64,000 bases of DNA from Dehalococcoidia bacterium (GTDB taxonomy: Bacteria; Chloroflexota; Dehalococcoidia; Lucifugimonadales; JADFKI01): positions 2,261,813-2,325,812 of the forward strand of contig OY730226.1 in the NCBI GenBank assembly GCA_963422525.1. Direction: 5' to 3'. Of the stretch, positions 1-64,000 are shown piece by piece. The stretch's first letter is position 1. Every line of letters starts with the position of its first letter. A model generated the notes under the pieces. That model did not search any database, was not told where the DNA came from, and worked only from the letters and a program-made list of their open reading frames with translations. The position numbers and the translations under genes were made by a program.

Positions 1-625
1 TCATCTGCACCGCATACGGCGGCACGGCCGCGATGCGCGCTGCCGCCTTGCGCGCGTCAGTCATCAGTTCGTCGGTAGGCACAACCCAGTTCACCATATT
101 CCACTTCTCGGCGGTGCGCGCGTCTATCGTATCGCCTGTGAAGTACAGCCAGTGCAGATGGCGCAACGGTATCATGAACGGCAACATAATCGCCGGCGAG
201 TGCGCCACGAAGCGTATCTCAGGCTCTCCAAACACCGCATCCTCTGACGCAATCACGATGTCGGCGGTCATCGCAAGAACATTGCCGGCGGCAAGCGCAT
301 GCCCGTTCACGGCGGCGATAGTAGGCTGACGCAGATGCCACAACTTCATAAGCGTGCGGGCGGGCAGATGCTTGGCGTCCCAGTACGCCGTCGCAGGCGC
401 ATCCGCCGCGGTTTGCCCCGGCGATATGTCGTATCCCGCCGAGAACGCCTTGCCCGCTCCCGTCAGTATCAGCGCATTCACATCATGATCGTTGTGCACA
501 TCGTCCAGCGCATCACTAAACTCTTGCAGCAACTCGCCACTGAGCGCATTCATCTTCGCCGGACGATTCAGTATAAGCGTCGCAATGCGCTCCGACTTAT
601 CCAGTTTTATAAACTCATAACTCAT
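1..625 (-). CDS. enoyl-CoA hydratase/isomerase (crotonase) family protein; C-terminal end runs off the window
   Basis: Absent from the ORF track because it has no in-window stop. Hand translation of the minus strand from ATG at 625-623 gives MSYEFIKLDKSERIATLILNRPAKMNAL..., a typical crotonase N-terminus. The frame stays open to the window edge. Confidence 0.8.
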   Translation of the reverse strand, partial: MSYEFIKLDKSERIATLILNRPAKMNALSGELLQEFSDALDDVHNDHDVNALILTGAGKAFSAGYDISPGQTAADAPATAYWDAKHLPARTLMKLWHLRQPTIAAVNGHALAAGNVLAMTADIVIASEDAVFGEPEIRFVAHSPAIMLPFMIPLRHLHWLYFTGDTIDARTAEKWNMVNWVVPTDELMTDARKAAARIAAVPPYAVQM

Positions 626-638
626 ATGTACCTATTTC

Positions 639-821
639 CTATCTCGACTTCCGGCTCATAGTGCGCACTATCCAAAGCGTATTGAGTATAGCTACTCCTA
701 TCGCCGCAATCCACAAGACAGAGCCCAAAGTCGAGCTAAACTGCAAACCCATTCCAAGCCCAACGAAAAACAACACCACCGCAAGAAGGAATAGCAACAC
801 ATGGATGACTATCTTGAGCAT
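639..821 (-). CDS. small integral membrane protein (hypothetical)
   Basis: 60-aa ORF with two hydrophobic helices (VIHVLLFLLAVVLFFVGLG and VLWIAAIGVAILNTLWIV). ATG start with GAGGG upstream. It ends 13 nt before the crotonase start, so it is probably co-transcribed. Confidence 0.45.
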   Translation of the reverse strand: MLKIVIHVLLFLLAVVLFFVGLGMGLQFSSTLGSVLWIAAIGVAILNTLWIVRTMSRKSR

Positions 822-1072
822 TTCCCTCGCCTTCTATCTGAACTCATACTTTATGATGCCGCCCCGTCGCCCAGACTCTCAGCTACGCATCATCCTCAGC
901 GCAATAAGCATGATCATCGTGCCTGCCACAATCCACAAGGCGATGCCCCGGGTCTCGTTGATCTGCAATCCAATTCTATATGTCTTATGAGAAAATCGGT
1001 ATTGCGGCAATGAAGAGCACGAACAGGACAATTTGATTGAGTACAGTACGCACTTCTTTTTAGATTAGAATA

Positions 1073-2569
1073 TTATACGCTCGGCAGAGGGGCGGTATCG
1101 CCGGTCTCATGCTGCCAGATACGGATGCGCGCCGCCATATCTATAATCCTGTCCTTTTGCGCCGGGTCGTTGTACAAGTTGTTCATCTCATACGGATCAT
1201 TGTTCAAGTCGAACAGTTCGCACTGGTCGCCCGCGCACAGGTTGAGCTTCCAGCGATCGGGGGTAACCACAGAGCGCCAAGGAAGCGTCAGCATACGGTT
1301 AATGTCGCGGCTGCCCAAGAACCTATCCGGCAGCTCGTAGCTAGCGCCGTTCCACTGAATGAACACATCGTTGTCCGCCAGCGTCTGCTCGCCTTTCATC
1401 ACCGGTACAAGGCTCTTGCCTTGCAGCGAATCGGGCGCGGCATGACCACTCAGCTCCAACAGCGTAGGCACAAGGTCGATATGCCCCACACTGCCTTCGA
1501 CAACCGTCTGCTCCTTGCTCAGCCAAGGCACGCTCACCAGCAGCGGCACACGTGAGGACTCCTCATAGAAGGAGCGCTTCTCCAACATGCCATGGTCGCC
1601 CATCATATCGCCGTGCTCGCTTGTGAATACCACCACCGTGTTGTCTGCAACACCCGCGCTCTCCAGTGCATCGGTTATCCTGCCGACCATGTTGTCAACC
1701 AGCGTGATGTTCGCCAGATAGTGCGCGCGCAGCGTGCGCCATCCCTGTTCAGTGGTAACATCCTCACGCGCCGCGGCATAGCGCGTCATGTAGTCGTCGT
1801 CCGCATGGCTCTTGCCTTCCAGCATGAACTGCATGAAGTAGTCGGCGCGCACTCGATTGACCCGTGATGCGCCGTCCGGCAGCTTCAGAAAGGCATCGCC
1901 GACGGGAATCTCCGCCGGGTCGTACATGTCCCGGTAGGGACCATTATAGGGTGAATGTGGCTCAAAGGTGCTTACATACAGCACGAACGGACGGTCCTTG
2001 TTGTCCTCGATGAACTCAGCGGCGCGGTCGCCCAGGTATGACGCCATTTGAAACTCATTTGGCAGGTCCTGGCGAGCATCCGCCGAGAACACGCCCATGC
2101 CGTCCGATTGCGTCACATCCGGCTCATATCCGCTTGCGACGAGATGCTGGTGATATGGCGTCATCTCATAACGAAGTTCCAAGCGAGTATAACTCTCGCG
2201 GTGTCCGTCCTCAGTTGGATTCCACACATCGAAGCCGTGCTGAACCGCAACATCGTTGCCCAGATGCCACTTGCCCATGTAGCCCTTGAAGTAGTCATCA
2301 TCAATCATCTCAGCAATGACGGGTGTGTCCGGCGGCAAATGAATCTTGTTCACGATAGGTCCCGCGGCATGCGGGTACAGCCCTGTCATAATCGTGGCGC
2401 GCGCCGGAGTGCACACCGGCTGCGCCACATAGGCGTTGCGAAATACAAAGCTGCGATCCGCCAGCGCGTTCAGGTTCGGCACATTCATGAACTCGCTGCC
2501 GTAACATGCAAGTGTGTCATAACGCTGCTGGTCGCTCATGACAAATACGATATTCGGCCTATCCGCCAT
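1073..2569 (-). CDS. sulfatase family protein (formylglycine-dependent type)
   Basis: Sulfatase signature C-x-P-x-R (CTPAR) followed by TGLYPH, and N-terminal PNIVFVMSDQ. Start moved from the track's TTG (2608) to ATG 2569 (MADRPNIVF...), which has GAGGTG just upstream. No signal peptide. Confidence 0.9.
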   Translation of the reverse strand: MADRPNIVFVMSDQQRYDTLACYGSEFMNVPNLNALADRSFVFRNAYVAQPVCTPARATIMTGLYPHAAGPIVNKIHLPPDTPVIAEMIDDDYFKGYMGKWHLGNDVAVQHGFDVWNPTEDGHRESYTRLELRYEMTPYHQHLVASGYEPDVTQSDGMGVFSADARQDLPNEFQMASYLGDRAAEFIEDNKDRPFVLYVSTFEPHSPYNGPYRDMYDPAEIPVGDAFLKLPDGASRVNRVRADYFMQFMLEGKSHADDDYMTRYAAAREDVTTEQGWRTLRAHYLANITLVDNMVGRITDALESAGVADNTVVVFTSEHGDMMGDHGMLEKRSFYEESSRVPLLVSVPWLSKEQTVVEGSVGHIDLVPTLLELSGHAAPDSLQGKSLVPVMKGEQTLADNDVFIQWNGASYELPDRFLGSRDINRMLTLPWRSVVTPDRWKLNLCAGDQCELFDLNNDPYEMNNLYNDPAQKDRIIDMAARIRIWQHETGDTAPLPSV

Positions 2570-2728
2570 ATTTTCACCTCTTCTTGAATCAAGATTTATA
2601 CATATCAAATTGCTTGAGTGAGTTTATAAATACCTGCCCACTCTGTCAATCCTGCTGCGCTCCGCAGGCATGAATGATACACTGCCGCCAAAGTTGATTT
2701 AGGACGAAACCAAACTCGGAGAAAGCGA

Positions 2729-3613
2729 ATGACCACAGACTTCAGAGTAACCCTGCTCGGCACAAGCTCGCCTTCGCCAACGATTGACCGCTTCGGCATG
2801 AGCACGCTGATCGAGGCAGGCGCGCAAAGGCTGCTGTTCGACTGCGGGCGCGGCACAATTCAGCGCCTGTTCCAGCTAGGGCCGGACTACCCGCGCGTGG
2901 ACAAGCTCTTTCTGACGCATCTGCACTCAGACCATATTGTCGGCATACCCGACTTGTGGCTCACGGCTTGGATTATGGGACGCAAGACGCCCCTCACCGT
3001 ATGGGGACCTACCGGCGCCACACACATGATGACGCATCTCGAACAGGCATATCAGGCGGACATCCATATTCGCCGCGACCTCGACGAGCTTCTACCTCAA
3101 TCCGGCATCGACTTCATCACGCACGAGATTGAAGAGGGCTTCGAGTATCGACAAGGCGGCGTTGCCGTCAGCGCATTCGACGTCGACCACCATCCCGTTA
3201 CCCCGGCATTCGGATTTCGCATCGAGTACGGCGGCAACGTGGTCGTGCTTTCCGGCGACACGCGCCCCAGCGACAACCTCGTGAAGCGCTCGCAGGGCGC
3301 CGACTTGCTAATTCACGAAGTCCTCGCGCCGCAAGCGTTTATGAGGCGCGCCACGCAGATGACCGACCACCATCGACAAGCGGTCATCGAACACCACACG
3401 ACGCCGCAGCAGGCAGGCGAAATCTTCAGCAGAATAAACCCAAAATTAGCCGTCTATTCGCATGTTATCGGCGGGCCTGGCACAGGCTACAAGACTGAGC
3501 TAATCGAAGGGACCCGCGCGACATACTCCGGCGCCGTCGAAATCGGCTACGACCTGATGGCAATCGAAGTCGGCGATGAGGTGCGAATAGTAAGCAGCCA
3601 TCCCGACGCATGA
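2729..3613 (+). CDS. MBL-fold metallo-hydrolase (RNase Z-like subgroup)
   Basis: 294-aa ORF with the HxHxDH motif (LTHLHSDHIVG) and the N-terminal pattern VTLLGTSSPSP...FDCGRG typical of the metallo-beta-lactamase fold. Confidence 0.8.
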   Translation: MTTDFRVTLLGTSSPSPTIDRFGMSTLIEAGAQRLLFDCGRGTIQRLFQLGPDYPRVDKLFLTHLHSDHIVGIPDLWLTAWIMGRKTPLTVWGPTGATHMMTHLEQAYQADIHIRRDLDELLPQSGIDFITHEIEEGFEYRQGGVAVSAFDVDHHPVTPAFGFRIEYGGNVVVLSGDTRPSDNLVKRSQGADLLIHEVLAPQAFMRRATQMTDHHRQAVIEHHTTPQQAGEIFSRINPKLAVYSHVIGGPGTGYKTELIEGTRATYSGAVEIGYDLMAIEVGDEVRIVSSHPDA

Positions 3614-3724
3614 GCGCAGCCGCCGAAACTAAGATCCGCCCCATTAATCGAGGAGCACGGGAGACCGCGACAACAGGAAGATAAGAACCGCCATGCATCG
3701 AAGACCGGCTGCGTCGGCGGACGG

Positions 3725-5362
3725 CTAAGCGATGTAGTTGTGCAGTCCAAGCGTGCGATACTTCCCTTTCGAGCGCGGGTTGGCGGGCCACGGCATGACT
3801 TGGCACTTCGCCGCCCATTCCTCGTACAGTCGCGTCATCTGCCGGGCGCGTTCGTTCTCACCTGCTGCCAAGTCGTTCAGTTCCGTGCGATCTTCGTCCA
3901 TGTTGTAGAGTTCCCACGCGCTATCGTGCTCCGCGACGAGCTTCCACTCGCCGACGCGCACCGCGCGGTTGCCCTCATGCTCCCAGAATATCGGCTGCTG
4001 CCTTGACCACGGCTCGCCGTCGATGATGGACATAAAGCTCTCGCCTTCGATAGGCGTAATTTGCCTGTGCTCGAACTCGGTGGGGTAAGTCGCACCGGCC
4101 GCATCAATACAAGTAGCGGTGATGTCGGTAATGTACATGGCGCTATGGTCTATGCTGCCCTGCTTTATTCTGTCGGGCCAATGCACGATGAACGGCGTAG
4201 ATATGCCTCCCTCTTGTATCCAGCTCTTGAATAAGCGGAATGGCGCATTGCTCACATTCGCCCAAGGAAGGTCGTAGCTCATGAAGGTGTCATCCGGACC
4301 GGGCCTGACGCCCGGAATGTTGCCGGAAGTTACCGGTCTGCCGTCCACGGTCGGCGTCGAGTAGATGCTCGGCACGGGAATGTCGTTGTCCTCCCTGAAC
4401 AGCTCAGCGCAGCCGCCGTTGTCCGACAGGAACATGAACAGCGTATTGTCGTACTCGCCGCGCGCGCGCAACCTGTCCATTATGCGACCTATGCCCTGGT
4501 CGACGCGGTCAACCTGCGCCGCATACACCGCCATCCGCAAGGCTTCCCAGTCTTGGTGTCGCGAATCATTCCAGTCCGGCGCATCCACATCACGCGCGCT
4601 GATGGGCCACCTTTCGTCAAGCAGCCCCATTCCCTTCTGAGCCTCGTGCCGCGCTGTGCGCTCGGCGTCCCAGCCATTGCGGAACGCGCCTTCGTACTTG
4701 GCGATATCCTCCTCCAGCGCATGCAAGGGCCAGTGAGGCGCGGTGTATGACAGATACAGGAAGAACGGGCTGTCCGAATCGCTGCCCTCATCAATCATCT
4801 GAATGGCGTGATTGGTTATTTCATCGGTCAGGTAGAAGTCCGTCGTATCAGCCTTGATTGCCGTGTCATCCAGCCCCAGCGAGTCAGGATTAAAGAATGA
4901 TGTGTAGCCGCCCCAGATGCCGAAGAAGCGGTCGAACCCGCGCTGTCGCGGCGTCGGGTAGCCATGTTCGCCGGTCGGCCAGCCGAACTCCGGCGCAGGC
5001 GGATGATAGTTGCCACCAACATGCCACTTGCCGCTCATCAGCGTGCGATAGCCTGCCGTTCGCAGCGCCTCCGCGACGGTGACCGAATTATCGCTCAAAT
5101 ACCCTTGGTAACTGGGGATGCCGTAGTCCTGCGTCATATGCCCGACGCCGGCCTGGTGCGGGTACAGCCCGGTCAGCAGCGCTGCCCTCGACGGACAGCA
5201 GCGCGCCGAATTGTACATCTGCGTGCAACGAATTCCATTCTCCGCAAGCCGATCTATGTTGTGCGTAAGTAGCCGCGAGCCGTAGCTCCCCAGGTCGGAA
5301 AAGCCTAAATCATCCACAAGACATATGATGATGTTAGGGCGCCGATTAGTCTGTGTAGTCAA
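3725..5362 (-). CDS. arylsulfatase (sulfatase family)
   Basis: RPNIIICLVDDLGFSD, CCPSRAALLTGLYPHQAGVGHM (C-x-P-x-R) and SGKWHVG. The start is TTG at 5362, aligned with the ATG of the downstream paralog. No signal peptide. Confidence 0.9.
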   Translation of the reverse strand: MTTQTNRRPNIIICLVDDLGFSDLGSYGSRLLTHNIDRLAENGIRCTQMYNSARCCPSRAALLTGLYPHQAGVGHMTQDYGIPSYQGYLSDNSVTVAEALRTAGYRTLMSGKWHVGGNYHPPAPEFGWPTGEHGYPTPRQRGFDRFFGIWGGYTSFFNPDSLGLDDTAIKADTTDFYLTDEITNHAIQMIDEGSDSDSPFFLYLSYTAPHWPLHALEEDIAKYEGAFRNGWDAERTARHEAQKGMGLLDERWPISARDVDAPDWNDSRHQDWEALRMAVYAAQVDRVDQGIGRIMDRLRARGEYDNTLFMFLSDNGGCAELFREDNDIPVPSIYSTPTVDGRPVTSGNIPGVRPGPDDTFMSYDLPWANVSNAPFRLFKSWIQEGGISTPFIVHWPDRIKQGSIDHSAMYITDITATCIDAAGATYPTEFEHRQITPIEGESFMSIIDGEPWSRQQPIFWEHEGNRAVRVGEWKLVAEHDSAWELYNMDEDRTELNDLAAGENERARQMTRLYEEWAAKCQVMPWPANPRSKGKYRTLGLHNYIA

Positions 5363-5615
5363 AATGCTCGTGTCCTATCCGAAACAGCCGATTTAGCCAA
5401 GCCAATTACTGGCGATGACGGCTGCAATCACTCCAAACAGTCCCCACAACCAATGCTATCTATGTACAGCCTATCTGTTCGGGCTTCCCTGCGCTCAAAC
5501 CCGGCACGCATTTCTCTCACTATTTCGCGCCGCCATTCCTGTTCATTGTCAACATCTCGTTCCAGCAACGGTATGCGTTCTTTATTTGTTGCCACTGTAC
5601 ACAATTCCAACAGTC

Positions 5616-7292
5616 TTAGGTGGTTGGCGCATCTTCCGGCGTCGGCATGGAGGGCGCTCCCGCGACATGGGCGTTCCTGCCCATCATCCTGAAGCCGGGA
5701 AATACGGGATTAGCAGGCCATGGCACGACATTCGCTCTGTCCGCCCAGCCCTGCCAGAGCGCCGCCATCTGCCGCACCCTGTACGCATCGCCGTCTGCGC
5801 GGTCGTTCAACTCGGTGCGGTCTTCGTCCATGTTGTAAAGCTCCCAAGCCCCATTATGCTCGGCAACCAGCTTCCACTCACCCACACGCACAGCGCGGTT
5901 GCCCTCATGCTCCCAGAATATGGGCTGCTGCCTGCTCCACTGTCCGCCCTGAGCAACCGACAAGAAGCTCTCTCCCTCTAAGGGCGTGATGGGCATGCCC
6001 TCGCGCTCAGTGGGATATGCCGCGCCCGCCGCTTCGATGCATGTCGCAGTGATGTCGGAGATGTATGCCGGCGAGTCGATTATGGCAGGCTGCTTTATGC
6101 GATCCGGCCAGTGCATGATGAACGGCGTGGATATGCCGCCCTCATGTATCCACCGCTTGAACAGCCTGAACGGCGTGTTGCTCGCATTCGCCCAGGGCAA
6201 ATCGTAGCTCATGAATGTGTCCGCCGTTCCGGGTCGCAGACCGGGGATGTTGCCCACCCTGGTCTGTTTGCCGTCCACGGTCGGAATGGCAAATACCGAC
6301 GGAACGGGAATGTCAGTATCTTCCATGAAAAGCTCGGCGTCGCCGCCGTTGTCTGACAGGAACATAAACAGCGTATTGTCCGCCTGATCGATCTGTCCCA
6401 GCCTGTCCATTATCTGCCCAATGCCCTGGTCAACGCGGTCTATCATGGCGGCATACACCGCCATGCGCAGGGACTCCCAATCTTGATGAGACGCTTCTCC
6501 CCAAGGCGGCGCATCTACATCCCGGGGGCTTATATCCCATTTCGGATTGAGTACGCCCATGCCCTTGAGTTCCTCATGTCGCGCGGTTCGCAGCGCGTCC
6601 CAACCATTGCGATATATGCCTTCATACTTTGCGATGTCTTCCTCACGGGCATGCAGCGGCCAGTGTGGAGCCGTATAGGACAGGTACAAGAAGAAAGGCT
6701 TATCCATGCCCGCACTTTCGTCGATCATCTGCAGGGCGTGGTCCGTAATCGCGTCGGAGAAGTAGAAGTCTGGTGTTTCGGCGTTGATGGGCGCGTCGTC
6801 CAGCATCATAGAATAAGGGTTGAAAAGCGAGCCGTAGCCGCCCAGGATACCGAAGAACCTGTCGAACCCGCGTTGGCGCGGCGTGGGCCGTCCGGGGGAT
6901 CCCACATCCCAACCCTCTTCAGGCACGGGTGGGTGGTAGTGGCCGCCCACATGCCACTTCCCGCTCATCAGCGTGCGGTATCCTGCGGCGCGCAAAGTCT
7001 CCGCCACCGTTACGCACCTGTCGTTGAGGTAGCCCTGATATCCCGGAGAGCCATAGTTCTGCACCATGTGCCCCACGCCCGCCTGATGCGGATATAACCC
7101 GGTGAGCAAGGCGGCTCTGGATGGACAGCAGCGCGCCGCATTGTACATCTGCGTAAATCGCAGCCCGTTGTTCCCCATGCGGTCCAAGTTGGGCGTCCGA
7201 ATCTCCGAGCCGTAGCAACCGATGTCCGAAAACCCCAGATCGTCCACAAGACACACGATTATGTTGGGGCGAGCGTTGGTTTGAGTGGTCAT
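5616..7292 (-). CDS. arylsulfatase, tandem paralog of 3725..5362
   Basis: Same motifs (RPNIIVCLVDDLGFSD, CCPSRAALLTGLYPHQAG). By eye roughly three quarters of residues are identical to the neighbour. Start trimmed to ATG 7292 (MTTQTNARPN...). No signal peptide. Confidence 0.9.
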   Translation of the reverse strand: MTTQTNARPNIIVCLVDDLGFSDIGCYGSEIRTPNLDRMGNNGLRFTQMYNAARCCPSRAALLTGLYPHQAGVGHMVQNYGSPGYQGYLNDRCVTVAETLRAAGYRTLMSGKWHVGGHYHPPVPEEGWDVGSPGRPTPRQRGFDRFFGILGGYGSLFNPYSMMLDDAPINAETPDFYFSDAITDHALQMIDESAGMDKPFFLYLSYTAPHWPLHAREEDIAKYEGIYRNGWDALRTARHEELKGMGVLNPKWDISPRDVDAPPWGEASHQDWESLRMAVYAAMIDRVDQGIGQIMDRLGQIDQADNTLFMFLSDNGGDAELFMEDTDIPVPSVFAIPTVDGKQTRVGNIPGLRPGTADTFMSYDLPWANASNTPFRLFKRWIHEGGISTPFIMHWPDRIKQPAIIDSPAYISDITATCIEAAGAAYPTEREGMPITPLEGESFLSVAQGGQWSRQQPIFWEHEGNRAVRVGEWKLVAEHNGAWELYNMDEDRTELNDRADGDAYRVRQMAALWQGWADRANVVPWPANPVFPGFRMMGRNAHVAGAPSMPTPEDAPTT

Positions 7293-7472
7293 ATAGAACT
7301 CCATTATCAAGTTCGTGCGCCTGTGCCGGTAAGCCGGCGCGTATGCGTCCATGATTGCGACTCTGAAGATATGTTAGGTTGCGCTTGCTTGTCAATGTCG
7401 GAAGCAGCCCAAACAAATCGGGGACGGATTTGAAACCCGTCCCCGAAAACTGATTACTGATAACCCGAGCAG

Positions 7473-8507
7473 TTACAAGTTAAACTGCGCCTCCATGTAA
7501 TTGCCCACCTTATTGTATATCTGAAGGCGGCCGCGCTGTGTATCGGTAACCAGCAAGCGAGACTTGGCTGTGTCAAATGTGATGCCGGTCGGCATCGCAA
7601 AGCGCCACTCCGGCTCGAGGGTATAGACGCGGCGGCGCGCCTTGATTACATCAATGTTGGCGTCCACCTGCTCCTGATGCCACTTGGCGAGCTGCTGCGC
7701 ATCACCGACGAGGCTTGCGATGAAGCCGCCCTCAGTATCGTACACTTGCACACGGTTGTTGCCCCAGTCGCACACATACACATCGCCGTCGGGATCGACG
7801 ACAACAGCGCTAGGGCGATTGAGCTGCCCTCTGCCCTTGCCGTATCTGCCGAACGACATCACAAAGTCGCCGTCCGAATCAAACTTCTGCACGCGATGGT
7901 TCTTGTGGTCTGCCACATACACGCAGTCATCATCGTCGCAGGCAATGCCCCAAGGCGCGTTGAACTCGCCTTCGTCCGCGCCGAGCCTGCCAAACTGCGA
8001 CAGATACTCGCCGCTCTTCGTGAACTTCTGCACGCGGTGGTTCAGGCTGTCCACCACATACGCGTCGCCGTTGGAATCCAAGGCTATACCCGACGGCTTG
8101 TTGAGTTCACCATCGCCGTCGCCACCCGTACCCCATACATCGAGCAGTTCGCCTTCCTTGCTGAAGACCGACACCCTGTTCATCCATTCATCCGTGACAT
8201 ACAGGTTCTCGTCAGCGTCCATCGCCATTCCGCTCGGCCAGATAAGTTCGCCATCGCCATCGCCATACTTGCTGAAACGCCCCAGAAACTCCTCATCGCC
8301 AGCCGTCTCCGGCACGGTGAACCTGTTGACCTGCGCAGAGGTGGCAGCCTTGTTCCATGGCACGTCGAGAATTTGCTCATACTGACGGCTCAGCACATAC
8401 ACCATATCGCCCTCGCCGGCGGCAACCGCAATTGGGCTGGGCATGTATAGCCCACCCACGGCGTGGCTGAAGTCGAATGTGCGCCCCTTAGCTACTGTAG
8501 TTAGCAT
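7473..8507 (-). CDS. NHL-repeat beta-propeller protein
   Basis: 344 aa with repeated blocks of the form G.GDGE(F/L)N.P.GIA.D..G..YV.D..NHRVQKF. ATG with AAGAGG upstream. No signal peptide. Confidence 0.8.
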   Translation of the reverse strand: MLTTVAKGRTFDFSHAVGGLYMPSPIAVAAGEGDMVYVLSRQYEQILDVPWNKAATSAQVNRFTVPETAGDEEFLGRFSKYGDGDGELIWPSGMAMDADENLYVTDEWMNRVSVFSKEGELLDVWGTGGDGDGELNKPSGIALDSNGDAYVVDSLNHRVQKFTKSGEYLSQFGRLGADEGEFNAPWGIACDDDDCVYVADHKNHRVQKFDSDGDFVMSFGRYGKGRGQLNRPSAVVVDPDGDVYVCDWGNNRVQVYDTEGGFIASLVGDAQQLAKWHQEQVDANIDVIKARRRVYTLEPEWRFAMPTGITFDTAKSRLLVTDTQRGRLQIYNKVGNYMEAQFNL

Positions 8508-8591
8508 GTTTTAGCCTCTTTTCTTGTATTGGCAAACCCCAAGCGGCAGCGCCTTCTAGGTGAACCGAACCCTATATCCTATCCGTCCGCG

Positions 8592-9731
8592 TCAATTCCC
8601 GTTCGAAATGAAGCCCAGCTTCTCGAACTCGCCGCCGATAATCGACCGCGAATCCATCTTCATCCAGTCCTCGACGAGCGTGGAATAGACGCTGCGGAAG
8701 TCCACACTTGGCACGACATCACCCTGCTGCAGGTCTTCGGGACGCAGCGACGGGTAATCACCATACTGACCGCCATTCACATTGTCGCCGATGACGAGCA
8801 CAGCGCCCGCAGCGCCATGGTCGGTGCCGGAGCCGTTGTCGTGTGTACGCCGCCCGAACTCCGAGAACAGGAGCATCACCACATTGTCGGAAGCGTCGCG
8901 TGCCCGCAGGTCGTCGAAGAAGTCGTTGATAGCAGCGGACAGGTCGCTCCACAGCCCCGCCAGCATGTTGGGCTGGCCCGCATGCGAATCGAAGCTGCCA
9001 TGGTCGCAGTAGAAAACGCGCGTCCCCAGCCCCGCCAGATGCACCTGCGCGATGCCCTTTAGCTTCTTTGCCAGCGTCGTGTCAGCGTACTCCACACTGG
9101 ACGAGTACCTCTCCGGCGCAACCTTCAAGATGTCAGCGCCCTGCAAAGCGTCCAATCCCGTCTGGCCAAGGAACTCCATTACCGGCCCCCTGCCGATAGC
9201 CTGTCCGTACAGCCGCGAGAACCTGTTCAGTATCTTCTGCCGCTGCTCTTCTGCGTCTATGCCGGGCATCAAGCCATAGTTGTTCAGGTCCTCGACGCAC
9301 GCCACCGGCACGCCGGGCACAGCCATCGCGCGGAACATGCTCGGGCCGAAGCTGACGCCCGTAACCACATTTTCTTTGTTGGGGTCAATCTCGCGGATGA
9401 CCTTGCCGAGCCAGCCCTCCGTGCCCACATCGTCCGGCTCGCATGTGTGCCAGATATCCATCGAGCGGAAGTGCGAGCGCGGCGAGTTTTCATAGCCTAC
9501 GCCGTGGACGATGGCGACATTGCCTTGGTTGTACAGGTCGCGCACCGCGCCCATCTGTGGGTGCAGCCCCACCTCGTCGTCGAGATGCAGCACCTGCTCC
9601 TGCGGAATGCCAACCGTCGGGCGATTGTCGTAGTAGATTTCGTTGTTGTACGGAATTACCGTGTTCAGGTAATCGTTGCCGCCCGAAAGCTGCACAACAA
9701 CCACGACCGGGTCTTTCTGCGCTGTCGTCAT
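8592..9731 (-). CDS. DUF1501 domain protein (sulfatase / alkaline-phosphatase-like fold)
   Basis: N-terminus VVVVQLSGGNDYLNTVIPY, then PRSHFRSMDIWHT and TEGWLGK, then C-terminal FSEFGRR...GTDHG. This is the DUF1501 pattern as I remember it. No Tat or Sec signal. Confidence 0.8.
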   Translation of the reverse strand: MTTAQKDPVVVVVQLSGGNDYLNTVIPYNNEIYYDNRPTVGIPQEQVLHLDDEVGLHPQMGAVRDLYNQGNVAIVHGVGYENSPRSHFRSMDIWHTCEPDDVGTEGWLGKVIREIDPNKENVVTGVSFGPSMFRAMAVPGVPVACVEDLNNYGLMPGIDAEEQRQKILNRFSRLYGQAIGRGPVMEFLGQTGLDALQGADILKVAPERYSSSVEYADTTLAKKLKGIAQVHLAGLGTRVFYCDHGSFDSHAGQPNMLAGLWSDLSAAINDFFDDLRARDASDNVVMLLFSEFGRRTHDNGSGTDHGAAGAVLVIGDNVNGGQYGDYPSLRPEDLQQGDVVPSVDFRSVYSTLVEDWMKMDSRSIIGGEFEKLGFISNGN

Positions 9732-9761
9732 TTTACATTCCCCTATTCTGGCGTAACTCGC

Positions 9762-11168
9762 CTACGCATACTGATAATCTCTGAGCGATACGACCAACTG
9801 AAGCATCTCGCTGATTCGCATTGTGGTGAACTCTGCGTCCTTATCGGTATCCCACTTCAAGTTGCCGTCTATTTCGGCGTGGTCAATCAGCTCCTGCCGC
9901 GTTGCCGCGTCAAGGTCGAGCGGCCCCATAAGATCCAGGCAAGTGTCCACGAACTCGGCGGCGGATAGGTTTCCGCCTTCTCGCAGCCTGCTTACGATGG
10001 ACTGCACGCCCGGCAGCGATGTGTCTCCCACCAAATCGGCAACGAAGTTGATGCGGCGCATCAGCGAGCCGCTGTTAATCCACTCACGACCGGTGTGCCA
10101 ACCCTCCACGCTCGGCGGGTTCAGCACCTCCTGTCCCATATAGCCCATCTGCCTGCCGAGATTGCCGATGCCCGGCGCTGGAAACTCGTGCCCGCCTACG
10201 AAGCGTAGCGTACTCACCACGACCTCCACAGGGCTTTTGATGCGTGTGAAGCGCGCTTCCTTGAAGAAGTCGGAGTTGAACAGCGTCCGCAGCACAGACC
10301 GCATATCGTACTCGGACTCGACGAAAGCGTCTGCGATAGTCTGTATCGCCTCGGGATCGCCAGGAGCGACGCGCTGCCACGCCGGCACCTGCGCCTCGTC
10401 CGAAACGAAGAAGTTATACAGGTGGCGTGCGATGAAGCGCGCAGTAGCGGGCTGCTGGCAGATGATGTCTATGATGTCTTCGCCGTTGAAGTTGCCCGTA
10501 TAGCCTAAGAACGATTTTTCGTCCTCGTCGTGGTCGTCGTCGCGGTACTCGAACTCCCAGTCGAAGCGCCCCATCGGGAAGCGCGGCAGCTTCGGCATTA
10601 TCGTCCAGCCCGTGAAAGCGCGCGAGCACTCGAAGACGTCCTCTTCCGTATAATTGCCCACGCCCATGCTGAACAGCTCCAGCAGCTCGCGCCCCCAGTT
10701 CTCGTTGGGTGCATCGGCGTGGTTCTCGTTGTTGTCCAGCCAGTAAATCATCGCCGGGTTCTGAGCAATCTCCATCAATATCCGCTTGTAGCTTCCCATC
10801 CCCTTATCCCGCAGCATATCCACCATATCCTGGATCTCGTCCCAGTGGTCAACCTTGGAGACGCCGGTGGCGAATATGCCGTGCCAGAACACCGCCATCT
10901 TCTCTTGCAGCGGCGCTTTCGTATTGACCATGTGATACAGCCAAGTCGCATGTCCCGTGCCTTGGATCGTGCCGGGCTTCCACGACCACGGATGGTAGCG
11001 CAACAGCTCATACCTATCCACCGGCTCTTGAGCCTCAGGGTTGAGCAGCTCTTCCACCGTCGCCTCGTAGCCCTTGGCGACATACGCCTCCAGATTTTCG
11101 CGCGTCGCTCCGAACCCAGCGCGCCGCATCAGGTGCGCCATCAATGCAATCTCGTCTTGGTGGGCCAT
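9762..11168 (-). CDS. DUF1800 domain protein
   Basis: N-terminus HLMRRAGFGATRENLE is the characteristic DUF1800 opening. WLDNNENH and NENWGRELLELFSMGVGNYTE are also present. GAGGAGG lies upstream of the ATG. It sits immediately upstream of DUF1501, the classic pairing. Confidence 0.8.
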   Translation of the reverse strand: MAHQDEIALMAHLMRRAGFGATRENLEAYVAKGYEATVEELLNPEAQEPVDRYELLRYHPWSWKPGTIQGTGHATWLYHMVNTKAPLQEKMAVFWHGIFATGVSKVDHWDEIQDMVDMLRDKGMGSYKRILMEIAQNPAMIYWLDNNENHADAPNENWGRELLELFSMGVGNYTEEDVFECSRAFTGWTIMPKLPRFPMGRFDWEFEYRDDDHDEDEKSFLGYTGNFNGEDIIDIICQQPATARFIARHLYNFFVSDEAQVPAWQRVAPGDPEAIQTIADAFVESEYDMRSVLRTLFNSDFFKEARFTRIKSPVEVVVSTLRFVGGHEFPAPGIGNLGRQMGYMGQEVLNPPSVEGWHTGREWINSGSLMRRINFVADLVGDTSLPGVQSIVSRLREGGNLSAAEFVDTCLDLMGPLDLDAATRQELIDHAEIDGNLKWDTDKDAEFTTMRISEMLQLVVSLRDYQYA

Positions 11169-11403
11169 TATGCTGCCTCCTCATCGAAATGCGTCCATTT
11201 CAGATACGCTTTTCAGCTCGTCATGTTTCAACGATAATTATTTCGCGCTTTTCGCCTAATTTAGTAGGGTTTCAATATATGAACCAACGCATATTGTGTC
11301 AACCCTAAATAAACGGCAATTTCTATTGATTAGGCAGCTCAAAGCGATAAAGGGCTGCTTACAGATCGTTCGTCGTCCATCTTGTTCGTCGTCCATTCGC
11401 TTC

Positions 11404-11433
11404 TTGTACATCCCTGTCAGCCCCTCGTATAAT
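11404..11433 (+). promoter_or_regulatory. sigma70-like promoter candidate for the SDR gene
   Basis: TTGTAC (11404-11409), an 18-nt spacer, then TATAAT (11428-11433), about 43 nt upstream of the ATG at 11476. Confidence 0.35.
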
Positions 11434-11475
11434 TCCCGCAAGCGCACATAGGGCAAACAGGGAGGTACGGGCATA

Positions 11476-12231
11476 ATGACAGAAGAAACAAAGCGCCAAT
11501 TGCAAGGCAAGGTCGCAGTCGTTACGGGTGCGGGCAGGGGCATCGGCAGGGCGATTGCCGTAGGTTTCGCCGGCGAGGGCGCATCCGTGTGCTGCGCCGC
11601 GCGCACCAGCGCCGAGATAGAAGACACAGCGCGACAGATCACAAGCGCCGGCGGTAAGGCGATCGCCGTCCGGACGGATGTGACGCAGCCCGACGATGTA
11701 GAGCGCATGCACAAAACAGCCGCAGAACAGTTCGGCGGCATCGACATCGTCGTCGTGAATGCCGGGGGCAACCTAGAGCGCAGCCGCGTCGAAGACAGCG
11801 ATCCCGACGCATGGACAGCCACTATAGATCTCAACCTCAAGGGCGCTTACTACACCGCCAAGAGCGCCATCCCCTACCTCAAGCGGCGCGGCGGCGGCAA
11901 GATAATCACTATAGGCTCCGGCATCGGACACAACGGGCGCGTCAGTTCGTCCGCATACGCCTGCGCCAAGGCAGGACTTTGGATGCTGACCCGCGTGCTT
12001 GCCCAGGAGCTATGGGAGCGCAATATCAGCGTCAATGAGCTTGTACCCGGCCCCGTCGCCACCCCCGGCGCAACCGCCGCATGGCAGCAGGAAGAAAATA
12101 GCGTCAACACTATCGACAGCGAGTGGGTAAAACAGTCAGAGGATGTGCTGCCACTAGCCCTCTTCCTAGCCACTCAACCCGACAAGGGACCAACCTCTCA
12201 AAGCTTCAGCCTCATGCGACGCGACGCTTAA
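11476..12231 (+). CDS. SDR family oxidoreductase
   Basis: Cofactor motif VVTGAGRGIGRAIA, NAG, and catalytic YxxxK (YACAKAG). 251 aa. Confidence 0.9.
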   Translation: MTEETKRQLQGKVAVVTGAGRGIGRAIAVGFAGEGASVCCAARTSAEIEDTARQITSAGGKAIAVRTDVTQPDDVERMHKTAAEQFGGIDIVVVNAGGNLERSRVEDSDPDAWTATIDLNLKGAYYTAKSAIPYLKRRGGGKIITIGSGIGHNGRVSSSAYACAKAGLWMLTRVLAQELWERNISVNELVPGPVATPGATAAWQQEENSVNTIDSEWVKQSEDVLPLALFLATQPDKGPTSQSFSLMRRDA

Positions 12232-12476
12232 ACAACTCAACCCTATTCTCTCTGATATTAGCGAAGGATACAGTCTGTATATCCTGTCAATGGATGTTAT
12301 CCCCCCCGCATCCATTATTTGTATCTGCTATCTGTATCTGCATTGCCGCTTATCTCATATCAATTGACTTACCACAACTATAACCGCATAATTGCGATAG
12401 CATCTATCAGAGTTCTCAGATTAAATTAAAGGTTAAAGACAGTTTAATTTCAGGGAAATAATAAGGAGTTTAAGGT

Positions 12477-14333
12477 ATGGGTCGTTTTGCCAACAGAAAG
12501 AAACATCTCTCATGGCTATTGCCGTTAGCGTCTATAATTGTCATCGTCGGACTAGCTTGTTCCAGTCCGGCGCCTGTGCAACAGCCTGCGCCGCAGCAAG
12601 CGCCCGTGCAGCAGCAGCCCGCAGTACTGGCGCCCGCTCCGGCAGCGTCCGCGGCGCTCCCCGCAAAGCCCGCGGCGCCCGCTCCGGCGGCGCCCGCCGC
12701 GGCCCCGGCAGCGGTGCGAGCCCTACCCACCCCCCAATCGCCGCAACTCGCGCCTGTCCCGTCTGAACAACCCAGACGCTCAACAGCACAAGCATCGCCC
12801 GAAGGCCCTCAATTCGGTGGGACACTGCGCATTGTGGCATCCGGCAGCATTCAGTCATTCGATCCACTATGGACGACCGCCTCAGGTACGGGAAATGTGT
12901 CCAACACTATCCTCGAAGGGCTATTCGAGTACACCAGCGACTACGGCATTGCGCCTCTGCTGGTTGAAAGCTGGGAGAGCAGCTCGGACAACCTGTCATG
13001 GAACTTCAAGATACGCGAAGGCGTCAAGTTTCACGACGGCACGCCCCTTACGACCGAACAGGTTCGCGGGACTTTGAGCCGCCAAAAGGACAGAGCGCCC
13101 ATATTGAGGCTCGTTCGCAACGAGTTTGGCGCCGGCTCCGGGGAATTCGAAGAGTTCTTCACGGTCAACGACGATTTCAATTTCACCCTGAACCTCAAAG
13201 AGGCAACGGGTCTTGCCATTGACGCTATAGGGCCTCAAGGGTTCGGCCCCCGCCTAGTAACCGCCGACTGGTACGAAAACTACACGGCTAACGAATCAGC
13301 GGAAGGCCCTCCCAATGGCACAGGCCCCTTCATATTCGAAGAGTGGCTCCCAGGCGACCGCTGGAGCGCCGTAAGATACGAAGACTACAGCCCGCATCCC
13401 AGCGCCGCTAACGGTACATCGGGCGGTCATACCGCTTATGTTGACAGGATGATCTATATCGAGGTGCCCGACCAGACCACTCGCGTAGCGGCGCTGCAGA
13501 CGCGAGAGGTTCATATAGTCCAAGAGTTCCCCGCCGAACTGCTGTCCCGACTGGATGCAGACCCTGGCGTAGCCCTTTACGACAACCCGCCATTCAGACT
13601 TTTGGGACACTTCAATCATGTACGGCCGCCATTTGACAACAAGCTGGCTCGCCAGGCTGTCATCAAGGCATACGACAACCAAAAGGCGTTGACTCTAGCA
13701 ACCGGCGATCCCGCATTCACGCGCCTGTGCCCTTCACTACTTCAGTGCGAAACCAAATGGGAAACCACATCAGGCTCCGACGGCTTCTACTACGCGCAAA
13801 ACCTTGAAGAAGCCAAGCAGCTACTGGAAGAGGCGGGCGTAACAGGCGCGTCTGTGCGCCTTATGGACCCCGCCGACAGGCAGCCCGCTCACGCCGCCGC
13901 TCAAGTCAGCCGTGAAGTGCTTACCGCCCTAGGCTTCGACGTGGACTTTCAGGTTATGGACTGGGCAACAATGGTCTCCCAGCGCGCCCGTCCAGACGAC
14001 TGGGAGTTCTTCCATACATGGAGCGGCGTTACCGTCAGGTCGGGCCCCGTAGGGCATCTGCTGTTCTCCGAACTTCAATACGACGCCTGGTTCAATAACT
14101 ACCAAGACACCACCAACAAACAACGCGATATATACTCTCGATTAGCGCGAGCCACCACTGAGGAAGAGCAAATAGCGTTAAACAACGAGTTCCATGAGCA
14201 CTTCTACGAGGACGCCATATTCCTGCAAGTAGGTGAATTCTTCAGCCGCTGGGCAGCCAGTACTGAAGTTCAAGGAATCAACAACGGCGGGTCAGCTCAG
14301 CAAAAGCCCTTCGACAAGTGGCTCATCGACTAG
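12477..14333 (+). CDS. ABC transporter substrate-binding lipoprotein, family 5 (peptide/nickel, DppA/OppA-like)
   Basis: Signal peptide ending in a lipobox-like GLAC, then an Ala/Pro/Gln-rich linker of about 85 aa, then GGTLRIVASGSIQSFDP..., typical of SBP family 5. AAGGAG lies upstream of the ATG. Confidence 0.85.
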   Translation: MGRFANRKKHLSWLLPLASIIVIVGLACSSPAPVQQPAPQQAPVQQQPAVLAPAPAASAALPAKPAAPAPAAPAAAPAAVRALPTPQSPQLAPVPSEQPRRSTAQASPEGPQFGGTLRIVASGSIQSFDPLWTTASGTGNVSNTILEGLFEYTSDYGIAPLLVESWESSSDNLSWNFKIREGVKFHDGTPLTTEQVRGTLSRQKDRAPILRLVRNEFGAGSGEFEEFFTVNDDFNFTLNLKEATGLAIDAIGPQGFGPRLVTADWYENYTANESAEGPPNGTGPFIFEEWLPGDRWSAVRYEDYSPHPSAANGTSGGHTAYVDRMIYIEVPDQTTRVAALQTREVHIVQEFPAELLSRLDADPGVALYDNPPFRLLGHFNHVRPPFDNKLARQAVIKAYDNQKALTLATGDPAFTRLCPSLLQCETKWETTSGSDGFYYAQNLEEAKQLLEEAGVTGASVRLMDPADRQPAHAAAQVSREVLTALGFDVDFQVMDWATMVSQRARPDDWEFFHTWSGVTVRSGPVGHLLFSELQYDAWFNNYQDTTNKQRDIYSRLARATTEEEQIALNNEFHEHFYEDAIFLQVGEFFSRWAASTEVQGINNGGSAQQKPFDKWLID

Positions 14334-14366
14334 CCACAAGTCTTTCGCTCGCCAAAGCAATCTTAC

Positions 14367-14392
14367 GGGGGCAGTTTTTGAAAGCTGCCCCC
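14367..14392 (+). promoter_or_regulatory. intercistronic stem-loop between the SBP and permease genes
   Basis: Perfect 8-bp stem GGGGGCAG / CTGCCCCC with a 10-nt loop. There is no following U-tract, so it looks like an mRNA-stabilising or attenuating hairpin rather than a canonical terminator. Confidence 0.4.
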
Positions 14393-14466
14393 ACTCCCCC
14401 GAAAGCGCTAATGCCACCACATACCCACACCTCGAATCGCACAAATAAAGGAGCGTAACTCGACGG

Positions 14467-15408
14467 ATGTGGCGCTACACACTGGTTCGTATCCTATCAG
14501 CCATACCCGTCATAGCCGTTGTTGGAATAATCACCTTTTCCATAATCCACATCGCGCCGGGAGACCCCGCGGCGATTATCGGCGGTGATGAAGCCACGGT
14601 AGAAGACCTCCAGCGAATTCGCGCGGAACTAGGCACCGACCAGCCCATCCATATACAGTTCATTAGGTGGATTTCACGCCTGGCGCAAGGCGACCTCGGC
14701 ACCTCCATATTCTCCAGAAAATCGATAACCGAGCTCATGGCTCCCCGCCTACAGCCCACCCTCTCCCTAGGAATTCAAGTCGTACTCCTATCCACCCTGC
14801 TCGGCATATCCATCGGCATCTTATCGGCGTGGAAAGCCGGCACACCAATAGACCGCGGCTTTATGTTCTTCGCAGTTCTCGGCTTCTCAGCCCCCGGCTT
14901 CTGGCTAGCGTTCATCCTTATATGGGGCCTGTCCGTAAACCTACGGTGGTTCCCTGCCCTAGGATACAGCCCCATCGGCGACGGACTGCTGACGCATCTA
15001 CACAGTATGTTCCTCCCCGTAGCGGTCAACAGCATTCTGTCATCAGCTTTCATCTCAAGAATCACTCGTTCCGCTATGCTAGATGTCCTCCAAGAAGATT
15101 ATGTCAGGACCGCACGCGCAAAAGGACTGCGAGAGTTAGTTGTGTTTCTGCGCCACGCATTCCGTCCCGCCTCAATACCCGTCGTAACAGTAATCGGCGC
15201 GTCTATGGCAAGCCTCGCCACAGGCTTTGTCGTTACGGAGTCCATTTTCGCCATCCCTGGACTTGGAAGAATGCTGATCGAGGCAATCATACGCCGTGAC
15301 TTCCCTATAATCCAGGCGATGATGATGGTCGTAGCGACCGCTTATGTGCTAATAAATCTAGTTATCGACATCTTATACGCCTACCTTGATCCGAGGATTC
15401 GCTACTAA
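14467..15408 (+). CDS. ABC transporter permease (DppB/OppB-like)
   Basis: 313 aa, multi-pass membrane protein, with the conserved DYVRTARAKGL motif of this permease family. Confidence 0.9.
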   Translation: MWRYTLVRILSAIPVIAVVGIITFSIIHIAPGDPAAIIGGDEATVEDLQRIRAELGTDQPIHIQFIRWISRLAQGDLGTSIFSRKSITELMAPRLQPTLSLGIQVVLLSTLLGISIGILSAWKAGTPIDRGFMFFAVLGFSAPGFWLAFILIWGLSVNLRWFPALGYSPIGDGLLTHLHSMFLPVAVNSILSSAFISRITRSAMLDVLQEDYVRTARAKGLRELVVFLRHAFRPASIPVVTVIGASMASLATGFVVTESIFAIPGLGRMLIEAIIRRDFPIIQAMMMVVATAYVLINLVIDILYAYLDPRIRY

Positions 15409-16310
15409 TGCGCACGCAACAAGAACAGCCGACAATCAGGCTTGCGCCGAGCGCGAGCATGCGCATACGCCGCTTCTTCAATGCATTCCTGCTGATAACG
15501 CGCGGAAATCCCAATGTGTTGCTGGGCGTGATAATACTGGCGATAATCTTGCTCATCACCATATTCGCCCCGCTGATTGTGCGCTCCGACTACACACAAA
15601 CCACCACTGACCTGAGACTCCCTCCGTCTTCTGAACACTGGTTCGGCACGGACGCCTTCGGCAGGGATGTCTTCGACAGGGTAATCGCCGGTAGCCGCGT
15701 TTCGCTCTATGTAGGCTTTGCGGTAACCACCATATCAGTAGTTCTCGGACTCATCATCGCCCTCTTCGCCGGATACTTCCGCATCCTAGACCATGTGGTG
15801 ATGCGTTTCGTCGACGGCTTGCTCGCCTTTCCAACTATACTCCTAGCGCTCGCGCTCATAGCTCTGCTCGGAGGAAGCGTCAACAATGTCATCATAGCCT
15901 TATCGGTTACAGGCACAGCAAGCAAAGTGCGGTTGGTGCGAGGTCAGGTCTTGAGTCTGCGGGAAGAGCAATTCGTCGAGGCAGCAAGGGCTGTCGGTTC
16001 TCCGGTGTGGCGCATACTGTTCATACATATCGCGCCCAACACATTCGGCGTCGTGATAGTGCAAGCCACTTTCACGCTCGCAACCGCAATCCTCGCCGAA
16101 GCAAGCCTTAGCTTTTTAGGAGCGGGCGTGCCCGAATTCATCCCTACTTGGGGCAACATCGTCGCAACCGGCAAAGGCTATGTGCAGGTCGCGTTCTGGA
16201 TTTCATTCTTCCCCGGAGTGTTTCTCACATTGACGGTTCTCGCCGTCGTTCTCATCGGTGACGCCCTGCGCGACTACCTCGACCCCAAGCTCAGAGGACA
16301 GTTCCTCTAG
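15408..16310 (+). CDS. ABC transporter permease (DppC/OppC-like)
   Basis: 300 aa, with EEQFVEAARAVGS and GTDAFGRDVF motifs. Its start overlaps the upstream stop (TAATG). Confidence 0.9.
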   Translation: MRTQQEQPTIRLAPSASMRIRRFFNAFLLITRGNPNVLLGVIILAIILLITIFAPLIVRSDYTQTTTDLRLPPSSEHWFGTDAFGRDVFDRVIAGSRVSLYVGFAVTTISVVLGLIIALFAGYFRILDHVVMRFVDGLLAFPTILLALALIALLGGSVNNVIIALSVTGTASKVRLVRGQVLSLREEQFVEAARAVGSPVWRILFIHIAPNTFGVVIVQATFTLATAILAEASLSFLGAGVPEFIPTWGNIVATGKGYVQVAFWISFFPGVFLTLTVLAVVLIGDALRDYLDPKLRGQFL

Positions 16311-16328
16311 CCAATTCAAGCGGGCAAC

Positions 16329-17021
16329 TCAACACAGCGAAGTTGCAGAGCCTTCTTCTATCGCAGAAAGACTGCTCCACTCAACCGAAATCCCGAACGC
16401 GCGCCCAAACGCCTGCGTCATCGCTTGCGCCGCGTCAGCCACCGCAACTTCGCTCCCAATCTCCTGCGCCATAGAAGTAACGCGCCCGTCCGCCATGCCG
16501 CACGGCACAATGTGATCGAAGAACGACAGATCCGGGCAAACATTAAGCGCGAAGCCGTGCATAGTCACATGGCGACTTACGCGCACGCCGATAGCGGCAA
16601 TTTTCGCGTCCGCGACCCATACGCCAGTGGGCTTGCCATCACTGTGAGCGGCAATGCCATACTCGGCGAGCGCGCCAATAATCGCCCGCTCCAAAGTCTC
16701 AATATACCTGCGGACGCCACCGCCCCACCGTCGCAGGTCGACGATTGGATAACCGACCAGCTGCCCCGGCCCGTGATAAGTCGTCTCTCCACCCCTGTCC
16801 GTAACATACATCTTCACGCCCAGCCGCCTGAGCGCATCATCGCCCACAAGAATATCCGCACGCCGCCCTCTGCGCCCCAGCGTATAAATATGCGGATGCT
16901 CCAGCAGCAACAACGTATCCGGCAATTCCCCGCCGGCAACCAGTCCATGCAACCGCCGCTGCAAACCATAAGCAGCTTGAAAATCGAGCATGCCAGGCTG
17001 TATGACAAGGCAGGGGTTCAT
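16329..17021 (-). CDS. lipB: lipoyl(octanoyl) transferase
   Basis: 230 aa with DTLLLLEHPHIYTLGRRG, TDRGGETTYHGPGQLVGYPI and KIAAIGVRV, matching LipB. Confidence 0.9.
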   Translation of the reverse strand: MNPCLVIQPGMLDFQAAYGLQRRLHGLVAGGELPDTLLLLEHPHIYTLGRRGRRADILVGDDALRRLGVKMYVTDRGGETTYHGPGQLVGYPIVDLRRWGGGVRRYIETLERAIIGALAEYGIAAHSDGKPTGVWVADAKIAAIGVRVSRHVTMHGFALNVCPDLSFFDHIVPCGMADGRVTSMAQEIGSEVAVADAAQAMTQAFGRAFGISVEWSSLSAIEEGSATSLC

Positions 17022-17232
17022 GGTTCATGCGTCCGTATCACCCAAAACGCCCCTAACGAAGATCTACGACAAACCTCTGATTTGCAAAATCTCTGTCAAC
17101 TGTAAATGCAGGAGAACGGCTAATATCAATGAGATTGGTTGGGCATCCGGCATTGGAGATCTTTCATCAACCCTTCCTATTTTCCCTTCCTATTTTCGCA
17201 TACCCATCCGTTACTCATAAGATAAGCGCATC

Positions 17233-18531
17233 CTAATATATCCCCGTCTCATTCGAAATCGCCTCTAGCCGCCGCTTGACGCCATTCGTGAACGCCGACG
17301 CCTCTGCGCCGTCCATGATGCGGTGATCGAAGGTGAGGCAAATGTTCATCATCGACCGAATGGCGATGGCGTCCCCAACCGCCACCGGGCGCTTGACCAC
17401 CGCCTCAGTCGTGAGGATTGCCGCCTGCGGATAGTTGATGATCGGCTGCGATGCCACAGATCCAAGCGCGCCTGTGTTGTTCACCGTGAATGTCCCCGAT
17501 TGCACATCCTCGATGCCAAGCCTGCCCTGCCGCGCGCGCGCCGTCAAATCCGACACGCGAACCGCTATACCCGCCACGCTCAGCGCATCGGCATCCCGCA
17601 GCGTCGGCACGACTAGCCCGTCCGGGGCAGCCACCGCGACGCCTACATTGATCCGTTTCTTCAAGACAATCGCGTCCTCGTCCCAAGACGAGTTGAGCAG
17701 TGGATTCTCCCGCAGCGACTCCGCGACCGCCTTAATGACAAAATGCAGATAAGTCAGGTTCACGCCCTCGCGACGCTGAAACTCGTCCTTCAACGCTTCT
17801 CGACGCCGCACCAGCCCGCTCACATCCACTTCCGTGATAGACCACGCCACCGGAATCTCAGACGCGCTGCGCTTCATATTCGCGGCAACCATGCGGCGGA
17901 GGGGCGTAAGCGGCAGGCGTTCTTCATCGGTGTCGGCTTGCGTATCAACAGGTGAAGCAGTAGATGCAGCCGTCTCCACCTGCGCCGCGCTGTATTCCAG
18001 CACATCCTTACGCGTTATGCGCCCATTGATGCCTGTGCCGCGCACCAGCGACAGGTCAATGCCCCGCTCACCGGCAAGCCGCTGCACCGCCGGCGAGTAG
18101 CGTCTACGTGGACGCGCATCCTCAGAAGATCCCTGATGAACGGCGTCTTGAGCGACGGGCACAGCCGCAGCGCCCGCGCCCGTCGGGCCCACAGGCGCTA
18201 CATCCTTCAGCAAAACGCCCGTGCGATCGATGCTCTGCGACAGTTCCGTAACATCGGAAGGCGACGACGCATCAGCGGATGGGTCAACGCCGGCGTCAAT
18301 ATCAGGTTCTATAGCGGCAATCGGCGCGCCCATCGAAACAGTCTGCCCTTCATCCGCCAGCAGATCGGTAATGACGCCAGCGACCGGCGACGGCATTTCC
18401 ATGCTCACCTTGTCCGTGAGCACCTCCACGAGCGCGTCGTACCTGTCCACATGGTCGCCAACCTGCTTCAGCCATTGCACGATTGTGCCCTCAGTAACCG
18501 ACTCTCCGACCTGCGGCAGTTGGATTATCAT
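17233..18531 (-). CDS. 2-oxoacid dehydrogenase E2 component (dihydrolipoamide acyltransferase)
   Basis: Lipoyl domain (LVEVLTDKVSMEMPSPVAG), E3/E1-binding domain (SPAVQRLAGERGIDLSLVRGTGINGRITRKDV) and catalytic DHRIMDG. Start trimmed to ATG 18531 (MIIQLPQVGE), which has AGGTGA upstream. Confidence 0.9.
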   Translation of the reverse strand: MIIQLPQVGESVTEGTIVQWLKQVGDHVDRYDALVEVLTDKVSMEMPSPVAGVITDLLADEGQTVSMGAPIAAIEPDIDAGVDPSADASSPSDVTELSQSIDRTGVLLKDVAPVGPTGAGAAAVPVAQDAVHQGSSEDARPRRRYSPAVQRLAGERGIDLSLVRGTGINGRITRKDVLEYSAAQVETAASTASPVDTQADTDEERLPLTPLRRMVAANMKRSASEIPVAWSITEVDVSGLVRRREALKDEFQRREGVNLTYLHFVIKAVAESLRENPLLNSSWDEDAIVLKKRINVGVAVAAPDGLVVPTLRDADALSVAGIAVRVSDLTARARQGRLGIEDVQSGTFTVNNTGALGSVASQPIINYPQAAILTTEAVVKRPVAVGDAIAIRSMMNICLTFDHRIMDGAEASAFTNGVKRRLEAISNETGIY

Positions 18532-18605
18532 CCGTTCACCTGACTCCATTGCCCCTGAAATACTGACTTCCCAAACATCCGAAACACTAACAAGCAATGC
18601 GCCTA

Positions 18606-19589
18606 CTAATACGCCGATAGTTTGCGGATAGCATCCGCTATCTTACTCGAGTCCAGCATGTACAGCGCCTCGAGTGGCGGGCTGAACGGCATAGCCGGCA
18701 CTTCGGGCCCCGCAAGCCGTCTGACCGGCGCATCAAGGTACTCGAACGCATCCTCCGCTATTGTCGCCGCCACCTCGCCGCCGATACCGCCTACCTTATT
18801 GTCCTCATGCACTACCAGCGCCTTGCCCGTCTTTCGCGCCGATTGGAGCACGGCGTCCGTGTCCAGTGGGCGAAGCGTGCGCAGGTCAATGACCTCTACG
18901 CTGACTCCTTCGCCTTCAAGCGCATGAGCCGCCTCCAAGCAATGATGCACCATCAACCCATAGGTAAAGACCGACACATCCTCGCCGGGGCGCTTCACAT
19001 CCGCCTTGCCGATTGGAAGCGTGTACTCGACATCAGGCACTTCGCCGCGCACCAATCTATATGTGCGCTTGTGCTCCAAGAACACCACCGGGTCGTCATC
19101 CCTAATGGCGCTCTTGAGCAACCCCTTCGCGTCATAAGGCGTCGCGGGCGTAATCACCTTCAGCCCGGGCGCGTGGCAGAAGTATGCCTCCGCGGATTGC
19201 GAGTGGTACAGCGCGCCGCGCACTCCGCCGCCTTCCGGCGCTCGCAGCACCAGAGGCACGCTCAGCTTGCCATTACTCCCGTAACGCGCCCGCGCCGCCT
19301 CGCCGACAATCTGATTGAATACAGGCCAGATAAAGTCCGCAAACTGTATCTCCGCAATCGGACGCATCCCGCTCATCGCCGCGCCCAGAGCCATACCCGC
19401 AATCGAGGACTCAGCGATGGGCGTATCTATCACGCGCTCCTCGCCGAACTGGTCAATAAACCCGTCCGTAGCAAGAAACACGCCGCCGCGCACTCCCACA
19501 TCCTCGCCCAACACGAACACGCGCTCATCGCGCAGCATCTCCTCTCGCATCGCTTCGCGCACCGCCTCAAGCACATTCATCACAGCCAC
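18606..19589 (-). CDS. 2-oxoacid dehydrogenase E1 component, beta subunit
   Basis: 327 aa with LGEDVGVRGGVF and IDTPIAESSIAGMALGAA, the E1-beta pattern. GTG start at 19589, or ATG at 19580. Confidence 0.9.
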   Translation of the reverse strand: MAVMNVLEAVREAMREEMLRDERVFVLGEDVGVRGGVFLATDGFIDQFGEERVIDTPIAESSIAGMALGAAMSGMRPIAEIQFADFIWPVFNQIVGEAARARYGSNGKLSVPLVLRAPEGGGVRGALYHSQSAEAYFCHAPGLKVITPATPYDAKGLLKSAIRDDDPVVFLEHKRTYRLVRGEVPDVEYTLPIGKADVKRPGEDVSVFTYGLMVHHCLEAAHALEGEGVSVEVIDLRTLRPLDTDAVLQSARKTGKALVVHEDNKVGGIGGEVAATIAEDAFEYLDAPVRRLAGPEVPAMPFSPPLEALYMLDSSKIADAIRKLSAY

Positions 19590-19754
19590 AAGCGTTCATC
19601 TCCCTGACAGAAAATCCGCCGGCATCGCTATCGTCTGCCGGCTATCAAATCATCATCCCCTCGAAATCGGAAATCCGCGCGATTGACGAATTACCCTGAT
19701 CCGCGTAACCGGCGCATAACATATAATCGGGGAACGCCCAACGCGCCGAGCGCA

Positions 19755-20735
19755 TCAGCTCGCATACACATGCTTATAGAAATCATCGGTTTCAGGGTAT
19801 CCGGCAGCCTCAACGAAGTCTGTTACGGCATTGACTTCGGTGCGTGCCTCGGCATACAGCCGCTCCTCGGCGGCGCTGTCCAGGATGCCCATCGCGGTCA
19901 GCCGCTCCCCGAACAACTTCAGCGGGTCCCGCAAGCGCGCCTCTTCAATCTCTTCGCGTGCCCTATACCGCGTATCGTCATCGTCGCTGGTGTGCGGTAG
20001 ATACCGCTCCACCTGCGCCTCGATGAGCATCGGCCCCCGTCCGCACCGCGCGCGGCGCGCCGCCTCCGACACCGCCTCATACACGGCAATCACATCGCAG
20101 CCGTCAATCGAAATGCCCGGCATCCCGTAGCCCTCAGCGCGGCTCGCCACGCTATCGACCGCCATCTGACGATGCTGCGGCACTGATGTAGCGTACTTAT
20201 TGTTCTCACACAAGAATATCACCGGCAGCCGATGTATAGCAGCGAAGTTCATCGCTTCATGCGTGTCCCCGAAGCTTGATGCGCCATCACCGAAGTACAC
20301 GATGACAACCGCATCATCGCCGCGCATTCGCAGCGCCAGCGCAGCGCCCACCGCTTGTGGCAGCTGTGTTGAAATCACATTCGACAGGTTGATAAGCCCC
20401 AGCTCAGGATACGCGCCGTGCGTGGGAAACTGCCGCGCGCCGCTCAGTGGTTCGCCGACCTTCGCCGTAAAGCCCAGCATGATCTCTTGCGGCGTCATGC
20501 CTAGCGTCAGCATCACCGCCAAATCACGGTAGTAGATATAGAACTGATCCACCCCGCGCCGCAGCGCGTACACGCTGCCAATCTGCGCCGCCTCATGCCC
20601 CTGAGACGACGCCATAATAGCCGCCTTGCCCTGCCGGTTCAGCATCCAGATGCGCTCGTCCAGCGTGCGCGACAGCGTCATCTTGGCGTACATCTCAAGC
20701 AAAGTCTCGTTGTTCGGCGCATTAGCCATAAACAT
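19755..20735 (-). CDS. 2-oxoacid dehydrogenase E1 component, alpha subunit (TPP-dependent)
   Basis: TPP-binding region YFGDGASSFGDTHEAMNFAAIHRLPVIFLCENNKYA. Start trimmed to the ATG pair at 20735/20729, with GGAAG upstream. Confidence 0.9.
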   Translation of the reverse strand: MFMANAPNNETLLEMYAKMTLSRTLDERIWMLNRQGKAAIMASSQGHEAAQIGSVYALRRGVDQFYIYYRDLAVMLTLGMTPQEIMLGFTAKVGEPLSGARQFPTHGAYPELGLINLSNVISTQLPQAVGAALALRMRGDDAVVIVYFGDGASSFGDTHEAMNFAAIHRLPVIFLCENNKYATSVPQHRQMAVDSVASRAEGYGMPGISIDGCDVIAVYEAVSEAARRARCGRGPMLIEAQVERYLPHTSDDDDTRYRAREEIEEARLRDPLKLFGERLTAMGILDSAAEERLYAEARTEVNAVTDFVEAAGYPETDDFYKHVYAS

Positions 20736-20843
20736 AATCTTCCGACTTTTATGTCCTTCGCTCTCGCCTCCAATTATAAGAGGCAATTCTACGATGCGTC
20801 AAAACCCGCCGTCGTCCTCACTCGCGTCGGATTTCACGCAGTA

Positions 20844-21287
20844 TCAGGACTTTCGCATTCGAAGAGCGACGGCGGTAACGGCCGTAGATGTTATGAGGCT
20901 TAAGCAGCCGCCGATGATGATGTCTATCGGAACCAAGATCCCGGGCCAGTTGGCTATGGTGAAAAAGATAGGCACGATGTAGGTGGCATACGCCGCACAG
21001 CCAAGAATAACGCTGTTTTTCATCGCCTTGAAGAGGCTGTTTTCTCTGATTGCGGGTTCGACTGCGAGGTAGCTGTTTGCGAAGGCGATAAGCAGGAAGA
21101 ACACTAATATGGAAAGTCCCTCGGCGACACCCCATGCGTCCGGCGTCTTTCCAATCGCCTCCCACGGGCTGCCACTAGCTGCATGCAAATTTTTGTACAT
21201 ACTCATTACGGGAGGCAAGATGTTCCACACAATATCAATCACCGCGTATATCAAAAACGCCGCTATAAATCTGACGAGTTTAATCAT
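20844..21287 (-). CDS. integral membrane protein (hypothetical, possibly DUF2177-like)
   Basis: About 147 aa with 4 predicted TM helices. ATG 21287 is preceded by AAGGAAAGGA. The family assignment is only a vague recollection. Confidence 0.5.
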   Translation of the reverse strand: MIKLVRFIAAFLIYAVIDIVWNILPPVMSMYKNLHAASGSPWEAIGKTPDAWGVAEGLSILVFFLLIAFANSYLAVEPAIRENSLFKAMKNSVILGCAAYATYIVPIFFTIANWPGILVPIDIIIGGCLSLITSTAVTAVALRMRKS

Positions 21288-21436
21288 ATTTGTCCTTTCC
21301 TTAGCACAGGCTATTGTTGGCAGCAAAGCAGTCCGATAAGTAGGTTATAGCATCCTGTCCCATTATGTCCATCAGGTTAGTTTATAATAGTGCGTGGCAC
21401 AGCCCGCAATCAATCTCACTACTGCGAGAGTGCACA

Positions 21437-22480
21437 ATGAAATTCGCCCTCATTACCCACTTGCCCTGGCCCGAAGGCACGGAGGCGCGCGCCATCGTGA
21501 AGCAGACGACCGAGGATGTGGTTCTCGGTGAGGAGCTTGGCTTCCACAGCGCCTGGTTCGCAGAGCACCACTTCACCCGATACGGCATCGGCTCATCCGC
21601 GCTCGTCTTCGCCGGCGCTATCGCCGCCCGCACCGACAAAATTAGGCTCGGAACCGCCGTGCTCGTTCCGCCGCTGCATAACCCCATCCGCCTAGCCGAA
21701 GATACCGCCACACTCGATCTAATCAGCAACGGACGCCTTGATGTCGGTTTCGGGCGCGGCGCATCCAGAAGTGAGTTCGCGCCATACGGAATTGACCATA
21801 GCGACACGCAGGCGAGATTTCAGGAATCGGTCAACATAATTCGAGGCTTATGGACTACGCCGGAATACACGCACGAGGGCAGCCACTACAGCGTACAGCA
21901 GGCGAACCTGGTGCCTCAGCCTGCGCAGAAGCCGCACCCGCCCATCTACATCGCCGCCACCCGCACGCCGGAGACGCTGGAATTCGCAGTGTCGAACAGC
22001 TTCCCCACGATGATAGGATTGACCGTTGACACCGCCCCCGCAATCGAACTTTGCCATCGATACGAAGCGATGTCAGCCGCCGCCGGACATAACATCACAG
22101 CCGCCAGCATTCCCTTCTTCCGCTACTGTTACTTGGCAGGCACGGAAGAGCAGGCGCGCGCGGATGCGCAGAAATCGCTTAACTGGGTCATAGACCTGCT
22201 GCAATGGCGCGGGACACTCAACGGCGCAAGCGAAGCGAGCAGCAGCATCGAAGAATGGCGCAGGACGCGCGGCAAGCCGTCGCTGACATTCGACCATGTG
22301 GCAGCCCACCGATCCATCATCGGAACACCTGACCAATGCATCGCCAAACTAAAGTCGCTGCAAGCGCAAGGAATAAAATACTTCGGCTGCAACTTCGCCT
22401 TCGGCTGCATGCCCCGCGACAAGGTGACGGCGGCGATGCGGCTGTTCGCCGAAGAGGTGATGCCGGAGTTCGCAGACTGA
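21437..22480 (+). CDS. LLM-class flavin-dependent oxidoreductase (luciferase-like monooxygenase)
   Basis: MKFALITH..., GFHSAWFAEHHF and RLDVGFGRG. Start trimmed to ATG 21437. Confidence 0.85.
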   Translation: MKFALITHLPWPEGTEARAIVKQTTEDVVLGEELGFHSAWFAEHHFTRYGIGSSALVFAGAIAARTDKIRLGTAVLVPPLHNPIRLAEDTATLDLISNGRLDVGFGRGASRSEFAPYGIDHSDTQARFQESVNIIRGLWTTPEYTHEGSHYSVQQANLVPQPAQKPHPPIYIAATRTPETLEFAVSNSFPTMIGLTVDTAPAIELCHRYEAMSAAAGHNITAASIPFFRYCYLAGTEEQARADAQKSLNWVIDLLQWRGTLNGASEASSSIEEWRRTRGKPSLTFDHVAAHRSIIGTPDQCIAKLKSLQAQGIKYFGCNFAFGCMPRDKVTAAMRLFAEEVMPEFAD

Positions 22481-22520
22481 GAACACTGCCAAAGAAATCT
22501 CAGCACCCTGATGCGGATCG

Positions 22521-24815
22521 TCACGGTGTTACTGTCGGCACGGGTGTTGCTTCCGGCGTGGCAGTGGGCGCAGGCTCAGGCGTGGCAGTGGACGCAGGCT
22601 CGGGCGTGGCAGTCGGCGCAGATTCGGGCGTGGCCGTCGGCTCAGGCTCGGGCGTGGCAGTCGGCGCAGGCTCAGGCGTGGCAGTGGGCGCAGGCTCAGG
22701 CGTGGCAGTGGACGCAGGCTCAGGCGTAGCCGTCGGCTCAGGCTCAGGCGTAGCCGTCGGCGCAGGCTCGGGCGTGGCAGTCGGCTCAGGCTCAGGCGTA
22801 GCCGTCGGCTCAGGCTCAGGCGTGGCAGTGGGCGCAGATTCGGGCGTGGCAGTGGACGCAGGCTCAGGCGTAGCCGTGGGCACAGGCTCAGGCGTAGCCG
22901 TGGGCACAGGCTCAGGCGTAGCCGTGGGCACAGGCTCAGGCGTAGCCGTGGGCGCAGGCTCAGGCGTAGCCGTCGGCTCAGGCTCAGGCGTAGCCGTCGG
23001 CGCAGGCTCGGGCGTGGCAGTGGGCGCAGGCGTAGCCGTCGGTTCAGGCTCAGGCGTGGCAGTCGGCGTAGGTTCAGGCGTTGTCGCCAGACATTCTTGG
23101 TCATTCGTCGCTTGGACGCCGTCTGCGGAGACGGACGCGGCTATTCGCAGCATCAGCAGGTCGCCGCCTTGCCAGGGTTGTTCGCATACTCCCCAAACGA
23201 AGGTTGCGATGTCCTCTTCGCCCGCGAACTCGATGGCGTCTTCGAAGAGTAGGCGCAGAGCGACCGAGCCGTCGAGGGCGATGAAGTCCAAGCGGTGGCT
23301 TGCGAGGTCCGGTAAGTCGTCCTCCACTTCGAGCGCGAGTTCGACCTGACCGTCCCGCCAGCGCAGGGCTTCAATTGCCGCCTCACGGTCATCGTACTCG
23401 AAGTCCGTGGGTTCTAGCGCGCCGTTGGCATTGTCCGCGCCCACAGCCGCGCCAATTGCCACAGGGTCGAAGAACGCTTCGTGCAGCGCGCCCGTTTCCG
23501 GAGAGAATGTGTACCTCTCTGCTACTGGCGGAACTGCATAGTCACACGGAATTTCCTCGGGCAGTTGAGCATGCCAGTAAATTTGATAGAGTCCGGATGG
23601 TAGGGGACGTACTGCCTTAAGATGAACATCGTATGCAGTAATTTCACTGCGTGTTGCCCAGTAGTCGGGTGTGATGACTTGCCCTCCCTCCAGTAATAAG
23701 ATTTGGAAGAACCTTGCATCCTCTCCCGTCAGCCACTCCTTTACATATCCTAATCCACCAAAGCGAGCGCTTCTGTCTATTATTGAATTAGCGGGTTGCC
23801 CGGAAGGGAATGGACCTAGCTCAGTTTGACGGGAAGAATAGGCTTCCTCTTCGACTTCCATGTATCTGCGGAGAAAGCGTTCACCGCGGAGCTTCGCCTC
23901 AATACATTCTCTGTAACCTTCGATGCCTTTTCCCTCTCTCAGTAGCGCATCCATCGCATTGATGCGTTCGCGCAAGTCCTCGATTGAAAACTCTGTGGGT
24001 TTATCAATCTCATCTGCAAGAAGTGAAGCGGATGCGACTCTGGCGGATTCGGTGGACAATGACCTATCGAAGCTCTCGACGGCGGGAAACCATCCGAGAG
24101 CCGTATTGTTCCCTCCCCATCCGTGTGATGAGTTTAAGGTGTCTGTCACAAATGAATATATTCTCTCTTCGTTTGACGCTTCGCGTGAGATCTCATCCGG
24201 ATACCTCACAGTTTTAAGGAAGACTACTGCTTCTCGGTTATTGAGTATAGGGTTTCGCAGGGCAAGTTCGCTCTCTGCGGAAGTTTCGGCATCTTCGTCG
24301 CTAAGTACAGTACGGGCGTATGCCATATCAACGGTTATTTTGGAGGCGCCGCTTCCCTTGAGGTATTCAATTACCTCGAAGTGGGTCTGTATCAGCGGAA
24401 TGTAGCCGGTTTGTCCGTCATTGCGCTGGGCCTTCAAAGTATCCACAAACGAGTCTGTTGGGCGCACGATAGCTATCACATCCGCGAAGAATATATGCTC
24501 ATTAAGTGAAAGGGGGCCGTCGAGATAAGTCTTAGGAGCTGAGCTCGCAGCTGCTGGGACTAAGGCCGGCGCTGATCCGGTGGACGGCGCAGGTGACTTT
24601 GACACTGACTTCGCCATTCCTGTTGTTGATGTGGTGGGCAGGGTAACCGCCGCTGAAACATCGGAAGTTGCTAGCCCATCCTTGGCGGTTGTGGGCTGGG
24701 GTGAGTTGCTGCAAGCTGCCATCATTATGACGACGAAACAGAACAGCGCCAGGATATATGCCCAAGATAATCGCGCGGTCAGAGTTACTTCCCTTCCGAG
24801 CACGACGAAGGTCAT
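22521..24815 (-). CDS. membrane-anchored / lipoprotein-like protein of unknown function with a C-terminal (TATPEPxP)n tail (copy A)
   Basis: 764 aa. ATG is preceded by TAAGGAG. N-terminal hydrophobic helix ends in a lipobox-like MAAC. The non-repeat body of about 540 aa recalls no family I know. The last 190 aa or so are about 22 octapeptide units of TATPEP(A/E/V)P. Confidence 0.75.
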   Translation of the reverse strand: MTFVVLGREVTLTARLSWAYILALFCFVVIMMAACSNSPQPTTAKDGLATSDVSAAVTLPTTSTTGMAKSVSKSPAPSTGSAPALVPAAASSAPKTYLDGPLSLNEHIFFADVIAIVRPTDSFVDTLKAQRNDGQTGYIPLIQTHFEVIEYLKGSGASKITVDMAYARTVLSDEDAETSAESELALRNPILNNREAVVFLKTVRYPDEISREASNEERIYSFVTDTLNSSHGWGGNNTALGWFPAVESFDRSLSTESARVASASLLADEIDKPTEFSIEDLRERINAMDALLREGKGIEGYRECIEAKLRGERFLRRYMEVEEEAYSSRQTELGPFPSGQPANSIIDRSARFGGLGYVKEWLTGEDARFFQILLLEGGQVITPDYWATRSEITAYDVHLKAVRPLPSGLYQIYWHAQLPEEIPCDYAVPPVAERYTFSPETGALHEAFFDPVAIGAAVGADNANGALEPTDFEYDDREAAIEALRWRDGQVELALEVEDDLPDLASHRLDFIALDGSVALRLLFEDAIEFAGEEDIATFVWGVCEQPWQGGDLLMLRIAASVSADGVQATNDQECLATTPEPTPTATPEPEPTATPAPTATPEPAPTATPEPEPTATPEPAPTATPEPVPTATPEPVPTATPEPVPTATPEPASTATPESAPTATPEPEPTATPEPEPTATPEPAPTATPEPEPTATPEPASTATPEPAPTATPEPAPTATPEPEPTATPESAPTATPEPASTATPEPAPTATPEATPVPTVTP
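22548..23080. repeat. 24-bp in-frame tandem repeat array (about 22 units) encoding the TATPEPxP tail of copy A
   Basis: Plus-strand unit is approximately GGCTCAGGCGTGGCAGTGGGCGCA, repeated head to tail with point variants. One unit is shortened to 18 bp. Confidence 0.9.
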
Positions 24816-24825
24816 TGTTCACTCC

Positions 24826-25332
24826 TTAGTGTGATGTGTGGTTGCCGTAGAGTGCCCTCATAGATTTCTTGTCATTGTCGTTGAGGTTTTGCGTATTATG
24901 GCCTATTCTGGCATTCATAGCGTCGCTCGGGTCGGAACTATGCCAAAGACCGGCTGCATGCCCAAATTCGTGTGCCATGTAAATGGGCATGTACAGAAAT
25001 CTAGAGAGTCTACGAGCATCAGCGAAGTTATTAGTCCACTGGTAGGATGTACCTCCCGAATTAGGCTGATACTCGAAGTGCAGTTTTTGTTGCCTGTTGA
25101 AGTGTGGATAAGTATCTCCTGATCCGTACACCACGCAGGCGATGTTCCCCCTACCGCAGTGGTCTGTGCCGCTGCGGCTGTAGTACCCCTGTACGACCAC
25201 ATCGGCGGATGAGGTCGAAGAGATTTTTGTGAACGACATGCCAGTCCCTGCGCCGTTCCACTTGCCGGCGCCTTGGTTAGTCGCCACTTTGTACTTGTCG
25301 ATGGTCTGCTGCACCAGCGTGACGTTCACCAC
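24826..25332 (-). CDS. metzincin-type zinc metalloprotease domain ORF (short paralog; possibly the surviving end of a decayed gene)
   Basis: 168 codons with HEFGHAAGLWH (HExxHxxGxxH). The C-terminus ...YGNHTSH parallels ...YYNHSPH of the large paralog. The only start is GTG with no SD. The stop sits directly before the SD of the next gene. Confidence 0.45.
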   Translation of the reverse strand: MVNVTLVQQTIDKYKVATNQGAGKWNGAGTGMSFTKISSTSSADVVVQGYYSRSGTDHCGRGNIACVVYGSGDTYPHFNRQQKLHFEYQPNSGGTSYQWTNNFADARRLSRFLYMPIYMAHEFGHAAGLWHSSDPSDAMNARIGHNTQNLNDNDKKSMRALYGNHTSH

Positions 25333-25545
25333 CAGCGGGCTGGCGAAGGCGTATGAGTAGCAATCGGCTTTGATGTCGGCGTCGGGACTGACGCGGAAAT
25401 GATGCTGAAGGTGTAAGTTCGCAGCAGAATGTTGGTGGAAGCGCGGCGCAGCTCCACTGTACCTATATCAGACTAACATCTGGCAAGATACACAGTCTGG
25501 CCATCATATCGCTCACGCTCATCGTAATCAGTTCTCGAATAATTT
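25333..25545 (-). pseudogene. decayed 5' remnant of a protease gene, homologous to 29340-29560
   Basis: Hand alignment to the large paralog. The remnant reads ...YDGQTVYLARC*SDIGTVELRRASTNILLRTYTFSIISASVPTPT...; the intact copy reads ...NGQTVYLAGCQSGIGTVELRHASTNALLRTYTFSISSASVPAPT.... The in-frame TAG at 25473-25475 replaces CAG. The frame then ends (ARWW*) out of frame with the 168-codon ORF. Confidence 0.6.
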
Positions 25546-25584
25546 CTCGGTTGAGCGGCAGAGCCATTTTGTGGAGGTTATTTT

Positions 25585-27714
25585 TCAGCCTGAATTATAT
25601 CGCAAAATCGCTGATGGCTCGGGCGTGGCAGTCGGTTCCGGCGTGGCAGTGGGCGCAGGCTCAGGCGTAGCCGTCGGCTCAGGCTCAGGCGTGGCCGTTG
25701 GCGCAGGTTCAGGCGTGGCAGTGGACGCGGGCTCAGGCGTAGCAGTCGGCACAGGCTCAGGCGTAGCAGTCGGCGCAGGCTCAGGCGTGGCAGTGGATGC
25801 AGGCTCAGGCATAGACGCCGGCTCAGGCTCAGGCGTGGCAGTCGGCGCAGGCTCGGGCGTAAATGTCGGCGCAGGCTCAGGCGTGGCAGTCGGCGCAGGC
25901 TCGGGCGCTGCCGTCGGCGCAGGCTCAGGCGTGGCCGTCGGCTCAGGCTCAGGCGTGGCCGTCGGCTCAGGCTCGGGCGTAGGCTCAGCCGTTGTCGCCA
26001 GACACTCGAGGTCATTCGTCGATTGGACGCCGTCTGCGGAGACGGACGCGGCTATTCGCAGCATCAGCAGGTCGCCATTCTGCCAGGGCTGTTCGCATAC
26101 GCCCCAAACGAAGGCTGCGATGTCCTCTTCGTCCGCGAACTCAACGGCGTCTTCGAAGAGTAGGCGCAGAGCGACCGAGCCGTCGAGAGCGATGAAGTCC
26201 AAGCGGTGGCTTGCGAGGTCCGGTAAGTCGTCCTCCACTTCGAGCGCGAGTTCGACCTGGCCGTCCCGCCAGCGCAGGGCTTCAATTGCCGCCTCCCGGT
26301 CATCGTGCTCGAAGTCCGTGGGGTCTAGCGCGCCGTTGGCATTGTCCGCGCCCACAGCATCGTCAATTGCCACAGGGTCGAAGAACGCTTCGTGCAGCGT
26401 GCCTGAAGGCGCGAAGACATCCACAACAAGTTCCTCCGATGTCCTCAATCTATCAGGATAGGCATTGCACGGAACATACTTGGCGTTCAGCGAGTTGATA
26501 TAGAAACGATAGTCACCCATAGGAAGGGGGCGAAGATTGCCGACCAGCGCTATGTCATCTACTATATGGAAGAGATGAGCGTCTTCTCCTTCCAGCCAAG
26601 CCTCTATATCGAAATCGTTCGCATATGTTATATCGGAGGGACCAAGATAGTCCGGAATCTGAAAGGGCCTTGTGCCGCGTGCGAACACCGTGTCTGCATG
26701 TGAGCCGGATGCCAGCTGGTGGTCATAAGTTTTAGTCCTGTAACCGTATTTAGAGGATGCGTTATGGTGCTCCACTTCTCTGTACCGTCTGTACTTTTCA
26801 TAGACACACCGGCTGTACTCCTCAGAACCGTCTCCCGCATCAACTTCCTCTTGCAACTCTGCGATGAGACCCTTCAGCCGTGAAAGCGTTATAGTAGATG
26901 AGTCGCCGCCCGTGCCCAAGGCTTTGTTGAAGGCGCTGTCCGCAACTCGGTAGTCTATTCGCTCCGCATATGATTCGCCTTCTACCCGCTTAGCGCCTGT
27001 GAGAAAACGCTGCTCGTCGCTATTCCCGTCGGCAGATGCAGGTGAGGCAATCTTGTCAACGCCTTCGATTTCATCGGCAGACGGAAGCCACTTCTTGGCG
27101 TCTGGGCTGTCTATGGCGTAGCCGTTGGTAGAGTCCCAAGGATTTGCCGTGCCCAGTTCATAGCGATCCGGCTGCTGCGTTGTGCTTACTACAGTCTGAT
27201 CCTTTCTCAGGAAGACTATCGCCTCCCTGTCGTCCCAGAAGGTATCGTGAGTTTCGGTGAAGGCTTCTCCGAACGCGAACGCTCCGACCTTGCTTTGGTA
27301 GATATACGGGTCGCTATGAACGATGCCCACAATTTCACCGCTGCCTCCTCCTTTCAGATACTCAATCACCTCAAAGCGGAACTCCAGCGCGTTAGCATAT
27401 ACGGTATGCTGGACCCACTCACCGTCCTCTTCCTGACCTGATAAATGGAGAGTTTCCACATTCGGGGACACAGAGAGCAGCCTAACCCTGGCTACGACAT
27501 CAGATTCCAAGATGCGTTCCTCAAGACTAATGGGGCCGCCGTAGTATGGTTGAGCGCCCAAGCCGCCTGATGGCAGTCTGTACAACAATGCAAAGCCAAT
27601 ATCGGCGGCGACGCCACTGAATATCATCACTCCAATGACGACCAAGAGAATAGCCACCGCAGCCGAGATTTTATACACGCGGCGGCTTATTTTGGTTCTC
27701 ATTCTGCGAAGCAT
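25585..27714 (-). CDS. membrane-anchored protein of unknown function with a C-terminal (TATPEPxP)n tail (copy B)
   Basis: 709 aa. ATG is preceded by GGAGG. N-terminal signal anchor (ISAAVAILLVVIGVMIFSGV). The body is homologous to copy A throughout: weakly at the N-terminus and nearly identically over the last 130 non-repeat residues or so. The tail has about 15 octapeptide units. Confidence 0.75.
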   Translation of the reverse strand: MLRRMRTKISRRVYKISAAVAILLVVIGVMIFSGVAADIGFALLYRLPSGGLGAQPYYGGPISLEERILESDVVARVRLLSVSPNVETLHLSGQEEDGEWVQHTVYANALEFRFEVIEYLKGGGSGEIVGIVHSDPYIYQSKVGAFAFGEAFTETHDTFWDDREAIVFLRKDQTVVSTTQQPDRYELGTANPWDSTNGYAIDSPDAKKWLPSADEIEGVDKIASPASADGNSDEQRFLTGAKRVEGESYAERIDYRVADSAFNKALGTGGDSSTITLSRLKGLIAELQEEVDAGDGSEEYSRCVYEKYRRYREVEHHNASSKYGYRTKTYDHQLASGSHADTVFARGTRPFQIPDYLGPSDITYANDFDIEAWLEGEDAHLFHIVDDIALVGNLRPLPMGDYRFYINSLNAKYVPCNAYPDRLRTSEELVVDVFAPSGTLHEAFFDPVAIDDAVGADNANGALDPTDFEHDDREAAIEALRWRDGQVELALEVEDDLPDLASHRLDFIALDGSVALRLLFEDAVEFADEEDIAAFVWGVCEQPWQNGDLLMLRIAASVSADGVQSTNDLECLATTAEPTPEPEPTATPEPEPTATPEPAPTAAPEPAPTATPEPAPTFTPEPAPTATPEPEPASMPEPASTATPEPAPTATPEPVPTATPEPASTATPEPAPTATPEPEPTATPEPAPTATPEPTATPEPSAILRYNSG
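25617..25990. repeat. 24-bp in-frame tandem repeat array (about 15 units) encoding the tail of copy B
   Basis: Same 24-bp unit family as 22548..23080. Confidence 0.9.
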
Positions 27715-27767
27715 CTAGCTTCCTCCGTGATCACTATTTTCAGCGCCGATTTCTAGTGCGGGTTATG

Positions 27768-30225
27768 CTAGTGCGGGCTGTGGTTGTAATAGACCTGCCG
27801 TATGTAGGCTTTGTCCCTGCTCGGTATGGAGCTGACATCGGAGTTATCACTCGGTCCCATCAGGTAGTCGGAATAACCTGTGAGATCAGAGTGGTAAAGG
27901 TCGGTCAGTCCAGCCGTGTGGCCAAACTCGTGCATCACTACACCCGGGGCGTACGTCCAGAAATAAACATATTTCGCTTCAAGCCCAGGAACATCTTGTC
28001 TTTCCATATCATTTAGCACCTGATTGTGCTTAGAGGCGTCATCGGTCCAAAAGTACCCGGTGAATTTTTTGGTATTAGAGTTATATGACCAAGCGGGTTC
28101 TTCGATGACCATATACAGGGACTGCAGATGATCGCCGACTACCGGCAGCCACTTGAGCCAAGTGGTTGCAAAGCCGAGTATGCCGTTCGGCTTGACGCAG
28201 GCATAGGCATTTCCGCAGTGCGGTCGCGCCAAGACGGTCACAAGCCATGGATCACTTTTATCCAAGAAGATGCCTTTGCCGCCTCTCGCGACGTTTATCA
28301 ACACATGTTCGCCGTCGGTGTTCTTGTCGGTCCCACCAACAAGACACTCGTTGGCCTTGTTTCTGGTGCTGTCGTCCTTGCAGAACAGCACTCTCGGATT
28401 CGTGTTGGCAGTCGCGCTGTTCCAGGCGCGTGCGGCAGAAGATATAGCCGCCGGAATAACGGTGGCAGGGTCTTCCACCGGGTTAGAAGGCTGTGGGGCC
28501 GGCCTCAGCGGCTGGATTGTGCCTATCTTGTACTTGACGGTATGGTCCTGCTGATGTCCCAACCAAGGGATGCGTCCCTTTATCGTTAACGCAAAGCTTC
28601 CCGGGCTACGGCTCGACACGGCGACAGTGTAATCTCCCGTTGCCTCGATAATATCTGAACCAGTGTAGTGCGCACGTCCGGATGTGCGCGTGCCGCTGCG
28701 AATTGTCGCGTTGCCGCCATTCGTCACATCCATGGTCACATGCGCCGATTTTATTAGATTGAATCTGTAGTAGCGAACATAGCGTTTGGAACGTACTACA
28801 CCCATTGTGCAGCCACTGTCCCAGTTGCCGTTGGCGCTAATCTGGTATCCGCTAGCGCCTGTGCTTGAAAGGTCGCCTAGATAGACGGCATTACAATTGG
28901 CTGTAGGCGTAGGCGCAGGCACGGGTGTAGGGATGGGGATGGGAGCAATGGTTGAGATACTTATCCTGAGGTTGAAGTCGCCTCTTGCGCCGGAATTATA
29001 GGTGGTGGCTTCAATCGTGTAAGCGCCGGGCGCGAGGATCTGAGATATTCGAGAGTTCTTGCCGTTGGAGTCGTCGTTTGAAGCCACGACCGTGCCGTTC
29101 TTGCCGTATCCTTGCATTAGGTACAGGTATGGGTCGGTAGATGATGTGAGGTCAATCTGAACATCGGAGCGGTTATCCAACCAGAAGGTATAGAAGCGGG
29201 CGTACTTGCCGCTGTTCCTCTCGGACAGGCATGAACTGTCCCAAGCGCTGATGCGGGTGGTTTTGCCACCCAGAGTTCCCAGTGGATTGACGCAAGGGGT
29301 AGACGGTGGCGTATGAGTAGCAGTCGGGGTAGGCGTCGCTGTATCAGTCGGCGCTGGGACTGATGCTGAGCTGATGCTGAATGTGTAAGTTCGCAGCAGA
29401 GCGTTGGTGGAAGCGTGGCGCAATTCCACCGTACCTATACCCGATACCCGACTGACACCCAGCAAGGTACACAGTCTGGCCATTGCTGCGGGTTTTGGTA
29501 TCGTTTCTCTCCGCTCCGTCAGCGCAGTAGCTGCCACTACCGCTAGTGCTTATCTCCACATTGAGCGGGGCGCTGTCAGGGTTGGCGACCACCTTGACTC
29601 TTTCGCTGGAATTGACGGTGAACCTGTGCCAGCTGCCGTTGGGTTGGAAGTTGACGGTCGAAGGGTCAGGCGAAAGGTACGCGGAGGTGGTTCTAGGTAT
29701 TGGCGTCGGGACCGATCCGCCACCGCCTGATGAGGAACTTGTCAGCGTGATGACAATATCGTAATCTGTGCCGTCCCGCAGCGGATTGGACGATATGTTG
29801 TGGAACTCGAACTTCTGCGTTATGCTGGGATTGCTCTCACAGTAGTCATCGGTGCGCCATGGGTTGTTGCTCCATTGGCTGTCTGTTCTTGAAAAGGTGC
29901 GCGTGCCTATCTGTAGGCTTTTGAAATCCGACGGCTTAAGACACTCCTCAAATCGAAACTCAATCTCATCTGCCGAGTCGTCCCACTTGATGTATTTTAT
30001 GGTGTAGGTTCTGCCATTGTGTCGGAATGTGCGATCGTCTATATCGCCGAATTTGCCGTGCTCGTAGCCGTATTCGTCGTCTCCGGGTTCTCGCTCGGCT
30101 TCGAGTGTGGCGCTCCATGTTACTGAAGCCTGCGCGGCTGTGATGCGGACATTCAGAACCCAAAACAGCAACATTGCTACGATGATTACGCCACTGATGT
30201 AAGTGAGACGAAGCTGTAAGGGCAC
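27768..30225 (-). pseudogene. large secreted multidomain metzincin protease, split by a +7 frameshift
   Basis: Domain order: signal anchor, unknown domains, two PPC-like beta-sandwich repeats, then an HEFGHTAGLTD protease domain. Two track ORFs (29344..30225, 293 aa with signal anchor and AAQA/S site; 27768..29537, 589 aa) overlap in different frames. Removing one copy of a 7-bp tandem duplication at 29438-29451 joins them (...TVYLAGCQSGIG|TVELRHAS...) into one 816-aa ORF. The downstream part has two roughly 100-aa repeats with the pre-peptidase C-terminal (PPC) pattern (RFYTFWL...DLTS..DPYLYL...AYTIEATTY) and HEFGHTAGLTDLYH. Confidence 0.7.
29438..29451. repeat. perfect 7-bp tandem duplication (TACCCGA x2 on the plus strand) causing the frameshift
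   Basis: Read directly: 29438-29444 TACCCGA and 29445-29451 TACCCGA. The paralogous remnant near 25465 has exactly 7 nt fewer at this point. Confidence 0.9.
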
Positions 30226-30692
30226 TATTGTCCTTTCTCGCGATATGGGGAGGGGCTTGCGCTCCGGTAGAGCGCGCTTTTTCGATTTAGAGAATGCTTT
30301 GCATTCTTATCAGCGGCAACATTTAATGTCAAGTTCATGTTGAGTCGATTGCCTAAGGCAATGACTTCACCGTCGGAGTCCGCGCTGAATATCTGCGCAA
30401 CAGGTGGTTCCTCCGGGACAGAGTCGGGCAATCCCTTCATCCACTCGGTTGCTTGCTCCGTCGCGTCAGGGTTGGACAATATGTAACTCCCATCTTCGCT
30501 CTGCCGTTCACCAGGCAGAGGTGTAGAAGCGACTTCCTCATTAGCTTGCTGAGATGATATCGACACCGATACTACCTCTTCGCCAGTCAGCTCATCCGAC
30601 GCCGGCGGTATGCACGCAATCAGGATAAACGCCGCAATGACACTATTCGCCAAAGAGGTGATGCCGCAACTGGCAGGATGAGGACAGAGCAT
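30225..30692 (-). CDS. chimeric or truncated lipoprotein paralog (duplication scar; possibly not functional)
   Basis: 155-aa ORF. Residues ~24-114 (from the IAC of the lipobox, ...IACIPPASDELTGEEVVSVSISSQQANEEV...SDGEVIALG) are near-identical to the N-terminal part of the 31920..32675 product. The flanking N- and C-terminal residues are unrelated to it. Confidence 0.35.
   Translation of the reverse strand: MLCPHPASCGITSLANSVIAAFILIACIPPASDELTGEEVVSVSISSQQANEEVASTPLPGERQSEDGSYILSNPDATEQATEWMKGLPDSVPEEPPVAQIFSADSDGEVIALGNRLNMNLTLNVAADKNAKHSLNRKSALYRSASPSPYREKGQ
30352..30622. repeat. 271-bp near-identical segmental duplication, copy 1
   Basis: Hand alignment with 32341..32611 gives equal lengths and 5 mismatches by my count. 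Confidence 0.85.
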
Positions 30693-30717
30693 AAATTTGA
30701 CTGAACCCGTCGCCTTA

Positions 30718-31596
30718 TCATCGAACCCGCGTCACTCGAACAGCGAATCTACTGACATCCGCTGAAGTTCTGCCGCGCGCTACGTCGATCACGCTGGCGA
30801 GTACCCACCCCACCGCACTCGCCGTCCACTCTGGCAACTTAACGAACACGCCTACATCTGATTGTGGAGCAACAGGGTAGAATGGTGTCTCGACAGGAAT
30901 TTTGACCATGTATTCCTCAGGCACTGCCGCGAATGTTCTGAACTCGAATGGATCGGTGTTCCTCCATTGCAATGTGGCGACCAACTCGGAAACTTCATCA
31001 GATCCAATCAGGCTTTGGTCGAAGGTCACTATCGCATCAGCTCCCACCTTCAAGTCTATATTGAACCAGTTGAGCACAGAGACGAGGTACCCAAAGCAGG
31101 ACTGTGCATCGGCATCCAGACTAGTTGCTGTCACCTGAATGCCGGACAATTCGACGACGCCAAAACGGCGGAGCGCATCATCGAAACACTGAACCAACGC
31201 CGGCAGCGCAGCAGCAGGCTCGACAGTTCGTCGGATTAGTCCGAGCGATGCATAACTAAAACCTCCAACAGGCGGCGATGCTCTGCCCGGCTTAAGGCTG
31301 CCAACATCCAGTCCGACCTGAACGAATCCGATCCGGGATGGGTCAGTATTGGCGGTTATCTCCGCCTCCTCCATCGACCATAGTAGCGGACGGTCATTGG
31401 AAGAAGAAGTGGTGGCCCAACCCATCAATTCAGCCCGTTCTCTAAAAACGCTGTGAAGGTCTTCTTCCTCGGCATCAATAGTCGGCAAGCCAGATAGCTG
31501 TCCGAAAGCCTCAACAAAAATCGTTGCCGACCTGCCTGCGAAAATCATTGACGACATCACTGCTAATCTCCGTAACCGGGTCCCGGTGGGCGACAT
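30718..31596 (-). CDS. hypothetical protein, no export signal, no recognised domain
   Basis: 292-aa ORF (ATG 31596). An alternative ATG at 31557 has GGAG about 10 nt upstream. It is the only product in the island without a signal or anchor. Confidence 0.5.
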   Translation of the reverse strand: MSPTGTRLRRLAVMSSMIFAGRSATIFVEAFGQLSGLPTIDAEEEDLHSVFRERAELMGWATTSSSNDRPLLWSMEEAEITANTDPSRIGFVQVGLDVGSLKPGRASPPVGGFSYASLGLIRRTVEPAAALPALVQCFDDALRRFGVVELSGIQVTATSLDADAQSCFGYLVSVLNWFNIDLKVGADAIVTFDQSLIGSDEVSELVATLQWRNTDPFEFRTFAAVPEEYMVKIPVETPFYPVAPQSDVGVFVKLPEWTASAVGWVLASVIDVARGRTSADVSRFAVRVTRVR

Positions 31597-31919
31597 TCTA
31601 CTTGTTCGACTTTGTACACCTTGTCGGGTGGGTCAATTTTGCCCGGAATGTCAACATCTACAACGCTTCGATACCCAGTTTTTTGGGCGAAGCGCAGTCG
31701 TGCCTGACAACCACTCTCCTGCCTGATCCCCCCGTTCCAGTTCTGAGGCGCTTCTCCTGCCTATCGAGTGAGTCCCAATAGCAATTGACCGAAAGTAGCA
31801 AAACCAAAGACTCGCTATGAAATCCACACTCATCACGCATCTCCCATGCCCAAAGGGGTGAACAACGACACTCCGCGTAAGATAACAAATCCGTTCACAC
31901 ATATCACTGCTAAGCGCCG

Positions 31920-32675
31920 TTACTTATCCGCAAGACGGAATGTCCAGTTAGACATCACCGAATCGCCTCCGCCAACCAACCTATCGCCCTCACGCTTCGG
32001 TGGAACAATCCACATAGCAAAGACCGATACATACGGGGACAGGAGAACCTCCGGCGGGATACTGTGATACTCTACAAAGCCATCCGGCGTGATTCGCTCA
32101 CACGGATTACGGTCAGAGCGCGTACATTCATAAGATATTACTTTTTCACCTGCGATAGGCCAATGGGTATCAGAATCCACCCTGCTAACGCCCGTCACTA
32201 TAACCATATGGGTACGCGAACCGGTTAGAAAACGGAGAACCCGTTTCTTGCCCAATACCACCGGCTCCGGCCATGTCAGAATGGGCAAGTCGGGTCTAGG
32301 TAGATTCCGAGAAGTATCCCAGTTCACATAGTAAGGAATACCTAAGGCAATGACTTCACCGTTGGAGTCCGCGCTGAATATCTGCGCAACAGGTGGCTCC
32401 TCCGGGACAGAGTCGGGCAATCCCTTCATCCACTCGGTTGCTTGCTCCGTCGCGTCAGGGTTGGACAATATGTAACTCCCATCTTCGCTCTGCCGTTCAC
32501 CCGGCAGAGGTGTAGAAGCGACTTCCTCATTAGCTTGATGAGATGATATCGACACCGATACTACCTCTTCGCCAGTCAGTTCATCCGACGCCGGCGGTAT
32601 GCACGCAATCAAGGTGAGCGGGAAGACAGGCGCAACCAACTCGAGTAGCCTTTTCGCGGCAGTGCGAAACAACAT
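31920..32675 (-). CDS. lipoprotein of unknown function
   Basis: Start trimmed to ATG 32675 (MLFRTAAKRLLELVAPVFPLTLIACIPP, lipobox LIAC), 20 nt after the upstream stop. An acidic Glu/Ser-rich linker is followed by a C-terminal domain of about 130 aa with no family I recognise. Confidence 0.6.
   Translation of the reverse strand: MLFRTAAKRLLELVAPVFPLTLIACIPPASDELTGEEVVSVSISSHQANEEVASTPLPGERQSEDGSYILSNPDATEQATEWMKGLPDSVPEEPPVAQIFSADSNGEVIALGIPYYVNWDTSRNLPRPDLPILTWPEPVVLGKKRVLRFLTGSRTHMVIVTGVSRVDSDTHWPIAGEKVISYECTRSDRNPCERITPDGFVEYHSIPPEVLLSPYVSVFAMWIVPPKREGDRLVGGGDSVMSNWTFRLADK
32341..32611. repeat. 271-bp near-identical segmental duplication, copy 2
   Basis: See 30352..30622. Confidence 0.85.
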
Positions 32676-32694
32676 AGTGGGTTCCTTGGGCGCA

Positions 32695-33252
32695 TTATTG
32701 ATTATTGCACTGAATATTCCTAGGCACACTGGTAGTCTCTGCAGTTGCAGGGTTGAATCCGGGCAGATAGATGACATAGCCCCAACCTGTACCTCTATAC
32801 CATGTATTTCTACACAAACCATTGGACCTAGCTACGCCTGTCTTGACACCGAAGCCTTCAAAATCTGTATGGCGTGGGTCATCACTGGATGGAATTTCCC
32901 AATAACCTATCCCTTCATGATTGCTTGACATCAATCTAGCATAGTGAGCCATTTCTGCTACTATGAAGCCGCATCTAGCGGTAACTTTAGTATTCACACG
33001 ATGCTCATATCCGGACGTTGTGGATTTATGAGGTCGATCGGCAGTCTGTCTACAGCCTACCAGCGCCCCATAGTAGTCTGAAGCGGGATGAATTATAGAT
33101 TTCAAAATTCCACCAGACGAAACGGGGGCTAAGGCATATCCGCTGTTTGCCGGATGGTTCACAGATTCAGGCCCATCCGCAAACACATCCAACCGATTCG
33201 CTGAGAGCAAAATTGCGACTGTCAACAGAACTACTGTTATGCGTATAATCAT
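32695..33252 (-). CDS. secreted protein of unknown function
   Basis: 185 aa. Strong AAGGAGG SD. Signal peptide MIIRITVVLLTVAILLSANRLDVFA|D. Four Cys in the mature part. No recognised domain. Confidence 0.6.
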   Translation of the reverse strand: MIIRITVVLLTVAILLSANRLDVFADGPESVNHPANSGYALAPVSSGGILKSIIHPASDYYGALVGCRQTADRPHKSTTSGYEHRVNTKVTARCGFIVAEMAHYARLMSSNHEGIGYWEIPSSDDPRHTDFEGFGVKTGVARSNGLCRNTWYRGTGWGYVIYLPGFNPATAETTSVPRNIQCNNQ

Positions 33253-33497
33253 TTCGGCGCCTCCTTAGAATCAATCTTTTCGACTGCCTTGGAGTAACCC
33301 GCTATCTAGCGCCGAGTCGACGGAAATGCAGTTAGCCCTACCGCCAACCCGGCGCTGGGCAAATGCCACTCTTATATTTAACCATGAGACGCACATCCCG
33401 GATAAAAGTGAAGGCAGTATAAGTACGCACTAAATTATTGTCAATAATGATATTTATTTCACAAGCATATTTGAGATTTATATCACAATGCCTATAT

Positions 33498-33526
33498 TTG
33501 CCCATTCACCGCTTGCGGATTATAAT
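33498..33526 (+). promoter_or_regulatory. sigma70-like promoter candidate for the LLM monooxygenase gene
   Basis: TTGCCC (33498-33503), a 17-nt spacer, then TATAAT (33521-33526), in an AT-rich divergent intergenic region. Confidence 0.35.
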
Positions 33527-33576
33527 CTGCCTCAGCCTATGGCTAAAAACGAGACCACCAGCGAAAGGATACTGCT

Positions 33577-34749
33577 ATGTCGCTGCCCGATCGAATGAAG
33601 TTCGGCATATTCCTAGGCCCCTTCCATCGCGTCGGCGAAAACCCCACCCTCGCCATCGACCGCGACCTCGAACTCATCGAATGGCTCGACTATCTCGGCT
33701 TCGACGAGGCATGGATTGGCGAGCACCACAGTTCCGGCTGGGAGATAATCTCCTCGCCCGAGATTTTCATGGCAGTCGCCGCCGACCGCACAAAGCACAT
33801 CAAACTCGGCACCGGCGTCGTCAGCCTCCCTTACCACCACCCCTTCAATGTGGCGAACCGCATGGTGCAGATTGACCACATGAGCCGCGGGCGCGTCATG
33901 TTCGGCGTCGGCCCCGGCGCGTTGCCCGGCGACGCCTACATGCTGGGCATCGAACCGACCACTCAGCGCGAGAAGATGGACGAAGCGTTCGGCGTCGTGC
34001 TGCGCCTGTTCACCGAGACGGAGCCGATTACCTATAAGAGCGATTGGTTCGAACTGAACGAGGCGATGCTGCAGATCCGCCCATACCAGCGCCCTCACAT
34101 GCCGATAGCAGTCGCTTCCATACAGTCCCCATCCGGCGTTGCGCTCGCCGGCAAGTACGGCGCAGCCGTGCTCACCATCACCGTGCCCAGAGACCCGTCA
34201 CGAGGCGCACAGGCGAACCTCAACGACCTCTGGCACATCGCCGAAGCGTCGGCGGCAGAACACAATCAAACCGTCGACCGCAACGACTGGCGGCTGGTCG
34301 TCCCCACACACATCGCCGAAACCAGACAGCAGGCGCGGGACGAAGCCCGCATGGGCGCAGGCTACTTCCTCCGCGAATACACCGAGGGCACAAACGGGCG
34401 CAAGTCTGACTTCGACGGCCCCATCGAAAAGGTCATAGACCACATGGCGGACAACGGCGCTTGGATTGTCGGCACGCCCGACGACTGCATCGAAGCAATC
34501 CACAGACTCGACGAACTCAGCGGTGGTTTCGGCGGCTTCATGGTGCAAACCATCGACTGGGCGCCCCGCGACAGCATGCTGCGCAGCTACGAGCTCCTCG
34601 CCCGCTATGTTATGCCTCACTTCCAGGGCAGCGCAGCGGCAACCAAGGCGTCTCAGGACTGGGCAATCGCACACCAAGACGAGCTTGTAAGCGGCAGAGT
34701 TCGCGCTATCGACCGCGCCAAGCAGACCTACGCCACCCGCAGCAATTGA
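33577..34749 (+). CDS. LLM-class flavin-dependent oxidoreductase (luciferase-like monooxygenase)
   Basis: 390 aa with MKFGIFLGPFH, GFDEAWIGEHHSSG and RVMFGVGPG. Confidence 0.85.
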   Translation: MSLPDRMKFGIFLGPFHRVGENPTLAIDRDLELIEWLDYLGFDEAWIGEHHSSGWEIISSPEIFMAVAADRTKHIKLGTGVVSLPYHHPFNVANRMVQIDHMSRGRVMFGVGPGALPGDAYMLGIEPTTQREKMDEAFGVVLRLFTETEPITYKSDWFELNEAMLQIRPYQRPHMPIAVASIQSPSGVALAGKYGAAVLTITVPRDPSRGAQANLNDLWHIAEASAAEHNQTVDRNDWRLVVPTHIAETRQQARDEARMGAGYFLREYTEGTNGRKSDFDGPIEKVIDHMADNGAWIVGTPDDCIEAIHRLDELSGGFGGFMVQTIDWAPRDSMLRSYELLARYVMPHFQGSAAATKASQDWAIAHQDELVSGRVRAIDRAKQTYATRSN

Positions 34750-35114
34750 CGGTCAAAAGTTTGCCAGACCTGATTAGCTTTGACATTGACGGCACGCTCG
34801 AAGTAGGCGAACCGCGCGGCAGCATCACCATAGACTTCGTGCGCGCGGCGCAGCGCAAGGGCTGCATCATCGGCAGCTGCTCCGACCGACCAATCAGCTA
34901 CCAACGCCGTATATGGCGTCAGCATGAAGTAACCGTTGATTTCACCGCCCTAAAGCAAAATCTGGCCGAAGTGAAGACGCGCTTCGAAGCCGACGCCTAC
35001 ATCCACATCGGCGACACCGAAGTGGATGAGTTCTTCGCTGACAAAGCGGGCTTCCACTTCATCAAAGTGGACACTCAAGCCTGGCAAACATGGAGCCAGC
35101 AACTGCTGAAGTAA
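34746..35114 (+). CDS. small HAD-superfamily hydrolase-like protein
   Basis: Motif I ISFDIDGTL, a GSCSDRP motif and GDTEVDEFF. The long track ORF (from 34461) overlaps the LLM gene, so I trimmed it to the in-frame TTG at 34746, which overlaps the LLM stop (TTGA). An alternative TTG lies at 34761. Confidence 0.55.
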   Translation: MTVKSLPDLISFDIDGTLEVGEPRGSITIDFVRAAQRKGCIIGSCSDRPISYQRRIWRQHEVTVDFTALKQNLAEVKTRFEADAYIHIGDTEVDEFFADKAGFHFIKVDTQAWQTWSQQLLK

Positions 35115-35145
35115 CCCATTCCACTAATCTCTACTCGCCCATCCT

Positions 35146-35886
35146 ATGAGTCAGAGGCAACCAATGACAAGACCCGACGGCCGCGCCAACAACGAGTTGC
35201 GCCCCACGAAAATAACCTGCGGCGTGCAGACATTCTCCGAAGGCAGCGCCCTGATAGAGACCGGGCTGACGCGCGTCTTATGCGCCGTCAGCGTCGAAGA
35301 TAAAGTCCCGCCCTTCCTGCGCGGATCAGGGCAGGGATGGATTACCGCCGAGTACGCCATGCTGCCGCGAGCAACCCTCACCCGTACGCCACGCGAGCGC
35401 ACGCCACGAGGTCGCACGCAGGAGATTCAGCGGCTCATAGGCAGGTCATTGCGCGCCGCCATAGACCTTGAACGGCTCGGCGAGCGCACCTTCACCGTGG
35501 ACTGTGATGTACTGCAAGCCGACGCCGGCACACGCACCGCCGCAATCACCGGCGGCTATGTCGCCCTCTATCAAGCGCTCGCCGCTCTCGTCAACGAAAA
35601 GCGGCTGCCCGACATACCAATACGCGCTGCCGTCGCCGCCACAAGCGTAGGCATCGTAAACGGCGACCCGCTGCTCGATCTCTGCTATGAAGAGGACGCG
35701 GCCGCCCAGGCCGACTTCAATGTGGTGATGACGGCCGACGGCGAGTTCGTCGAAGTGCAGGGCGCCGCCGAAGGCGCTCCCTATTCCAGACGCGCCTTAG
35801 ACGACGTGCTATCCGTAGCCGAGCAAGGCATCAGGAATCTCATCGCCATCCAGCAGGTCGCCATATCCGGCATCGCCCCAGCCTAG
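35146..35886 (+). CDS. rph: ribonuclease PH
   Basis: RPDGRANNELRP..., GSALIETGLTRVLCAV, WITAEYAMLPRAT and DCDVLQADAGTRTAAITG match RNase PH. Confidence 0.95.
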   Translation: MSQRQPMTRPDGRANNELRPTKITCGVQTFSEGSALIETGLTRVLCAVSVEDKVPPFLRGSGQGWITAEYAMLPRATLTRTPRERTPRGRTQEIQRLIGRSLRAAIDLERLGERTFTVDCDVLQADAGTRTAAITGGYVALYQALAALVNEKRLPDIPIRAAVAATSVGIVNGDPLLDLCYEEDAAAQADFNVVMTADGEFVEVQGAAEGAPYSRRALDDVLSVAEQGIRNLIAIQQVAISGIAPA

Positions 35887-36734
35887 TAGTCGTCGTCCAT
35901 GTCGCCGTCGCTGCTGGCGTTAATGATGCGGTGGATTACCGGCGAAAACGCCTCATCATCCCCCGGCTCCGTGTCGTCATCCGACCAGTCCTTCATGCTG
36001 AGTCCACCCAATGCGCTGACATCCTTGTCTGCATCTTCGTAATCCAGCGCTCCCTCGGGCAAGTACACGCGATAGTGATCATCCCCCCGAGACGGGAATG
36101 ACACTATCCCCGCCTGCGAAGGGTGCTTGAAAGTTTCGCGTATGATTATCGTCAACTCATGGAATCCGGCGCTGGTAACGGTCGCCTCGTACTGGTTGCC
36201 GCCGCGGAGCAGGCGTGCCAGCCGCGCCATCATCTTAGGCTCCACACTGCCGATGTAGTCGCCGTCGGCGTCCTTCACCTTCAGCCGCCTGTCCTCAATC
36301 TCAAGGATTACCCGATGACCCGGCGCTAGCTTGAGCAGCGTCGGCGTCGGCGCAAGACTCACCAGCGAAGTGGTAGTCGCCTTGCCGCTCTCCTCAATGA
36401 ACACTCGCGGCGCTGCCTCAACGCTGCCCTGCGCTCGCGGCGCTTCCTGGTCGCCCAGTCTCATCAGCCTGTCCAGATTCTTGCGCGCGATGCCGTTGTG
36501 CGGCGAAATCTCCAGCGCTCTCCGGAACGCCAGCTTCGCCTCACCGTTTCGCCCAACTTCGCTCAGCGCCTTGCCCAGCCGATTCTGCGCCTCCAGGTCA
36601 TCCGGGAAGTCCCTCAAGATGGCGCGATTTATCGCCGCCGCCTCATCCCACTGGCTCTTCATCGCCAGCGCAACCGCCTTCTTTGCGCGGCCACGCCTAA
36701 CCTTTGCCTTGTCTTTGTCCGCAATTTTCTGCAT
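35883..36734 (-). CDS. TPR-repeat protein
   Basis: The N-terminal 100 aa or so form TPR-like helices (WDEAAAINRAILRDFPDDLEAQNRLGKALSEVGRNGEAKLAFRRALEISP). Acidic C-terminal tail. Converges on rph with a 4-nt overlap. Confidence 0.65.
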   Translation of the reverse strand: MQKIADKDKAKVRRGRAKKAVALAMKSQWDEAAAINRAILRDFPDDLEAQNRLGKALSEVGRNGEAKLAFRRALEISPHNGIARKNLDRLMRLGDQEAPRAQGSVEAAPRVFIEESGKATTTSLVSLAPTPTLLKLAPGHRVILEIEDRRLKVKDADGDYIGSVEPKMMARLARLLRGGNQYEATVTSAGFHELTIIIRETFKHPSQAGIVSFPSRGDDHYRVYLPEGALDYEDADKDVSALGGLSMKDWSDDDTEPGDDEAFSPVIHRIINASSDGDMDDDY

Positions 36735-36850
36735 TTACATCTACCCTGTCATTCTGATATTTCATCGGCGTCGCCCGGAGCGAATTCACCACAGGCGGTG
36801 GTACAACCATAAGAGTATTAGAAATACTATGTCAGAGGAATTAAAGGTTT

Positions 36851-38386
36851 CTACGCCCTATTTTTGCGCCATCGCAACAAGAACAGCCGCCACAGCGCCT
36901 CCCATATTATGCCAACGCTCAGTTTGGATTCGCCATATGCGCGGTCATAGAAAGTAATTGGATACTCGACGACTCGATGCCCAAGGCGCTGGCAGGCGTA
37001 GGCGACCTCGGCTTGAAAGCCGAATCCCTTGCAGCGAAACTCCTCGAACGCAATAGAGCCAAGCGCGTCCGCCCTAAATGCCTTGAAGCCCGTCGTAGAG
37101 TCCTTCACCTTCAGCCCCACTACAGCGCGGATACCATAGTTGGCGAAGGCACTGAGCATATGCCTTCGCAAATGCCACCCCTTATCCACATCGCCGCCGT
37201 CCGTATAGCGCGAGCCAACGACCACATCCGCCTGTCCCAGCGCATCGAGAAACTCAGGAATGTACTCCGGCGCGTGCGACAGATCGGCGTCCATTTGCAG
37301 CACATAGTCGGCGCCCTGCTCGATGGCGCGCGAAAAGCCCACTTTGTACGCCGTACCCAGCCCATTCTTGGCATCCCGCTTAATGAGTTCCAGTCGGCAG
37401 CCATACCCCTCGCCGAGCCTGCATGCCACATCAGCAGTACCGTCAGGGGAATTATCGTCCACTACTATTATTCGCGCGTTAGGAATATCGAGTGAAAAAA
37501 TACGCTCAACCAACACGGGCAGATTATCCGCTTCGTTGTATGTCGGAACCACAATGGCGACCGAATCCGCTCTTGCCATTGGCGCGGCAGTATCCGAAGA
37601 ACGGGGCGCTTCGCCGACGCTGTTGGACGGTGAATATTTGCCACGCAGACCGCGCCAGCGCACCGCAAGCACATCGCGCAGCATCGCCAACCCTGCAGAG
37701 AACGGGTTTAGCCTGCTATCTGCGTCATGATGCCACTCTATCGGCATCTCCAGGATGCGCATCCCACGCTTGCTTGCGAGATACAGCAGCTCCACATCGA
37801 AGCCCCATCCTGTCGTCTGTTGCAGCGGAAACAGTTCGCGGGCGGCAGCGGCGCTGAAGCACTTGAAGCCGCACTGCGTATCCTGCAAGCCTCGCACCGC
37901 CAGCAGGTGCACCGTCGTATTAAACGCGCGCCCCATCAGGTGGCGACTCGATGACTCACCGTATCGGTTCGCCCCCGCTATCTGGCGCGAGCCAATCACG
38001 ATGTCATACCCCGCTGACATCTGCGCCAGAAAATCCGACAGATGCGCTATCGGCATAGCCAAGTCCGCGTCGCACATGAAGCGGTACCGCCCCTTCGCCG
38101 CGAGCATCCCATGCCTTACTGCCGCCCCCTTGCCGCCATGTCGGATACTCTCCAAACAAAAGCCGTGCCGCCCCGACGACCATCGCCCCACAAGTCCCGC
38201 AGTCCCATCATCGCTGCCGTCGTCGACGACAATGACCTCCCAGTCGTATGCTTGCCCATCGAGGTACTGCGCCAGCGTCTCCAGGGTGGCGATTATCCGC
38301 GCCGCCTCATTGTAAGCAGGAACGATTACTGACAGAAAAGGAGCGGGCATAGTCGGATTCAAACTGCTATTCGTCGGGAAGCGCAT
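36851..38386 (-). CDS. fusion of two family-2 glycosyltransferase domains
   Basis: The second domain resembles polyprenol-phosphate mannose/glucose synthase. There are two separate GT2 cores: LSVIVPAYNE...VVDDGSDDGT and VAIVVPTYNEADN...VVDDNSPDGT. Start trimmed to ATG 38386 (GGGGGAGGG upstream) or 38350. The track's longer N-terminus runs through a palindromic intergenic element. Confidence 0.8.
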   Translation of the reverse strand: MRFPTNSSLNPTMPAPFLSVIVPAYNEAARIIATLETLAQYLDGQAYDWEVIVVDDGSDDGTAGLVGRWSSGRHGFCLESIRHGGKGAAVRHGMLAAKGRYRFMCDADLAMPIAHLSDFLAQMSAGYDIVIGSRQIAGANRYGESSSRHLMGRAFNTTVHLLAVRGLQDTQCGFKCFSAAAARELFPLQQTTGWGFDVELLYLASKRGMRILEMPIEWHHDADSRLNPFSAGLAMLRDVLAVRWRGLRGKYSPSNSVGEAPRSSDTAAPMARADSVAIVVPTYNEADNLPVLVERIFSLDIPNARIIVVDDNSPDGTADVACRLGEGYGCRLELIKRDAKNGLGTAYKVGFSRAIEQGADYVLQMDADLSHAPEYIPEFLDALGQADVVVGSRYTDGGDVDKGWHLRRHMLSAFANYGIRAVVGLKVKDSTTGFKAFRADALGSIAFEEFRCKGFGFQAEVAYACQRLGHRVVEYPITFYDRAYGESKLSVGIIWEALWRLFLLRWRKNRA

Positions 38387-38626
38387 TGCCCTCCCCCCTC
38401 TGGGGCTGGCAAAGATATGTAAAGTATGAAGCGAGCGGTTTCCATACCGTCGAGCATTCCACAATGTCATTCCGAGCGAAGCGAGAAATCTAAAATCGTC
38501 GCCCGCCAGCATTCTTGCCTCGCCATAGGATTTTAGGCGCTTCAATCCGTTCAGAGCCTGCCCGAAGGAATGAGGATGAAACACTGCGCCTGTGAAGAAC
38601 ACCTTCAACCCGCACACATGAAACCG

Positions 38627-39859
38627 CTAATCTTGCGGCACATCCAGATGAAAGGCGTCATGAAGCGCGCAGGCAGCTTCGGCTATTTGCGACTCATTCA
38701 CAAGACAGGTGATGCGAATCTCCGAAGTCGTAATCGAGTCTATGTTGATGCCGTTGTCGGCGAGAGCGCGGAACATCTGCGCCGCGTAGCCGGGCGCATT
38801 CTGCATGCCTGAGCCAACAATGCTGAGCTTGGCAAGCCTGCCGTCGCTGACCGTTCCGCGGCTACCCAGGGCTTCCACTACGGGCTGCACAACCTCCAGC
38901 GCGCGCGCCAGGTCGGTATGCGTTACCGTAAATGTCATGTCCGTAGTGCCATCCACGCTGGCGTTCTGCACGATGACATCCACACTGATGTCCGCAGCCG
39001 ACAACGGCTCGAACAGACTAGCAGCTATGCCAGGCCTGTCTATCACGCCAAGCACCGTTATCTTTGCCACATTGGTGTCCGTTGCGATGCCCCGCACGCG
39101 ATTGCGGATTTCGCCCACTTTGCCATTCATATCAACTTCTCCGTGAATCAGCGTACCCTTGCCGTCGGTGAAGCTCGACGCCACAAGTATAGGCACATTA
39201 TAGTGCATCCCCATTTCTATAGAGCGCGGATTCATCTTCGCCCCGTAGCTTGCAAGCTCCAGCATCTCCTCAAAGCCAATCTCGTCCAGCTTGCGCGCCT
39301 TCGGCACTAATCTAGGGTCGGCGGTATAGATGCCGTCCACATCCGTATAGACCTCGCAGCGGTCAGCGCCTACACCCGCAGCGATAGCAACCGCCGTAGT
39401 GTCCGAGCCGCCGCGCCCTAGCGTCGTGATGTCCATATCCTCCGTAATGCCCTGAAAGCCGGCGACGATGACGATGTTCCCAGACTCAATCTCGCTCATT
39501 ATGCGCCCCGGCTCAACCCCCGCGATACGCGCCCTCCCGTAGCTAGTATCGGTCAGTATGCCCGCCTGCGCCCCGCTCAGGCTCACCGACGCATACCCCA
39601 TCGTGCGAAGCGCCATCGCCATCAGCGTGCATGACACCAGCTCGCCCGTCGAAAGCAGCACATCCATCTCGCGCGCGTCCGGCCGCTCCGCAACTTGGTT
39701 CGCCAGCCCGATAAGCTCATCAGTAGTATCACCCATCGCCGACACGACCGTCACCACCTGATTACCAGAATCCCTGCTGCGCGCAATGCGCCCCGCAACA
39801 TTCCGCACCTTGCCAGCATCCGCCAGCGAACTTCCGCCATATTTCTGCACGATGATCAT
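38627..39859 (-). CDS. lysC: aspartate kinase
   Basis: MIIVQKYGGSSL, VVSAMGDTTDELI and GRGGSDTTAVAIA, with a C-terminal ACT-domain pair. Confidence 0.95.
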   Translation of the reverse strand: MIIVQKYGGSSLADAGKVRNVAGRIARSRDSGNQVVTVVSAMGDTTDELIGLANQVAERPDAREMDVLLSTGELVSCTLMAMALRTMGYASVSLSGAQAGILTDTSYGRARIAGVEPGRIMSEIESGNIVIVAGFQGITEDMDITTLGRGGSDTTAVAIAAGVGADRCEVYTDVDGIYTADPRLVPKARKLDEIGFEEMLELASYGAKMNPRSIEMGMHYNVPILVASSFTDGKGTLIHGEVDMNGKVGEIRNRVRGIATDTNVAKITVLGVIDRPGIAASLFEPLSAADISVDVIVQNASVDGTTDMTFTVTHTDLARALEVVQPVVEALGSRGTVSDGRLAKLSIVGSGMQNAPGYAAQMFRALADNGINIDSITTSEIRITCLVNESQIAEAACALHDAFHLDVPQD

Positions 39860-39880
39860 AGTAGTCGATCAGTCCTTCAG

Positions 39881-40624
39881 TCAGCCATGTTGAGCGTATT
39901 TCTTATCTATAACTACGGTGTTACTCTTTGTGTATTTCATATAGTCGCACTCGTCAATTATCTTCGCAAGGCTGTTATTGTTTGAGCAGCTAGCTGTGAA
40001 TGACTCGATAGCATTCCCATAAGATAGCCCTTCCCGATTCATCGACTCATCTATGGCATGCTTGGCAATCATCTGCATTTCGGGGAGAAATACATGCGCA
40101 TAGTCGCAACCATTACGCCCAACACAGTAGCCCGACTGAATGGCGCAGTCCCACATCACAAACAGGTCCAGATTGACGGCGGCGCTCAACATCTTCGAAG
40201 TTGCGGCCGACAAATACGCACTCCGCCCGTCCCGTCTGCGACCGGCGCCAACTATCGTATCGAATGACTTCGCAATCAAACCACTAACATTCATTCCGCT
40301 TGAAATACGACCATCGAAATCCACATCAAGCAGGCTTTCGCCTCGCAGCGAATTCAACGCAGGGACCGCTTCCTTAAAAGGCAGACAAAATCCGCTCTAC
40401 ATTCGCGCAAAACTAGGCATTCTGACATTCCATTCATTGACAAAACGAACGGCTTTTCTTGCTTCATCATCAAGGCATTCAGGATTGTTCCACTTCCTAA
40501 AGTCCCTTTGGCGTAGATACTTCGGATACGCCTCACCATATCCACCTTGATGATACTTCTCACACCCCAGCCGTATCGCCTCATACAACATCTGCGCCAA
40601 CCCTCCTATGCCAACTAACCCCAA
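39881..40624 (-). pseudogene. unknown gene interrupted by a single in-frame amber codon
   Basis: Track ORFs 40397..40624 and 39881..40357 are in the same frame (744 nt, 248 codons). Only the TAG at 40397-40399 separates them, followed by 13 sense codons. The region is AT-richer than its flanks. No family recognised. Confidence 0.55.
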
Positions 40625-40648
40625 TCCTACGCATACCGTCCATGGATG

Positions 40649-41215
40649 TTAGTCCCGCGCCAACTCACCCTGAAACACACTGTCCAAGTCTATCACCAAC
40701 CCCCCGAGAGTCGCCGAAGTGAAACTCTGACCTTCGCCATACTCGCCCGCAACCTCCAGATTGCCGTCCCGAAGAACCAGCGCCCATAATTTCCGCTCCT
40801 CCGGATCTACAAGCCACATCTCTTTGACGCCATGACGCGCGTATAACTCTCGTTTCTGCGTCCAGTCCCGTCTAACCGTAGAAGGCGACAGTATCTCCAC
40901 CACCAAGTCGGGCGCTCCCTGCACATTCGCAGCCGTGATTATGTCCGCGCGCTCCCTGGAAATGAACAGCAAGTCCGGCTGCACCACATCATGCTCAGTC
41001 AGAACCACATCGACGGGAGCATAGAACACCCAACCCAGCCCCATTTCTTCGACTGCCAGCATCAGGGCGTACAACTTCTTGCTAACCCACTGATGAACGA
41101 TGTAAGGCGCTCCAACCAAAATCAGCTCCCCGTCGATAAGTTCATACCGCTCATCACCCAGCAGGTTCGCGTAATCGTCATAAGTAAGTTTCACCTTCGG
41201 CTTGGCTTGTACCAT
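40649..41215 (-). CDS. Uma2 family (DUF820) PD-(D/E)xK-fold endonuclease, tandem copy 1
   Basis: TYDDYANL..ERYELIDGELI, QPDLLFI, PDLVVEILSPST..RD...K..LYARHGVKEMWLVDP: the Uma2 pattern. Confidence 0.85.
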   Translation of the reverse strand: MVQAKPKVKLTYDDYANLLGDERYELIDGELILVGAPYIVHQWVSKKLYALMLAVEEMGLGWVFYAPVDVVLTEHDVVQPDLLFISRERADIITAANVQGAPDLVVEILSPSTVRRDWTQKRELYARHGVKEMWLVDPEERKLWALVLRDGNLEVAGEYGEGQSFTSATLGGLVIDLDSVFQGELARD

Positions 41216-41226
41216 CTTCAGCCTCC

Positions 41227-41790
41227 CTAACTCGCCAACTCACCCTGAAACACACCGTCCAAGTCTATCACCAACCCCCTGAGAGTCGCCGAAGTGAAAC
41301 TCTGCCCCTCGCCATACTCGCCTGCAACCTCCAGATTGCCGTCCCGAAGAACCAGCGCCCATAATTTCCGCTCCTCCGGATCTACAAGCCACATCTCTTT
41401 GACGCCATGACGCGCGTATAACTCTCGTTTCTGCGTCCAGTCCCGTCTAGCCGTAGAAGGCGACAGTATCTCCACCACCAAGTCGGGCGCTCCCTGCACA
41501 TTCGCAGCCGTGATTATGTCCGCACGCTCCCTGGAAATGAACAGCAAGTCCGGCTGCACTACATCATGCTCAGTCAGAACTACATCGAACGGAGCGATAT
41601 AGATCCATCCCAATCCGTCGTCTTCTGCCGATAGCATCAACCGAAACAGCCTTTTGACTGTCCTCTGATGAATCTCATTCGGCGACCCAACCAAAATCAA
41701 CTCTCCATCGATAAGTTCATACCGCTCGTCGCCCGACAGGTTCGCGTAATCGTCATAAGTAAGTTTCACCTTCGGCTTGGTTTGTACCAT
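41227..41790 (-). CDS. Uma2 family endonuclease, tandem copy 2
   Basis: Same motifs as copy 1. An 11-nt spacer containing GGGAGG separates it from the neighbour. Confidence 0.85.
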   Translation of the reverse strand: MVQTKPKVKLTYDDYANLSGDERYELIDGELILVGSPNEIHQRTVKRLFRLMLSAEDDGLGWIYIAPFDVVLTEHDVVQPDLLFISRERADIITAANVQGAPDLVVEILSPSTARRDWTQKRELYARHGVKEMWLVDPEERKLWALVLRDGNLEVAGEYGEGQSFTSATLRGLVIDLDGVFQGELAS

Positions 41791-41801
41791 CTTCAGCCTC
41801 C

Positions 41802-42365
41802 CTAACTCGCCAACTCACCCTGAAACACACCTTCCAAGTCTATCACCAACCCCCCGAGAGTCGCCGAAGTGAAACTCTGCCCTTCGCCATACTCGCCCGC
41901 AACCTCCAAGTTGCCGTCCCGAAGAACCAGCGCCCATAGTTTCCGCTCCTCCGGATCTACAAGCCACATCTCTTTGACGCCATGACGCGCGTATAACTCT
42001 CGCTTCTGCGTCCAGTCCCGTCTAGCCGTAGAAGGCGACAGTATCTCCACCACCAAGTCGGGCGCTCCCTGCACATTCGCAGCCGTGATTATGTCCGCAC
42101 GCTCCTTGGAAATAAACAGCAAGTCCGGCTGCACCACATCGTGATCAGTCAGCACCACATCAACCGGCGCGAAGTAGAGCCATCCCAATCCGTCGTCTTC
42201 TGCCGATAGCATCAGACGAAACAATCTCTTCCCAAGCCTTTGATGAATCAGGTAAGGCGCTCCAACCAAAATCAACTCTCCATCGATAAGCTCATACCGC
42301 TCGTCGCCCGGCAGGTTCGCGTAATCGTCATAAGTAAGTTTCACCTTCGGCTTGGCTTGTACCAT
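41802..42365 (-). CDS. Uma2 family endonuclease, tandem copy 3
   Basis: Same motifs as copy 1. An 11-nt spacer containing GGGAGG separates it from the neighbour. Confidence 0.85.
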   Translation of the reverse strand: MVQAKPKVKLTYDDYANLPGDERYELIDGELILVGAPYLIHQRLGKRLFRLMLSAEDDGLGWLYFAPVDVVLTDHDVVQPDLLFISKERADIITAANVQGAPDLVVEILSPSTARRDWTQKRELYARHGVKEMWLVDPEERKLWALVLRDGNLEVAGEYGEGQSFTSATLGGLVIDLEGVFQGELAS

Positions 42366-42430
42366 CTTCAGCCTCCTTACGCTCCAACTTCATGCCGTTC
42401 GCCGTGAGCCTGTCGTTCCACTCTACCGAC

Positions 42431-43333
42431 CTACTGCCCAACCACATGCGCGCCCAGCGCAGTCGGCTGCGTTACCTTTATCATACCCTCTACGCCGGAC
42501 TTCATCGCTGCGTCCGCCATCTCGTATCCGATAGTGTACTCGCGGTCGCGCGCCAGAGCCAACACACTGGAGCCTGCGCCGGATAGGAAGACGCCCAGCG
42601 CGCCCGCAGCCATCGCCGCTCGGAAGATGTTCTTCATCGGGAAGAATATCTTCTGGCGCACCGCTTGATGCAGCATATCCTCCGTCGCAGCGCTCAGATG
42701 CTCCATGTTCCCGCTCGCAAACGCATTCACCAGCAGGGCGGCTCTGCCTATGTTGAACACGGCGTCTCGCCTGTCAACCATTTGCGGCAGCAGCCCCCGC
42801 GCCTGAGCAGTCGGCATCGGCGTTTCCGGCACGAATAACACAGCCTTCAACTCTCCCGGAATCGACACGCCGTCGGTGAGCAGCCTATCACCGTCGCTCA
42901 CTACGATGCGGCAGCCACCCAAAACCGCAGCCGCCGCGTTATCGGGGTGCCCCTCTATCTCCGAAGCAAGCTCCAATATCCGCTCACGCGACAAATTCGC
43001 GCCGCTAATCGTGCTGCCGGCAAGCAGTCCGCCCGCCACCGCAGCCGCGCTGCTGCCCAGACCGCGCCCGAGCGGAATCTCGTTCTCACACCGAATCCGC
43101 ACATGCGGCACAGGCTTGCCGATGTCGTCATACACGCGCTTGAAGCATCTGTAAATCAGGTTGTCAGCGTCCGACGGCAGGCTTTCCCTGCCCTCCCCGC
43201 TGATGACGAATCCGGTCGCGCCGACTTCTACACTGATAGTGTTCCAGATGTCCAGCGCCATCCCGAGACAATCAAAACCAGGCCCCATGTTTGCGGTTGT
43301 TGCCGGAGCTCTCACCGTAGCCGCGAGTGTCAT
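42431..43333 (-). CDS. thrB: homoserine kinase
   Basis: APATTANMGPGFDCLG and the GHMP-kinase motif PLGRGLGSSAAA. 300 aa. Confidence 0.95.
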   Translation of the reverse strand: MTLAATVRAPATTANMGPGFDCLGMALDIWNTISVEVGATGFVISGEGRESLPSDADNLIYRCFKRVYDDIGKPVPHVRIRCENEIPLGRGLGSSAAAVAGGLLAGSTISGANLSRERILELASEIEGHPDNAAAAVLGGCRIVVSDGDRLLTDGVSIPGELKAVLFVPETPMPTAQARGLLPQMVDRRDAVFNIGRAALLVNAFASGNMEHLSAATEDMLHQAVRQKIFFPMKNIFRAAMAAGALGVFLSGAGSSVLALARDREYTIGYEMADAAMKSGVEGMIKVTQPTALGAHVVGQ

Positions 43334-43597
43334 GTCGTTAGCCCGCCGTCAAATTGCGTTCGGCTCGCCTGCCTATCGTGGCAGTCGTATTGCCGCTTTC
43401 GGCAAAGCCTACCAGATACACGCACAAGGATAAAGGCACACAACTCCACAGGGAAACTTTGCCGTCCAATCGGATTAGGGGGGAACTCATCCCGCTCCTG
43501 CGTATCAGCGAAGGCTTTACGGGTAAATCAGCGGGATGTGCGTAATTGAAGGCGTGCCGTAGGTTCTCTTTGCCCACCCACGGCAGCCGATGTGGTG

Positions 43598-43789
43598 TTA
43601 CGCGGCGACCTTAGTCTTGCGCCTGCGCCCAGGCTTCCCGCGCGTCTTCGCCCAGTCGAATTCCTTCTTGGGCTTGGGCAGAATGTCCTTCGTGTAGCCA
43701 CACTGCAAACACTCTCTGTAATCGCCATACATGTCTCTGGTCAGTTTCAAGTCCCCGGCGCACCTGGGACAAGCCTTGAATTCTACCAT
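43598..43789 (-). CDS. small zinc-ribbon protein
   Basis: 63 aa from ATG 43789 (MVEFKACPRCAGDL...CLQCGY...) with two CxxC pairs and a basic tail. The longer track ORF extends into an AT-rich, non-coding-looking stretch. Confidence 0.5.
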   Translation of the reverse strand: MVEFKACPRCAGDLKLTRDMYGDYRECLQCGYTKDILPKPKKEFDWAKTRGKPGRRRKTKVAA

Positions 43790-44020
43790 TTCGCTTGTTC
43801 CGTCCTTTCTCCGCGACGAACTCCGTACATCACTCAACTCAATACTTATGCCACAATAATATGTCCGATTTATAATATCTACATGATTTGCATGATAGCC
43901 ATTATTACTTTTTATAATATTAGCGTCGCTCCCGACAGATATTATAGGATAACGCCGTACAAAATTGCGCAAGCCCTCTGCTAGTAAAGGATAAGACGAA
44001 AGAACAAGCGCATAGCCAAG

Positions 44021-46606
44021 TTACCCTTCGCGCGCTCGTTCCTGAAGCTCATACAGCCTATTGATAGCGTCTAGCGGCGTCATAGCGGAAACATCCAGCG
44101 CAAGCAGCTCATCTATGACAGGCGACGCGAATCCGAGCAACGGCATCTGCTGTGGCGGCGGGCAGTCGCCTCCTTCTCGGCGCGGCGATGATGCCTTGCT
44201 CCTCAAGCCCCTGCCCTCCTCAAGTTCCGCCAAAACCTCCCATGCGCGGTTGATTACGCTGCTAGGCATCCCAGCAATTCGCGCCACATGCACCCCATAG
44301 CTCCGGTCCGCGCCGCCGGGCGCTATGTTCCGCATGAACACCACCTGCCCCTCGTCCTCAGACACCATTACATTATAGTTGAACGCGCGCGGCAGCAAAT
44401 CCGCGAGTCGAGTCAGCTCATGGTAGTGAGTAGCGAAGAGCGTCTTGCACCCCAACCTCGGGTTATTGTGAATATGTTCCGCCACCGCCCGCGCCAGCGC
44501 CAAACCGTCGTATGTGCTAGTCCCGCGCCCAATCTCGTCCAGCACAATCAACGAACTCGGCGTCGCATGGTTCAATATAGCCGCAGTCTCTACCATCTCC
44601 ACCATGAAAGTCGATTGGCCCATCGCCAGGTCGTCCTGCAAACCCACCCGCGTGAATATCCTGTCGCAGACGCCAATCGTCGCCGACTCAGCCGGCACAA
44701 AGCTGCCTATCTGCGCCATCAGCGCTATGACCGCAACCTGTCGAATGTATGTTGACTTGCCCGCCATGTTCGGACCCGTCAGCAGAATAAGCTGTTCGCC
44801 GCCGCATGAAAGCGTCGTGTCGTTAGCAACGAATTCCCCCGGTGGCAGCATCCGCTCCACGACCGGATGGCGACCCTGCCTTATCACCACCGCGTCACCA
44901 TTATTCAGGACAGGACGCACATACCCATAGCGCGACGCCACCTCGGCAAGCGACGCGAATACATCGATGTTGGCGATAGCGACGGCTGTCCTAAGTATCT
45001 GTTCGGCGTAGCCCGCAATCTGCTGACACACCTGGCGGAACAGCGCGACCTCAATTTCGCCAATCCTATCCTGCGCGTTCAGGATGAGCGATTCGTACTC
45101 TTTCATCTCCGGCGTAATGAAACGTTCGCCGCCCACGAGCGTCTGCCGCCGCACATAGTCATCGGGCGCTTGCGCAAGATTAGAGTTGCTAATCTCGATA
45201 TAATACCCAAACACCTTGTTATAGCCCACCTTGAGCGACCTAATCCCTGTCCGTTCGCGCTCCTTCTGTTGTAGCCGCGCGATGTAGTCCTGGGCATTGC
45301 GCGATGCGCCCCGCACCTCATCCAGGTCAGGCGAGAAGCCCTCACGAATTACCTTGCCCTCCCCCACGGTCAGCGGCGGCTCATCAGATATGGCGCGCTT
45401 CACAAGCTCAATCGCCTCTTTATTGTCGGCGATCCGATCCGCAAGCCATTCTACTTTATCCGAATCGTCGTCCTCACTCAGTATCGCCTTAATATTCGGC
45501 GCCGCTTCAAGACTGAACGCAAGGTTCGCCAAGTCCCGCGGCGTGGCGTTGTAGCCGCGAACCCTGTTCACCAACCGCTCCATATCAGATACCGTTTCAA
45601 GCAGCATGACTACGCGCTCGCGCCTCAATGCGCTGCGATGAAACCACTCCACCGCATCCTGCCGCCGCGTCAGCCGTTCCACATCCAACAGTGGTTGTCC
45701 AAGCCAGCGACGCAGCAGCCGTCCTCCCATAGAAGTCTTGGTGAAGTCCAGCGCCGTGAACAACGATGCGTTGACCGCCCCCCACCGTCCTCCCTCATAC
45801 AGCTCCAGATTGCGGCGCGTCTGCGGATCCAGAGCCATGTACTCCGTCGTCGAATGAGTGTACAGCTTCGTAATCTGGTTGACCGCACCGCGCTGCGTCT
45901 CCGCAAGGTAGTCAACAATAGCCCCAGCCGCCCTTATCGCAAGCGTCTGCCCTTCGCATCCGAAGCTCTCCAGCGACGCCACTCCAAAGCGCTTCAGCAA
46001 GCTCTCACGCGCCCAGTCCACATGGAAAGCGTCCGTCGAAAGCGGCGTCAGCATCACGCCGTCGCCAACTTCAATGTCCGGCTGCGCCTCCGGCGTCAGC
46101 AGCTCCGACGGCGCCAGACGCGCCAGCTCAGCCGAAAGATGCGCCACAGGAAACTCGCTAGTCGCAAATTCGCTCGTCGTAATATCGACCCAGGCAAGTC
46201 CCGCAAACTCGCCCTCCACCACCAGCGCGGCAAGATAATTATTAACCTTCTGCTCAAGCAGCGCGTCCTCGGTGACCGTCCCCGGCGTAACCACGCGCAC
46301 AACTTCTCGGTCAACGATGCCCCTAGAAGTGGCGGGATCGCTCGTCTGCTCGCATATAGCGACTCGATAGCCCTTCTTGACGAGACGCGCCAAGCTCACA
46401 TCTAACGAATGATAAGGAATCCCGGCAAGCGGCACGCGCTGCCCCTTGCCGAACTCGCGCGAAGTCAGCGCAATCTCAAGCTCACGCGAAAGCAGCCGCG
46501 CGTCATCGTCGAAAGTCTCGTAAAAATCGCCCATGCGGAACAGCAGAATCTCATTCTGATGCTCACGCTTGACTCCCAGATACTGCCGCCGTACAGGTGT
46601 AGTCAT
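44021..46606 (-). CDS. mutS: DNA mismatch repair protein MutS
   Basis: LLFRMGDFYETFDDDA, Walker A GPNMAGKST, and DEIGRGTSTYDG. 861 aa. Confidence 0.97.
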   Translation of the reverse strand: MTTPVRRQYLGVKREHQNEILLFRMGDFYETFDDDARLLSRELEIALTSREFGKGQRVPLAGIPYHSLDVSLARLVKKGYRVAICEQTSDPATSRGIVDREVVRVVTPGTVTEDALLEQKVNNYLAALVVEGEFAGLAWVDITTSEFATSEFPVAHLSAELARLAPSELLTPEAQPDIEVGDGVMLTPLSTDAFHVDWARESLLKRFGVASLESFGCEGQTLAIRAAGAIVDYLAETQRGAVNQITKLYTHSTTEYMALDPQTRRNLELYEGGRWGAVNASLFTALDFTKTSMGGRLLRRWLGQPLLDVERLTRRQDAVEWFHRSALRRERVVMLLETVSDMERLVNRVRGYNATPRDLANLAFSLEAAPNIKAILSEDDDSDKVEWLADRIADNKEAIELVKRAISDEPPLTVGEGKVIREGFSPDLDEVRGASRNAQDYIARLQQKERERTGIRSLKVGYNKVFGYYIEISNSNLAQAPDDYVRRQTLVGGERFITPEMKEYESLILNAQDRIGEIEVALFRQVCQQIAGYAEQILRTAVAIANIDVFASLAEVASRYGYVRPVLNNGDAVVIRQGRHPVVERMLPPGEFVANDTTLSCGGEQLILLTGPNMAGKSTYIRQVAVIALMAQIGSFVPAESATIGVCDRIFTRVGLQDDLAMGQSTFMVEMVETAAILNHATPSSLIVLDEIGRGTSTYDGLALARAVAEHIHNNPRLGCKTLFATHYHELTRLADLLPRAFNYNVMVSEDEGQVVFMRNIAPGGADRSYGVHVARIAGMPSSVINRAWEVLAELEEGRGLRSKASSPRREGGDCPPPQQMPLLGFASPVIDELLALDVSAMTPLDAINRLYELQERAREG

Positions 46607-47018
46607 CGCCCCTTCTCAGTACGCGACCTCTCAATAAACACGCCTTCATTCTACCGCCCCACAACAAACTTGTTAAAGGAACAATGAGACATTTTTCCGA
46701 CTGACGGCAAAAGAAAACGCGCGGAAGCAAGACTATTCGGCAAAGCATGGTCCGAGTCGGGGCGCAAACGGCTTGCCGCAAACTTATGCTTGGTTAATTC
46801 TCCCGCTCGAAGACAGGAACCCGCCCGCCAAAGAAGAGCTGCGGATAGTAATAGGCGCAGTCAAAATCAACACTGCAACGAACGAAATTACCGCCCTAGT
46901 TGCATGCCCTGCCACCTCTACCTGCGCAACGTTATATCGTCCGATACCCAGTGCCCGGTTCACAAGTAAGCCTCATTGTCAGGCAATAACCCGCTAACGA
47001 ACCAACGGACTCAAAGAC

Positions 47019-48047
47019 TTATGTAACTTCAAGCGTAACATTCCGCAGCGGCTCGGCGTACTGTGTGCGGTCCAACTCAATCGCTTCCTTCTGATATATC
47101 TGCACCCGATACGACTCGTAGTCCGGAATGAACAAGCGGAACTCGCTGTCAATCCTGACTGAGCGCGGACGCCGCAGACGCTTTTCCCGCTCCAAATCCC
47201 CCATCTCCCTCAGCCTGTTTGGAACGGCGTTCGTCAGCATATAAGTCCTAGCCACCCTCGACAGCGTGGCATCTCCCGCGAAACTCCAAATATACTGCCC
47301 CTCCGCATTGAACATCTGCACGCGGTCGTTGCCCCAGTCCGCGACATAGATGTCGCCATGGTCGTCAACCGCAATTCCGGTCGGTCTGTTGAATTGACCA
47401 CTGCCCGCGCCACGCTCGCCAATGACCTGTTTTACTTCGCCATCGGAAGAGAAAATCTGAAAACGGTTATTGCCCCAGTCGGACACATACACATCGCCCA
47501 GCTCGTCAACATGGACGCCCCATGGCAGTTCCATCTGCCCCGGCGCGTCTCCGAACGAGCCAAATCCGCCCAAATATTCGCCGCCCGCCGTGTATCGCTG
47601 CACCCTATGGTTCTTCGAATCTACCACGACAAGGTTGCCGTCGGGGTCGAACGCGATGCCGTTCGGCGCATCGAACTCTCCGTCGCCATCGCCGTAACTG
47701 CCCCATCGCGAAACGAACTCGCCGTTCGGGTCGAAGCGCGAAATCTTGTGCGTCGCCTCGTCGCTGACGAATATCTCGCCATCCGCGTTCGTGATAATCT
47801 GCACCGGCCACACGAACTGCCCTTCGCCGGGACCCGGCCCACCTATACCCTTCAGGGCGTCTGTCAGCGCATCCGAATCCTCAACCGGCCAGATGCGTAT
47901 GCTCGAACCGCCTTCCGACCTCATCAGTATCAGCGCATCGCCTTCCTTCGAAAAAGCGATGTCTGCGGGATAGTTCGTAACCCGCCGCATCCCAAGCGTC
48001 CGCAAATACGGGTAGCCCGCTCGCAGCAGTCCCCAAGGCCTGGTCAT
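47019..48047 (-). CDS. NHL-repeat beta-propeller protein (paralog of 7473..8507)
   Basis: Repeated G.GDGEFD.P.GIA.D..G...V.D..NHRVQ blocks. No signal peptide. Confidence 0.8.
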   Translation of the reverse strand: MTRPWGLLRAGYPYLRTLGMRRVTNYPADIAFSKEGDALILMRSEGGSSIRIWPVEDSDALTDALKGIGGPGPGEGQFVWPVQIITNADGEIFVSDEATHKISRFDPNGEFVSRWGSYGDGDGEFDAPNGIAFDPDGNLVVVDSKNHRVQRYTAGGEYLGGFGSFGDAPGQMELPWGVHVDELGDVYVSDWGNNRFQIFSSDGEVKQVIGERGAGSGQFNRPTGIAVDDHGDIYVADWGNDRVQMFNAEGQYIWSFAGDATLSRVARTYMLTNAVPNRLREMGDLEREKRLRRPRSVRIDSEFRLFIPDYESYRVQIYQKEAIELDRTQYAEPLRNVTLEVT

Positions 48048-48152
48048 AATTTCGTCTCCTCTCCCGCTAAAGCCCTTTCCATCGAAGAGGGAAGGGCAGA
48101 GCCTACCTCGAGCCTAGCCGAAGGAGTGAGTTACACTCCGCAACCGCGCGCC

Positions 48153-49289
48153 CTAACTCGCAAACGGGTGTATCTGCTCATACTCACCCTTGACTATCGG
48201 CTTCGCGTCAACATTCAGCGTCTGCTCCAGCAGCGTAGAATAGATGCCCCTGAAATCGATCGTATGCTTCAGATCTTCTCCGTGCTCCCAGTCCATCGGA
48301 GCCAGCGAAGGATACTCGCTATACAGTCCGCCCTTCACATTTTTGCCGAAAATGTATGCGCCGCCGCCCGAGCCATGATCAGTGCCGCTGCCGTTATCGC
48401 GCATCCGCCGCCCGAACTCGGTGAACACGAACACGGTTACATCGTCTGCGGCGTCGTGCTCCTCGAGGTCGTCGAGAAAGTCCGATATTGCGCCGGACAG
48501 ATCGTTCATCAGCTTGGGGTGGGAGGGCATCTCGTTCGCATGCGTGTCGTAGCCGCCGTGCGCCGTGTAGAAGATGCGCGTCCCTAGGTCAGCGAGATGA
48601 ACGCGCGCGACATCCCGCAAGTTCTTCGCTATCTGGTTGTCAGCGTACTCCACATCAGAGTGGTAAGCGCCCGCGACATCGGCGAGCATATCCGCGCCCT
48701 TGAGCACATCCAGCCCTGTCTGCCCTATGTACTCGGCGACTGCGCCGCTGCCGATAGCCTGACCGTACAGCCCTTTGAACGCCTCCAGAGCCTTGTCGCG
48801 CAGATTTTCTTGCTCAATGCGCGTCATCACGCCATAACCTTCCAGGTCGCCTATCGAAGTAACCGGCACGCCGCTGACCGCCATTGCGCGTGGCAGCCCC
48901 ATGCCGATGTTGACCCCCGTAAGCACATTCTCAGACCGAGGATCGAGCTCACGCACCGCCTGCCCTAGCCAACCTTCACTGCCCACTCGGTCAGGCTCCG
49001 CCGTATGCCAAATATCCATGCCGCGGAAGTGCGAGCGATTGGAATTCGGATAACCAATGCCCTGGATGATAGCCATCTTGCCCTCATCGTAGAGGCGTTT
49101 GAACGGTGAGGCATTGGGGTTGATCGCCAACTCGTCGTTGATTGGCAGCGCCTCATCCTGTTTCATCACAACCGTCTTGCGCGCGTCGTAGTAATGCGGG
49201 TTGTTATATGGCACAATCGTGTTCATGAAGTCGTTTCCGCCCGTCAGCTGTACCACGACCAGTGTCTTTTCCTTGCTCTTGGCGCTCAT
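48153..49289 (-). CDS. DUF1501 domain protein (paralog of 8592..9731)
   Basis: LVVVQLTGGNDFMNTIVPY, NRSHFRGMDIWHT and FTEFGRR...GTDHG. Start trimmed to ATG 49289, with GGGGGA upstream. Confidence 0.8.
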   Translation of the reverse strand: MSAKSKEKTLVVVQLTGGNDFMNTIVPYNNPHYYDARKTVVMKQDEALPINDELAINPNASPFKRLYDEGKMAIIQGIGYPNSNRSHFRGMDIWHTAEPDRVGSEGWLGQAVRELDPRSENVLTGVNIGMGLPRAMAVSGVPVTSIGDLEGYGVMTRIEQENLRDKALEAFKGLYGQAIGSGAVAEYIGQTGLDVLKGADMLADVAGAYHSDVEYADNQIAKNLRDVARVHLADLGTRIFYTAHGGYDTHANEMPSHPKLMNDLSGAISDFLDDLEEHDAADDVTVFVFTEFGRRMRDNGSGTDHGSGGGAYIFGKNVKGGLYSEYPSLAPMDWEHGEDLKHTIDFRGIYSTLLEQTLNVDAKPIVKGEYEQIHPFAS

Positions 49290-49365
49290 TCTGTCCCCCA
49301 TCATCTCATTGTGATTATCCGTCATTCCTACTTTCACGGAAATGTGGCTCAATGCAAAATTCTAT

Positions 49366-50766
49366 CTATGCGAACTGATAGTCAACCGTTGAGGCCGTCA
49401 TCTGCAACAGATTATGCACGCCCACCGGATTGTCCCCGTCCTTGATGTCCTGCAGCTCACGCGCATAATCCACCAGCGACGCATAAGTCTGCTCACTCAC
49501 GGCGATGCCGCCCAGAATGTCCAAGCAGCGCTCAACCAGCTCCGTCGGTTCAGCGTCGAGATCGCCCGCGCGCCGCACCATATCCATAATCCCCGGCTTG
49601 CTTATATCCTCAAACTGGCTCTCCACGAAGCCCACGCGCTCGCTGAGCGTGCCCGAGTCTATCCACTCATGACCCGTATGCCAACCTTCGACCGTCGGCG
49701 GGTTCATCAGCCGCTGGCCCATAATCGCCATAGTCCCCTCGGTCAGGGAGCCGTTCAGCGTCGTGACGGCAAGCTGGGACATGCCCGGCGCAGGGCTGCT
49801 GAACTCGCCTGTCTGCTTTAGAACGCCCGCGACCAGTTCTGTCGGGCTTTTCACCTTCTTGAACTGCGTCGCCTGCTTGAAGAAGTCCGAGTTGAACAGC
49901 TCGCTCAACACCGCGCGCATCTGCCCGCCTGTGTCCAAGAACGCGTTGCTGAGCTGCTGAATGGCAGCCTCATCCTTCGGAGCCTCCGTCGCCCATGACG
50001 GCACTTGCACCTCGTCTTCAACAAAGAAGTTGTACAGGTGGCGCGATATGAAGCGCGCCGTCGCCGGCTGCTTCACGATAATATCTATGATGTCTTCGCC
50101 GTCGAAGTTCCCCGTTTCGCCCAGGAATGTCTTCTCTTCGTAGTCGTGGTCGTCCGACAGAAACCTGAACTCGGCAGGGTAATGCCCGTTCGGATAAAGC
50201 GACAACGGCTGCTTGAAAGTCCATCCCGTAAACGCCCGCGAAGCCGCCTTGATATCGTCCTCCGTGTAATTGCCCACCCCCATCGAGAACAGCTCCAGCA
50301 GCTCCCTGCCGTAGTTCTCGTTAATTTCGTCCTTGTGGTTCTCGTTATTGTCCAGCCAAAAAAGCATCGCCGGATCGCGCGAAAGCTCCAGCAGTATCGT
50401 CTTCATGTCCGTCAGACCCACCCTGCGGAACATCGCTATCTCCGAGTACAGCGAAGGACCATGCTCGCTCTTACCCCATGCCACAGGGAACAAATGATGC
50501 AGAAAGAGCGACATCTTCTCTTCAAGCGGACGCTGCGTGTTCACCATGCGATACAGCCACTTGCCCACATGCACCGCCACCGGCTCGCCGCCATAATATC
50601 GCTCAACATAGCTTTCATCTATCTCCGGAAACCGCTCCGGATTGACAAGCCCATCCACAATCTCTTCGTAAGTCTTTTCGCTCGTCAGCGCGTCAAGCTC
50701 CGCAGGCGTCGCTCCGAAACCCGCTCGCCGCATTAGGTGCGCCACGAGCGCCCTATCCGATTTCAT
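49366..50766 (-). CDS. DUF1800 domain protein (paralog of 9762..11168)
   Basis: HLMRRAGFGATPAELD, WLDNNENH and NENYGRELLELFSMGVGNYTE. GGAGGAAGG lies upstream of the ATG. Confidence 0.8.
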   Translation of the reverse strand: MKSDRALVAHLMRRAGFGATPAELDALTSEKTYEEIVDGLVNPERFPEIDESYVERYYGGEPVAVHVGKWLYRMVNTQRPLEEKMSLFLHHLFPVAWGKSEHGPSLYSEIAMFRRVGLTDMKTILLELSRDPAMLFWLDNNENHKDEINENYGRELLELFSMGVGNYTEDDIKAASRAFTGWTFKQPLSLYPNGHYPAEFRFLSDDHDYEEKTFLGETGNFDGEDIIDIIVKQPATARFISRHLYNFFVEDEVQVPSWATEAPKDEAAIQQLSNAFLDTGGQMRAVLSELFNSDFFKQATQFKKVKSPTELVAGVLKQTGEFSSPAPGMSQLAVTTLNGSLTEGTMAIMGQRLMNPPTVEGWHTGHEWIDSGTLSERVGFVESQFEDISKPGIMDMVRRAGDLDAEPTELVERCLDILGGIAVSEQTYASLVDYARELQDIKDGDNPVGVHNLLQMTASTVDYQFA

Positions 50767-50910
50767 CTTGCCTTCCTCCTACGATTAAACGCGCTTACGC
50801 CCATTTTGCAGGCCATTCTACATGATTAGCCCTTATTTTAACCACAAACTTGCTGCTGCAACCAGAGGCATCACGTTAAACCTCTTGTTTCTATTCCCGA
50901 CAAATATACC

Positions 50911-51693
50911 CTAACTCACATCTTGCAAGGCAAGCCATTCGAACGACTCAATCAGAGTTTCTTTCCCCTTCGAAGCAATAGCGTACCTTAACATCCTCAA
51001 CATCGTCCCACGCTCAGAATCAATGTGCATCTCCACTACGAATTCGTCCGCATCTAGGTCATACACAACCGGAGATACATATGCATCCTGTGCCGGCGCT
51101 ATCAAAGCATCGCTTGGGAATGGCTGCGGAGCGTTGCGCATAATCGTCGTATTTCTGCCATTGAATAAGCCGGGGCTTACTATCTCAAATCCGCTTTTCC
51201 TAAATAATTCTACGGTATCTATGTCGGTTCGCTTCTCGCCTTGTGAAGAAACGGGAGGCATAACCACAGGCTCTTTCGGCAGTTCTACTCCAAGCCTGTG
51301 ATTCGTAACGGTGAAGTATTCACCGTCCGAGGATGATTTGCTGAACCAAATATCCCCTGTATCAGTTCGAGTCTCTATAAGAATATCTACAGGCTGTCCG
51401 TCTTTATCCAACCTATATGAGATAGTCTGAAGTGTGGTTTCAGGCTCCCATAACTTATCCGGACTTGATGTATATCTGCTGAGAAGCGGTCCATACCGAG
51501 AGAATCTACGAAACTTCACAAAGTGACTTCTTTCGGGTTGAAGCGAAGTCATGGAATATTGTTCGCCGTCCAAACCCTCTTGATCAACAGATTCCGCGTT
51601 GAACGATGCCCTGCCCACAAAACCTATCAACGCAATAACGACTGACAGCGCTATTGCCAGAATTGCCACTCTTCGAACTGTGACGCGTTGCAT
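50911..51693 (-). CDS. membrane-anchored hypothetical protein
   Basis: 260 aa with a single N-terminal TM helix (VAILAIALSVVIALIGFVG). The gene is AT-richer than its flanks. No recognised domain. Confidence 0.5.
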   Translation of the reverse strand: MQRVTVRRVAILAIALSVVIALIGFVGRASFNAESVDQEGLDGEQYSMTSLQPERSHFVKFRRFSRYGPLLSRYTSSPDKLWEPETTLQTISYRLDKDGQPVDILIETRTDTGDIWFSKSSSDGEYFTVTNHRLGVELPKEPVVMPPVSSQGEKRTDIDTVELFRKSGFEIVSPGLFNGRNTTIMRNAPQPFPSDALIAPAQDAYVSPVVYDLDADEFVVEMHIDSERGTMLRMLRYAIASKGKETLIESFEWLALQDVS

Positions 51694-51749
51694 GCCCGCC
51701 TACATTTCAGGCTATCTACAAAATAAGAGACCCATCCCACACGCCGCAC

Positions 51750-52502
51750 TCAATCCTCTTTCCAGAAGCGTTCCTCATCAACCGCGTACCCCTTGGGAAT
51801 CATACGCGCCTTCACATCCTCAATCATCCCCGGATGCCCGCACGCGTATATGAGCGTGTCCTCCTGCCTTAATCCAAGCCGCTCCACCTGAGCCTCCACT
51901 ACCGCGTTCGCACGCCCCTTTTCGCCCTCCCAGCCATCATTGCGCGCCTCATCGGGACGGCTCACGGTCGGAATAAAGCTTACGAGATTCGGGTATTCCG
52001 CTGTGTAACGCGCAAACTCGTCGTCATAGCCGAACTCGTCCTGATAGCTCGCCCCTTCGAGCACATAGAAGCGGTGCCCGCTTCCATTATTATGCAAGTA
52101 GTCGCGAATGTAGCTCACATAAGGGACAACCCCCGTAACCGTCGCAACCAGCAGGTGATTCTTGAAGTTCGAGTTGAAGGTGAATATACCTTTCGCCCTC
52201 GGGCGTATAGTCAACTTGTCGCCCGTCTTAAGCTTGTACAATAGTGGCGTCAAATGCCCGCCCTCTTCGTATGGCACAAGCTCTATGAATAACTCCAACC
52301 GCTCCTCATGCGGGGCGGACGATATAGAGTATGCGCGTTCAAGGCCATCAATGCCGATAGTGCAGTACTGCCCCGGCTTGAAAGTATAGCCCTCCGGCTT
52401 CTCAATCCACATCAGCCAAAGATCCGGCGTCAGTTCACGCCGCTCAAGAACATGAGTTTCTGCCAGCCTCGGCCTCAATCGAGCGCTTCTTGCAGTCGTC
52501 AA
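51750..52502 (-). CDS. ferredoxin-NADP+ reductase-like FAD/NAD(P)-binding oxidoreductase
   Basis: FAD-binding R-x-Y-S motif (RAYSISS), GHLTPLLYKLKTGDKL, and an NAD-binding VATVTGVVP segment. Start set to TTG 52502, 9 nt after GGAGGA. The track start is TTG 52511. Confidence 0.8.
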   Translation of the reverse strand: MTTARSARLRPRLAETHVLERRELTPDLWLMWIEKPEGYTFKPGQYCTIGIDGLERAYSISSAPHEERLELFIELVPYEEGGHLTPLLYKLKTGDKLTIRPRAKGIFTFNSNFKNHLLVATVTGVVPYVSYIRDYLHNNGSGHRFYVLEGASYQDEFGYDDEFARYTAEYPNLVSFIPTVSRPDEARNDGWEGEKGRANAVVEAQVERLGLRQEDTLIYACGHPGMIEDVKARMIPKGYAVDEERFWKED

Positions 52503-52600
52503 CGGAAACAATCCTCCAATACAATAAACTACCCCTCTCCTAGGGAGAGAGGGCTATGGGCATGTAAAACAAATCTTTATCCGGGCCACGCCTGTCCTCT

Positions 52601-55396
52601 CTAATCCGCTGCGGCGGCCACCCCCATCTTGACGATACTCGCCGGAATCAGCGGCAGCCCGTCAATCTTCAGCATCGGATCAGGCTCGCGAGACCTCTCA
52701 ATTGTCGTTATCATCTGTCCGAACAGCGTCGTTACCAACAGAACACCGTGCTGCGTGCCTGTCAAGTTTGCCCGCGCCTGCAGCTCTCCGCCCTCATATA
52801 TCACCTCCACATCGTCGCCCTCGCCGATACCGAGTGCGGCGGCATCCTCCTCGTGCATCTCTACGATGTCATCGCGTTCGATGAAGTTGCGCCCCCTGTC
52901 CGCCTGAATATCAAGCCTGCGTTCAGGCTGGTTCAACACGCGCCCTCGCGCCAGCAGAAACGGGCGATCAGCGTCGATGCGCGCAGGCGGCTCGACGAAT
53001 GTCATCGGCCAAAGAGCTACCTTGCGGCTCTGCAAGCTGTCGGTGTACAGGATCGGCGTGTCAACCATATCAGCGGCGGCGCACGGCCATTGCAGTGTCT
53101 CCATTTGCAGCCTGCGGTAGCTTATGCCACCGTAAGGCTGCCACAAACCGGCAAATTCGTCGAAAACGGATTCGGCGTCCGCGAAGTCGAACCCGGCTGC
53201 TCCCAGACGACGCGCAATTTGGCACAGAATACGCCAGTCCGCATCCTCATCGCCCTTGGGACCAAGCGCCGCCCGAAGCAGCTGCACGCGCCGCTCGATG
53301 TTGGTATAAGTGCCGTCCCTATCCGCAAATGTCATGGAAGGCAAAACCACATCGGCGATTTCCGTCAACTCATTGGGGAAGCTGTCCTGAACCAGCAGAA
53401 AGTTCAGCTTTCCTGCCGCCTCGACGAACTCGCCCAACTCGCCATTGGTGAAGTTCGGACTGTCGCCGATCACATGCAGCGCCTTCACCTTGCCATCGTC
53501 GATAGCGGCGACAAGATCGCGAATGCCCACGCCCGTTTGTGACGGCAGTTCGGCGCCCCATGTACGCTCGATATTGCCACGCGCCGCATCATCCGCCGGC
53601 GCGCGGTAGCCGGGCAGACTATCCGGCGTGCAGCCAACATCATTAGAGCCTTGCTCGTTCGCGCCCAAGAACAGCGGATACAGCCCAGTCGAAGCCTTGC
53701 CGATATTGCCTGTAACCAGCGCGAGGTTCACCAGCGCGCGCACGCAATCCTCACGCAACGAAGGCGCAAGCGTCTCCAGCGCATACAGGATTGCGGACGG
53801 CTTGCTGCGCGCGAACATCCGCGCCGCCTCACGAATATCCTCTTGCCGCAGCCCTGTTACGCGCTCCACCTTGAGCATATCGAACGCCCAGATGCTGTTC
53901 TTCAGCGCATCAATATCGTCGCAAGCGTTCCTGACAAACTCATGGTCGTCGAGCGATTCCTCCAAGATGACCCGCAGCATGCCGCCAATCAGCGCCGTCT
54001 CGCTTCCGGGCTGCGGTCGCAGCCACAACTTGGCATACCGCGTCAATTCCGTCTCGCGCTGGTCTATTACGATGAGCGCAGCGCCCGCCTTGACAGCCTT
54101 CTTAATAGGCACGGCAATCACATTCTGCTCTTCGGTCATATTCGACCCCACGACCAGCAGCCCGCGCACCTGCTCGAGTTCCCAGATTGTGTTAGTAGCC
54201 GCCGCGCGTCCCAGCATCTCCCGCAGCGGCTTGGTCAGCTCAGGGCGCAAATTCGACGAAACATCCACATTGTTGCTGCCCATCACCACGCGCGCGAACT
54301 TTTGCGCGATGTAGTTGTCCTCATTAGTGCCGCGCGGAGACGCGACTATCGCATACTCATCGCCCTTGTGCTCGGCGAGACGCTCCGCCGCCACATCCAG
54401 AGCATCCGGCCACGAAGCCTCCACTAGCTCCCCGCCGCGCCTTATCATCGGCTTGCTCAGCCGCTGCCGCGTATTGTTCACAAAGTCTAGCCCGAACTTG
54501 CCCTTAAAGCACATCTGACCCTGGTTGGCGGGAGCATGAATGTCGGCCGTCGGGCGAATAAGACGGTTGCGCTTGTCCACCTCCATGTTCATCTGGCATC
54601 CGACCGGGCAGTGCGGGCAAATACTCTTGACCGTATCGACCGCCTTGTCCCACTTGTATTTGCGCTCCACCAGCGCCCCCGTAGGGCATACATCTATGCA
54701 CGCGCCGCAGAACTCGCAGCCCGACTCCAGCAGCGACGTGCCCTGCGAAGTCCCAATGAGCACGCGGTCAGACCGATCCAGCAGCGTCAAGGCGGTGTCC
54801 CCTCGCACCTCATCGCACACACGCACACAGCGCGCGCAGACGATGCACAGGTTCATGTCCATCTCCCAGTACGGATCGCTGACGGCGAGCGGCAGGTTGC
54901 GGTTGTTGTACGACAACGGCGATTCCATATCCATTTCGAGGAAGCGCACCGTGTCTTTAAGCTCACAGCGCTCATTTTTGGGGCAGGTTACGCACCTGTC
55001 GTTCACTGACACATGCCGCAGACAAATATCCGAAGGACCGCAAAGATCGATGCGGTGGCAGGTCAGGCATCCGTGCGGGTGCTCAGATATGAGCATATCC
55101 ATGATGCCGCGCCGCAATTCCACGATGTCATCGGAGTTCGTAGTTACGCGCATCCCGTCCATAACAGGCGTTGTGCAAGACGCCGGACTGCCCGGCAGCG
55201 CCCTGTACTCACCGTCGCGGCCCGGCGCTTCCGCCGTCACCACGCACATGCGGCATGCGCCAAACGGCTTCATGCCCGGATAGTAGCACAGGTAAGGAAT
55301 GTATATCCCCGCATCCGATGCCGCCTGAATGACCATCTTGTCCGGCGTCGTCTTTACCTCGACGCCATCTATAGTTATCGTGATTTCATCTGCCAT
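52601..55396 (-). CDS. NuoG / FdsA-like subunit
   Basis: Domain order: 2Fe-2S, 4Fe-4S clusters, then a molybdopterin-oxidoreductase fold. N-terminal ferredoxin-like ITIDGVEVK...CRMCVV. His/Cys cluster HPHGCLTCHRIDLC. Two CxxCxxCxxxCP motifs. MopB 4Fe-4S CPHCPVGC. Start is probably ATG 55396 (GGAGAA 6 nt upstream). See the finding on the missing Cys/Sec-His active-site pair. Confidence 0.75.
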   Translation of the reverse strand: MADEITITIDGVEVKTTPDKMVIQAASDAGIYIPYLCYYPGMKPFGACRMCVVTAEAPGRDGEYRALPGSPASCTTPVMDGMRVTTNSDDIVELRRGIMDMLISEHPHGCLTCHRIDLCGPSDICLRHVSVNDRCVTCPKNERCELKDTVRFLEMDMESPLSYNNRNLPLAVSDPYWEMDMNLCIVCARCVRVCDEVRGDTALTLLDRSDRVLIGTSQGTSLLESGCEFCGACIDVCPTGALVERKYKWDKAVDTVKSICPHCPVGCQMNMEVDKRNRLIRPTADIHAPANQGQMCFKGKFGLDFVNNTRQRLSKPMIRRGGELVEASWPDALDVAAERLAEHKGDEYAIVASPRGTNEDNYIAQKFARVVMGSNNVDVSSNLRPELTKPLREMLGRAAATNTIWELEQVRGLLVVGSNMTEEQNVIAVPIKKAVKAGAALIVIDQRETELTRYAKLWLRPQPGSETALIGGMLRVILEESLDDHEFVRNACDDIDALKNSIWAFDMLKVERVTGLRQEDIREAARMFARSKPSAILYALETLAPSLREDCVRALVNLALVTGNIGKASTGLYPLFLGANEQGSNDVGCTPDSLPGYRAPADDAARGNIERTWGAELPSQTGVGIRDLVAAIDDGKVKALHVIGDSPNFTNGELGEFVEAAGKLNFLLVQDSFPNELTEIADVVLPSMTFADRDGTYTNIERRVQLLRAALGPKGDEDADWRILCQIARRLGAAGFDFADAESVFDEFAGLWQPYGGISYRRLQMETLQWPCAAADMVDTPILYTDSLQSRKVALWPMTFVEPPARIDADRPFLLARGRVLNQPERRLDIQADRGRNFIERDDIVEMHEEDAAALGIGEGDDVEVIYEGGELQARANLTGTQHGVLLVTTLFGQMITTIERSREPDPMLKIDGLPLIPASIVKMGVAAAAD

Positions 55397-55499
55397 ACCA
55401 TTCTCCATTTGGCGAGCCTGTTAGCTCATAAGCCCGATAGGCTTTACAGCCGCGAACTTCATCTTCGACCACAGGCATTCGGTCGCTCTCTAGGAATAA

Positions 55500-57248
55500 T
55501 CAGATTGCTCTGACTGGCAGCAGCCGTCCGCTGTCCATCCCATAAGGCCGCGTGTTCTTTGGCGATATCGCAGGCCGCAGGCAGCTCCCCGTCGGACACT
55601 CCTGTCTGCTTATATGCGAAACGAAGTCAGCCTCGAAATGCTGCAACGCCGAGCGTATCGGGCCGAAGCCCAACTGTCCATGTCCGCATAGCGAGCTTCC
55701 CTCCATAGTCCTGCCGATGTTCCGCATCAAGTCAAGGTCCTCAGGCCTGCTTTCGAACCGCACAACCCTGTCGATCACTTCAAGCAGCTGCTCCATCCCC
55801 AATCTGCACGGAAAACATTTGCCGCAAGATTCATACTGCGTGAACGCCACCAAGTTGCGCGTGATGTCCACGGCGCAGGTGTCCTCGTCAATCACGATGA
55901 CGCCACCGGATCCAAAGATAGCCCCCGCATCGCGCATTTCATCGAAATCGATATGCACGCCCAAGCTGTCGGCGCCCAGCACTCCGCCGAGCGGACCGCC
56001 CGTTTGCAGCATCTTCAGCCGCTTGCCATTCGGCACGCCGCCGCCAATATCATTGATGACCTGGCCTAAGGTCAACCCCATCGGCACCTCATACAGGCCC
56101 GGGTAATTCACCTTTCCGTTCAAGCACACGATTGCCGTGCCCGTGCTCCGATTGACCCCAATAGACGAGAACCACTCCGCCCCCTTGGCGATAATTTCCG
56201 GCGTATAAGCGAGGCTCTTCACATTGTTTATCGTGCTCGGCTTGCCCCAAACCCCAAACGCCGCCGGGAATGGCGGCCGAAAGCGCGGCTGCGAACGATG
56301 CCCTTCGATCGCTTCCATCAGCGCCGTCTCTTCGCCCGCCACATAGGACTCCCCGGTCAGCGCAACTTCTATATCAAAGCTGAAGTCCGAGCTCAGAATG
56401 TTCTTGCCAAGCAGACCATACTCGTATGCTTGCTCTATCGCCCGCTCCGTGCGGCTGATAGGCCCCTCATGCCCGTGACGAATGAATACGAACCCGTTAG
56501 TCGCGCCGGTCGCATAGCCCGCGATGCACATCCCTTCCAGCAGCGTGTACGGATCGCTCTCCAAAATCCCCTTGTCGTTATACGCTCCCGGATCCCCCTC
56601 CTCACAGTTGCAAAGAATGTACTTTGGCGGCTCCGAGCGCACCATAAAACTCCACTTCACCCCAGTCGGAAACGCCGCCCCGCCCCTGCCGCGCAAACCC
56701 GAGTCGATAACCTCTTTCACAACCTCATCCGGCTGCATCTCGAAGAGCGCCTTTTGCAGCCCCGAGTACCCGCCGTTGGCAATATACTGCATCACATCTG
56801 CGGGCGCGATATTGCCCGCGTTGCGCAACGCAATACGCTGCTGCATTTTGATCGCAGGCAGCTCGCCCAGATTCGCAGAGCCACCGATTGGCGCATCGCC
56901 AAGGTAGCCCAGCACGCCGGCATCCGGCAGGCTGTTATCCACCAGCATCGACTGAACGATGCCGGGCACATCACCGGGCGTCACATTATTCAGGAACAGC
57001 CGCGAACCGCCCGGCTTCAGTATATCTACCAGCGGCTCGGCGTAGCAGATACCCAAGCAGCCCACTTCATCCATGTTGGCGTCAACACCCCGCCTATCCA
57101 GCTCAGCCCTAAACGCATCCCTTATCTCGAATGCGCCCGCAGCATGACCGCACATCGCGCTGCCTATGCGTATCCACGGCTTTTCGCCGGCGGTCAGCTC
57201 CTGCCACCGCATATCCGCCTGCGCCTTCAATTCCCCGTAAGAGGGCAT
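55500..57248 (-). CDS. NuoF / FdsB-like NADH-binding FMN / 4Fe-4S subunit
   Basis: The N-terminal extension is a thioredoxin-like 2Fe-2S domain (CLGICYAEP). GRGGAAFPTGVKW, GEETALMEAIEG and CGKCFPCRLG are also present. Confidence 0.9.
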   Translation of the reverse strand: MPSYGELKAQADMRWQELTAGEKPWIRIGSAMCGHAAGAFEIRDAFRAELDRRGVDANMDEVGCLGICYAEPLVDILKPGGSRLFLNNVTPGDVPGIVQSMLVDNSLPDAGVLGYLGDAPIGGSANLGELPAIKMQQRIALRNAGNIAPADVMQYIANGGYSGLQKALFEMQPDEVVKEVIDSGLRGRGGAAFPTGVKWSFMVRSEPPKYILCNCEEGDPGAYNDKGILESDPYTLLEGMCIAGYATGATNGFVFIRHGHEGPISRTERAIEQAYEYGLLGKNILSSDFSFDIEVALTGESYVAGEETALMEAIEGHRSQPRFRPPFPAAFGVWGKPSTINNVKSLAYTPEIIAKGAEWFSSIGVNRSTGTAIVCLNGKVNYPGLYEVPMGLTLGQVINDIGGGVPNGKRLKMLQTGGPLGGVLGADSLGVHIDFDEMRDAGAIFGSGGVIVIDEDTCAVDITRNLVAFTQYESCGKCFPCRLGMEQLLEVIDRVVRFESRPEDLDLMRNIGRTMEGSSLCGHGQLGFGPIRSALQHFEADFVSHISRQECPTGSCLRPAISPKNTRPYGMDSGRLLPVRAI

Positions 57249-57374
57249 ACTCAATCCTATTTCTCCGCAATCCACCCCGCCATCGAGATGGGCTCACTCA
57301 AAGTTCGTTACGCCATCAAAAAGGAATGCTAGGATGGATGTGAAGGATCCTCTTCCATCCTGTGCCAAAAGAAA

Positions 57375-57860
57375 TCAATGCCCGCCGCCCGCGTCCAGTT
57401 CTGCGACGCGCCGCACTGCCACATCAACACCGATACGCCCTATAAGTCGATGGTTCACCATCATCACCGGAGCCTGCGAGCACGCCCCCAAGCAGGTGTT
57501 ATACTTCAAACTCACCCTGTTATCCTCGGTCTCGCCCTCATCCGCAAGCCCAAGTTTACCCTGCACGGCGTCAAGTATCTCAGGCGCGCCGAGCAGGTGG
57601 CATGTCGGCCCCCAGCATATCTCGACGACATTCTCGCCCGGCGGGGTGAACCTGAAGTTCGTGTAGAACGACGCCACCCCCCAAACCTCGTTGATAGTCG
57701 TCCGCATATAGTCTGCGACCTCTTCGATAGCCTCCTGCGGGATGTAGCCCATATCGTCCAGGACGGCGTGAAGCGAGGACAGTACATTGATGTTAGACTT
57801 CGTTTGCGACCCGATAGCCGTTTTTATGCGCTCTCTGAGAACATCAGGTTCCACGCTCAA
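57375..57860 (-). CDS. NuoE / FdsG-like 2Fe-2S ferredoxin subunit
   Basis: GYIPQEAIEEVADYM, CWGPTCHLLG and CLGACSQAPVMMVN. There is no ATG. The likely start is TTG 57860 (8 nt after GAGGAGG) or GTG 57854. The track start is TTG 57905. Confidence 0.8.
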   Translation of the reverse strand: MSVEPDVLRERIKTAIGSQTKSNINVLSSLHAVLDDMGYIPQEAIEEVADYMRTTINEVWGVASFYTNFRFTPPGENVVEICWGPTCHLLGAPEILDAVQGKLGLADEGETEDNRVSLKYNTCLGACSQAPVMMVNHRLIGRIGVDVAVRRVAELDAGGGH

Positions 57861-58015
57861 CGGGCAAGCCTCCTCGATTACGCTGCGGATGCGCCAGCAA
57901 TTCAACTAGAATTATCGCATATAGGATACTTGCCAACCCCTGTGAACGCAACTACTCGATGACGCCCGTTCATAGCAACCCCGCCGAACTATTCCGCCCA
58001 CGCCATCAGACCCAA

Positions 58016-59338
58016 TCAGCCGATGTCCCCCATTATCATCCGCGCAACCTCCCTACCCATCCGCACGCTGTAATTCGTCCCTCTATCCTCAGGGTATATC
58101 TGAGTCGTATTCGCCAGGTATAACCTCTCAAACGGCGTGCGGTGGCTCGGCATCCGCTCCGAGTAGCGCGGCCCAATGATGGGTTGCGCCGCTCCGACTC
58201 GGTGATGGTAGCTCTTCTCGATCCACGACGCGTCGAACTCCGGGTTAATCTTCCGCAGGTGCGGCAGGTATTCATCGAGCAGCTGCCCATGCGTCATCTC
58301 ATAAAGCGGATTTTCGGTCGTCAGGTAGTTGGACAAGTACACAATATGCTTGCCGCCATAGCGCTCAGCAGGGATGAGGTTCGTGTGCTCGATGACCGCC
58401 ACGAACGGTATCGTGCGGTCGGACACATTCAGCCAATATACATTCGTGAGCGGTCGATCCAAAATCAGCACGATGAGCGCCGCAGCCATGTAGTTCACAT
58501 CCGTTAGCCTCATCAGATAATCATCCGGCAGCGGCGGCACAAGCGCCGGGAATACATACGATGGCGTAGTTGACAGCGTCGCATCGAACTCAAGCTGCTG
58601 CGTCCCTTCCCCTTCAAGCGCGACATGCAGCCCCCTCGCCACGCCATCCACCACATCCACCCGTTCTACGGCAGCCGAAGTATGCACCTCCCCACCCTGC
58701 TCCCGCACCCGCTCCGCCAGCACATCGAACACCTCGCCGAAGCTCCCTATCGGATACCCCAGCTTCTCTTTCAGCATGCTCTTGCTGCGAGACTTCACCC
58801 GCGTCTGAATCTTCCCCCACACCCATGCCATCCCCACATCCCGATAGTGCTCCTCCCCAAACTTGCCCCGCATCATAGGCCCCCAGAATACGTCGTACCC
58901 GCTCCTGCCCACATACCGCTTCAGCCACTCATCCGCCGTAATATCCTCATACTTCCTGAAATCCCGCTGCCGCTGCAAATACAGCGTCACCAGCCCCAGC
59001 CGTATGCGGTCCGGCAGGCTCATCGCCGTGAACTTCAGCAAATCAATAGGCGTCACAAAATCATATATCTTGCCGTCAACCAGCGTCCCCACAGTCGAAT
59101 CTATCCATCGAATTCGGTCGCCAAGCCCAATCTCTATCGTAAGGTCAACGATGTCGGCGTCGCTCGTGAACCAGTGATGATACCCCCGCTCCAGCCGCGC
59201 CCCCCCAACATCGAAGGTTGAAGCCTGCCCCCCAAGAAACGGCGCGCGCTCATACACGGCGGCATAATGCCCCTGTTTCCCCAGCTCATACGCAGCCGCA
59301 AGTCCCGCCGCACCCGCGCCAATTATCCCAATCCGCAT
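58016..59338 (-). CDS. NAD(P)/FAD-dependent oxidoreductase (amine oxidase / phytoene desaturase-like fold)
   Basis: Dinucleotide-binding MRIGIIGAGAAGLAAAYEL...ERAPFLGGQ. About 440 aa. Confidence 0.75.
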   Translation of the reverse strand: MRIGIIGAGAAGLAAAYELGKQGHYAAVYERAPFLGGQASTFDVGGARLERGYHHWFTSDADIVDLTIEIGLGDRIRWIDSTVGTLVDGKIYDFVTPIDLLKFTAMSLPDRIRLGLVTLYLQRQRDFRKYEDITADEWLKRYVGRSGYDVFWGPMMRGKFGEEHYRDVGMAWVWGKIQTRVKSRSKSMLKEKLGYPIGSFGEVFDVLAERVREQGGEVHTSAAVERVDVVDGVARGLHVALEGEGTQQLEFDATLSTTPSYVFPALVPPLPDDYLMRLTDVNYMAAALIVLILDRPLTNVYWLNVSDRTIPFVAVIEHTNLIPAERYGGKHIVYLSNYLTTENPLYEMTHGQLLDEYLPHLRKINPEFDASWIEKSYHHRVGAAQPIIGPRYSERMPSHRTPFERLYLANTTQIYPEDRGTNYSVRMGREVARMIMGDIG

Positions 59339-59502
59339 ATCGTCCAACCGGCCCCTGCTAAAAGTCCCCCACTCTAGGCAAAGATTAATGCAAGAATATG
59401 TCTATATCATACCAGCCCCGTCAGCCCTCGCCGTCCATTCTCAGTGCCTACATCCGATTCCTAATGAGCCTGTCGAACCACACCATACCCTTATCCGTCC
59501 TG

Positions 59503-60567
59503 TCATCCCTCAGCCCTTGCCAGCCTCCGCAGCGACAGATTGCCCGACCACAGGAACACCTGCCCCAGCACGATCATCGGCAGCAGCAGCGCAAAGTGGC
59601 TCACCGTAGCAAACGCCCCCGCAAGCGACCTGTCCACCGCCGCAAGTGGCAGCAGCATCAGCGTTTCACGCGCTATCAACTCAAACAGACCGATGCCCCC
59701 CGGCGACGACGGCACGGAACTCCCTATGTTCGCAAGCGCGGTAACCAGCGCCATCGCGGCAGCCAAATGCCACAAGTTATCGTAGATATGATGAAACCCG
59801 AACGAGAATCCAATCAGGTAAAACAGCCCAACCTCAAAAATCCATATCGGCGCGGAGAGCGCAAAAAGCAACCCAACCGTGCGAGGATTGCGCAAAGGCG
59901 CGAACCCCGCCAGAAAGTAATCAATGATATGTATCGCCTTCGCATGCGGAAAACGTTCCGGCAGCAGGCGCAGCAACGCCAGCGCCAGCGCGCGCGTCCT
60001 TTCAGGCAACCTAGAAAGCAGCAGCAGCGCCACGAATGCGCCCACAAACGGCAGGATGAACCCCGCGGCAAGCAGCGCAGGCGAAACTCCCCACTGCGCC
60101 GCAAATCCGGCGGCGACTCCGCTTACAGGAACAAAAACCGCCACCGCCGCCACAAACAGAAGCAGCGTCAGCGCGTCAAACACCCGCTCTACGAATATCG
60201 TCGCCAGCGCCGAACTCTTGCTTATCTGTTCGCGCTCGCCCAAATAGTAGCTCCGCACCACCTCCCCCAGACGCATCGGCAGCAAGTTGTTCGCCATATA
60301 CCCGATGACCACCACAGGGAACAGCCGGCGATTGCTCACATGCTTAATATGCCGCAGCAGCGCCTGCCACCGCATCGTCCGAAACACCACCCCTATCAGA
60401 TACAACCCAATCGCCGGCGCGACATATAGATAATTCGCGTCCGCCAGCGCCTCTATCATATCCCCGACATCCACTGTCACGAAGAACAGCAGCGCCAGCA
60501 GCGCGCTCAGCCCCAGCCCAATCCAAAACTTGCCGCCAGAAAACAAAAAGGCCTCCTGCCAAAACAT
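59503..60567 (-). CDS. UPF0104 / lysylphosphatidylglycerol-synthase-TM-like (flippase-like) membrane protein
   Basis: Multi-pass membrane protein with the RTMRWQALL...YMANNLLPMRLGEVVR pattern typical of this family. Confidence 0.75.
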   Translation of the reverse strand: MFWQEAFLFSGGKFWIGLGLSALLALLFFVTVDVGDMIEALADANYLYVAPAIGLYLIGVVFRTMRWQALLRHIKHVSNRRLFPVVVIGYMANNLLPMRLGEVVRSYYLGEREQISKSSALATIFVERVFDALTLLLFVAAVAVFVPVSGVAAGFAAQWGVSPALLAAGFILPFVGAFVALLLLSRLPERTRALALALLRLLPERFPHAKAIHIIDYFLAGFAPLRNPRTVGLLFALSAPIWIFEVGLFYLIGFSFGFHHIYDNLWHLAAAMALVTALANIGSSVPSSPGGIGLFELIARETLMLLPLAAVDRSLAGAFATVSHFALLLPMIVLGQVFLWSGNLSLRRLARAEG

Positions 60568-60711
60568 TAGCACAAAGACAACAGACTTTCATAGAGAAAC
60601 AAACAAGCCGTCAATCCGAAAAAGGCTTTGCGCTAAAGATATAGCAGCAGGTCAGAACCTATCTCGCTCTAACGCATTGCGCCGTCTATGCCTCGCAGCG
60701 GTATTCCTAAG

Positions 60712-61476
60712 CTACGCTGCTATCCTCACAATATCATCGGCTGCCCTGTCCTTGAAGTCGTCCAGAATCGGATACTGAGTGTCTGCATTCCGAGTAAGAT
60801 ACACGCTCTCTTTTCGTCCAAGCTCCTCCATGTTCTCGTGAACGACAAGGCTGACAAACGACAGGCTCTCCTTCTGAAACTCCAGAAGGGCGATGGCAAC
60901 ATTCTTCGCCTTATCATTCCCTCTCACTCCGAAGACATAGAATCTCCGCTTGTTGTGCGTCAGCGCCCAGTCCACACTGATGGGATAGTTCGGTAGTGGG
61001 AATTTTTCGGCAACAGGTGAAAATCGTGCCAATCCGGTGGTGATATAGTCTTTCAAGTCTTCATAGAAAGCGCTGCGAACCGTTTCCCTGCTCCAGTACT
61101 GCATGCTGCACACCTTCTGAACGCAGCCTGCAAACTGCAACACACCCTCATACAGCATGCCCATAGAAGCGTCGAGATACAGATTGCCGCCATCATTGCC
61201 AACGCCGTTGTTGATAAGGATGTTGTCCAAAATCCTCTGACGAGTGGGAGCGCTTATATCGTATGTGTACGAAAGCCGCATTAGCGTTAGACCAAAGTCG
61301 CAAAGACGGATATACCCCTCTCCTTTGGGGCTGGACTGAAAGTATATGTCCACCATATCGCCGTCTTCATGGCATATCGGAACTATCAGCTGGTAATCTC
61401 CGGGGCGGCGCTCATAGAAGTCAAATCCGGCGCTCATCCTAACGCTCAAAGACTCTTTAATGCTATTGATATTCAT
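60712..61476 (-). CDS. DUF1828 + DUF1829-like protein
   Basis: Start trimmed to ATG 61476 (MNINSIKESLSVRMSAGFDFYERRPGDYQLIVPICHEDGDMVDIYFQ), 8 nt after GGGAGG. The N-terminal pattern matches my recollection of DUF1828 and the C-terminal half my recollection of DUF1829. This is not database-verified. Confidence 0.5.
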   Translation of the reverse strand: MNINSIKESLSVRMSAGFDFYERRPGDYQLIVPICHEDGDMVDIYFQSSPKGEGYIRLCDFGLTLMRLSYTYDISAPTRQRILDNILINNGVGNDGGNLYLDASMGMLYEGVLQFAGCVQKVCSMQYWSRETVRSAFYEDLKDYITTGLARFSPVAEKFPLPNYPISVDWALTHNKRRFYVFGVRGNDKAKNVAIALLEFQKESLSFVSLVVHENMEELGRKESVYLTRNADTQYPILDDFKDRAADDIVRIAA

Positions 61477-61963
61477 CAAAAAGCCTCCCCTGCAGCAACT
61501 CCGGAAAATATGCGTCATAACCCGATATGCCGCAGTCGCCAAAGAAAATCATGAGAGCGCCTTCGAATGTGCCGTAGCGGTCAGTGATTTCTCGCCGACT
61601 TTCCCTTGGCTGCGTACTCCCCGATGCCAGTTCCACCGCCGTGATGCGATGTATATGCGACAACGCGTAGTGCCCATCCACATCACGGCTAGTCTCTCCA
61701 TGCGGTCCATTATAGCGAACCAGCGTAATGTTCCCATACCGCCTGTTGTTCGTTCTATACTGCAGACCTATTGAGAAGTTTTCTATGAATCTGACATTCT
61801 GCCTGATGAAAACTCTAAACTTCGCATCACTGTCCGGAACCGCTTGTAACTCCAAGTCGCAACGGTTGTTGCCGTTTTCATCCCTATATCCTCTAGCAGG
61901 AGTTTTAGAGACGATAGATTTGGGAACGGCTATCAGATTTTCGATTTTGTGGTCAGTCAGCAT
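61463..61963 (-). CDS. hypothetical protein, overlaps the downstream DUF1828/1829-like gene by 14 nt
   Basis: 166-aa ORF with an ATG start. The central LVRYNGPHGE....DGHYALSHIHR segment has a His-rich motif. No family assigned with confidence. Confidence 0.5.
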   Translation of the reverse strand: MLTDHKIENLIAVPKSIVSKTPARGYRDENGNNRCDLELQAVPDSDAKFRVFIRQNVRFIENFSIGLQYRTNNRRYGNITLVRYNGPHGETSRDVDGHYALSHIHRITAVELASGSTQPRESRREITDRYGTFEGALMIFFGDCGISGYDAYFPELLQGRLFDEYQ

Positions 61964-62223
61964 TGACTTTCTTTCAAGCGCCCGTCTGCATTATGCGCCT
62001 TCAATTCCACGATTTCAGCCGCTTAACTAACCCAATGATCAGAATATTTCATAGCCGGTTTTGAATTCGGTGAAGATCTCTATTTATCTTCTCTTCTGAA
62101 TAGGTTTGTTGTCCATTTGAGCTAAGCATCTTCGTGATACCGTTCCAGGTCGTCATTGCCGCAAGCCAAAGAAGTTAGTTACAAAGGTCATTGCGGTGAT
62201 AACGGCTGCGAGTATGACAGACT

Positions 62224-62683
62224 TCATTGGAACTTTCCTTGCAGGCCAGAGATTCGCCTCAGTTCGAAAACGATTGCCTTACGGAGATTCCCGCCAGTGT
62301 GCGGCGCTTTCGTCCAATGACGCTTTTCGCAATAGAACTCACCCTCATAGCGAACTTTGCCACCGCCAATAGCCTGAAATATGCGAAGAGATTTCCCATT
62401 TTGGGAATGGTGGGCAACTGAAGAGTTAGCCGCTATGGCGAGTTTCATATCCCCGCGTAGTCCTCATGACATAGCGCCCAAACGAACCGTCAGGCCGAAA
62501 TCCGTTTTCATAGCCCTGTTTCTCCGATATTCCAGCAAACAGGAAATTCATATGGCAATTCTTGAGTGCGGAAATGCCCACTTGCCATTGTCCACCATAT
62601 TTATCATGTATTTCTTTTCGTATGTAGATTTTGCCGACTTCGAATTCAGTTATCTCATTGACCTCCCTTGATATTATCGTCAT
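62224..62683 (-). pseudogene. frameshifted stand-alone modified-DNA reader-like domain
   Basis: The domain type is the one found N-terminal to McrA/ScoMcrA-type HNH restriction enzymes. Two overlapping ORFs in different frames (62426..62689 and 62224..62448) read on from one another. Part 1: ...VGKIYIRKEIHDKYGGQWQVGIS...YENGFRPDGSFGRYV. Part 2: GLRGDMKLAIAANSSVAHHSQNGKSLRIFQ...VRYEGEFYC...RKAIVFELRR. No nuclease domain follows. Confidence 0.45.
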
Positions 62684-62685
62684 AG

Positions 62686-63516
62686 TCAAAACGCCATCGT
62701 TGAGTCATGCCAAAACAGCGCCCGCCGTTCCACATACGCCGTTAGGATGGTGAGGACGATGCCAAGGAACGCAAGTATTAGGATGGCGGAGAACAACGTT
62801 GGCATGTCAAGATTGTTGTGCGCCACTATGATGACGCTGCCCAAGCCCCTATCGCCGCTGAACCACTCACCCACTACCGCGCCAATAACGGACAACGGGA
62901 TGGAGATTCGGAATGCGGCAAACAAATAGGGCAATGAACTCGGCAGCCGCAGTTTCAGGTAGGTCTCCTTGCGCGACGCGTGCAGGGAGCGGAATATGTC
63001 CATGGCTCCGGGGTTGATGGCGCGCAAGCCGACCATAGCGTTCACCAGCACGGGGAAAAAGGTTATCAGGCTTGCGATTAGCACCTTTGGCAGTGACCCA
63101 AAGCCGAACCAGATGACGAACAGAGGGGCGATTGCGACGATAGGCGTAACCTTGACGAGCAAGGCGATTGGCAGCAGGCTGCGCTCTAGGAAGCGCGAGT
63201 GCGCCATCAGCGTCGCGCCCGTGAATGCGATGCCGGCCCCCAGCGCAAAGCCCGCCAACGCCTCGACAAGCGTTATGCCGCCATGCAGCGCGAAGAAGCC
63301 GAAATCGCCCGCAAGCCGCACGATTACCGCCGATGGCGCGGGCACAATGTACACAGGCACACCTGTCGCGCGCACCCAAGCCTCCCACGCCAGTATTGCC
63401 GCGGCGAGCGCAATCGCGGGCGGCAGCAGGTAACTGACGGCGACGGCGCTCGCCGCAAGACGTGGAAGCCGCAAGCGGTCTGATCTGCCGGCGGCGGTGG
63501 CGTGTTCGCTTGCCAT
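62686..63516 (-). CDS. ABC transporter permease (NitT/TauT: nitrate/sulfonate/taurine family)
   Basis: Six-helix permease with the SsuC/TauC-like pattern. Start trimmed to ATG 63516, just after the upstream ATPase stop (TGAAATG). Confidence 0.8.
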   Translation of the reverse strand: MASEHATAAGRSDRLRLPRLAASAVAVSYLLPPAIALAAAILAWEAWVRATGVPVYIVPAPSAVIVRLAGDFGFFALHGGITLVEALAGFALGAGIAFTGATLMAHSRFLERSLLPIALLVKVTPIVAIAPLFVIWFGFGSLPKVLIASLITFFPVLVNAMVGLRAINPGAMDIFRSLHASRKETYLKLRLPSSLPYLFAAFRISIPLSVIGAVVGEWFSGDRGLGSVIIVAHNNLDMPTLFSAILILAFLGIVLTILTAYVERRALFWHDSTMAF

Positions 63517-63517
63517 T

Positions 63518-64000
63518 TCAGCCGGCTGTCGTTCCGGCGGTGACTCCACTCGAAAGCGCATTCCTAATCCTGTATGTGTATTCCAGAAAGATGTTTGAAC
63601 GCTCTACCACTTCGATGCGCGGCCTCGGCAGATCGATTGCAATGTCCGCAACGACCTCGCCCGGTCTTGCGGACAGCACGACAACCCTGTCCGACAAGAC
63701 TACCGCTTCCTGTATGCTGTGCGTTACGAAGAGCACGGTCGGGCGCTGCCGCTCCCAGAGCAGCAATAGTTCGTAGCGCATCTCTTCGCGGGTCATCTCG
63801 TCGAGCGCGCTTAGCGGCTCATCCATCAGCAGCAAGCCGGGACCAATTGCCAGCGCCCTCGCCAGCGCCACGCGCTGCCGCATACCGCCGGAGAGCTGAT
63901 GCGGATAGTAACCGCCGAACTCGCCAAGCCCTACGGCGTCTAGCGCCTGCTCGACGTCATTAGATGCGCCGGCGCCGGCGGTGCGCGTATTCAGCTGAAA
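63518..64000 (-). CDS. ABC transporter ATP-binding protein (NitT/TauT family), N-terminus outside the window
   Basis: The frame is open from position 64000. Hand translation gives ...YPHQLSGGMRQRVALARALAIGPGLLLMDEPLSALD (signature motif and Walker B). Confidence 0.9.
   Translation of the reverse strand, partial: FQLNTRTAGAGASNDVEQALDAVGLGEFGGYYPHQLSGGMRQRVALARALAIGPGLLLMDEPLSALDEMTREEMRYELLLLWERQRPTVLFVTHSIQEAVVLSDRVVVLSARPGEVVADIAIDLPRPRIEVVERSNIFLEYTYRIRNALSSGVTAGTTAG

Follow-up and report, generated by a model that had tools for sequence, protein, structure and literature searches.

In the serralysin operons (AprA/AprI and PrtA/Inh), the metzincin gene adjoins the gene for a cognate proteinaceous inhibitor, which protects the producer. 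The inhibitor Inh/AprI is a small periplasmic eight-stranded barrel whose free N-terminus is inserted into the active site of the protease. The potempins, which accompany the KLIKK peptidases of Tannerella forsythia, are membrane-anchored lipoproteins that are co-transcribed with the linked peptidase and inhibit it (PMC9890683). PotA, PotC and PotD adopt a five-stranded OB fold, inhibit the linked peptidase and protect the cell's own surface; one potempin target is the MMP-like karilysin, and several pairs occur per genome (PMC9890683). With regard to the proteases themselves, HEXXHXXGXXD is the zinc motif of the Asp-zincin/snapalysin type (PMC3890501). In sponge symbionts, the eukaryotic-like proteins that have been named are ANK, TPR and LRR repeat proteins (PMC6306507); the words cadherin, fibronectin, peptidase and protease are absent from that paper on sponge Chloroflexi.

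The locus described here lies in a window of 64,000 nucleotides from a Dehalococcoidia bacterium (GCA_963422525.1, OY730226.1:2261813-2325812). Its conserved unit consists of a secreted zinc protease (gene P) and a membrane-tethered partner (gene X), and this unit recurs in sponge-associated Dehalococcoidia. The core of X represents a large family described in no domain database. The near-obligate pairing of X with metzincin genes provides a concrete, testable hypothesis for its role.

The P-X cassette and its passengers

Two plus-strand luciferase-like monooxygenase genes, both of which match Pfam Bac_luciferase (3.5e-69 and 7.2e-47), bracket nine co-directional minus-strand ORFs at 22521-33252, all of which were found where a sequence-only reading of the window had placed them. 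The same reading described the island as AT-richer than its flanks, but GC drops only modestly, to 0.50-0.55 over 27-33 kb where the flanks have about 0.55-0.61, and the repeat stretches are GC-rich. Promoter-like and terminator-like sites showed no enrichment over shuffled sequence, and no Rfam RNA family was found across the whole window.

The relation between protease and partner was surveyed in 79 related loci, all from Dehalococcoidia/Chloroflexota MAGs. X lies directly downstream of P on the same strand in 45 of the 48 P genes, a rate prone to ascertainment bias because the loci were found through X. The median gap is 15 nt, and 36 of the 45 gaps are no longer than 30 nt. An X-independent sampling of proteases in JGI metagenomes, in which a 7-sequence alignment matched 600 patterns, yielded no homologue. 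Viewed from the partner gene, a P lies upstream in only 45 of 126 cases, and the other 81 X genes have no adjacent protease. Both genes bear export signals, their distribution is restricted to sponge-type metagenomes, and the cassettes are often repeated in tandem, as in the X-P-X-P-X-P-X-P-X array of locus L006 and the four P-X units of L038. The adjacency of protease and partner, proposed as a feature of an undescribed system, is conserved in relatives and itself undescribed. In the window, genes E and G represent P, and F and H represent X. The ribosome-binding site was thought to follow the protease stop immediately in both copies. This is the case for G and H (TAAGGAG, with the Shine-Dalgarno sequence overlapping the stop), but between E and F 40 nt separate the stop from GGAGG, which stands 7 nt ahead of the ATG.

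The four remaining named genes, A to D, are all on the minus strand, and none has a sequence match in Pfam, NCBIfam, PHROGs, PADLOC or PDB. Gene A (32695-33252) encodes a secreted orphan protein of 185 aa with no homologues outside its own species; a search returned the protein itself plus one member of at least 90% identity and nothing else. Gene B (31920-32678) encodes a lipoprotein of 251 aa, counted from an internal Met, with the lipobox LIAC; it is called as a gene of 251 aa in the conspecific locus L086 and belongs to a small family (47 cluster representatives among 1.84 billion proteins) of unassigned function. Gene C (30718-31596) encodes a protein of 279-292 aa from a multi-copy family tied to mobile elements. 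It has 447 homologues, and elsewhere it belongs to a conserved group of three, together with a 172-aa ORF and a tyrosine integrase, in the company of transposases; it is a mobile-element passenger outside the P-X cassette. Gene D (30225-30692), likewise outside the cassette, is a shortened duplicate of the 5' part of B, as had been supposed, with 98% identity over 271 nt and 88% amino acid identity across 102 residues.

The sequence-only reading had united all nine ORFs in one cell-surface system built around a duplicated pair. The ORFs do share a direction, pack tightly and mostly bear export signals, and a promoter-like site lies upstream of A, although such sites do not exceed the shuffled-sequence level. 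However, A to D are missing from all 79 other P-X loci, and L001 holds a collinear E-F-G-H array in another genomic context without them. In addition, A is an orphan, B forms a separate small family, C moves with integrases and transposases, and in L086 an IS element splits D from E. A single nine-gene system is therefore highly improbable and already contradicted by the synteny data; the real unit is the two-gene cassette, P followed by X, beside which the island's remaining genes are unrelated passengers.

The protease genes E and G

Gene E (27768-30225, minus strand) is made up of two ORFs, 29344-30225 and 27768-29537. The interpretation as a frameshifted multidomain metzincin of about 816 aa was borne out, and the cause is a 7-bp tandem duplication, TCGGGTA TCGGGTA, at approximately 29434-29447 on the minus strand. 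Alignments with L001, L085 and L086 show a single TCGGGTA in all three, deletion of one copy turns E into one 816-aa ORF, and L001 contains an intact orthologue of 824 aa. The domain order is a signal peptide, Ig-like domains, PPC domains (Pfam PPC, 2.2e-5) and a C-terminal catalytic domain (catalytic HMM, 1.1e-75). The latter carries HEFGHTAGLTD...DYLMG, which corresponds to HExxHxxGxxD, with Asp as the third ligand, and a downstream conserved Met. An alignment of 16 P genes shows no variation at H197, E198, H201 and G204 and almost none at M221. For E, Pfam gives PPC only, with no match to a curated catalytic family (M7, M10, M12 and others), and NCBIfam gives only a sub-threshold partial match to an M6 domain (25 bits vs a cut-off of 110.8). 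A PDB sequence search with the intact L001 orthologue returned no match. In relatives, the modules found in P are PPC, He_PIG and fn3.

Gene G (24826-25332, minus strand) is a remnant whose 168-aa ORF encodes a matrixin (M10) catalytic domain. Its motif, HEFGHAAGLWHSSDPSDAM, conforms to HExxHxxGxxH followed by Ser and a Met-turn, in agreement with the matrixin M10A profile. Pfam Peptidase_M10 (PF00413) is matched at 1.2e-10 (42 bits vs a cut-off of 24), and the best PDB matches are the catalytic domains of MMP-12, MMP-2 and MMP-7 (E ~1e-6). As a secreted zymogen, which would have a signal peptide and a prodomain, G is incomplete: its ORF starts inside the broken remnant and has no signal peptide. 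Upstream of it, at 25333-25584 on the minus strand, lies an E-like Ig-domain fragment reading GQTVYLARC, stop, SDIGTVELRRASTN; it is interrupted by an in-frame TAG, and the frame shifts ahead of the matrixin ORF. This stretch has 80% nucleotide identity to 29347-29483 in E, and its three-frame translations show breaks. The G-equivalent units of L001 and L085 also contain stops or frameshifts. The description of G as a decayed protease copy is correct as regards the decay, but its resemblance to E is limited to the surroundings of the zinc motif, and it is therefore no recent copy of that gene. In this genome neither P copy is functional, E being frameshifted and G decayed.

The X family and its possible role

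Both X genes of the window are on the minus strand. H (22521-24815) encodes 764 aa, with the lipobox IMMAAC and an S/T/P-rich linker, after which come an OB-fold N-domain, a helical hairpin, cadherin-like sandwiches and a PT-repeat tail. F (25585-27714) encodes 709 aa, with an N-terminal TM/signal helix, an H-like domain order and a PT tail. According to Tandem Repeats Finder, the tails are encoded by 24-nt arrays on the minus strand, of 22.2 copies at 22555-23081 in H, where the product is (TATPEPxP)n, and of 14.2 copies at 25640-25980 in F. The two proteins share about 30% identity over the N-terminal ~440 aa and are near-identical in the last ~130 aa and the repeats. H matches the X-family HMM at E 9.6e-147, and F has more than 217 homologues, reaching E 2e-298. 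Among 185,579 GTDB species-representative genomes, the X core has 409 matches, and all attributable matches come from Dehalococcoidia/Chloroflexota MAGs or sponge metagenomes. The impression that the product recalls no known family proved right, there being no sequence match for X in Pfam, NCBIfam, PHROG, PADLOC or PDB.

These proteins had been named after their TPEP tail. It is not a defining feature, since X relatives have FN3, cadherin or LRR tails or none at all, and the membrane anchor of X is not the tail but lies at the N-terminus, as a lipobox (38/120 homologues) or a hydrophobic helix (69/120). C-terminal sorting by sortase (LPXTG) or PEP-CTERM was considered and rejected, as the tails end in TPEATPVPTVTP and TPEPSAILRYNSG before the stop, with no hydrophobic segment; Tat, type IV pilin, PEP-CTERM or sortase signals are inconsistent across homologues.

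An AlphaFold model of full-length F had a pLDDT of 82.5, and a separate model of the N-domain 88.3. In the modelled X, the membrane anchor is followed by an OB-fold domain at the N-terminal end, then by a helical hairpin and a pair of cadherin-like sandwiches, and the tail that points outward is variable. In the model, the N-domain is an OB barrel with a preceding helix, and its top three PDB neighbours by Foldseek are TIMP-2 in complex with MMP-13, free TIMP-2 and the NTR module of PCOLCE. These TIMP-2 and NTR matches have a Foldseek probability of 0.99-1.0, generic OB folds following far lower, and the resemblance itself is weak (E 3e-3 to 3e-2, TM-score 0.33-0.45, rmsd 7-9 A). None of 54 X members matches Pfam TIMP (PF00965) or NTR (PF01759) at E up to 5. 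Homology to TIMPs through the likeness of SDVVARVRLLS...EFRFEVIEYLKG in X to ADVVIRAKAVS...RYEIKxxKMYKG in TIMPs is not claimed, as profile-profile comparison by hhalign with four human TIMPs, whose sequences were entered by hand, which limits the comparison, gave a probability of 0.1. In the N-domain, residues 50-215 include no invariant or near-invariant Cys. Without a conserved Cys and with a tethered N-terminus, the TIMP mechanism, in which a free Cys1 chelates zinc, cannot apply to X.

The C-terminal domains of X find their best structural matches in desmocollin, cadherin-23 and protocadherin-15. These matches are weak (E 2e-3 to 4e-2; local rmsd 4.5-5.7 A over ~120 columns), and Pfam cadherin has no match in the X core. 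The most invariant residues of X (HEAFFDP, D511, W537, W544 and R553) are located in the C-terminal sandwich and not in the OB domain, which indicates that X has some other conserved function. The conserved VCxQPW was considered as a thioester, a reading that was set aside because it lies in a beta-sandwich domain and its Cys-Gln spacing is unlike that of the thioester motif CGEQ; this Cys would more likely form a disulfide with the C-terminal Cys.

The cassette region is a mosaic with synonymous divergence about tenfold above that of the flanks. Recent rearrangements had been suspected, and the locus has been rearranged repeatedly. Protease genes decay repeatedly, partner genes are kept, and the array has been relocated from one genomic site to another. 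The diversifying pressure that had been proposed does not take the form of demonstrable positive selection: dN/dS was 0.26-0.47 across the gene pairs compared (0.26-0.34 for X genes; 0.26 for H against the second X of L001, at 97% protein identity), it was below 1 in every pair and did not rise above 0.9 in any 60-codon window for which dS could be measured. The pattern is one of mosaic recombination and relaxed constraint. Both F and H are intact and under purifying selection, while the neighbouring P copies are dead. When distances between P catalytic domains are compared with those of X, the correlation is r 0.77 for the N-domain and r 0.82 for the middle region but only 0.43 for the C-terminal domain, which evolves in concert between paralogues. 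Linkage alone would produce such co-divergence. The locus illustrates cassette turnover, with fast synonymous divergence, a concerted C-terminal domain, decay of P, retention of X and relocation of the array.

Taken together with the gene order, these data lead us to favour, tentatively, the reading that X, tethered to the membrane, binds its cognate protease as an inhibitor or dock. In this reading P is a secreted multidomain metzincin with a matrixin-like catalytic domain at the extreme C-terminus and Asp or His as third zinc ligand. X is made from the P transcript and held at the cytoplasmic membrane by its lipid anchor or N-terminal helix, with the OB-fold next to the membrane, followed by the helical hairpin, the two cadherin-like sandwiches and the variable tail facing outward. 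The likeliest mechanism would be that it binds the cognate P through the OB domain and adjacent region. X might then keep P inactive or docked at its own surface, shielding the wall-less envelope, or might position P against sponge matrix bound by the tail modules. This logic is borrowed from the potempin/KLIKK-peptidase and TIMP/MMP pairs, and physical binding and inhibition of P by X are what we infer from it. The survival of X beside decaying P genes and the many X genes without P follow the pattern of orphan immunity or inhibitor genes.

Two other relations between the proteins were considered. X could belong to the variable surface of wall-less Dehalococcoidia, as an adhesin or envelope protein, with P as the enzyme that trims or sheds its outward modules. 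The FN3, cadherin, LRR or PT tails, the cadherin-like C-terminal domains, the tandem arrays of paralogues in which the C-terminal domain is homogenised and the rest is mosaic and diverges fast, the exclusive occurrence in sponge-type metagenomes, and the tight co-transcription expected from gene adjacency would all fit. However, X is intact and constrained where both adjacent P genes are dead, and with 81 of 126 X genes lacking a neighbouring P, maturation of X cannot depend on a cis-encoded protease. Nor would a substrate role explain why nearly every P has an X, or why the membrane-proximal OB domain co-varies with P; it is considered rather unlikely. Alternatively, P and X may not interact at all, and may be a matrix-degrading enzyme and a matrix-binding anchor that are co-regulated for foraging or residence in the sponge matrix. 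Export signals and host-matrix-type modules on both proteins (PPC, He_PIG and fn3 on P; fn3, cadherin and LRR on X) and the many solitary X genes are compatible with this. Yet gaps of ~15 nt and overlapping stop and Shine-Dalgarno sequences suggest coupled translation, typical of interacting partners, the cassette duplicates as a unit, and only specific parts of X co-diverge with P, which makes independent action improbable. If X does inhibit or dock P, as favoured here, it would constitute a new class of multidomain, membrane-anchored metalloprotease regulator and would offer a handle on the host-matrix interaction of abundant uncultured sponge symbionts.

Comparison with known systems

Similar to the eukaryotic-like proteins of sponge symbionts, X and P are confined to sponge-associated bacteria and have relatives with LRR, FN3 and cadherin modules, but the core of X cannot be classed as a eukaryotic-like repeat, nor does it match any described family. 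With the Asp-zincins/snapalysins, E and most P genes share HEFGHxxGLxD followed by a Met-turn-like YLM; P differs in being large and multidomain, with PPC, Ig or FN3 modules, and its catalytic-domain alignment is otherwise matrixin-like (AWN, C-terminal ..D..Y..Y). As in the serralysin-inhibitor operons, a metzincin gene stands next to a partner gene, although X differs from those inhibitors in fold, size and anchoring and is four to five times the size of known bacterial protease inhibitors.

The potempins resemble X in several respects, including the lipobox seen in H and the position of an anchored partner gene beside a secreted peptidase gene, with predicted co-transcription. No sequence relationship between potempins and X was found, and no potempin was among the top 50 fold matches of the N-domain. 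Potempins are single domains of 98-132 aa, whereas the X core has at least 500 aa and several domains. Their genes precede that of the peptidase and the proteins sit in an outer membrane, whereas X is encoded downstream, in an organism with a monoderm-type envelope.

The most far-reaching comparison is that with MMPs and TIMPs. Tethered TIMP/NTR-like OB proteins might inhibit their cognate matrixin-like proteases specifically, or dock them, and perhaps act on host MMPs in the same way. The pairs would be amplified in tandem and recombined, which would let the symbiont remodel or resist the sponge matrix while sparing its own wall-less surface. Such a bacterial MMP/TIMP counterpart is at present a doubtful proposition. 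X differs from TIMPs in having no Cys1, conserved disulfide set or free N-terminus, no profile similarity and a TM-score below 0.5, and the third zinc ligand in most P genes is Asp, not His. The likeness consists in the matrixin-like protease, G matching Pfam M10 and the catalytic domains of MMP-12, MMP-2 and MMP-7, and in the OB barrel with preceding helix of the X N-domain, for which TIMP-2 and an NTR module are the closest solved structures.

Composition of the island between the monooxygenase genes

Nine co-directional ORFs were called on the minus strand between window positions 22521 and 33252, all as the sequence-only reading had listed them, and the plus-strand luciferase-like monooxygenase (LLM) genes on both sides each gave strong Pfam Bac_luciferase matches. 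The island had also been described as AT-richer than its surroundings; GC content is indeed 0.50-0.55 over 27-33 kb, but this is just slightly below the flanks, and the repeat stretches are GC-rich. Two 24-nt tandem arrays encode the (TATPEPxP)n ends, or PT tails, of the anchored proteins F (709 aa; 14.2 copies) and H (764 aa; 22.2 copies). Long GSGVAVG-rich ORFs on the plus strand (22336-23349 and 25571-26461) were rejected as genes, being antisense artefacts of these arrays. Two other segments of the window are compositionally odd: one at 40001-42000 with an unusually negative GC skew (-0.30 to -0.33), and one at 61001-63000 with a GC content down to 0.48-0.49.

The nine ORFs had been put forward as a candidate cell-surface system built around the duplicated protease pair. 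The island is composite, however: its first four genes, encoding A (a 185-aa secreted protein), B (a lipoprotein), C and D (a truncated duplicate of B), were not seen at any of 79 related loci, and it is extremely unlikely that all nine act together. The sole homologue found for A was a single near-identical sequence. The family of B is small: a set of 1.84 billion proteins contained 47 cluster representatives, of about 200 aa. For C there were 447 strong homologues, whose genes are arranged at other sites as a conserved trio of a 172-aa unknown ORF, a 267-aa C homologue and a convergent 317-aa tyrosine integrase (around 7369-10028 in contigs L081-L084; counterpart in the window at 30718-31673), among transposases and the defence genes GmrSD, PIN and HicAB, and identical copies of C homologues occur on up to 29 contigs. 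C is thus a mobile-element passenger. The trio probably represents a small integrative element not described before, of which the window retains only the C gene and ~77 nt upstream. A 271-nt stretch of B is repeated in D at 98% identity, and these direct repeats (30352-30622 and 32341-32611) lie on either side of a segment made up of C and the 3' part of B; the arrangement fits either a tandem B-C duplication with a later deletion or the integration of an element that bore C together with a copy of the B 5' end. In a mobile-element cluster bearing a C homologue, a 236-aa PPC-domain ORF (L082:14737-15447) shares 48% identity with the PPC region in the island protease E; PPC modules may travel with C-bearing mobile elements.

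The protease-partner cassette

The reading frame of E, a multidomain metzincin, is interrupted by a tandem duplication of 7 bp (TCGGGTA x2), which is missing from three aligned relatives; deletion of one copy yields a single 816-aa ORF. The second protease copy, G, consists of a matrixin catalytic-domain ORF (Pfam M10, 1.2e-10; PDB matches MMP-12, MMP-2 and MMP-7), upstream of which lies an E-like Ig domain fragment that contains an in-frame TAG and a change of frame; its likeness to E is confined to the surroundings of the zinc site. The same 5' remnant was present in all four G-type units examined, and the catalytic ORF was also broken in two of them. The protease genes (P) thus decay while the downstream genes, of the F/H partner family (X), remain intact and constrained. 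Each protease stop had been read as running directly into the SD of the X gene; this is true of G and H, which overlap in TAAGGAG, but 53 nt separate the stop of E from the F ATG, with GGAGG 7 nt upstream of that ATG.

Three related contigs show how the region varies. The conspecific L086 (98.5% nt identity) keeps A-D and has E without the duplication; a ~840-bp IS4/5-type element with DUF4096 and DDE_Tnp_1 ORFs (L086:12979-13818) lies between the D 3' end and the E start, corresponding to an insertion between window positions 30287 and 30300. L085 occupies the same place between both LLM genes, with flanks 98% identical, a P-X region only 84% identical and 169 bp missing from B (window 32531-32362). 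L001 has another genomic context and no A-D, and carries a collinear E-F-G-H array plus one extra unit at 87.5% identity. After its third X gene, an isolated fragment of the conserved X C-terminal domain (L001:17599-18062; 90% nt identity to window 23068-23518), within which lies a 104-aa ORF (17654-17968), is apparently what remains of a fourth cassette.

Against L085, the flanking LLM genes have a dS of about 0.05 (dN/dS 0.02-0.11), and F has a dS of 0.48 (dN/dS 0.33). Within F, dS ranges from 0.16 to 2.1 over 60-codon windows, a spread that is a recombination mosaic. Against L001, H and the second X gene give a dS of 0.11 (dN/dS 0.26), and repaired E and P give 0.19 (dN/dS 0.47). In the window self-comparison, F and H have in common a ~0.8 kb block of 87% nt identity, comprising the last ~130 residues and the tail, and their N-terminal ~440 residues are only ~30% identical.

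The adjacency of protease and partner recurs in related genomes. HMMs of X and of the catalytic domain of the protease were used to label the ORFs at loci sampled through X and not through the protease: X directly followed 45 of 48 P genes on the same strand (median gap 15 nt); one of the others stood at a locus end and two were exceptions. P lies upstream of only 45 of the 126 X genes, and 25 X genes come after another X. Tandem arrays are common, such as X-P-X-P-X-P-X-P-X in locus L006 and four P-X units in L038. The catalytic domain of P is C-terminal, with the motif HEFGHxxGLxD (less often ..H), then a Met-turn and a ..D..Y..Y end, and is preceded by variable PPC, He_PIG or fn3 modules. 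Across 28 complete pairs, distances between P catalytic domains correlate with those in X: r is 0.77 for its N-domain and 0.82 for its middle region, but only 0.43 for its C-terminal domain. The cassette thus evolves as a unit. P and X might be independent exoproteins under common regulation, as the many X genes lacking an upstream P would allow; given the correlated distances, we consider this quite unlikely.

Sequence and modelled fold of the X family

The non-repeat part of F has more than 217 homologous proteins (down to E 2e-298) of 500-850 aa, and no Pfam domain was found in the X core among them. A genome scan for X gave 409 stretches, the best 80 of which all came from Dehalococcoidia, Chloroflexota or SAR202 MAGs, often in multiple copies per genome. 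Six X matches were found among 241 million JGI metagenome records, all in the sponge metagenomes LXNJ01 or MKWU01. H carries a lipobox and F a hydrophobic helix; of 120 X homologues, a lipobox is present in 38, and 69 carry a TM/signal-like helix with the conserved segment SGFAxDIGxALxYRLP after it. C303 and C416 are invariant throughout the family, and a second conserved pair of Cys residues close to the C-terminus would be in keeping with a location outside the cytoplasm.

An AlphaFold model of F residues 1-575 (54 sequences; pLDDT 82.5, pTM 0.73) predicts an N-terminal helix (2-46), an OB-type barrel (60-215) with two 22-residue strands, a disordered linker, a helical hairpin (277-320) and beta-sandwiches (328-556). 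Foldseek against the PDB gave no match with E <1e-3 for this model. For the N-domain alone (pLDDT 88.3), the top three neighbours were TIMP-2 (twice) and the PCOLCE NTR module; these matches are weak (probability 0.99-1.0, but E 3e-3 to 3e-2 and TM-score 0.33-0.45), with generic OB folds next. Sequence methods gave no support for a TIMP relationship, and the hallmark cysteines and free N-terminus of TIMPs are absent from X.

The polar residues that are most invariant across the family lie in the C-terminal sandwich (F/H ~436-575; window 25990-26400 and 23091-23500), which is homogenised between paralogues. H441, E442, D446, D511, W537, W544 and R553 are invariant and Q542 nearly so, pointing to a metal site or to a cross-link within the molecule. 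The modelled C-terminal domains resemble cadherin repeats, and the C-terminal additions of X relatives differ (fn3, cadherin, LRR or PT repeats). X could accordingly be pictured as an adhesin with P as its processing protease, a reading we regard as doubtful, X being kept where P has been lost.

The proposed P-X partnership and its precedents

Several observations point to a physical partnership of P and X: their translation is tightly coupled, X almost always follows P although P by no means always precedes X, X is retained where P has been lost, and X is tethered to the membrane and has a predicted OB-fold domain with metalloprotease inhibitors as its nearest relatives of solved structure. 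We tentatively propose that X is a binder or inhibitor-dock of P. Our confidence stays somewhat below even because of the weak structural match, the large size of X, the sampling of loci through X, the position of its most invariant residues in the C-terminal sandwich and the fact that the majority of X genes are solitary.

The protease superfamily is already known, and there are precedents for the logic of the cassette; neither the X family nor its pairing with the protease has been described. In a paper on sponge Chloroflexi genomes (PMC6306507), the words cadherin, fibronectin, peptidase and protease are absent. The best precedent is the potempin/KLIKK system, in which lipoproteins anchored in the membrane, several of which have an OB fold, inhibit a co-transcribed peptidase and shield the cell surface, the MMP-like karilysin being among their targets (PMC9890683).

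Follow-up and report, generated by a model that had tools for sequence, protein, structure and literature searches.

A perfect 7-nt tandem duplication splits a matrixin-like protease gene in a Dehalococcoidia bacterium and probably reflects recent inactivation

Introduction

Why would the gene of a large secreted protease be spread over two overlapping reading frames? This question is raised by a locus in the genome of an uncultured Dehalococcoidia bacterium, which we analysed within a stretch of 64,000 nucleotides (hereafter, the window). An earlier note on this DNA proposed that a derived 7-nt duplication had split one gene into two overlapping ORFs, and left three explanations open: recent inactivation, a reversible slipped-strand switch or an assembly artefact. 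Here, we compare the locus with its relatives in two sister strains, place the duplication in the architecture of the encoded protein and weigh the possible origins of the two-copy state.

Results

One 7-nt unit separates the two frames of a single gene

On the forward strand, 29438-29444 and 29445-29451 each read TACCCGA and directly adjoin, the coding strand reading TCGGGTA twice. The tandem described in the earlier note is borne out both by the sequence and by Tandem Repeats Finder (29437-29451, period 7, 2.1 copies, 100% match). The main features of the locus are as follows:

29438..29451, minus strand: perfect 7-mer tandem duplication; with 29445-29451 aligned as the extra copy, the reading frame moves by +1 after Gly260
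27768..30225, minus strand: whole disrupted gene; minus one 7-mer, a secreted multidomain matrixin-like metalloprotease
29344..30225, minus strand: upstream ORF of 293 aa, annotated as P0122; the first 262 residues are native and the next 31 out of frame, followed by a stop at 29344-29346
27768..29537, minus strand: downstream ORF of 589 aa in the +1 frame; carries HEFGH
30127..30225, minus strand: putative signal peptide or anchor, by sequence reading; hydrophobic core and ITAAQA/SV

Removing one 7-mer fuses the 293-aa and 589-aa frames into 2451 nt, that is, 816 codons plus a stop; our recomputation thus reproduces the exact join that had been predicted. The junction of the repaired frame reads ...YLAGCQSGIGTVELRHASTNALL..., and no further stop or frameshift is present in the 816 codons. 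Moreover, the predicted junction is the sequence present in the intact relatives P0001 and P0121 and in the allele of sister strain 3, the intact proteins reading ...YLAGCQSGIGTVELRH... across the duplication site.

The 293-aa ORF starts at a GTG with GAAAGGA 7 nt upstream, and its hydrophobic N-terminus and AQA/S motif are consistent with the signal anchor previously assigned to it. Its out-of-frame tail of 31 residues runs YRYGG...SPSAD. The two ORFs overlap by 206 nt (29346-29552). In the downstream ORF, no signal peptide was found, nor a convincing ribosome-binding site at the candidate starts. The source record, which holds the two-copy allele as P0122 and P0003, annotates within this ORF only the 470-aa P0003, starting inside the first PPC-like domain. 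A neighbouring gene encodes a 390-aa luciferase-like protein.

By itself, a perfect 7-mer tandem is near chance level and unremarkable, as the window contains 8 of them against 3.97 +/- 1.97 expected from first-order Markov simulations, 4% of which reach at least 8. What makes the duplication in the protease gene meaningful is that it sits at a frame break and that no relative has it. We also considered CAATAAT, present twice at 32694, as a second recent 7-mer duplication and rejected it: it is also found in strain 2 and is therefore old and unrelated to the duplication in the protease gene.

All relatives carry a single copy

We compared the site with five relatives: the strain-3 allele (L005 12972), the strain-2 ortholog (L001 10724), a second copy of the gene in strain 2 (L002 10814) and two old remnants, at 25466 of the window and in sister strain 2 (L001 14583). 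All five have one copy of the 7-mer, including three intact genes from the two sister strains. Thus, the ortholog comparison suggested in the earlier note finds the related genomes single-copy, the opposite of orthologs that all carry both copies, and its reading of a derived duplication that splits one gene into two overlapping ORFs stands.

The closest allele, that of strain 3, is 98.2% identical over 1.9 kb (7-nt gap counted), with 27 mismatches, and no indel other than the 7 nt occurs over this length. Against the strain-2 ortholog, the gene has four other internal indels (18, 12, 15 and 3 nt), all of them multiples of three. Among the intact relatives, P0001 has 793 aa (85% identity, 98% coverage) and P0121 has 821 aa. 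Relative to strain 3, the codons before the break show 6 nonsynonymous and 2 synonymous differences and those after it 8 of each kind; these counts give no sign of relaxed selection. The corresponding counts against strain 2 (100 nonsynonymous, 58 synonymous) were left out of the dating because they are confounded by mosaic recombination. Indeed, the protease gene is hypervariable and mosaic between strains, and it is duplicated in strain 2, where the second copy is 98.9% identical.

The two-copy allele is known from a single assembly. No second sample carrying it was found among the 90% protein clusters, which contain only the source's own fragments, and exact-protein look-ups with P0003, P0122 and the luciferase-like neighbour gave no further sample with this allele. 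Similarly, the exact junction pattern with 0-7 inserted bases had no match in the genome and metagenome contig collections. A scan of the genome contigs with the repaired protein returned pattern matches, but no relative that tblastn confirmed, and a protein scan of the metagenome contigs found nothing.

The duplication falls inside a conserved domain

Behind its signal peptide and N-terminal domain, the intact protein carries a beta-sandwich, a pair of PPC-like domains and a matrixin-like catalytic domain, and these four domains map to the gene as follows:

29370..29682, minus strand: eight-stranded beta-sandwich, residues 182-283 of the repaired protein, from the AlphaFold2 model of P0001
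28953..29294, minus strand: PPC-like (collagen-binding-domain-like) domain 1; Pfam PPC E 3.4e-5, 25.0 bits against a cut-off of 25.9
28572..28895, minus strand: PPC-like domain 2; Pfam PPC E 0.15; Foldseek tandem match to ColG s3a-s3b
27771..28571, minus strand: matrixin-like metzincin catalytic domain; HEFGHTAGLTD at 27900-27932, then the Met-turn YLMG

The duplication lies at the turn that precedes the last two strands of the beta-sandwich. In the P0001 model, strand E234-239 is followed by the break and then by strands E243-251 and E257-265, with pLDDT values of 84-90, and in the family comparison the YLAGCxSGxGTV motif is conserved, with G243 and Y261 invariant. The break is therefore predicted to lie inside a conserved, confidently modelled domain, at no domain boundary.

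The earlier assignment of an HEFGH protease to the 589-aa ORF holds, and PPC-like repeats are its probable accessory domains. For the PPC-like region, Foldseek matched ColG s3a-s3b (5iku) at E 2e-8 and 5sv5 at TM 0.76 (model mean pLDDT 69). In the catalytic domain, HExGHxxG and the Met of the Met-turn are invariant in a 15-sequence family alignment. Pfam PF00413 stayed below its gathering score on the split gene (E 0.081, 13.2 bits against a cut-off of 24). Because a sequence search of the PDB with the single catalytic domain gave no match, a family profile was required, and this profile matched MMP catalytic domains in the PDB (E 1.7e-8; MMP-20 and MMP-1 at E about 1e-8). In addition, the AlphaFold2 model of the catalytic domain (pLDDT 79, pTM 0.84) matched MMP-3 and MMP-13 in Foldseek (E 1.4e-5, TM 0.63-0.68).

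The protein shares HExxHxxGxx(H/D), the Met-turn and a predicted fold matching MMP catalytic domains with the matrixins (MEROPS M10A / Pfam PF00413), while its putative tandem PPC-like (PF04151) beta-sandwiches match s3a-s3b of the clostridial collagenase ColG in Foldseek. However, its catalytic domain exceeds that of the MMPs by about 100 residues and scores under the Pfam threshold, an Asp replaces the third His of the matrixins in this protease clade, and its accessory domains precede the catalytic domain instead of following it as in the matrixin and ColG arrangement.

A paralogous remnant and the neighbourhood of the gene

Downstream of the protease gene, the window holds an older paralogous cassette:

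25333..25560, minus strand: old paralogous fragment of the beta-sandwich region; single 7-mer site; an in-frame TAG replaces a Gln codon
24826..25332, minus strand: open 168-aa Peptidase_M10 ORF of the remnant cassette, after the fragment and in a different frame; Pfam Peptidase_M10 E 1.2e-10

The homologous stretch 25375-25472 is 85% identical to 29347-29444, and the comparison agrees with the earlier observation that this remnant lacks exactly the 7 nt in question. The remnant of sister strain 2 carries the identical in-frame TAG. The ORF at 24826..25332 passes the PF00413 gathering score with 42 bits. We considered the M10 remnants as donors of the mosaic blocks in the catalytic domain and rejected them, as protein identity is only about 26%.

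Across about 35 genes between 17.5 and 56.6 kb of the window, compared by tblastn with three loci of the two sister strains, only the protease gene is frame-split. Five 1-nt indels separate the window from strain 2: three are intergenic, one lies upstream of the likely true start of an E2 gene, and the fifth falls in a hypothetical ORF (32695..33252) that strain 3 shares with the window as an open frame and that is not called in strain 2. As far as the sequences go, this pattern looks like selected polymorphism and not random consensus error, and the avoidance of confident genes by these indels points to a consensus that is accurate for indels. Strain 3 has an IS5-family element, one that makes a 3-bp duplication (TAA), inserted 62-75 bp upstream of the protease gene, a second independent structural change at the locus and circumstantial evidence that it tolerates disruptive changes. 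MutS is intact in the window, and an Rfam scan of the window gave no hits. Homologs of a neighbouring protein, at 56-64% identity, carry the name 'Chloroflexi bacterium', a hint at the phylum level.

Discussion

Our comparison suggests that the two-copy state is probably a real, recent slippage duplication that inactivated the protease gene. We favour such an ordinary gene-killing mutation, with an assembly error as the less likely account, because three intact sister-strain copies have the stretch only once. Replication would have copied the coding-strand TCGGGTA twice, through a small slippage or template switch that may have involved 1 nt of flanking microhomology. Since 7 nt amount to two codons and one base, the ribosome would leave the native frame after Gly260; Ile-Gly is still read by coincidence, followed by 31 wrong residues and the stop at 29346. 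The truncated product retains the signal peptide and the N-terminal domain together with six of the eight beta-sandwich strands; the 554 residues that it lacks comprise the two PPC-like domains and the catalytic domain. As the 589-codon frame has neither a signal peptide nor an evident ribosome-binding site, any product from it would remain in the cytoplasm. The gene is thus presumably dead in function. The event also appears young, because the rest of the gene is unbroken and the divergence from the closest intact allele is similar on both sides of the break. The second copy may be lost again through slippage, which would be ordinary reversion and require no dedicated switch.

These properties are those expected of a lineage-specific frameshift pseudogene. 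There is an out-of-frame indel relative to intact orthologs whose removal restores one long ORF; the lesion is derived, being absent from the closest alleles and from the outgroup paralogs; and the catalytic and both PPC-like domains lie downstream of a break that cuts a folded domain. As in frameshift pseudogenes made by short tandem duplication, the copy is exact and adjacent, its length is not a multiple of three, it occurs in a single lineage and can revert, and the ancestral frame is defined by intact orthologs. The classic example of frameshifting by short tandem duplication is the CTGG-repeat hotspot in lacI. In contrast to such a hotspot, the protease site has no pre-existing repeat in the relatives, which carry one unit, and it is therefore not a hotspot.

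Could the extra 7 nt have been introduced during assembly or polishing, the gene of the organism itself being intact with one copy? We consider this rather unlikely. A possible route would be the mis-alignment of reads from co-occurring strain variants, and hypervariable, duplicated regions, such as this one with its mosaic structure and its 98.9% identical second copy in strain 2, are the most error-prone for consensus polishing in mixed populations. The allele comes from one assembly and is absent from all five comparators, the 98.2% identical one included, the gene is otherwise fully open, as expected of an artefact in a live gene, and assembly errors account for many apparent bacterial pseudogenes (PMC11017572). 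On the other side, the roughly 35 neighbouring genes show no frameshift against the two sister strains, and four of the five 1-nt differences from strain 2 lie outside confident genes. Nor does the source genome appear to contain another close paralog able to cross-map, as no other protein of the 2.71-Mb source contig is among the close hits. An exact tandem copy of 7 nt is also, to our knowledge, unlike the homopolymer-type errors usual in long reads. If the mutation is real, it could instead be the footprint of an excised transposon that left its 7-bp target-site duplication behind. The IS5-family insertion in strain 3 shows mobile elements to be active at the locus, but that element duplicates 3 bp and not 7, no element remnant lies between the two copies, and bacterial IS excision seldom leaves a clean footprint. 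We hold this origin to be extremely improbable compared with replication slippage, and its consequence for the gene would be identical.

The remaining alternatives would give the two frames a function. In an evolved slipped-strand ON/OFF switch, or contingency locus, the 7-mer tract would often change its number of units and the protease would be phase-variable. The target is indeed a secreted, hypervariable protein of a kind often under such control, and since seven is not a multiple of three, each change of one unit toggles the frame. Heptanucleotide tracts do so in the phase variation of Haemophilus influenzae, at hmw1A/hmw2A and in a TonB-dependent receptor gene, whose products are likewise secreted or surface proteins (PMC2651432). 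However, most of those documented switches have 7 to 38 units that vary between strains (PMC2651432), whereas here there are two units in one genome (2.1 copies by Tandem Repeats Finder) and exactly one in each of the five relatives, which makes no tract, and copy numbers of 1 and 2 are all that is seen. The 7-mer also occupies a conserved turn in the structure of a folded domain, and extra units there would be damaging even in frame. MutS is intact, and 7-mer tandems occur at near-chance frequency. With only two units and no repeat tract in the relatives, we regard an evolved switch as unsupported and very unlikely. Of the three explanations that the earlier note left side by side, recent inactivation is now favoured and an artefact is less likely. 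Programmed +1 ribosomal frameshifting, or a functional two-protein arrangement, has a probability that we take to be close to negligible. With 206 nt shared between the ORFs, the frame would be restored wherever a +1 shift occurred in the overlap, and two overlapping ORFs offset by +1 recall prfB (RF2). Unlike prfB, the protease gene has neither a conserved shift site nor an in-frame stop or hungry codon, and the split is not conserved: all relatives have one uninterrupted frame, and this lack of conservation already largely refutes programmed frameshifting. No stop or rare codon stands at the site (AGG usage is 9.4 per 1000 codons), and by inspection UAU-AGG offers no good +1 re-pairing and no Shine-Dalgarno-like stimulator is evident, so that the idea is unsupported for want of a slippery or hungry-codon site. 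The break also cuts the beta-sandwich ahead of its last two strands instead of at a domain boundary, and the downstream ORF has neither a signal peptide nor an evident ribosome-binding site.

It is tempting to speculate that a reversible toggle acts at low frequency on the hypervariable secreted-protease cassette of this uncultured Chloroflexota lineage and that the two-copy state is one of its phases, an idea that we think has little chance of being right. If it were true, populations would hold both ON (one-copy) and OFF (two-copy) cells, and the upstream IS insertion of strain 3 would reflect recurrent selection for silencing the protease.

With recent inactivation as the favoured reading, the finding is an ordinary frameshift loss that opens no new mechanism or long-standing question. 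Its main use is for annotation, where the 293-aa and 470-aa hypothetical proteins are best treated as parts of a single matrixin-like protease gene and marked as frameshifted, or corrected should reads show one copy. The locus also documents, on a small scale and in a form that can be dated, the loss of a gene from a fast-evolving secreted-protease cassette of which the sister strains supply the intact state.

A duplicated heptamer splits the protease gene in a single assembly

The plus strand of the window reads ...CCTA TACCCGA TACCCGA CTGAC..., in which the two units occupy 29438-29444 and 29445-29451 (Tandem Repeats Finder: 29437-29451, period 7, 2.1 copies, 100% match). The protease gene lies on the minus strand, where the units read TCGGGTA TCGGGTA, and two ORFs overlap around the repeat:

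29344..30225, minus strand, upstream ORF, 293 aa
27768..29537, minus strand, downstream ORF, 589 aa

Deleting one unit joins them into 2451 nt, or 816 codons plus a stop; the junction then reads ...YLAGCQSGIGTVELRHASTNALL... Both the tandem and this exact joining had been proposed in an earlier note, and both are borne out. Perfect 7-mer tandems are not rare per se: the window contains eight, for an expectation of 3.97 +/- 1.97 (eight were reached in 4% of first-order Markov simulations), and one of them, at 32694, is also found in a sister strain. The tandem at 29438-29451 matters solely because of its location.

A search with the repaired protein returned the intact relative P0001 (793 aa, 85% identity, 98% coverage) and P0003, the source genome's own 470-aa fragment (2,711,487-bp contig, NCBI and ENA). 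The 90% cluster of P0001 also contains P0121, another intact relative (821 aa), and P0122, which is the source's 293-aa ORF with its out-of-frame tail included. P0001 is located on ENA ERZ21742353 contig_1 (L001), which is syntenic with window 17483-40292 and has flanks 96-98% identical to it, while P0121 is located at another locus (L002) of the same assembly (strain 2). A third strain, ENA ERZ21742408 ctg4545l (L005), was found via a neighbouring 279-aa protein; its contig stops within the protease gene, covering the first 606 codons. Going by the names of proteins 56-64% identical to a neighbouring gene product, the source is probably a Chloroflexota bacterium. From the source contig, the database matches included only the broken copy and no second close one. 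The unit is single in all five comparators:

L005 12972, strain 3 allele
L001 10724, strain 2
L002 10814, strain 2
window 25466, old remnant
L001 14583, counterpart of the window remnant

The ortholog comparison suggested in the earlier note therefore finds one unit in each of L005, L001 and L002. The remnant near 25465 indeed lacks the extra 7 nt, and the claim that the duplication is the derived state holds in 5/5 comparators, both remnants among them. These remnants share an in-frame TAG at a Gln codon, followed by a frame change; both are old multi-hit fragments and so are usable as an outgroup. The closest allele, that of L005, has 27 mismatches in 1900 aligned positions (98.2% identity), and its sole indel is the 7 nt. 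Identity to L001 is 91%, with four other internal indels of 18, 12, 15 and 3 nt, each of which keeps the frame. The strain 2 copies (L001 10001-12382 and L002 10001-12466) occupy different loci; their overall identity is 98.9%, rising to 100% from codon 200 on, which indicates either a recent duplication or gene conversion.

The gene encodes a matrixin-like secreted protease

The GTG start is preceded, 7 nt upstream, by GAAAGGA, and the N-terminus carries a hydrophobic core and ITAAQA|SV. The AlphaFold2 model of P0001 (mean pLDDT 68.7; domains mostly 80-90) shows an N-terminal domain, an eight-stranded beta-sandwich (residues 164-265), two more beta-sandwiches and a C-terminal alpha/beta domain. 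In Foldseek, its tandem sandwiches match the ColG collagen-binding pair (5iku, E 2e-8) and the PPC domain 5sv5 (TM 0.76); Pfam PPC scores 25.0 bits, slightly below its threshold of 25.9. The gene falls short of Pfam's M10 threshold, and its C-terminal 267 residues searched alone stay under Pfam thresholds. In a 15-sequence family alignment, HExGHxxG and the Met-turn methionine are invariant and the third ligand position is His or Asp; the family profile matches MMP catalytic domains in PDB (E 1.7e-8), and the catalytic-domain model (pLDDT 79.4, pTM 0.84) matches MMP-3 and MMP-13 (Foldseek, E 1.4e-5, TM 0.63-0.68). The description that fits the product best is that of a matrixin-like metzincin, and the N-terminus together with the fold and profile matches supports the earlier label of a secreted protease with PPC-like repeats.

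The protease lies at the head of a variable cassette array

The protease heads a cassette array (protease, 709-aa partner with a PT-rich tail, M10 remnant, 764-aa partner) whose arrangement differs between strains and loci:

22521-24815, minus strand, 764-aa partner
25585-27714, minus strand, 709-aa partner
24826-25560, minus strand, M10 remnant cassette between the partner genes
L001 14583-15248, M10 remnant cassette
L002 14777-15301 and 17445-17972, M10 remnant cassettes

Wherever the protease occurs, so do the paralogous partners; each combines a hydrophobic segment at the N-terminus with a long C-terminal Pro/Thr/Glu-rich tail made of a 24-nt repeat (22 copies at 22555-23081, 14 at 25640-25980); they match no Pfam domain besides low-complexity 'Cornifin'. 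Each remnant cassette comprises a beta-sandwich fragment with the common in-frame TAG, the frame change and a 168-aa Peptidase_M10 ORF. Both L002 cassettes and the window have this ORF open, L001 has it split, and none of the ENA loci has a gene called there. Codons 640-800 of the protease (window 27771-28300, catalytic domain) are 62-77% identical in nucleotides to strain 2, compared with 94-98% for the rest of the gene and about 98% for the flanks. This mosaic divergence suggests that the block recombined with a different allele or with a paralog; no donor for it was found.

Upstream, strain 3 alone carries an IS5-family element of ~840 bp (L005 11285-12122), 62-75 bp before the protease start. 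Its DUF4096 and DDE_Tnp_1 regions are spread over three broken frames, its terminal inverted repeats begin GAGGGTGTTT, and its target duplication is 3 bp long (TAA); the empty site is window 30287-30300. With this insertion, the gene has undergone a second structural change, independent of the first. A 300-nt direct repeat (30332-30631 and 32321-32620, 94% identical) duplicates the lipoprotein-like N-terminal region common to ORFs 30225..30692 and 31920..32822; strain 3 has this repeat too, and strain 2 lacks 169 bp here. Further away, three tandem Uma2-family (PF05685) genes of 187-188 aa lie at 40649-42365 (minus strand), with three in strain 3 and two in strain 2.

A real frameshift or an assembly artefact

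The earlier note left three explanations for the duplication: inactivation, a reversible switch or an assembly artefact. The last is the main rival, and is less likely than a real change. The two-copy allele is found in one assembly only, the gene is mosaic between strains, and many apparent pseudogenes are attributable to assembly errors (PMC11017572). However, a tblastn comparison of ~35 genes of L001, L003, L004 and L005 with window 17.5-56.6 kb showed the protease alone to be split over two frames, and the five 1-nt indels separating the window from L001 spare confident genes:

three of five, intergenic
one of five, upstream of the E2 gene's probable true start
one of five, window 33174, in ORF 32695..33252 (minus strand, hypothetical, 185 aa)

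The last ORF is open in the window and L005 and uncalled in strain 2, which may have a frameshift or consensus error of its own there. Such placement would be expected of selection-filtered polymorphism and not of random consensus error. Moreover, an exact 7-nt copy is not a typical homopolymer error. Because of the clean neighbouring genes, the indel placement and this kind of change, we favour a real and ordinary event, and the duplication is probably a recent, lineage-specific frameshift in the protease gene; a few minor alternatives also take it as real.

Among the other mechanisms considered, a contingency locus requires a long tract that varies between strains. Here there are two units and one in all relatives, against 7 to 38 in most documented heptanucleotide tracts (PMC2651432), and this option is not supported. 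The window's MutS gene is intact, and nothing points to a mismatch-repair defect by which slippage would become more frequent:

44021-46606, minus strand, MutS, 861 aa, NCBIfam equivalog 1037 bits

Programmed +1 frameshifting, which requires a conserved site with a slow codon, is not supported either: relatives do not share the split, no stop occurs at the site, and AGG is a frequent codon (9.4 per 1000 codons). A transposon footprint likewise lacks support, since the IS5-family element found at this locus in strain 3 generates a duplication of 3 bp (TAA).

Predicted consequences and age of the frameshift

The extra 7 nt come after the Gly260 codon, and the shifted frame reads Ile-Gly, matching the native residues by coincidence, and then 31 aberrant residues before a stop at 29344-29346. 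In the P0001 model, the break maps to the turn joining strands E234-239 and E243-251, where the conserved motif YLAGCxSGxGTV lies; G243 and Y261 are invariant in this region. The N-terminal product would thus lack the last two beta-sandwich strands and all beyond. The second frame, downstream, is open from 29552. It lacks a signal peptide, and no ribosome-binding site is evident at its GTG or ATG candidates; the source annotation places its start within PPC-like domain 1.

The 816 codons are otherwise free of any break, and random substitutions create stops 3.6% of the time. Relative to L005, eight codons differ before the break (6 nonsynonymous and 2 synonymous changes) and 16 after it (8 of each), with neither an excess of changes nor relaxation downstream; the frameshift is therefore later than most of the ~1.4% divergence from strain 3. 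Judging from the sequence, this duplication would have led to loss of function of the protease.
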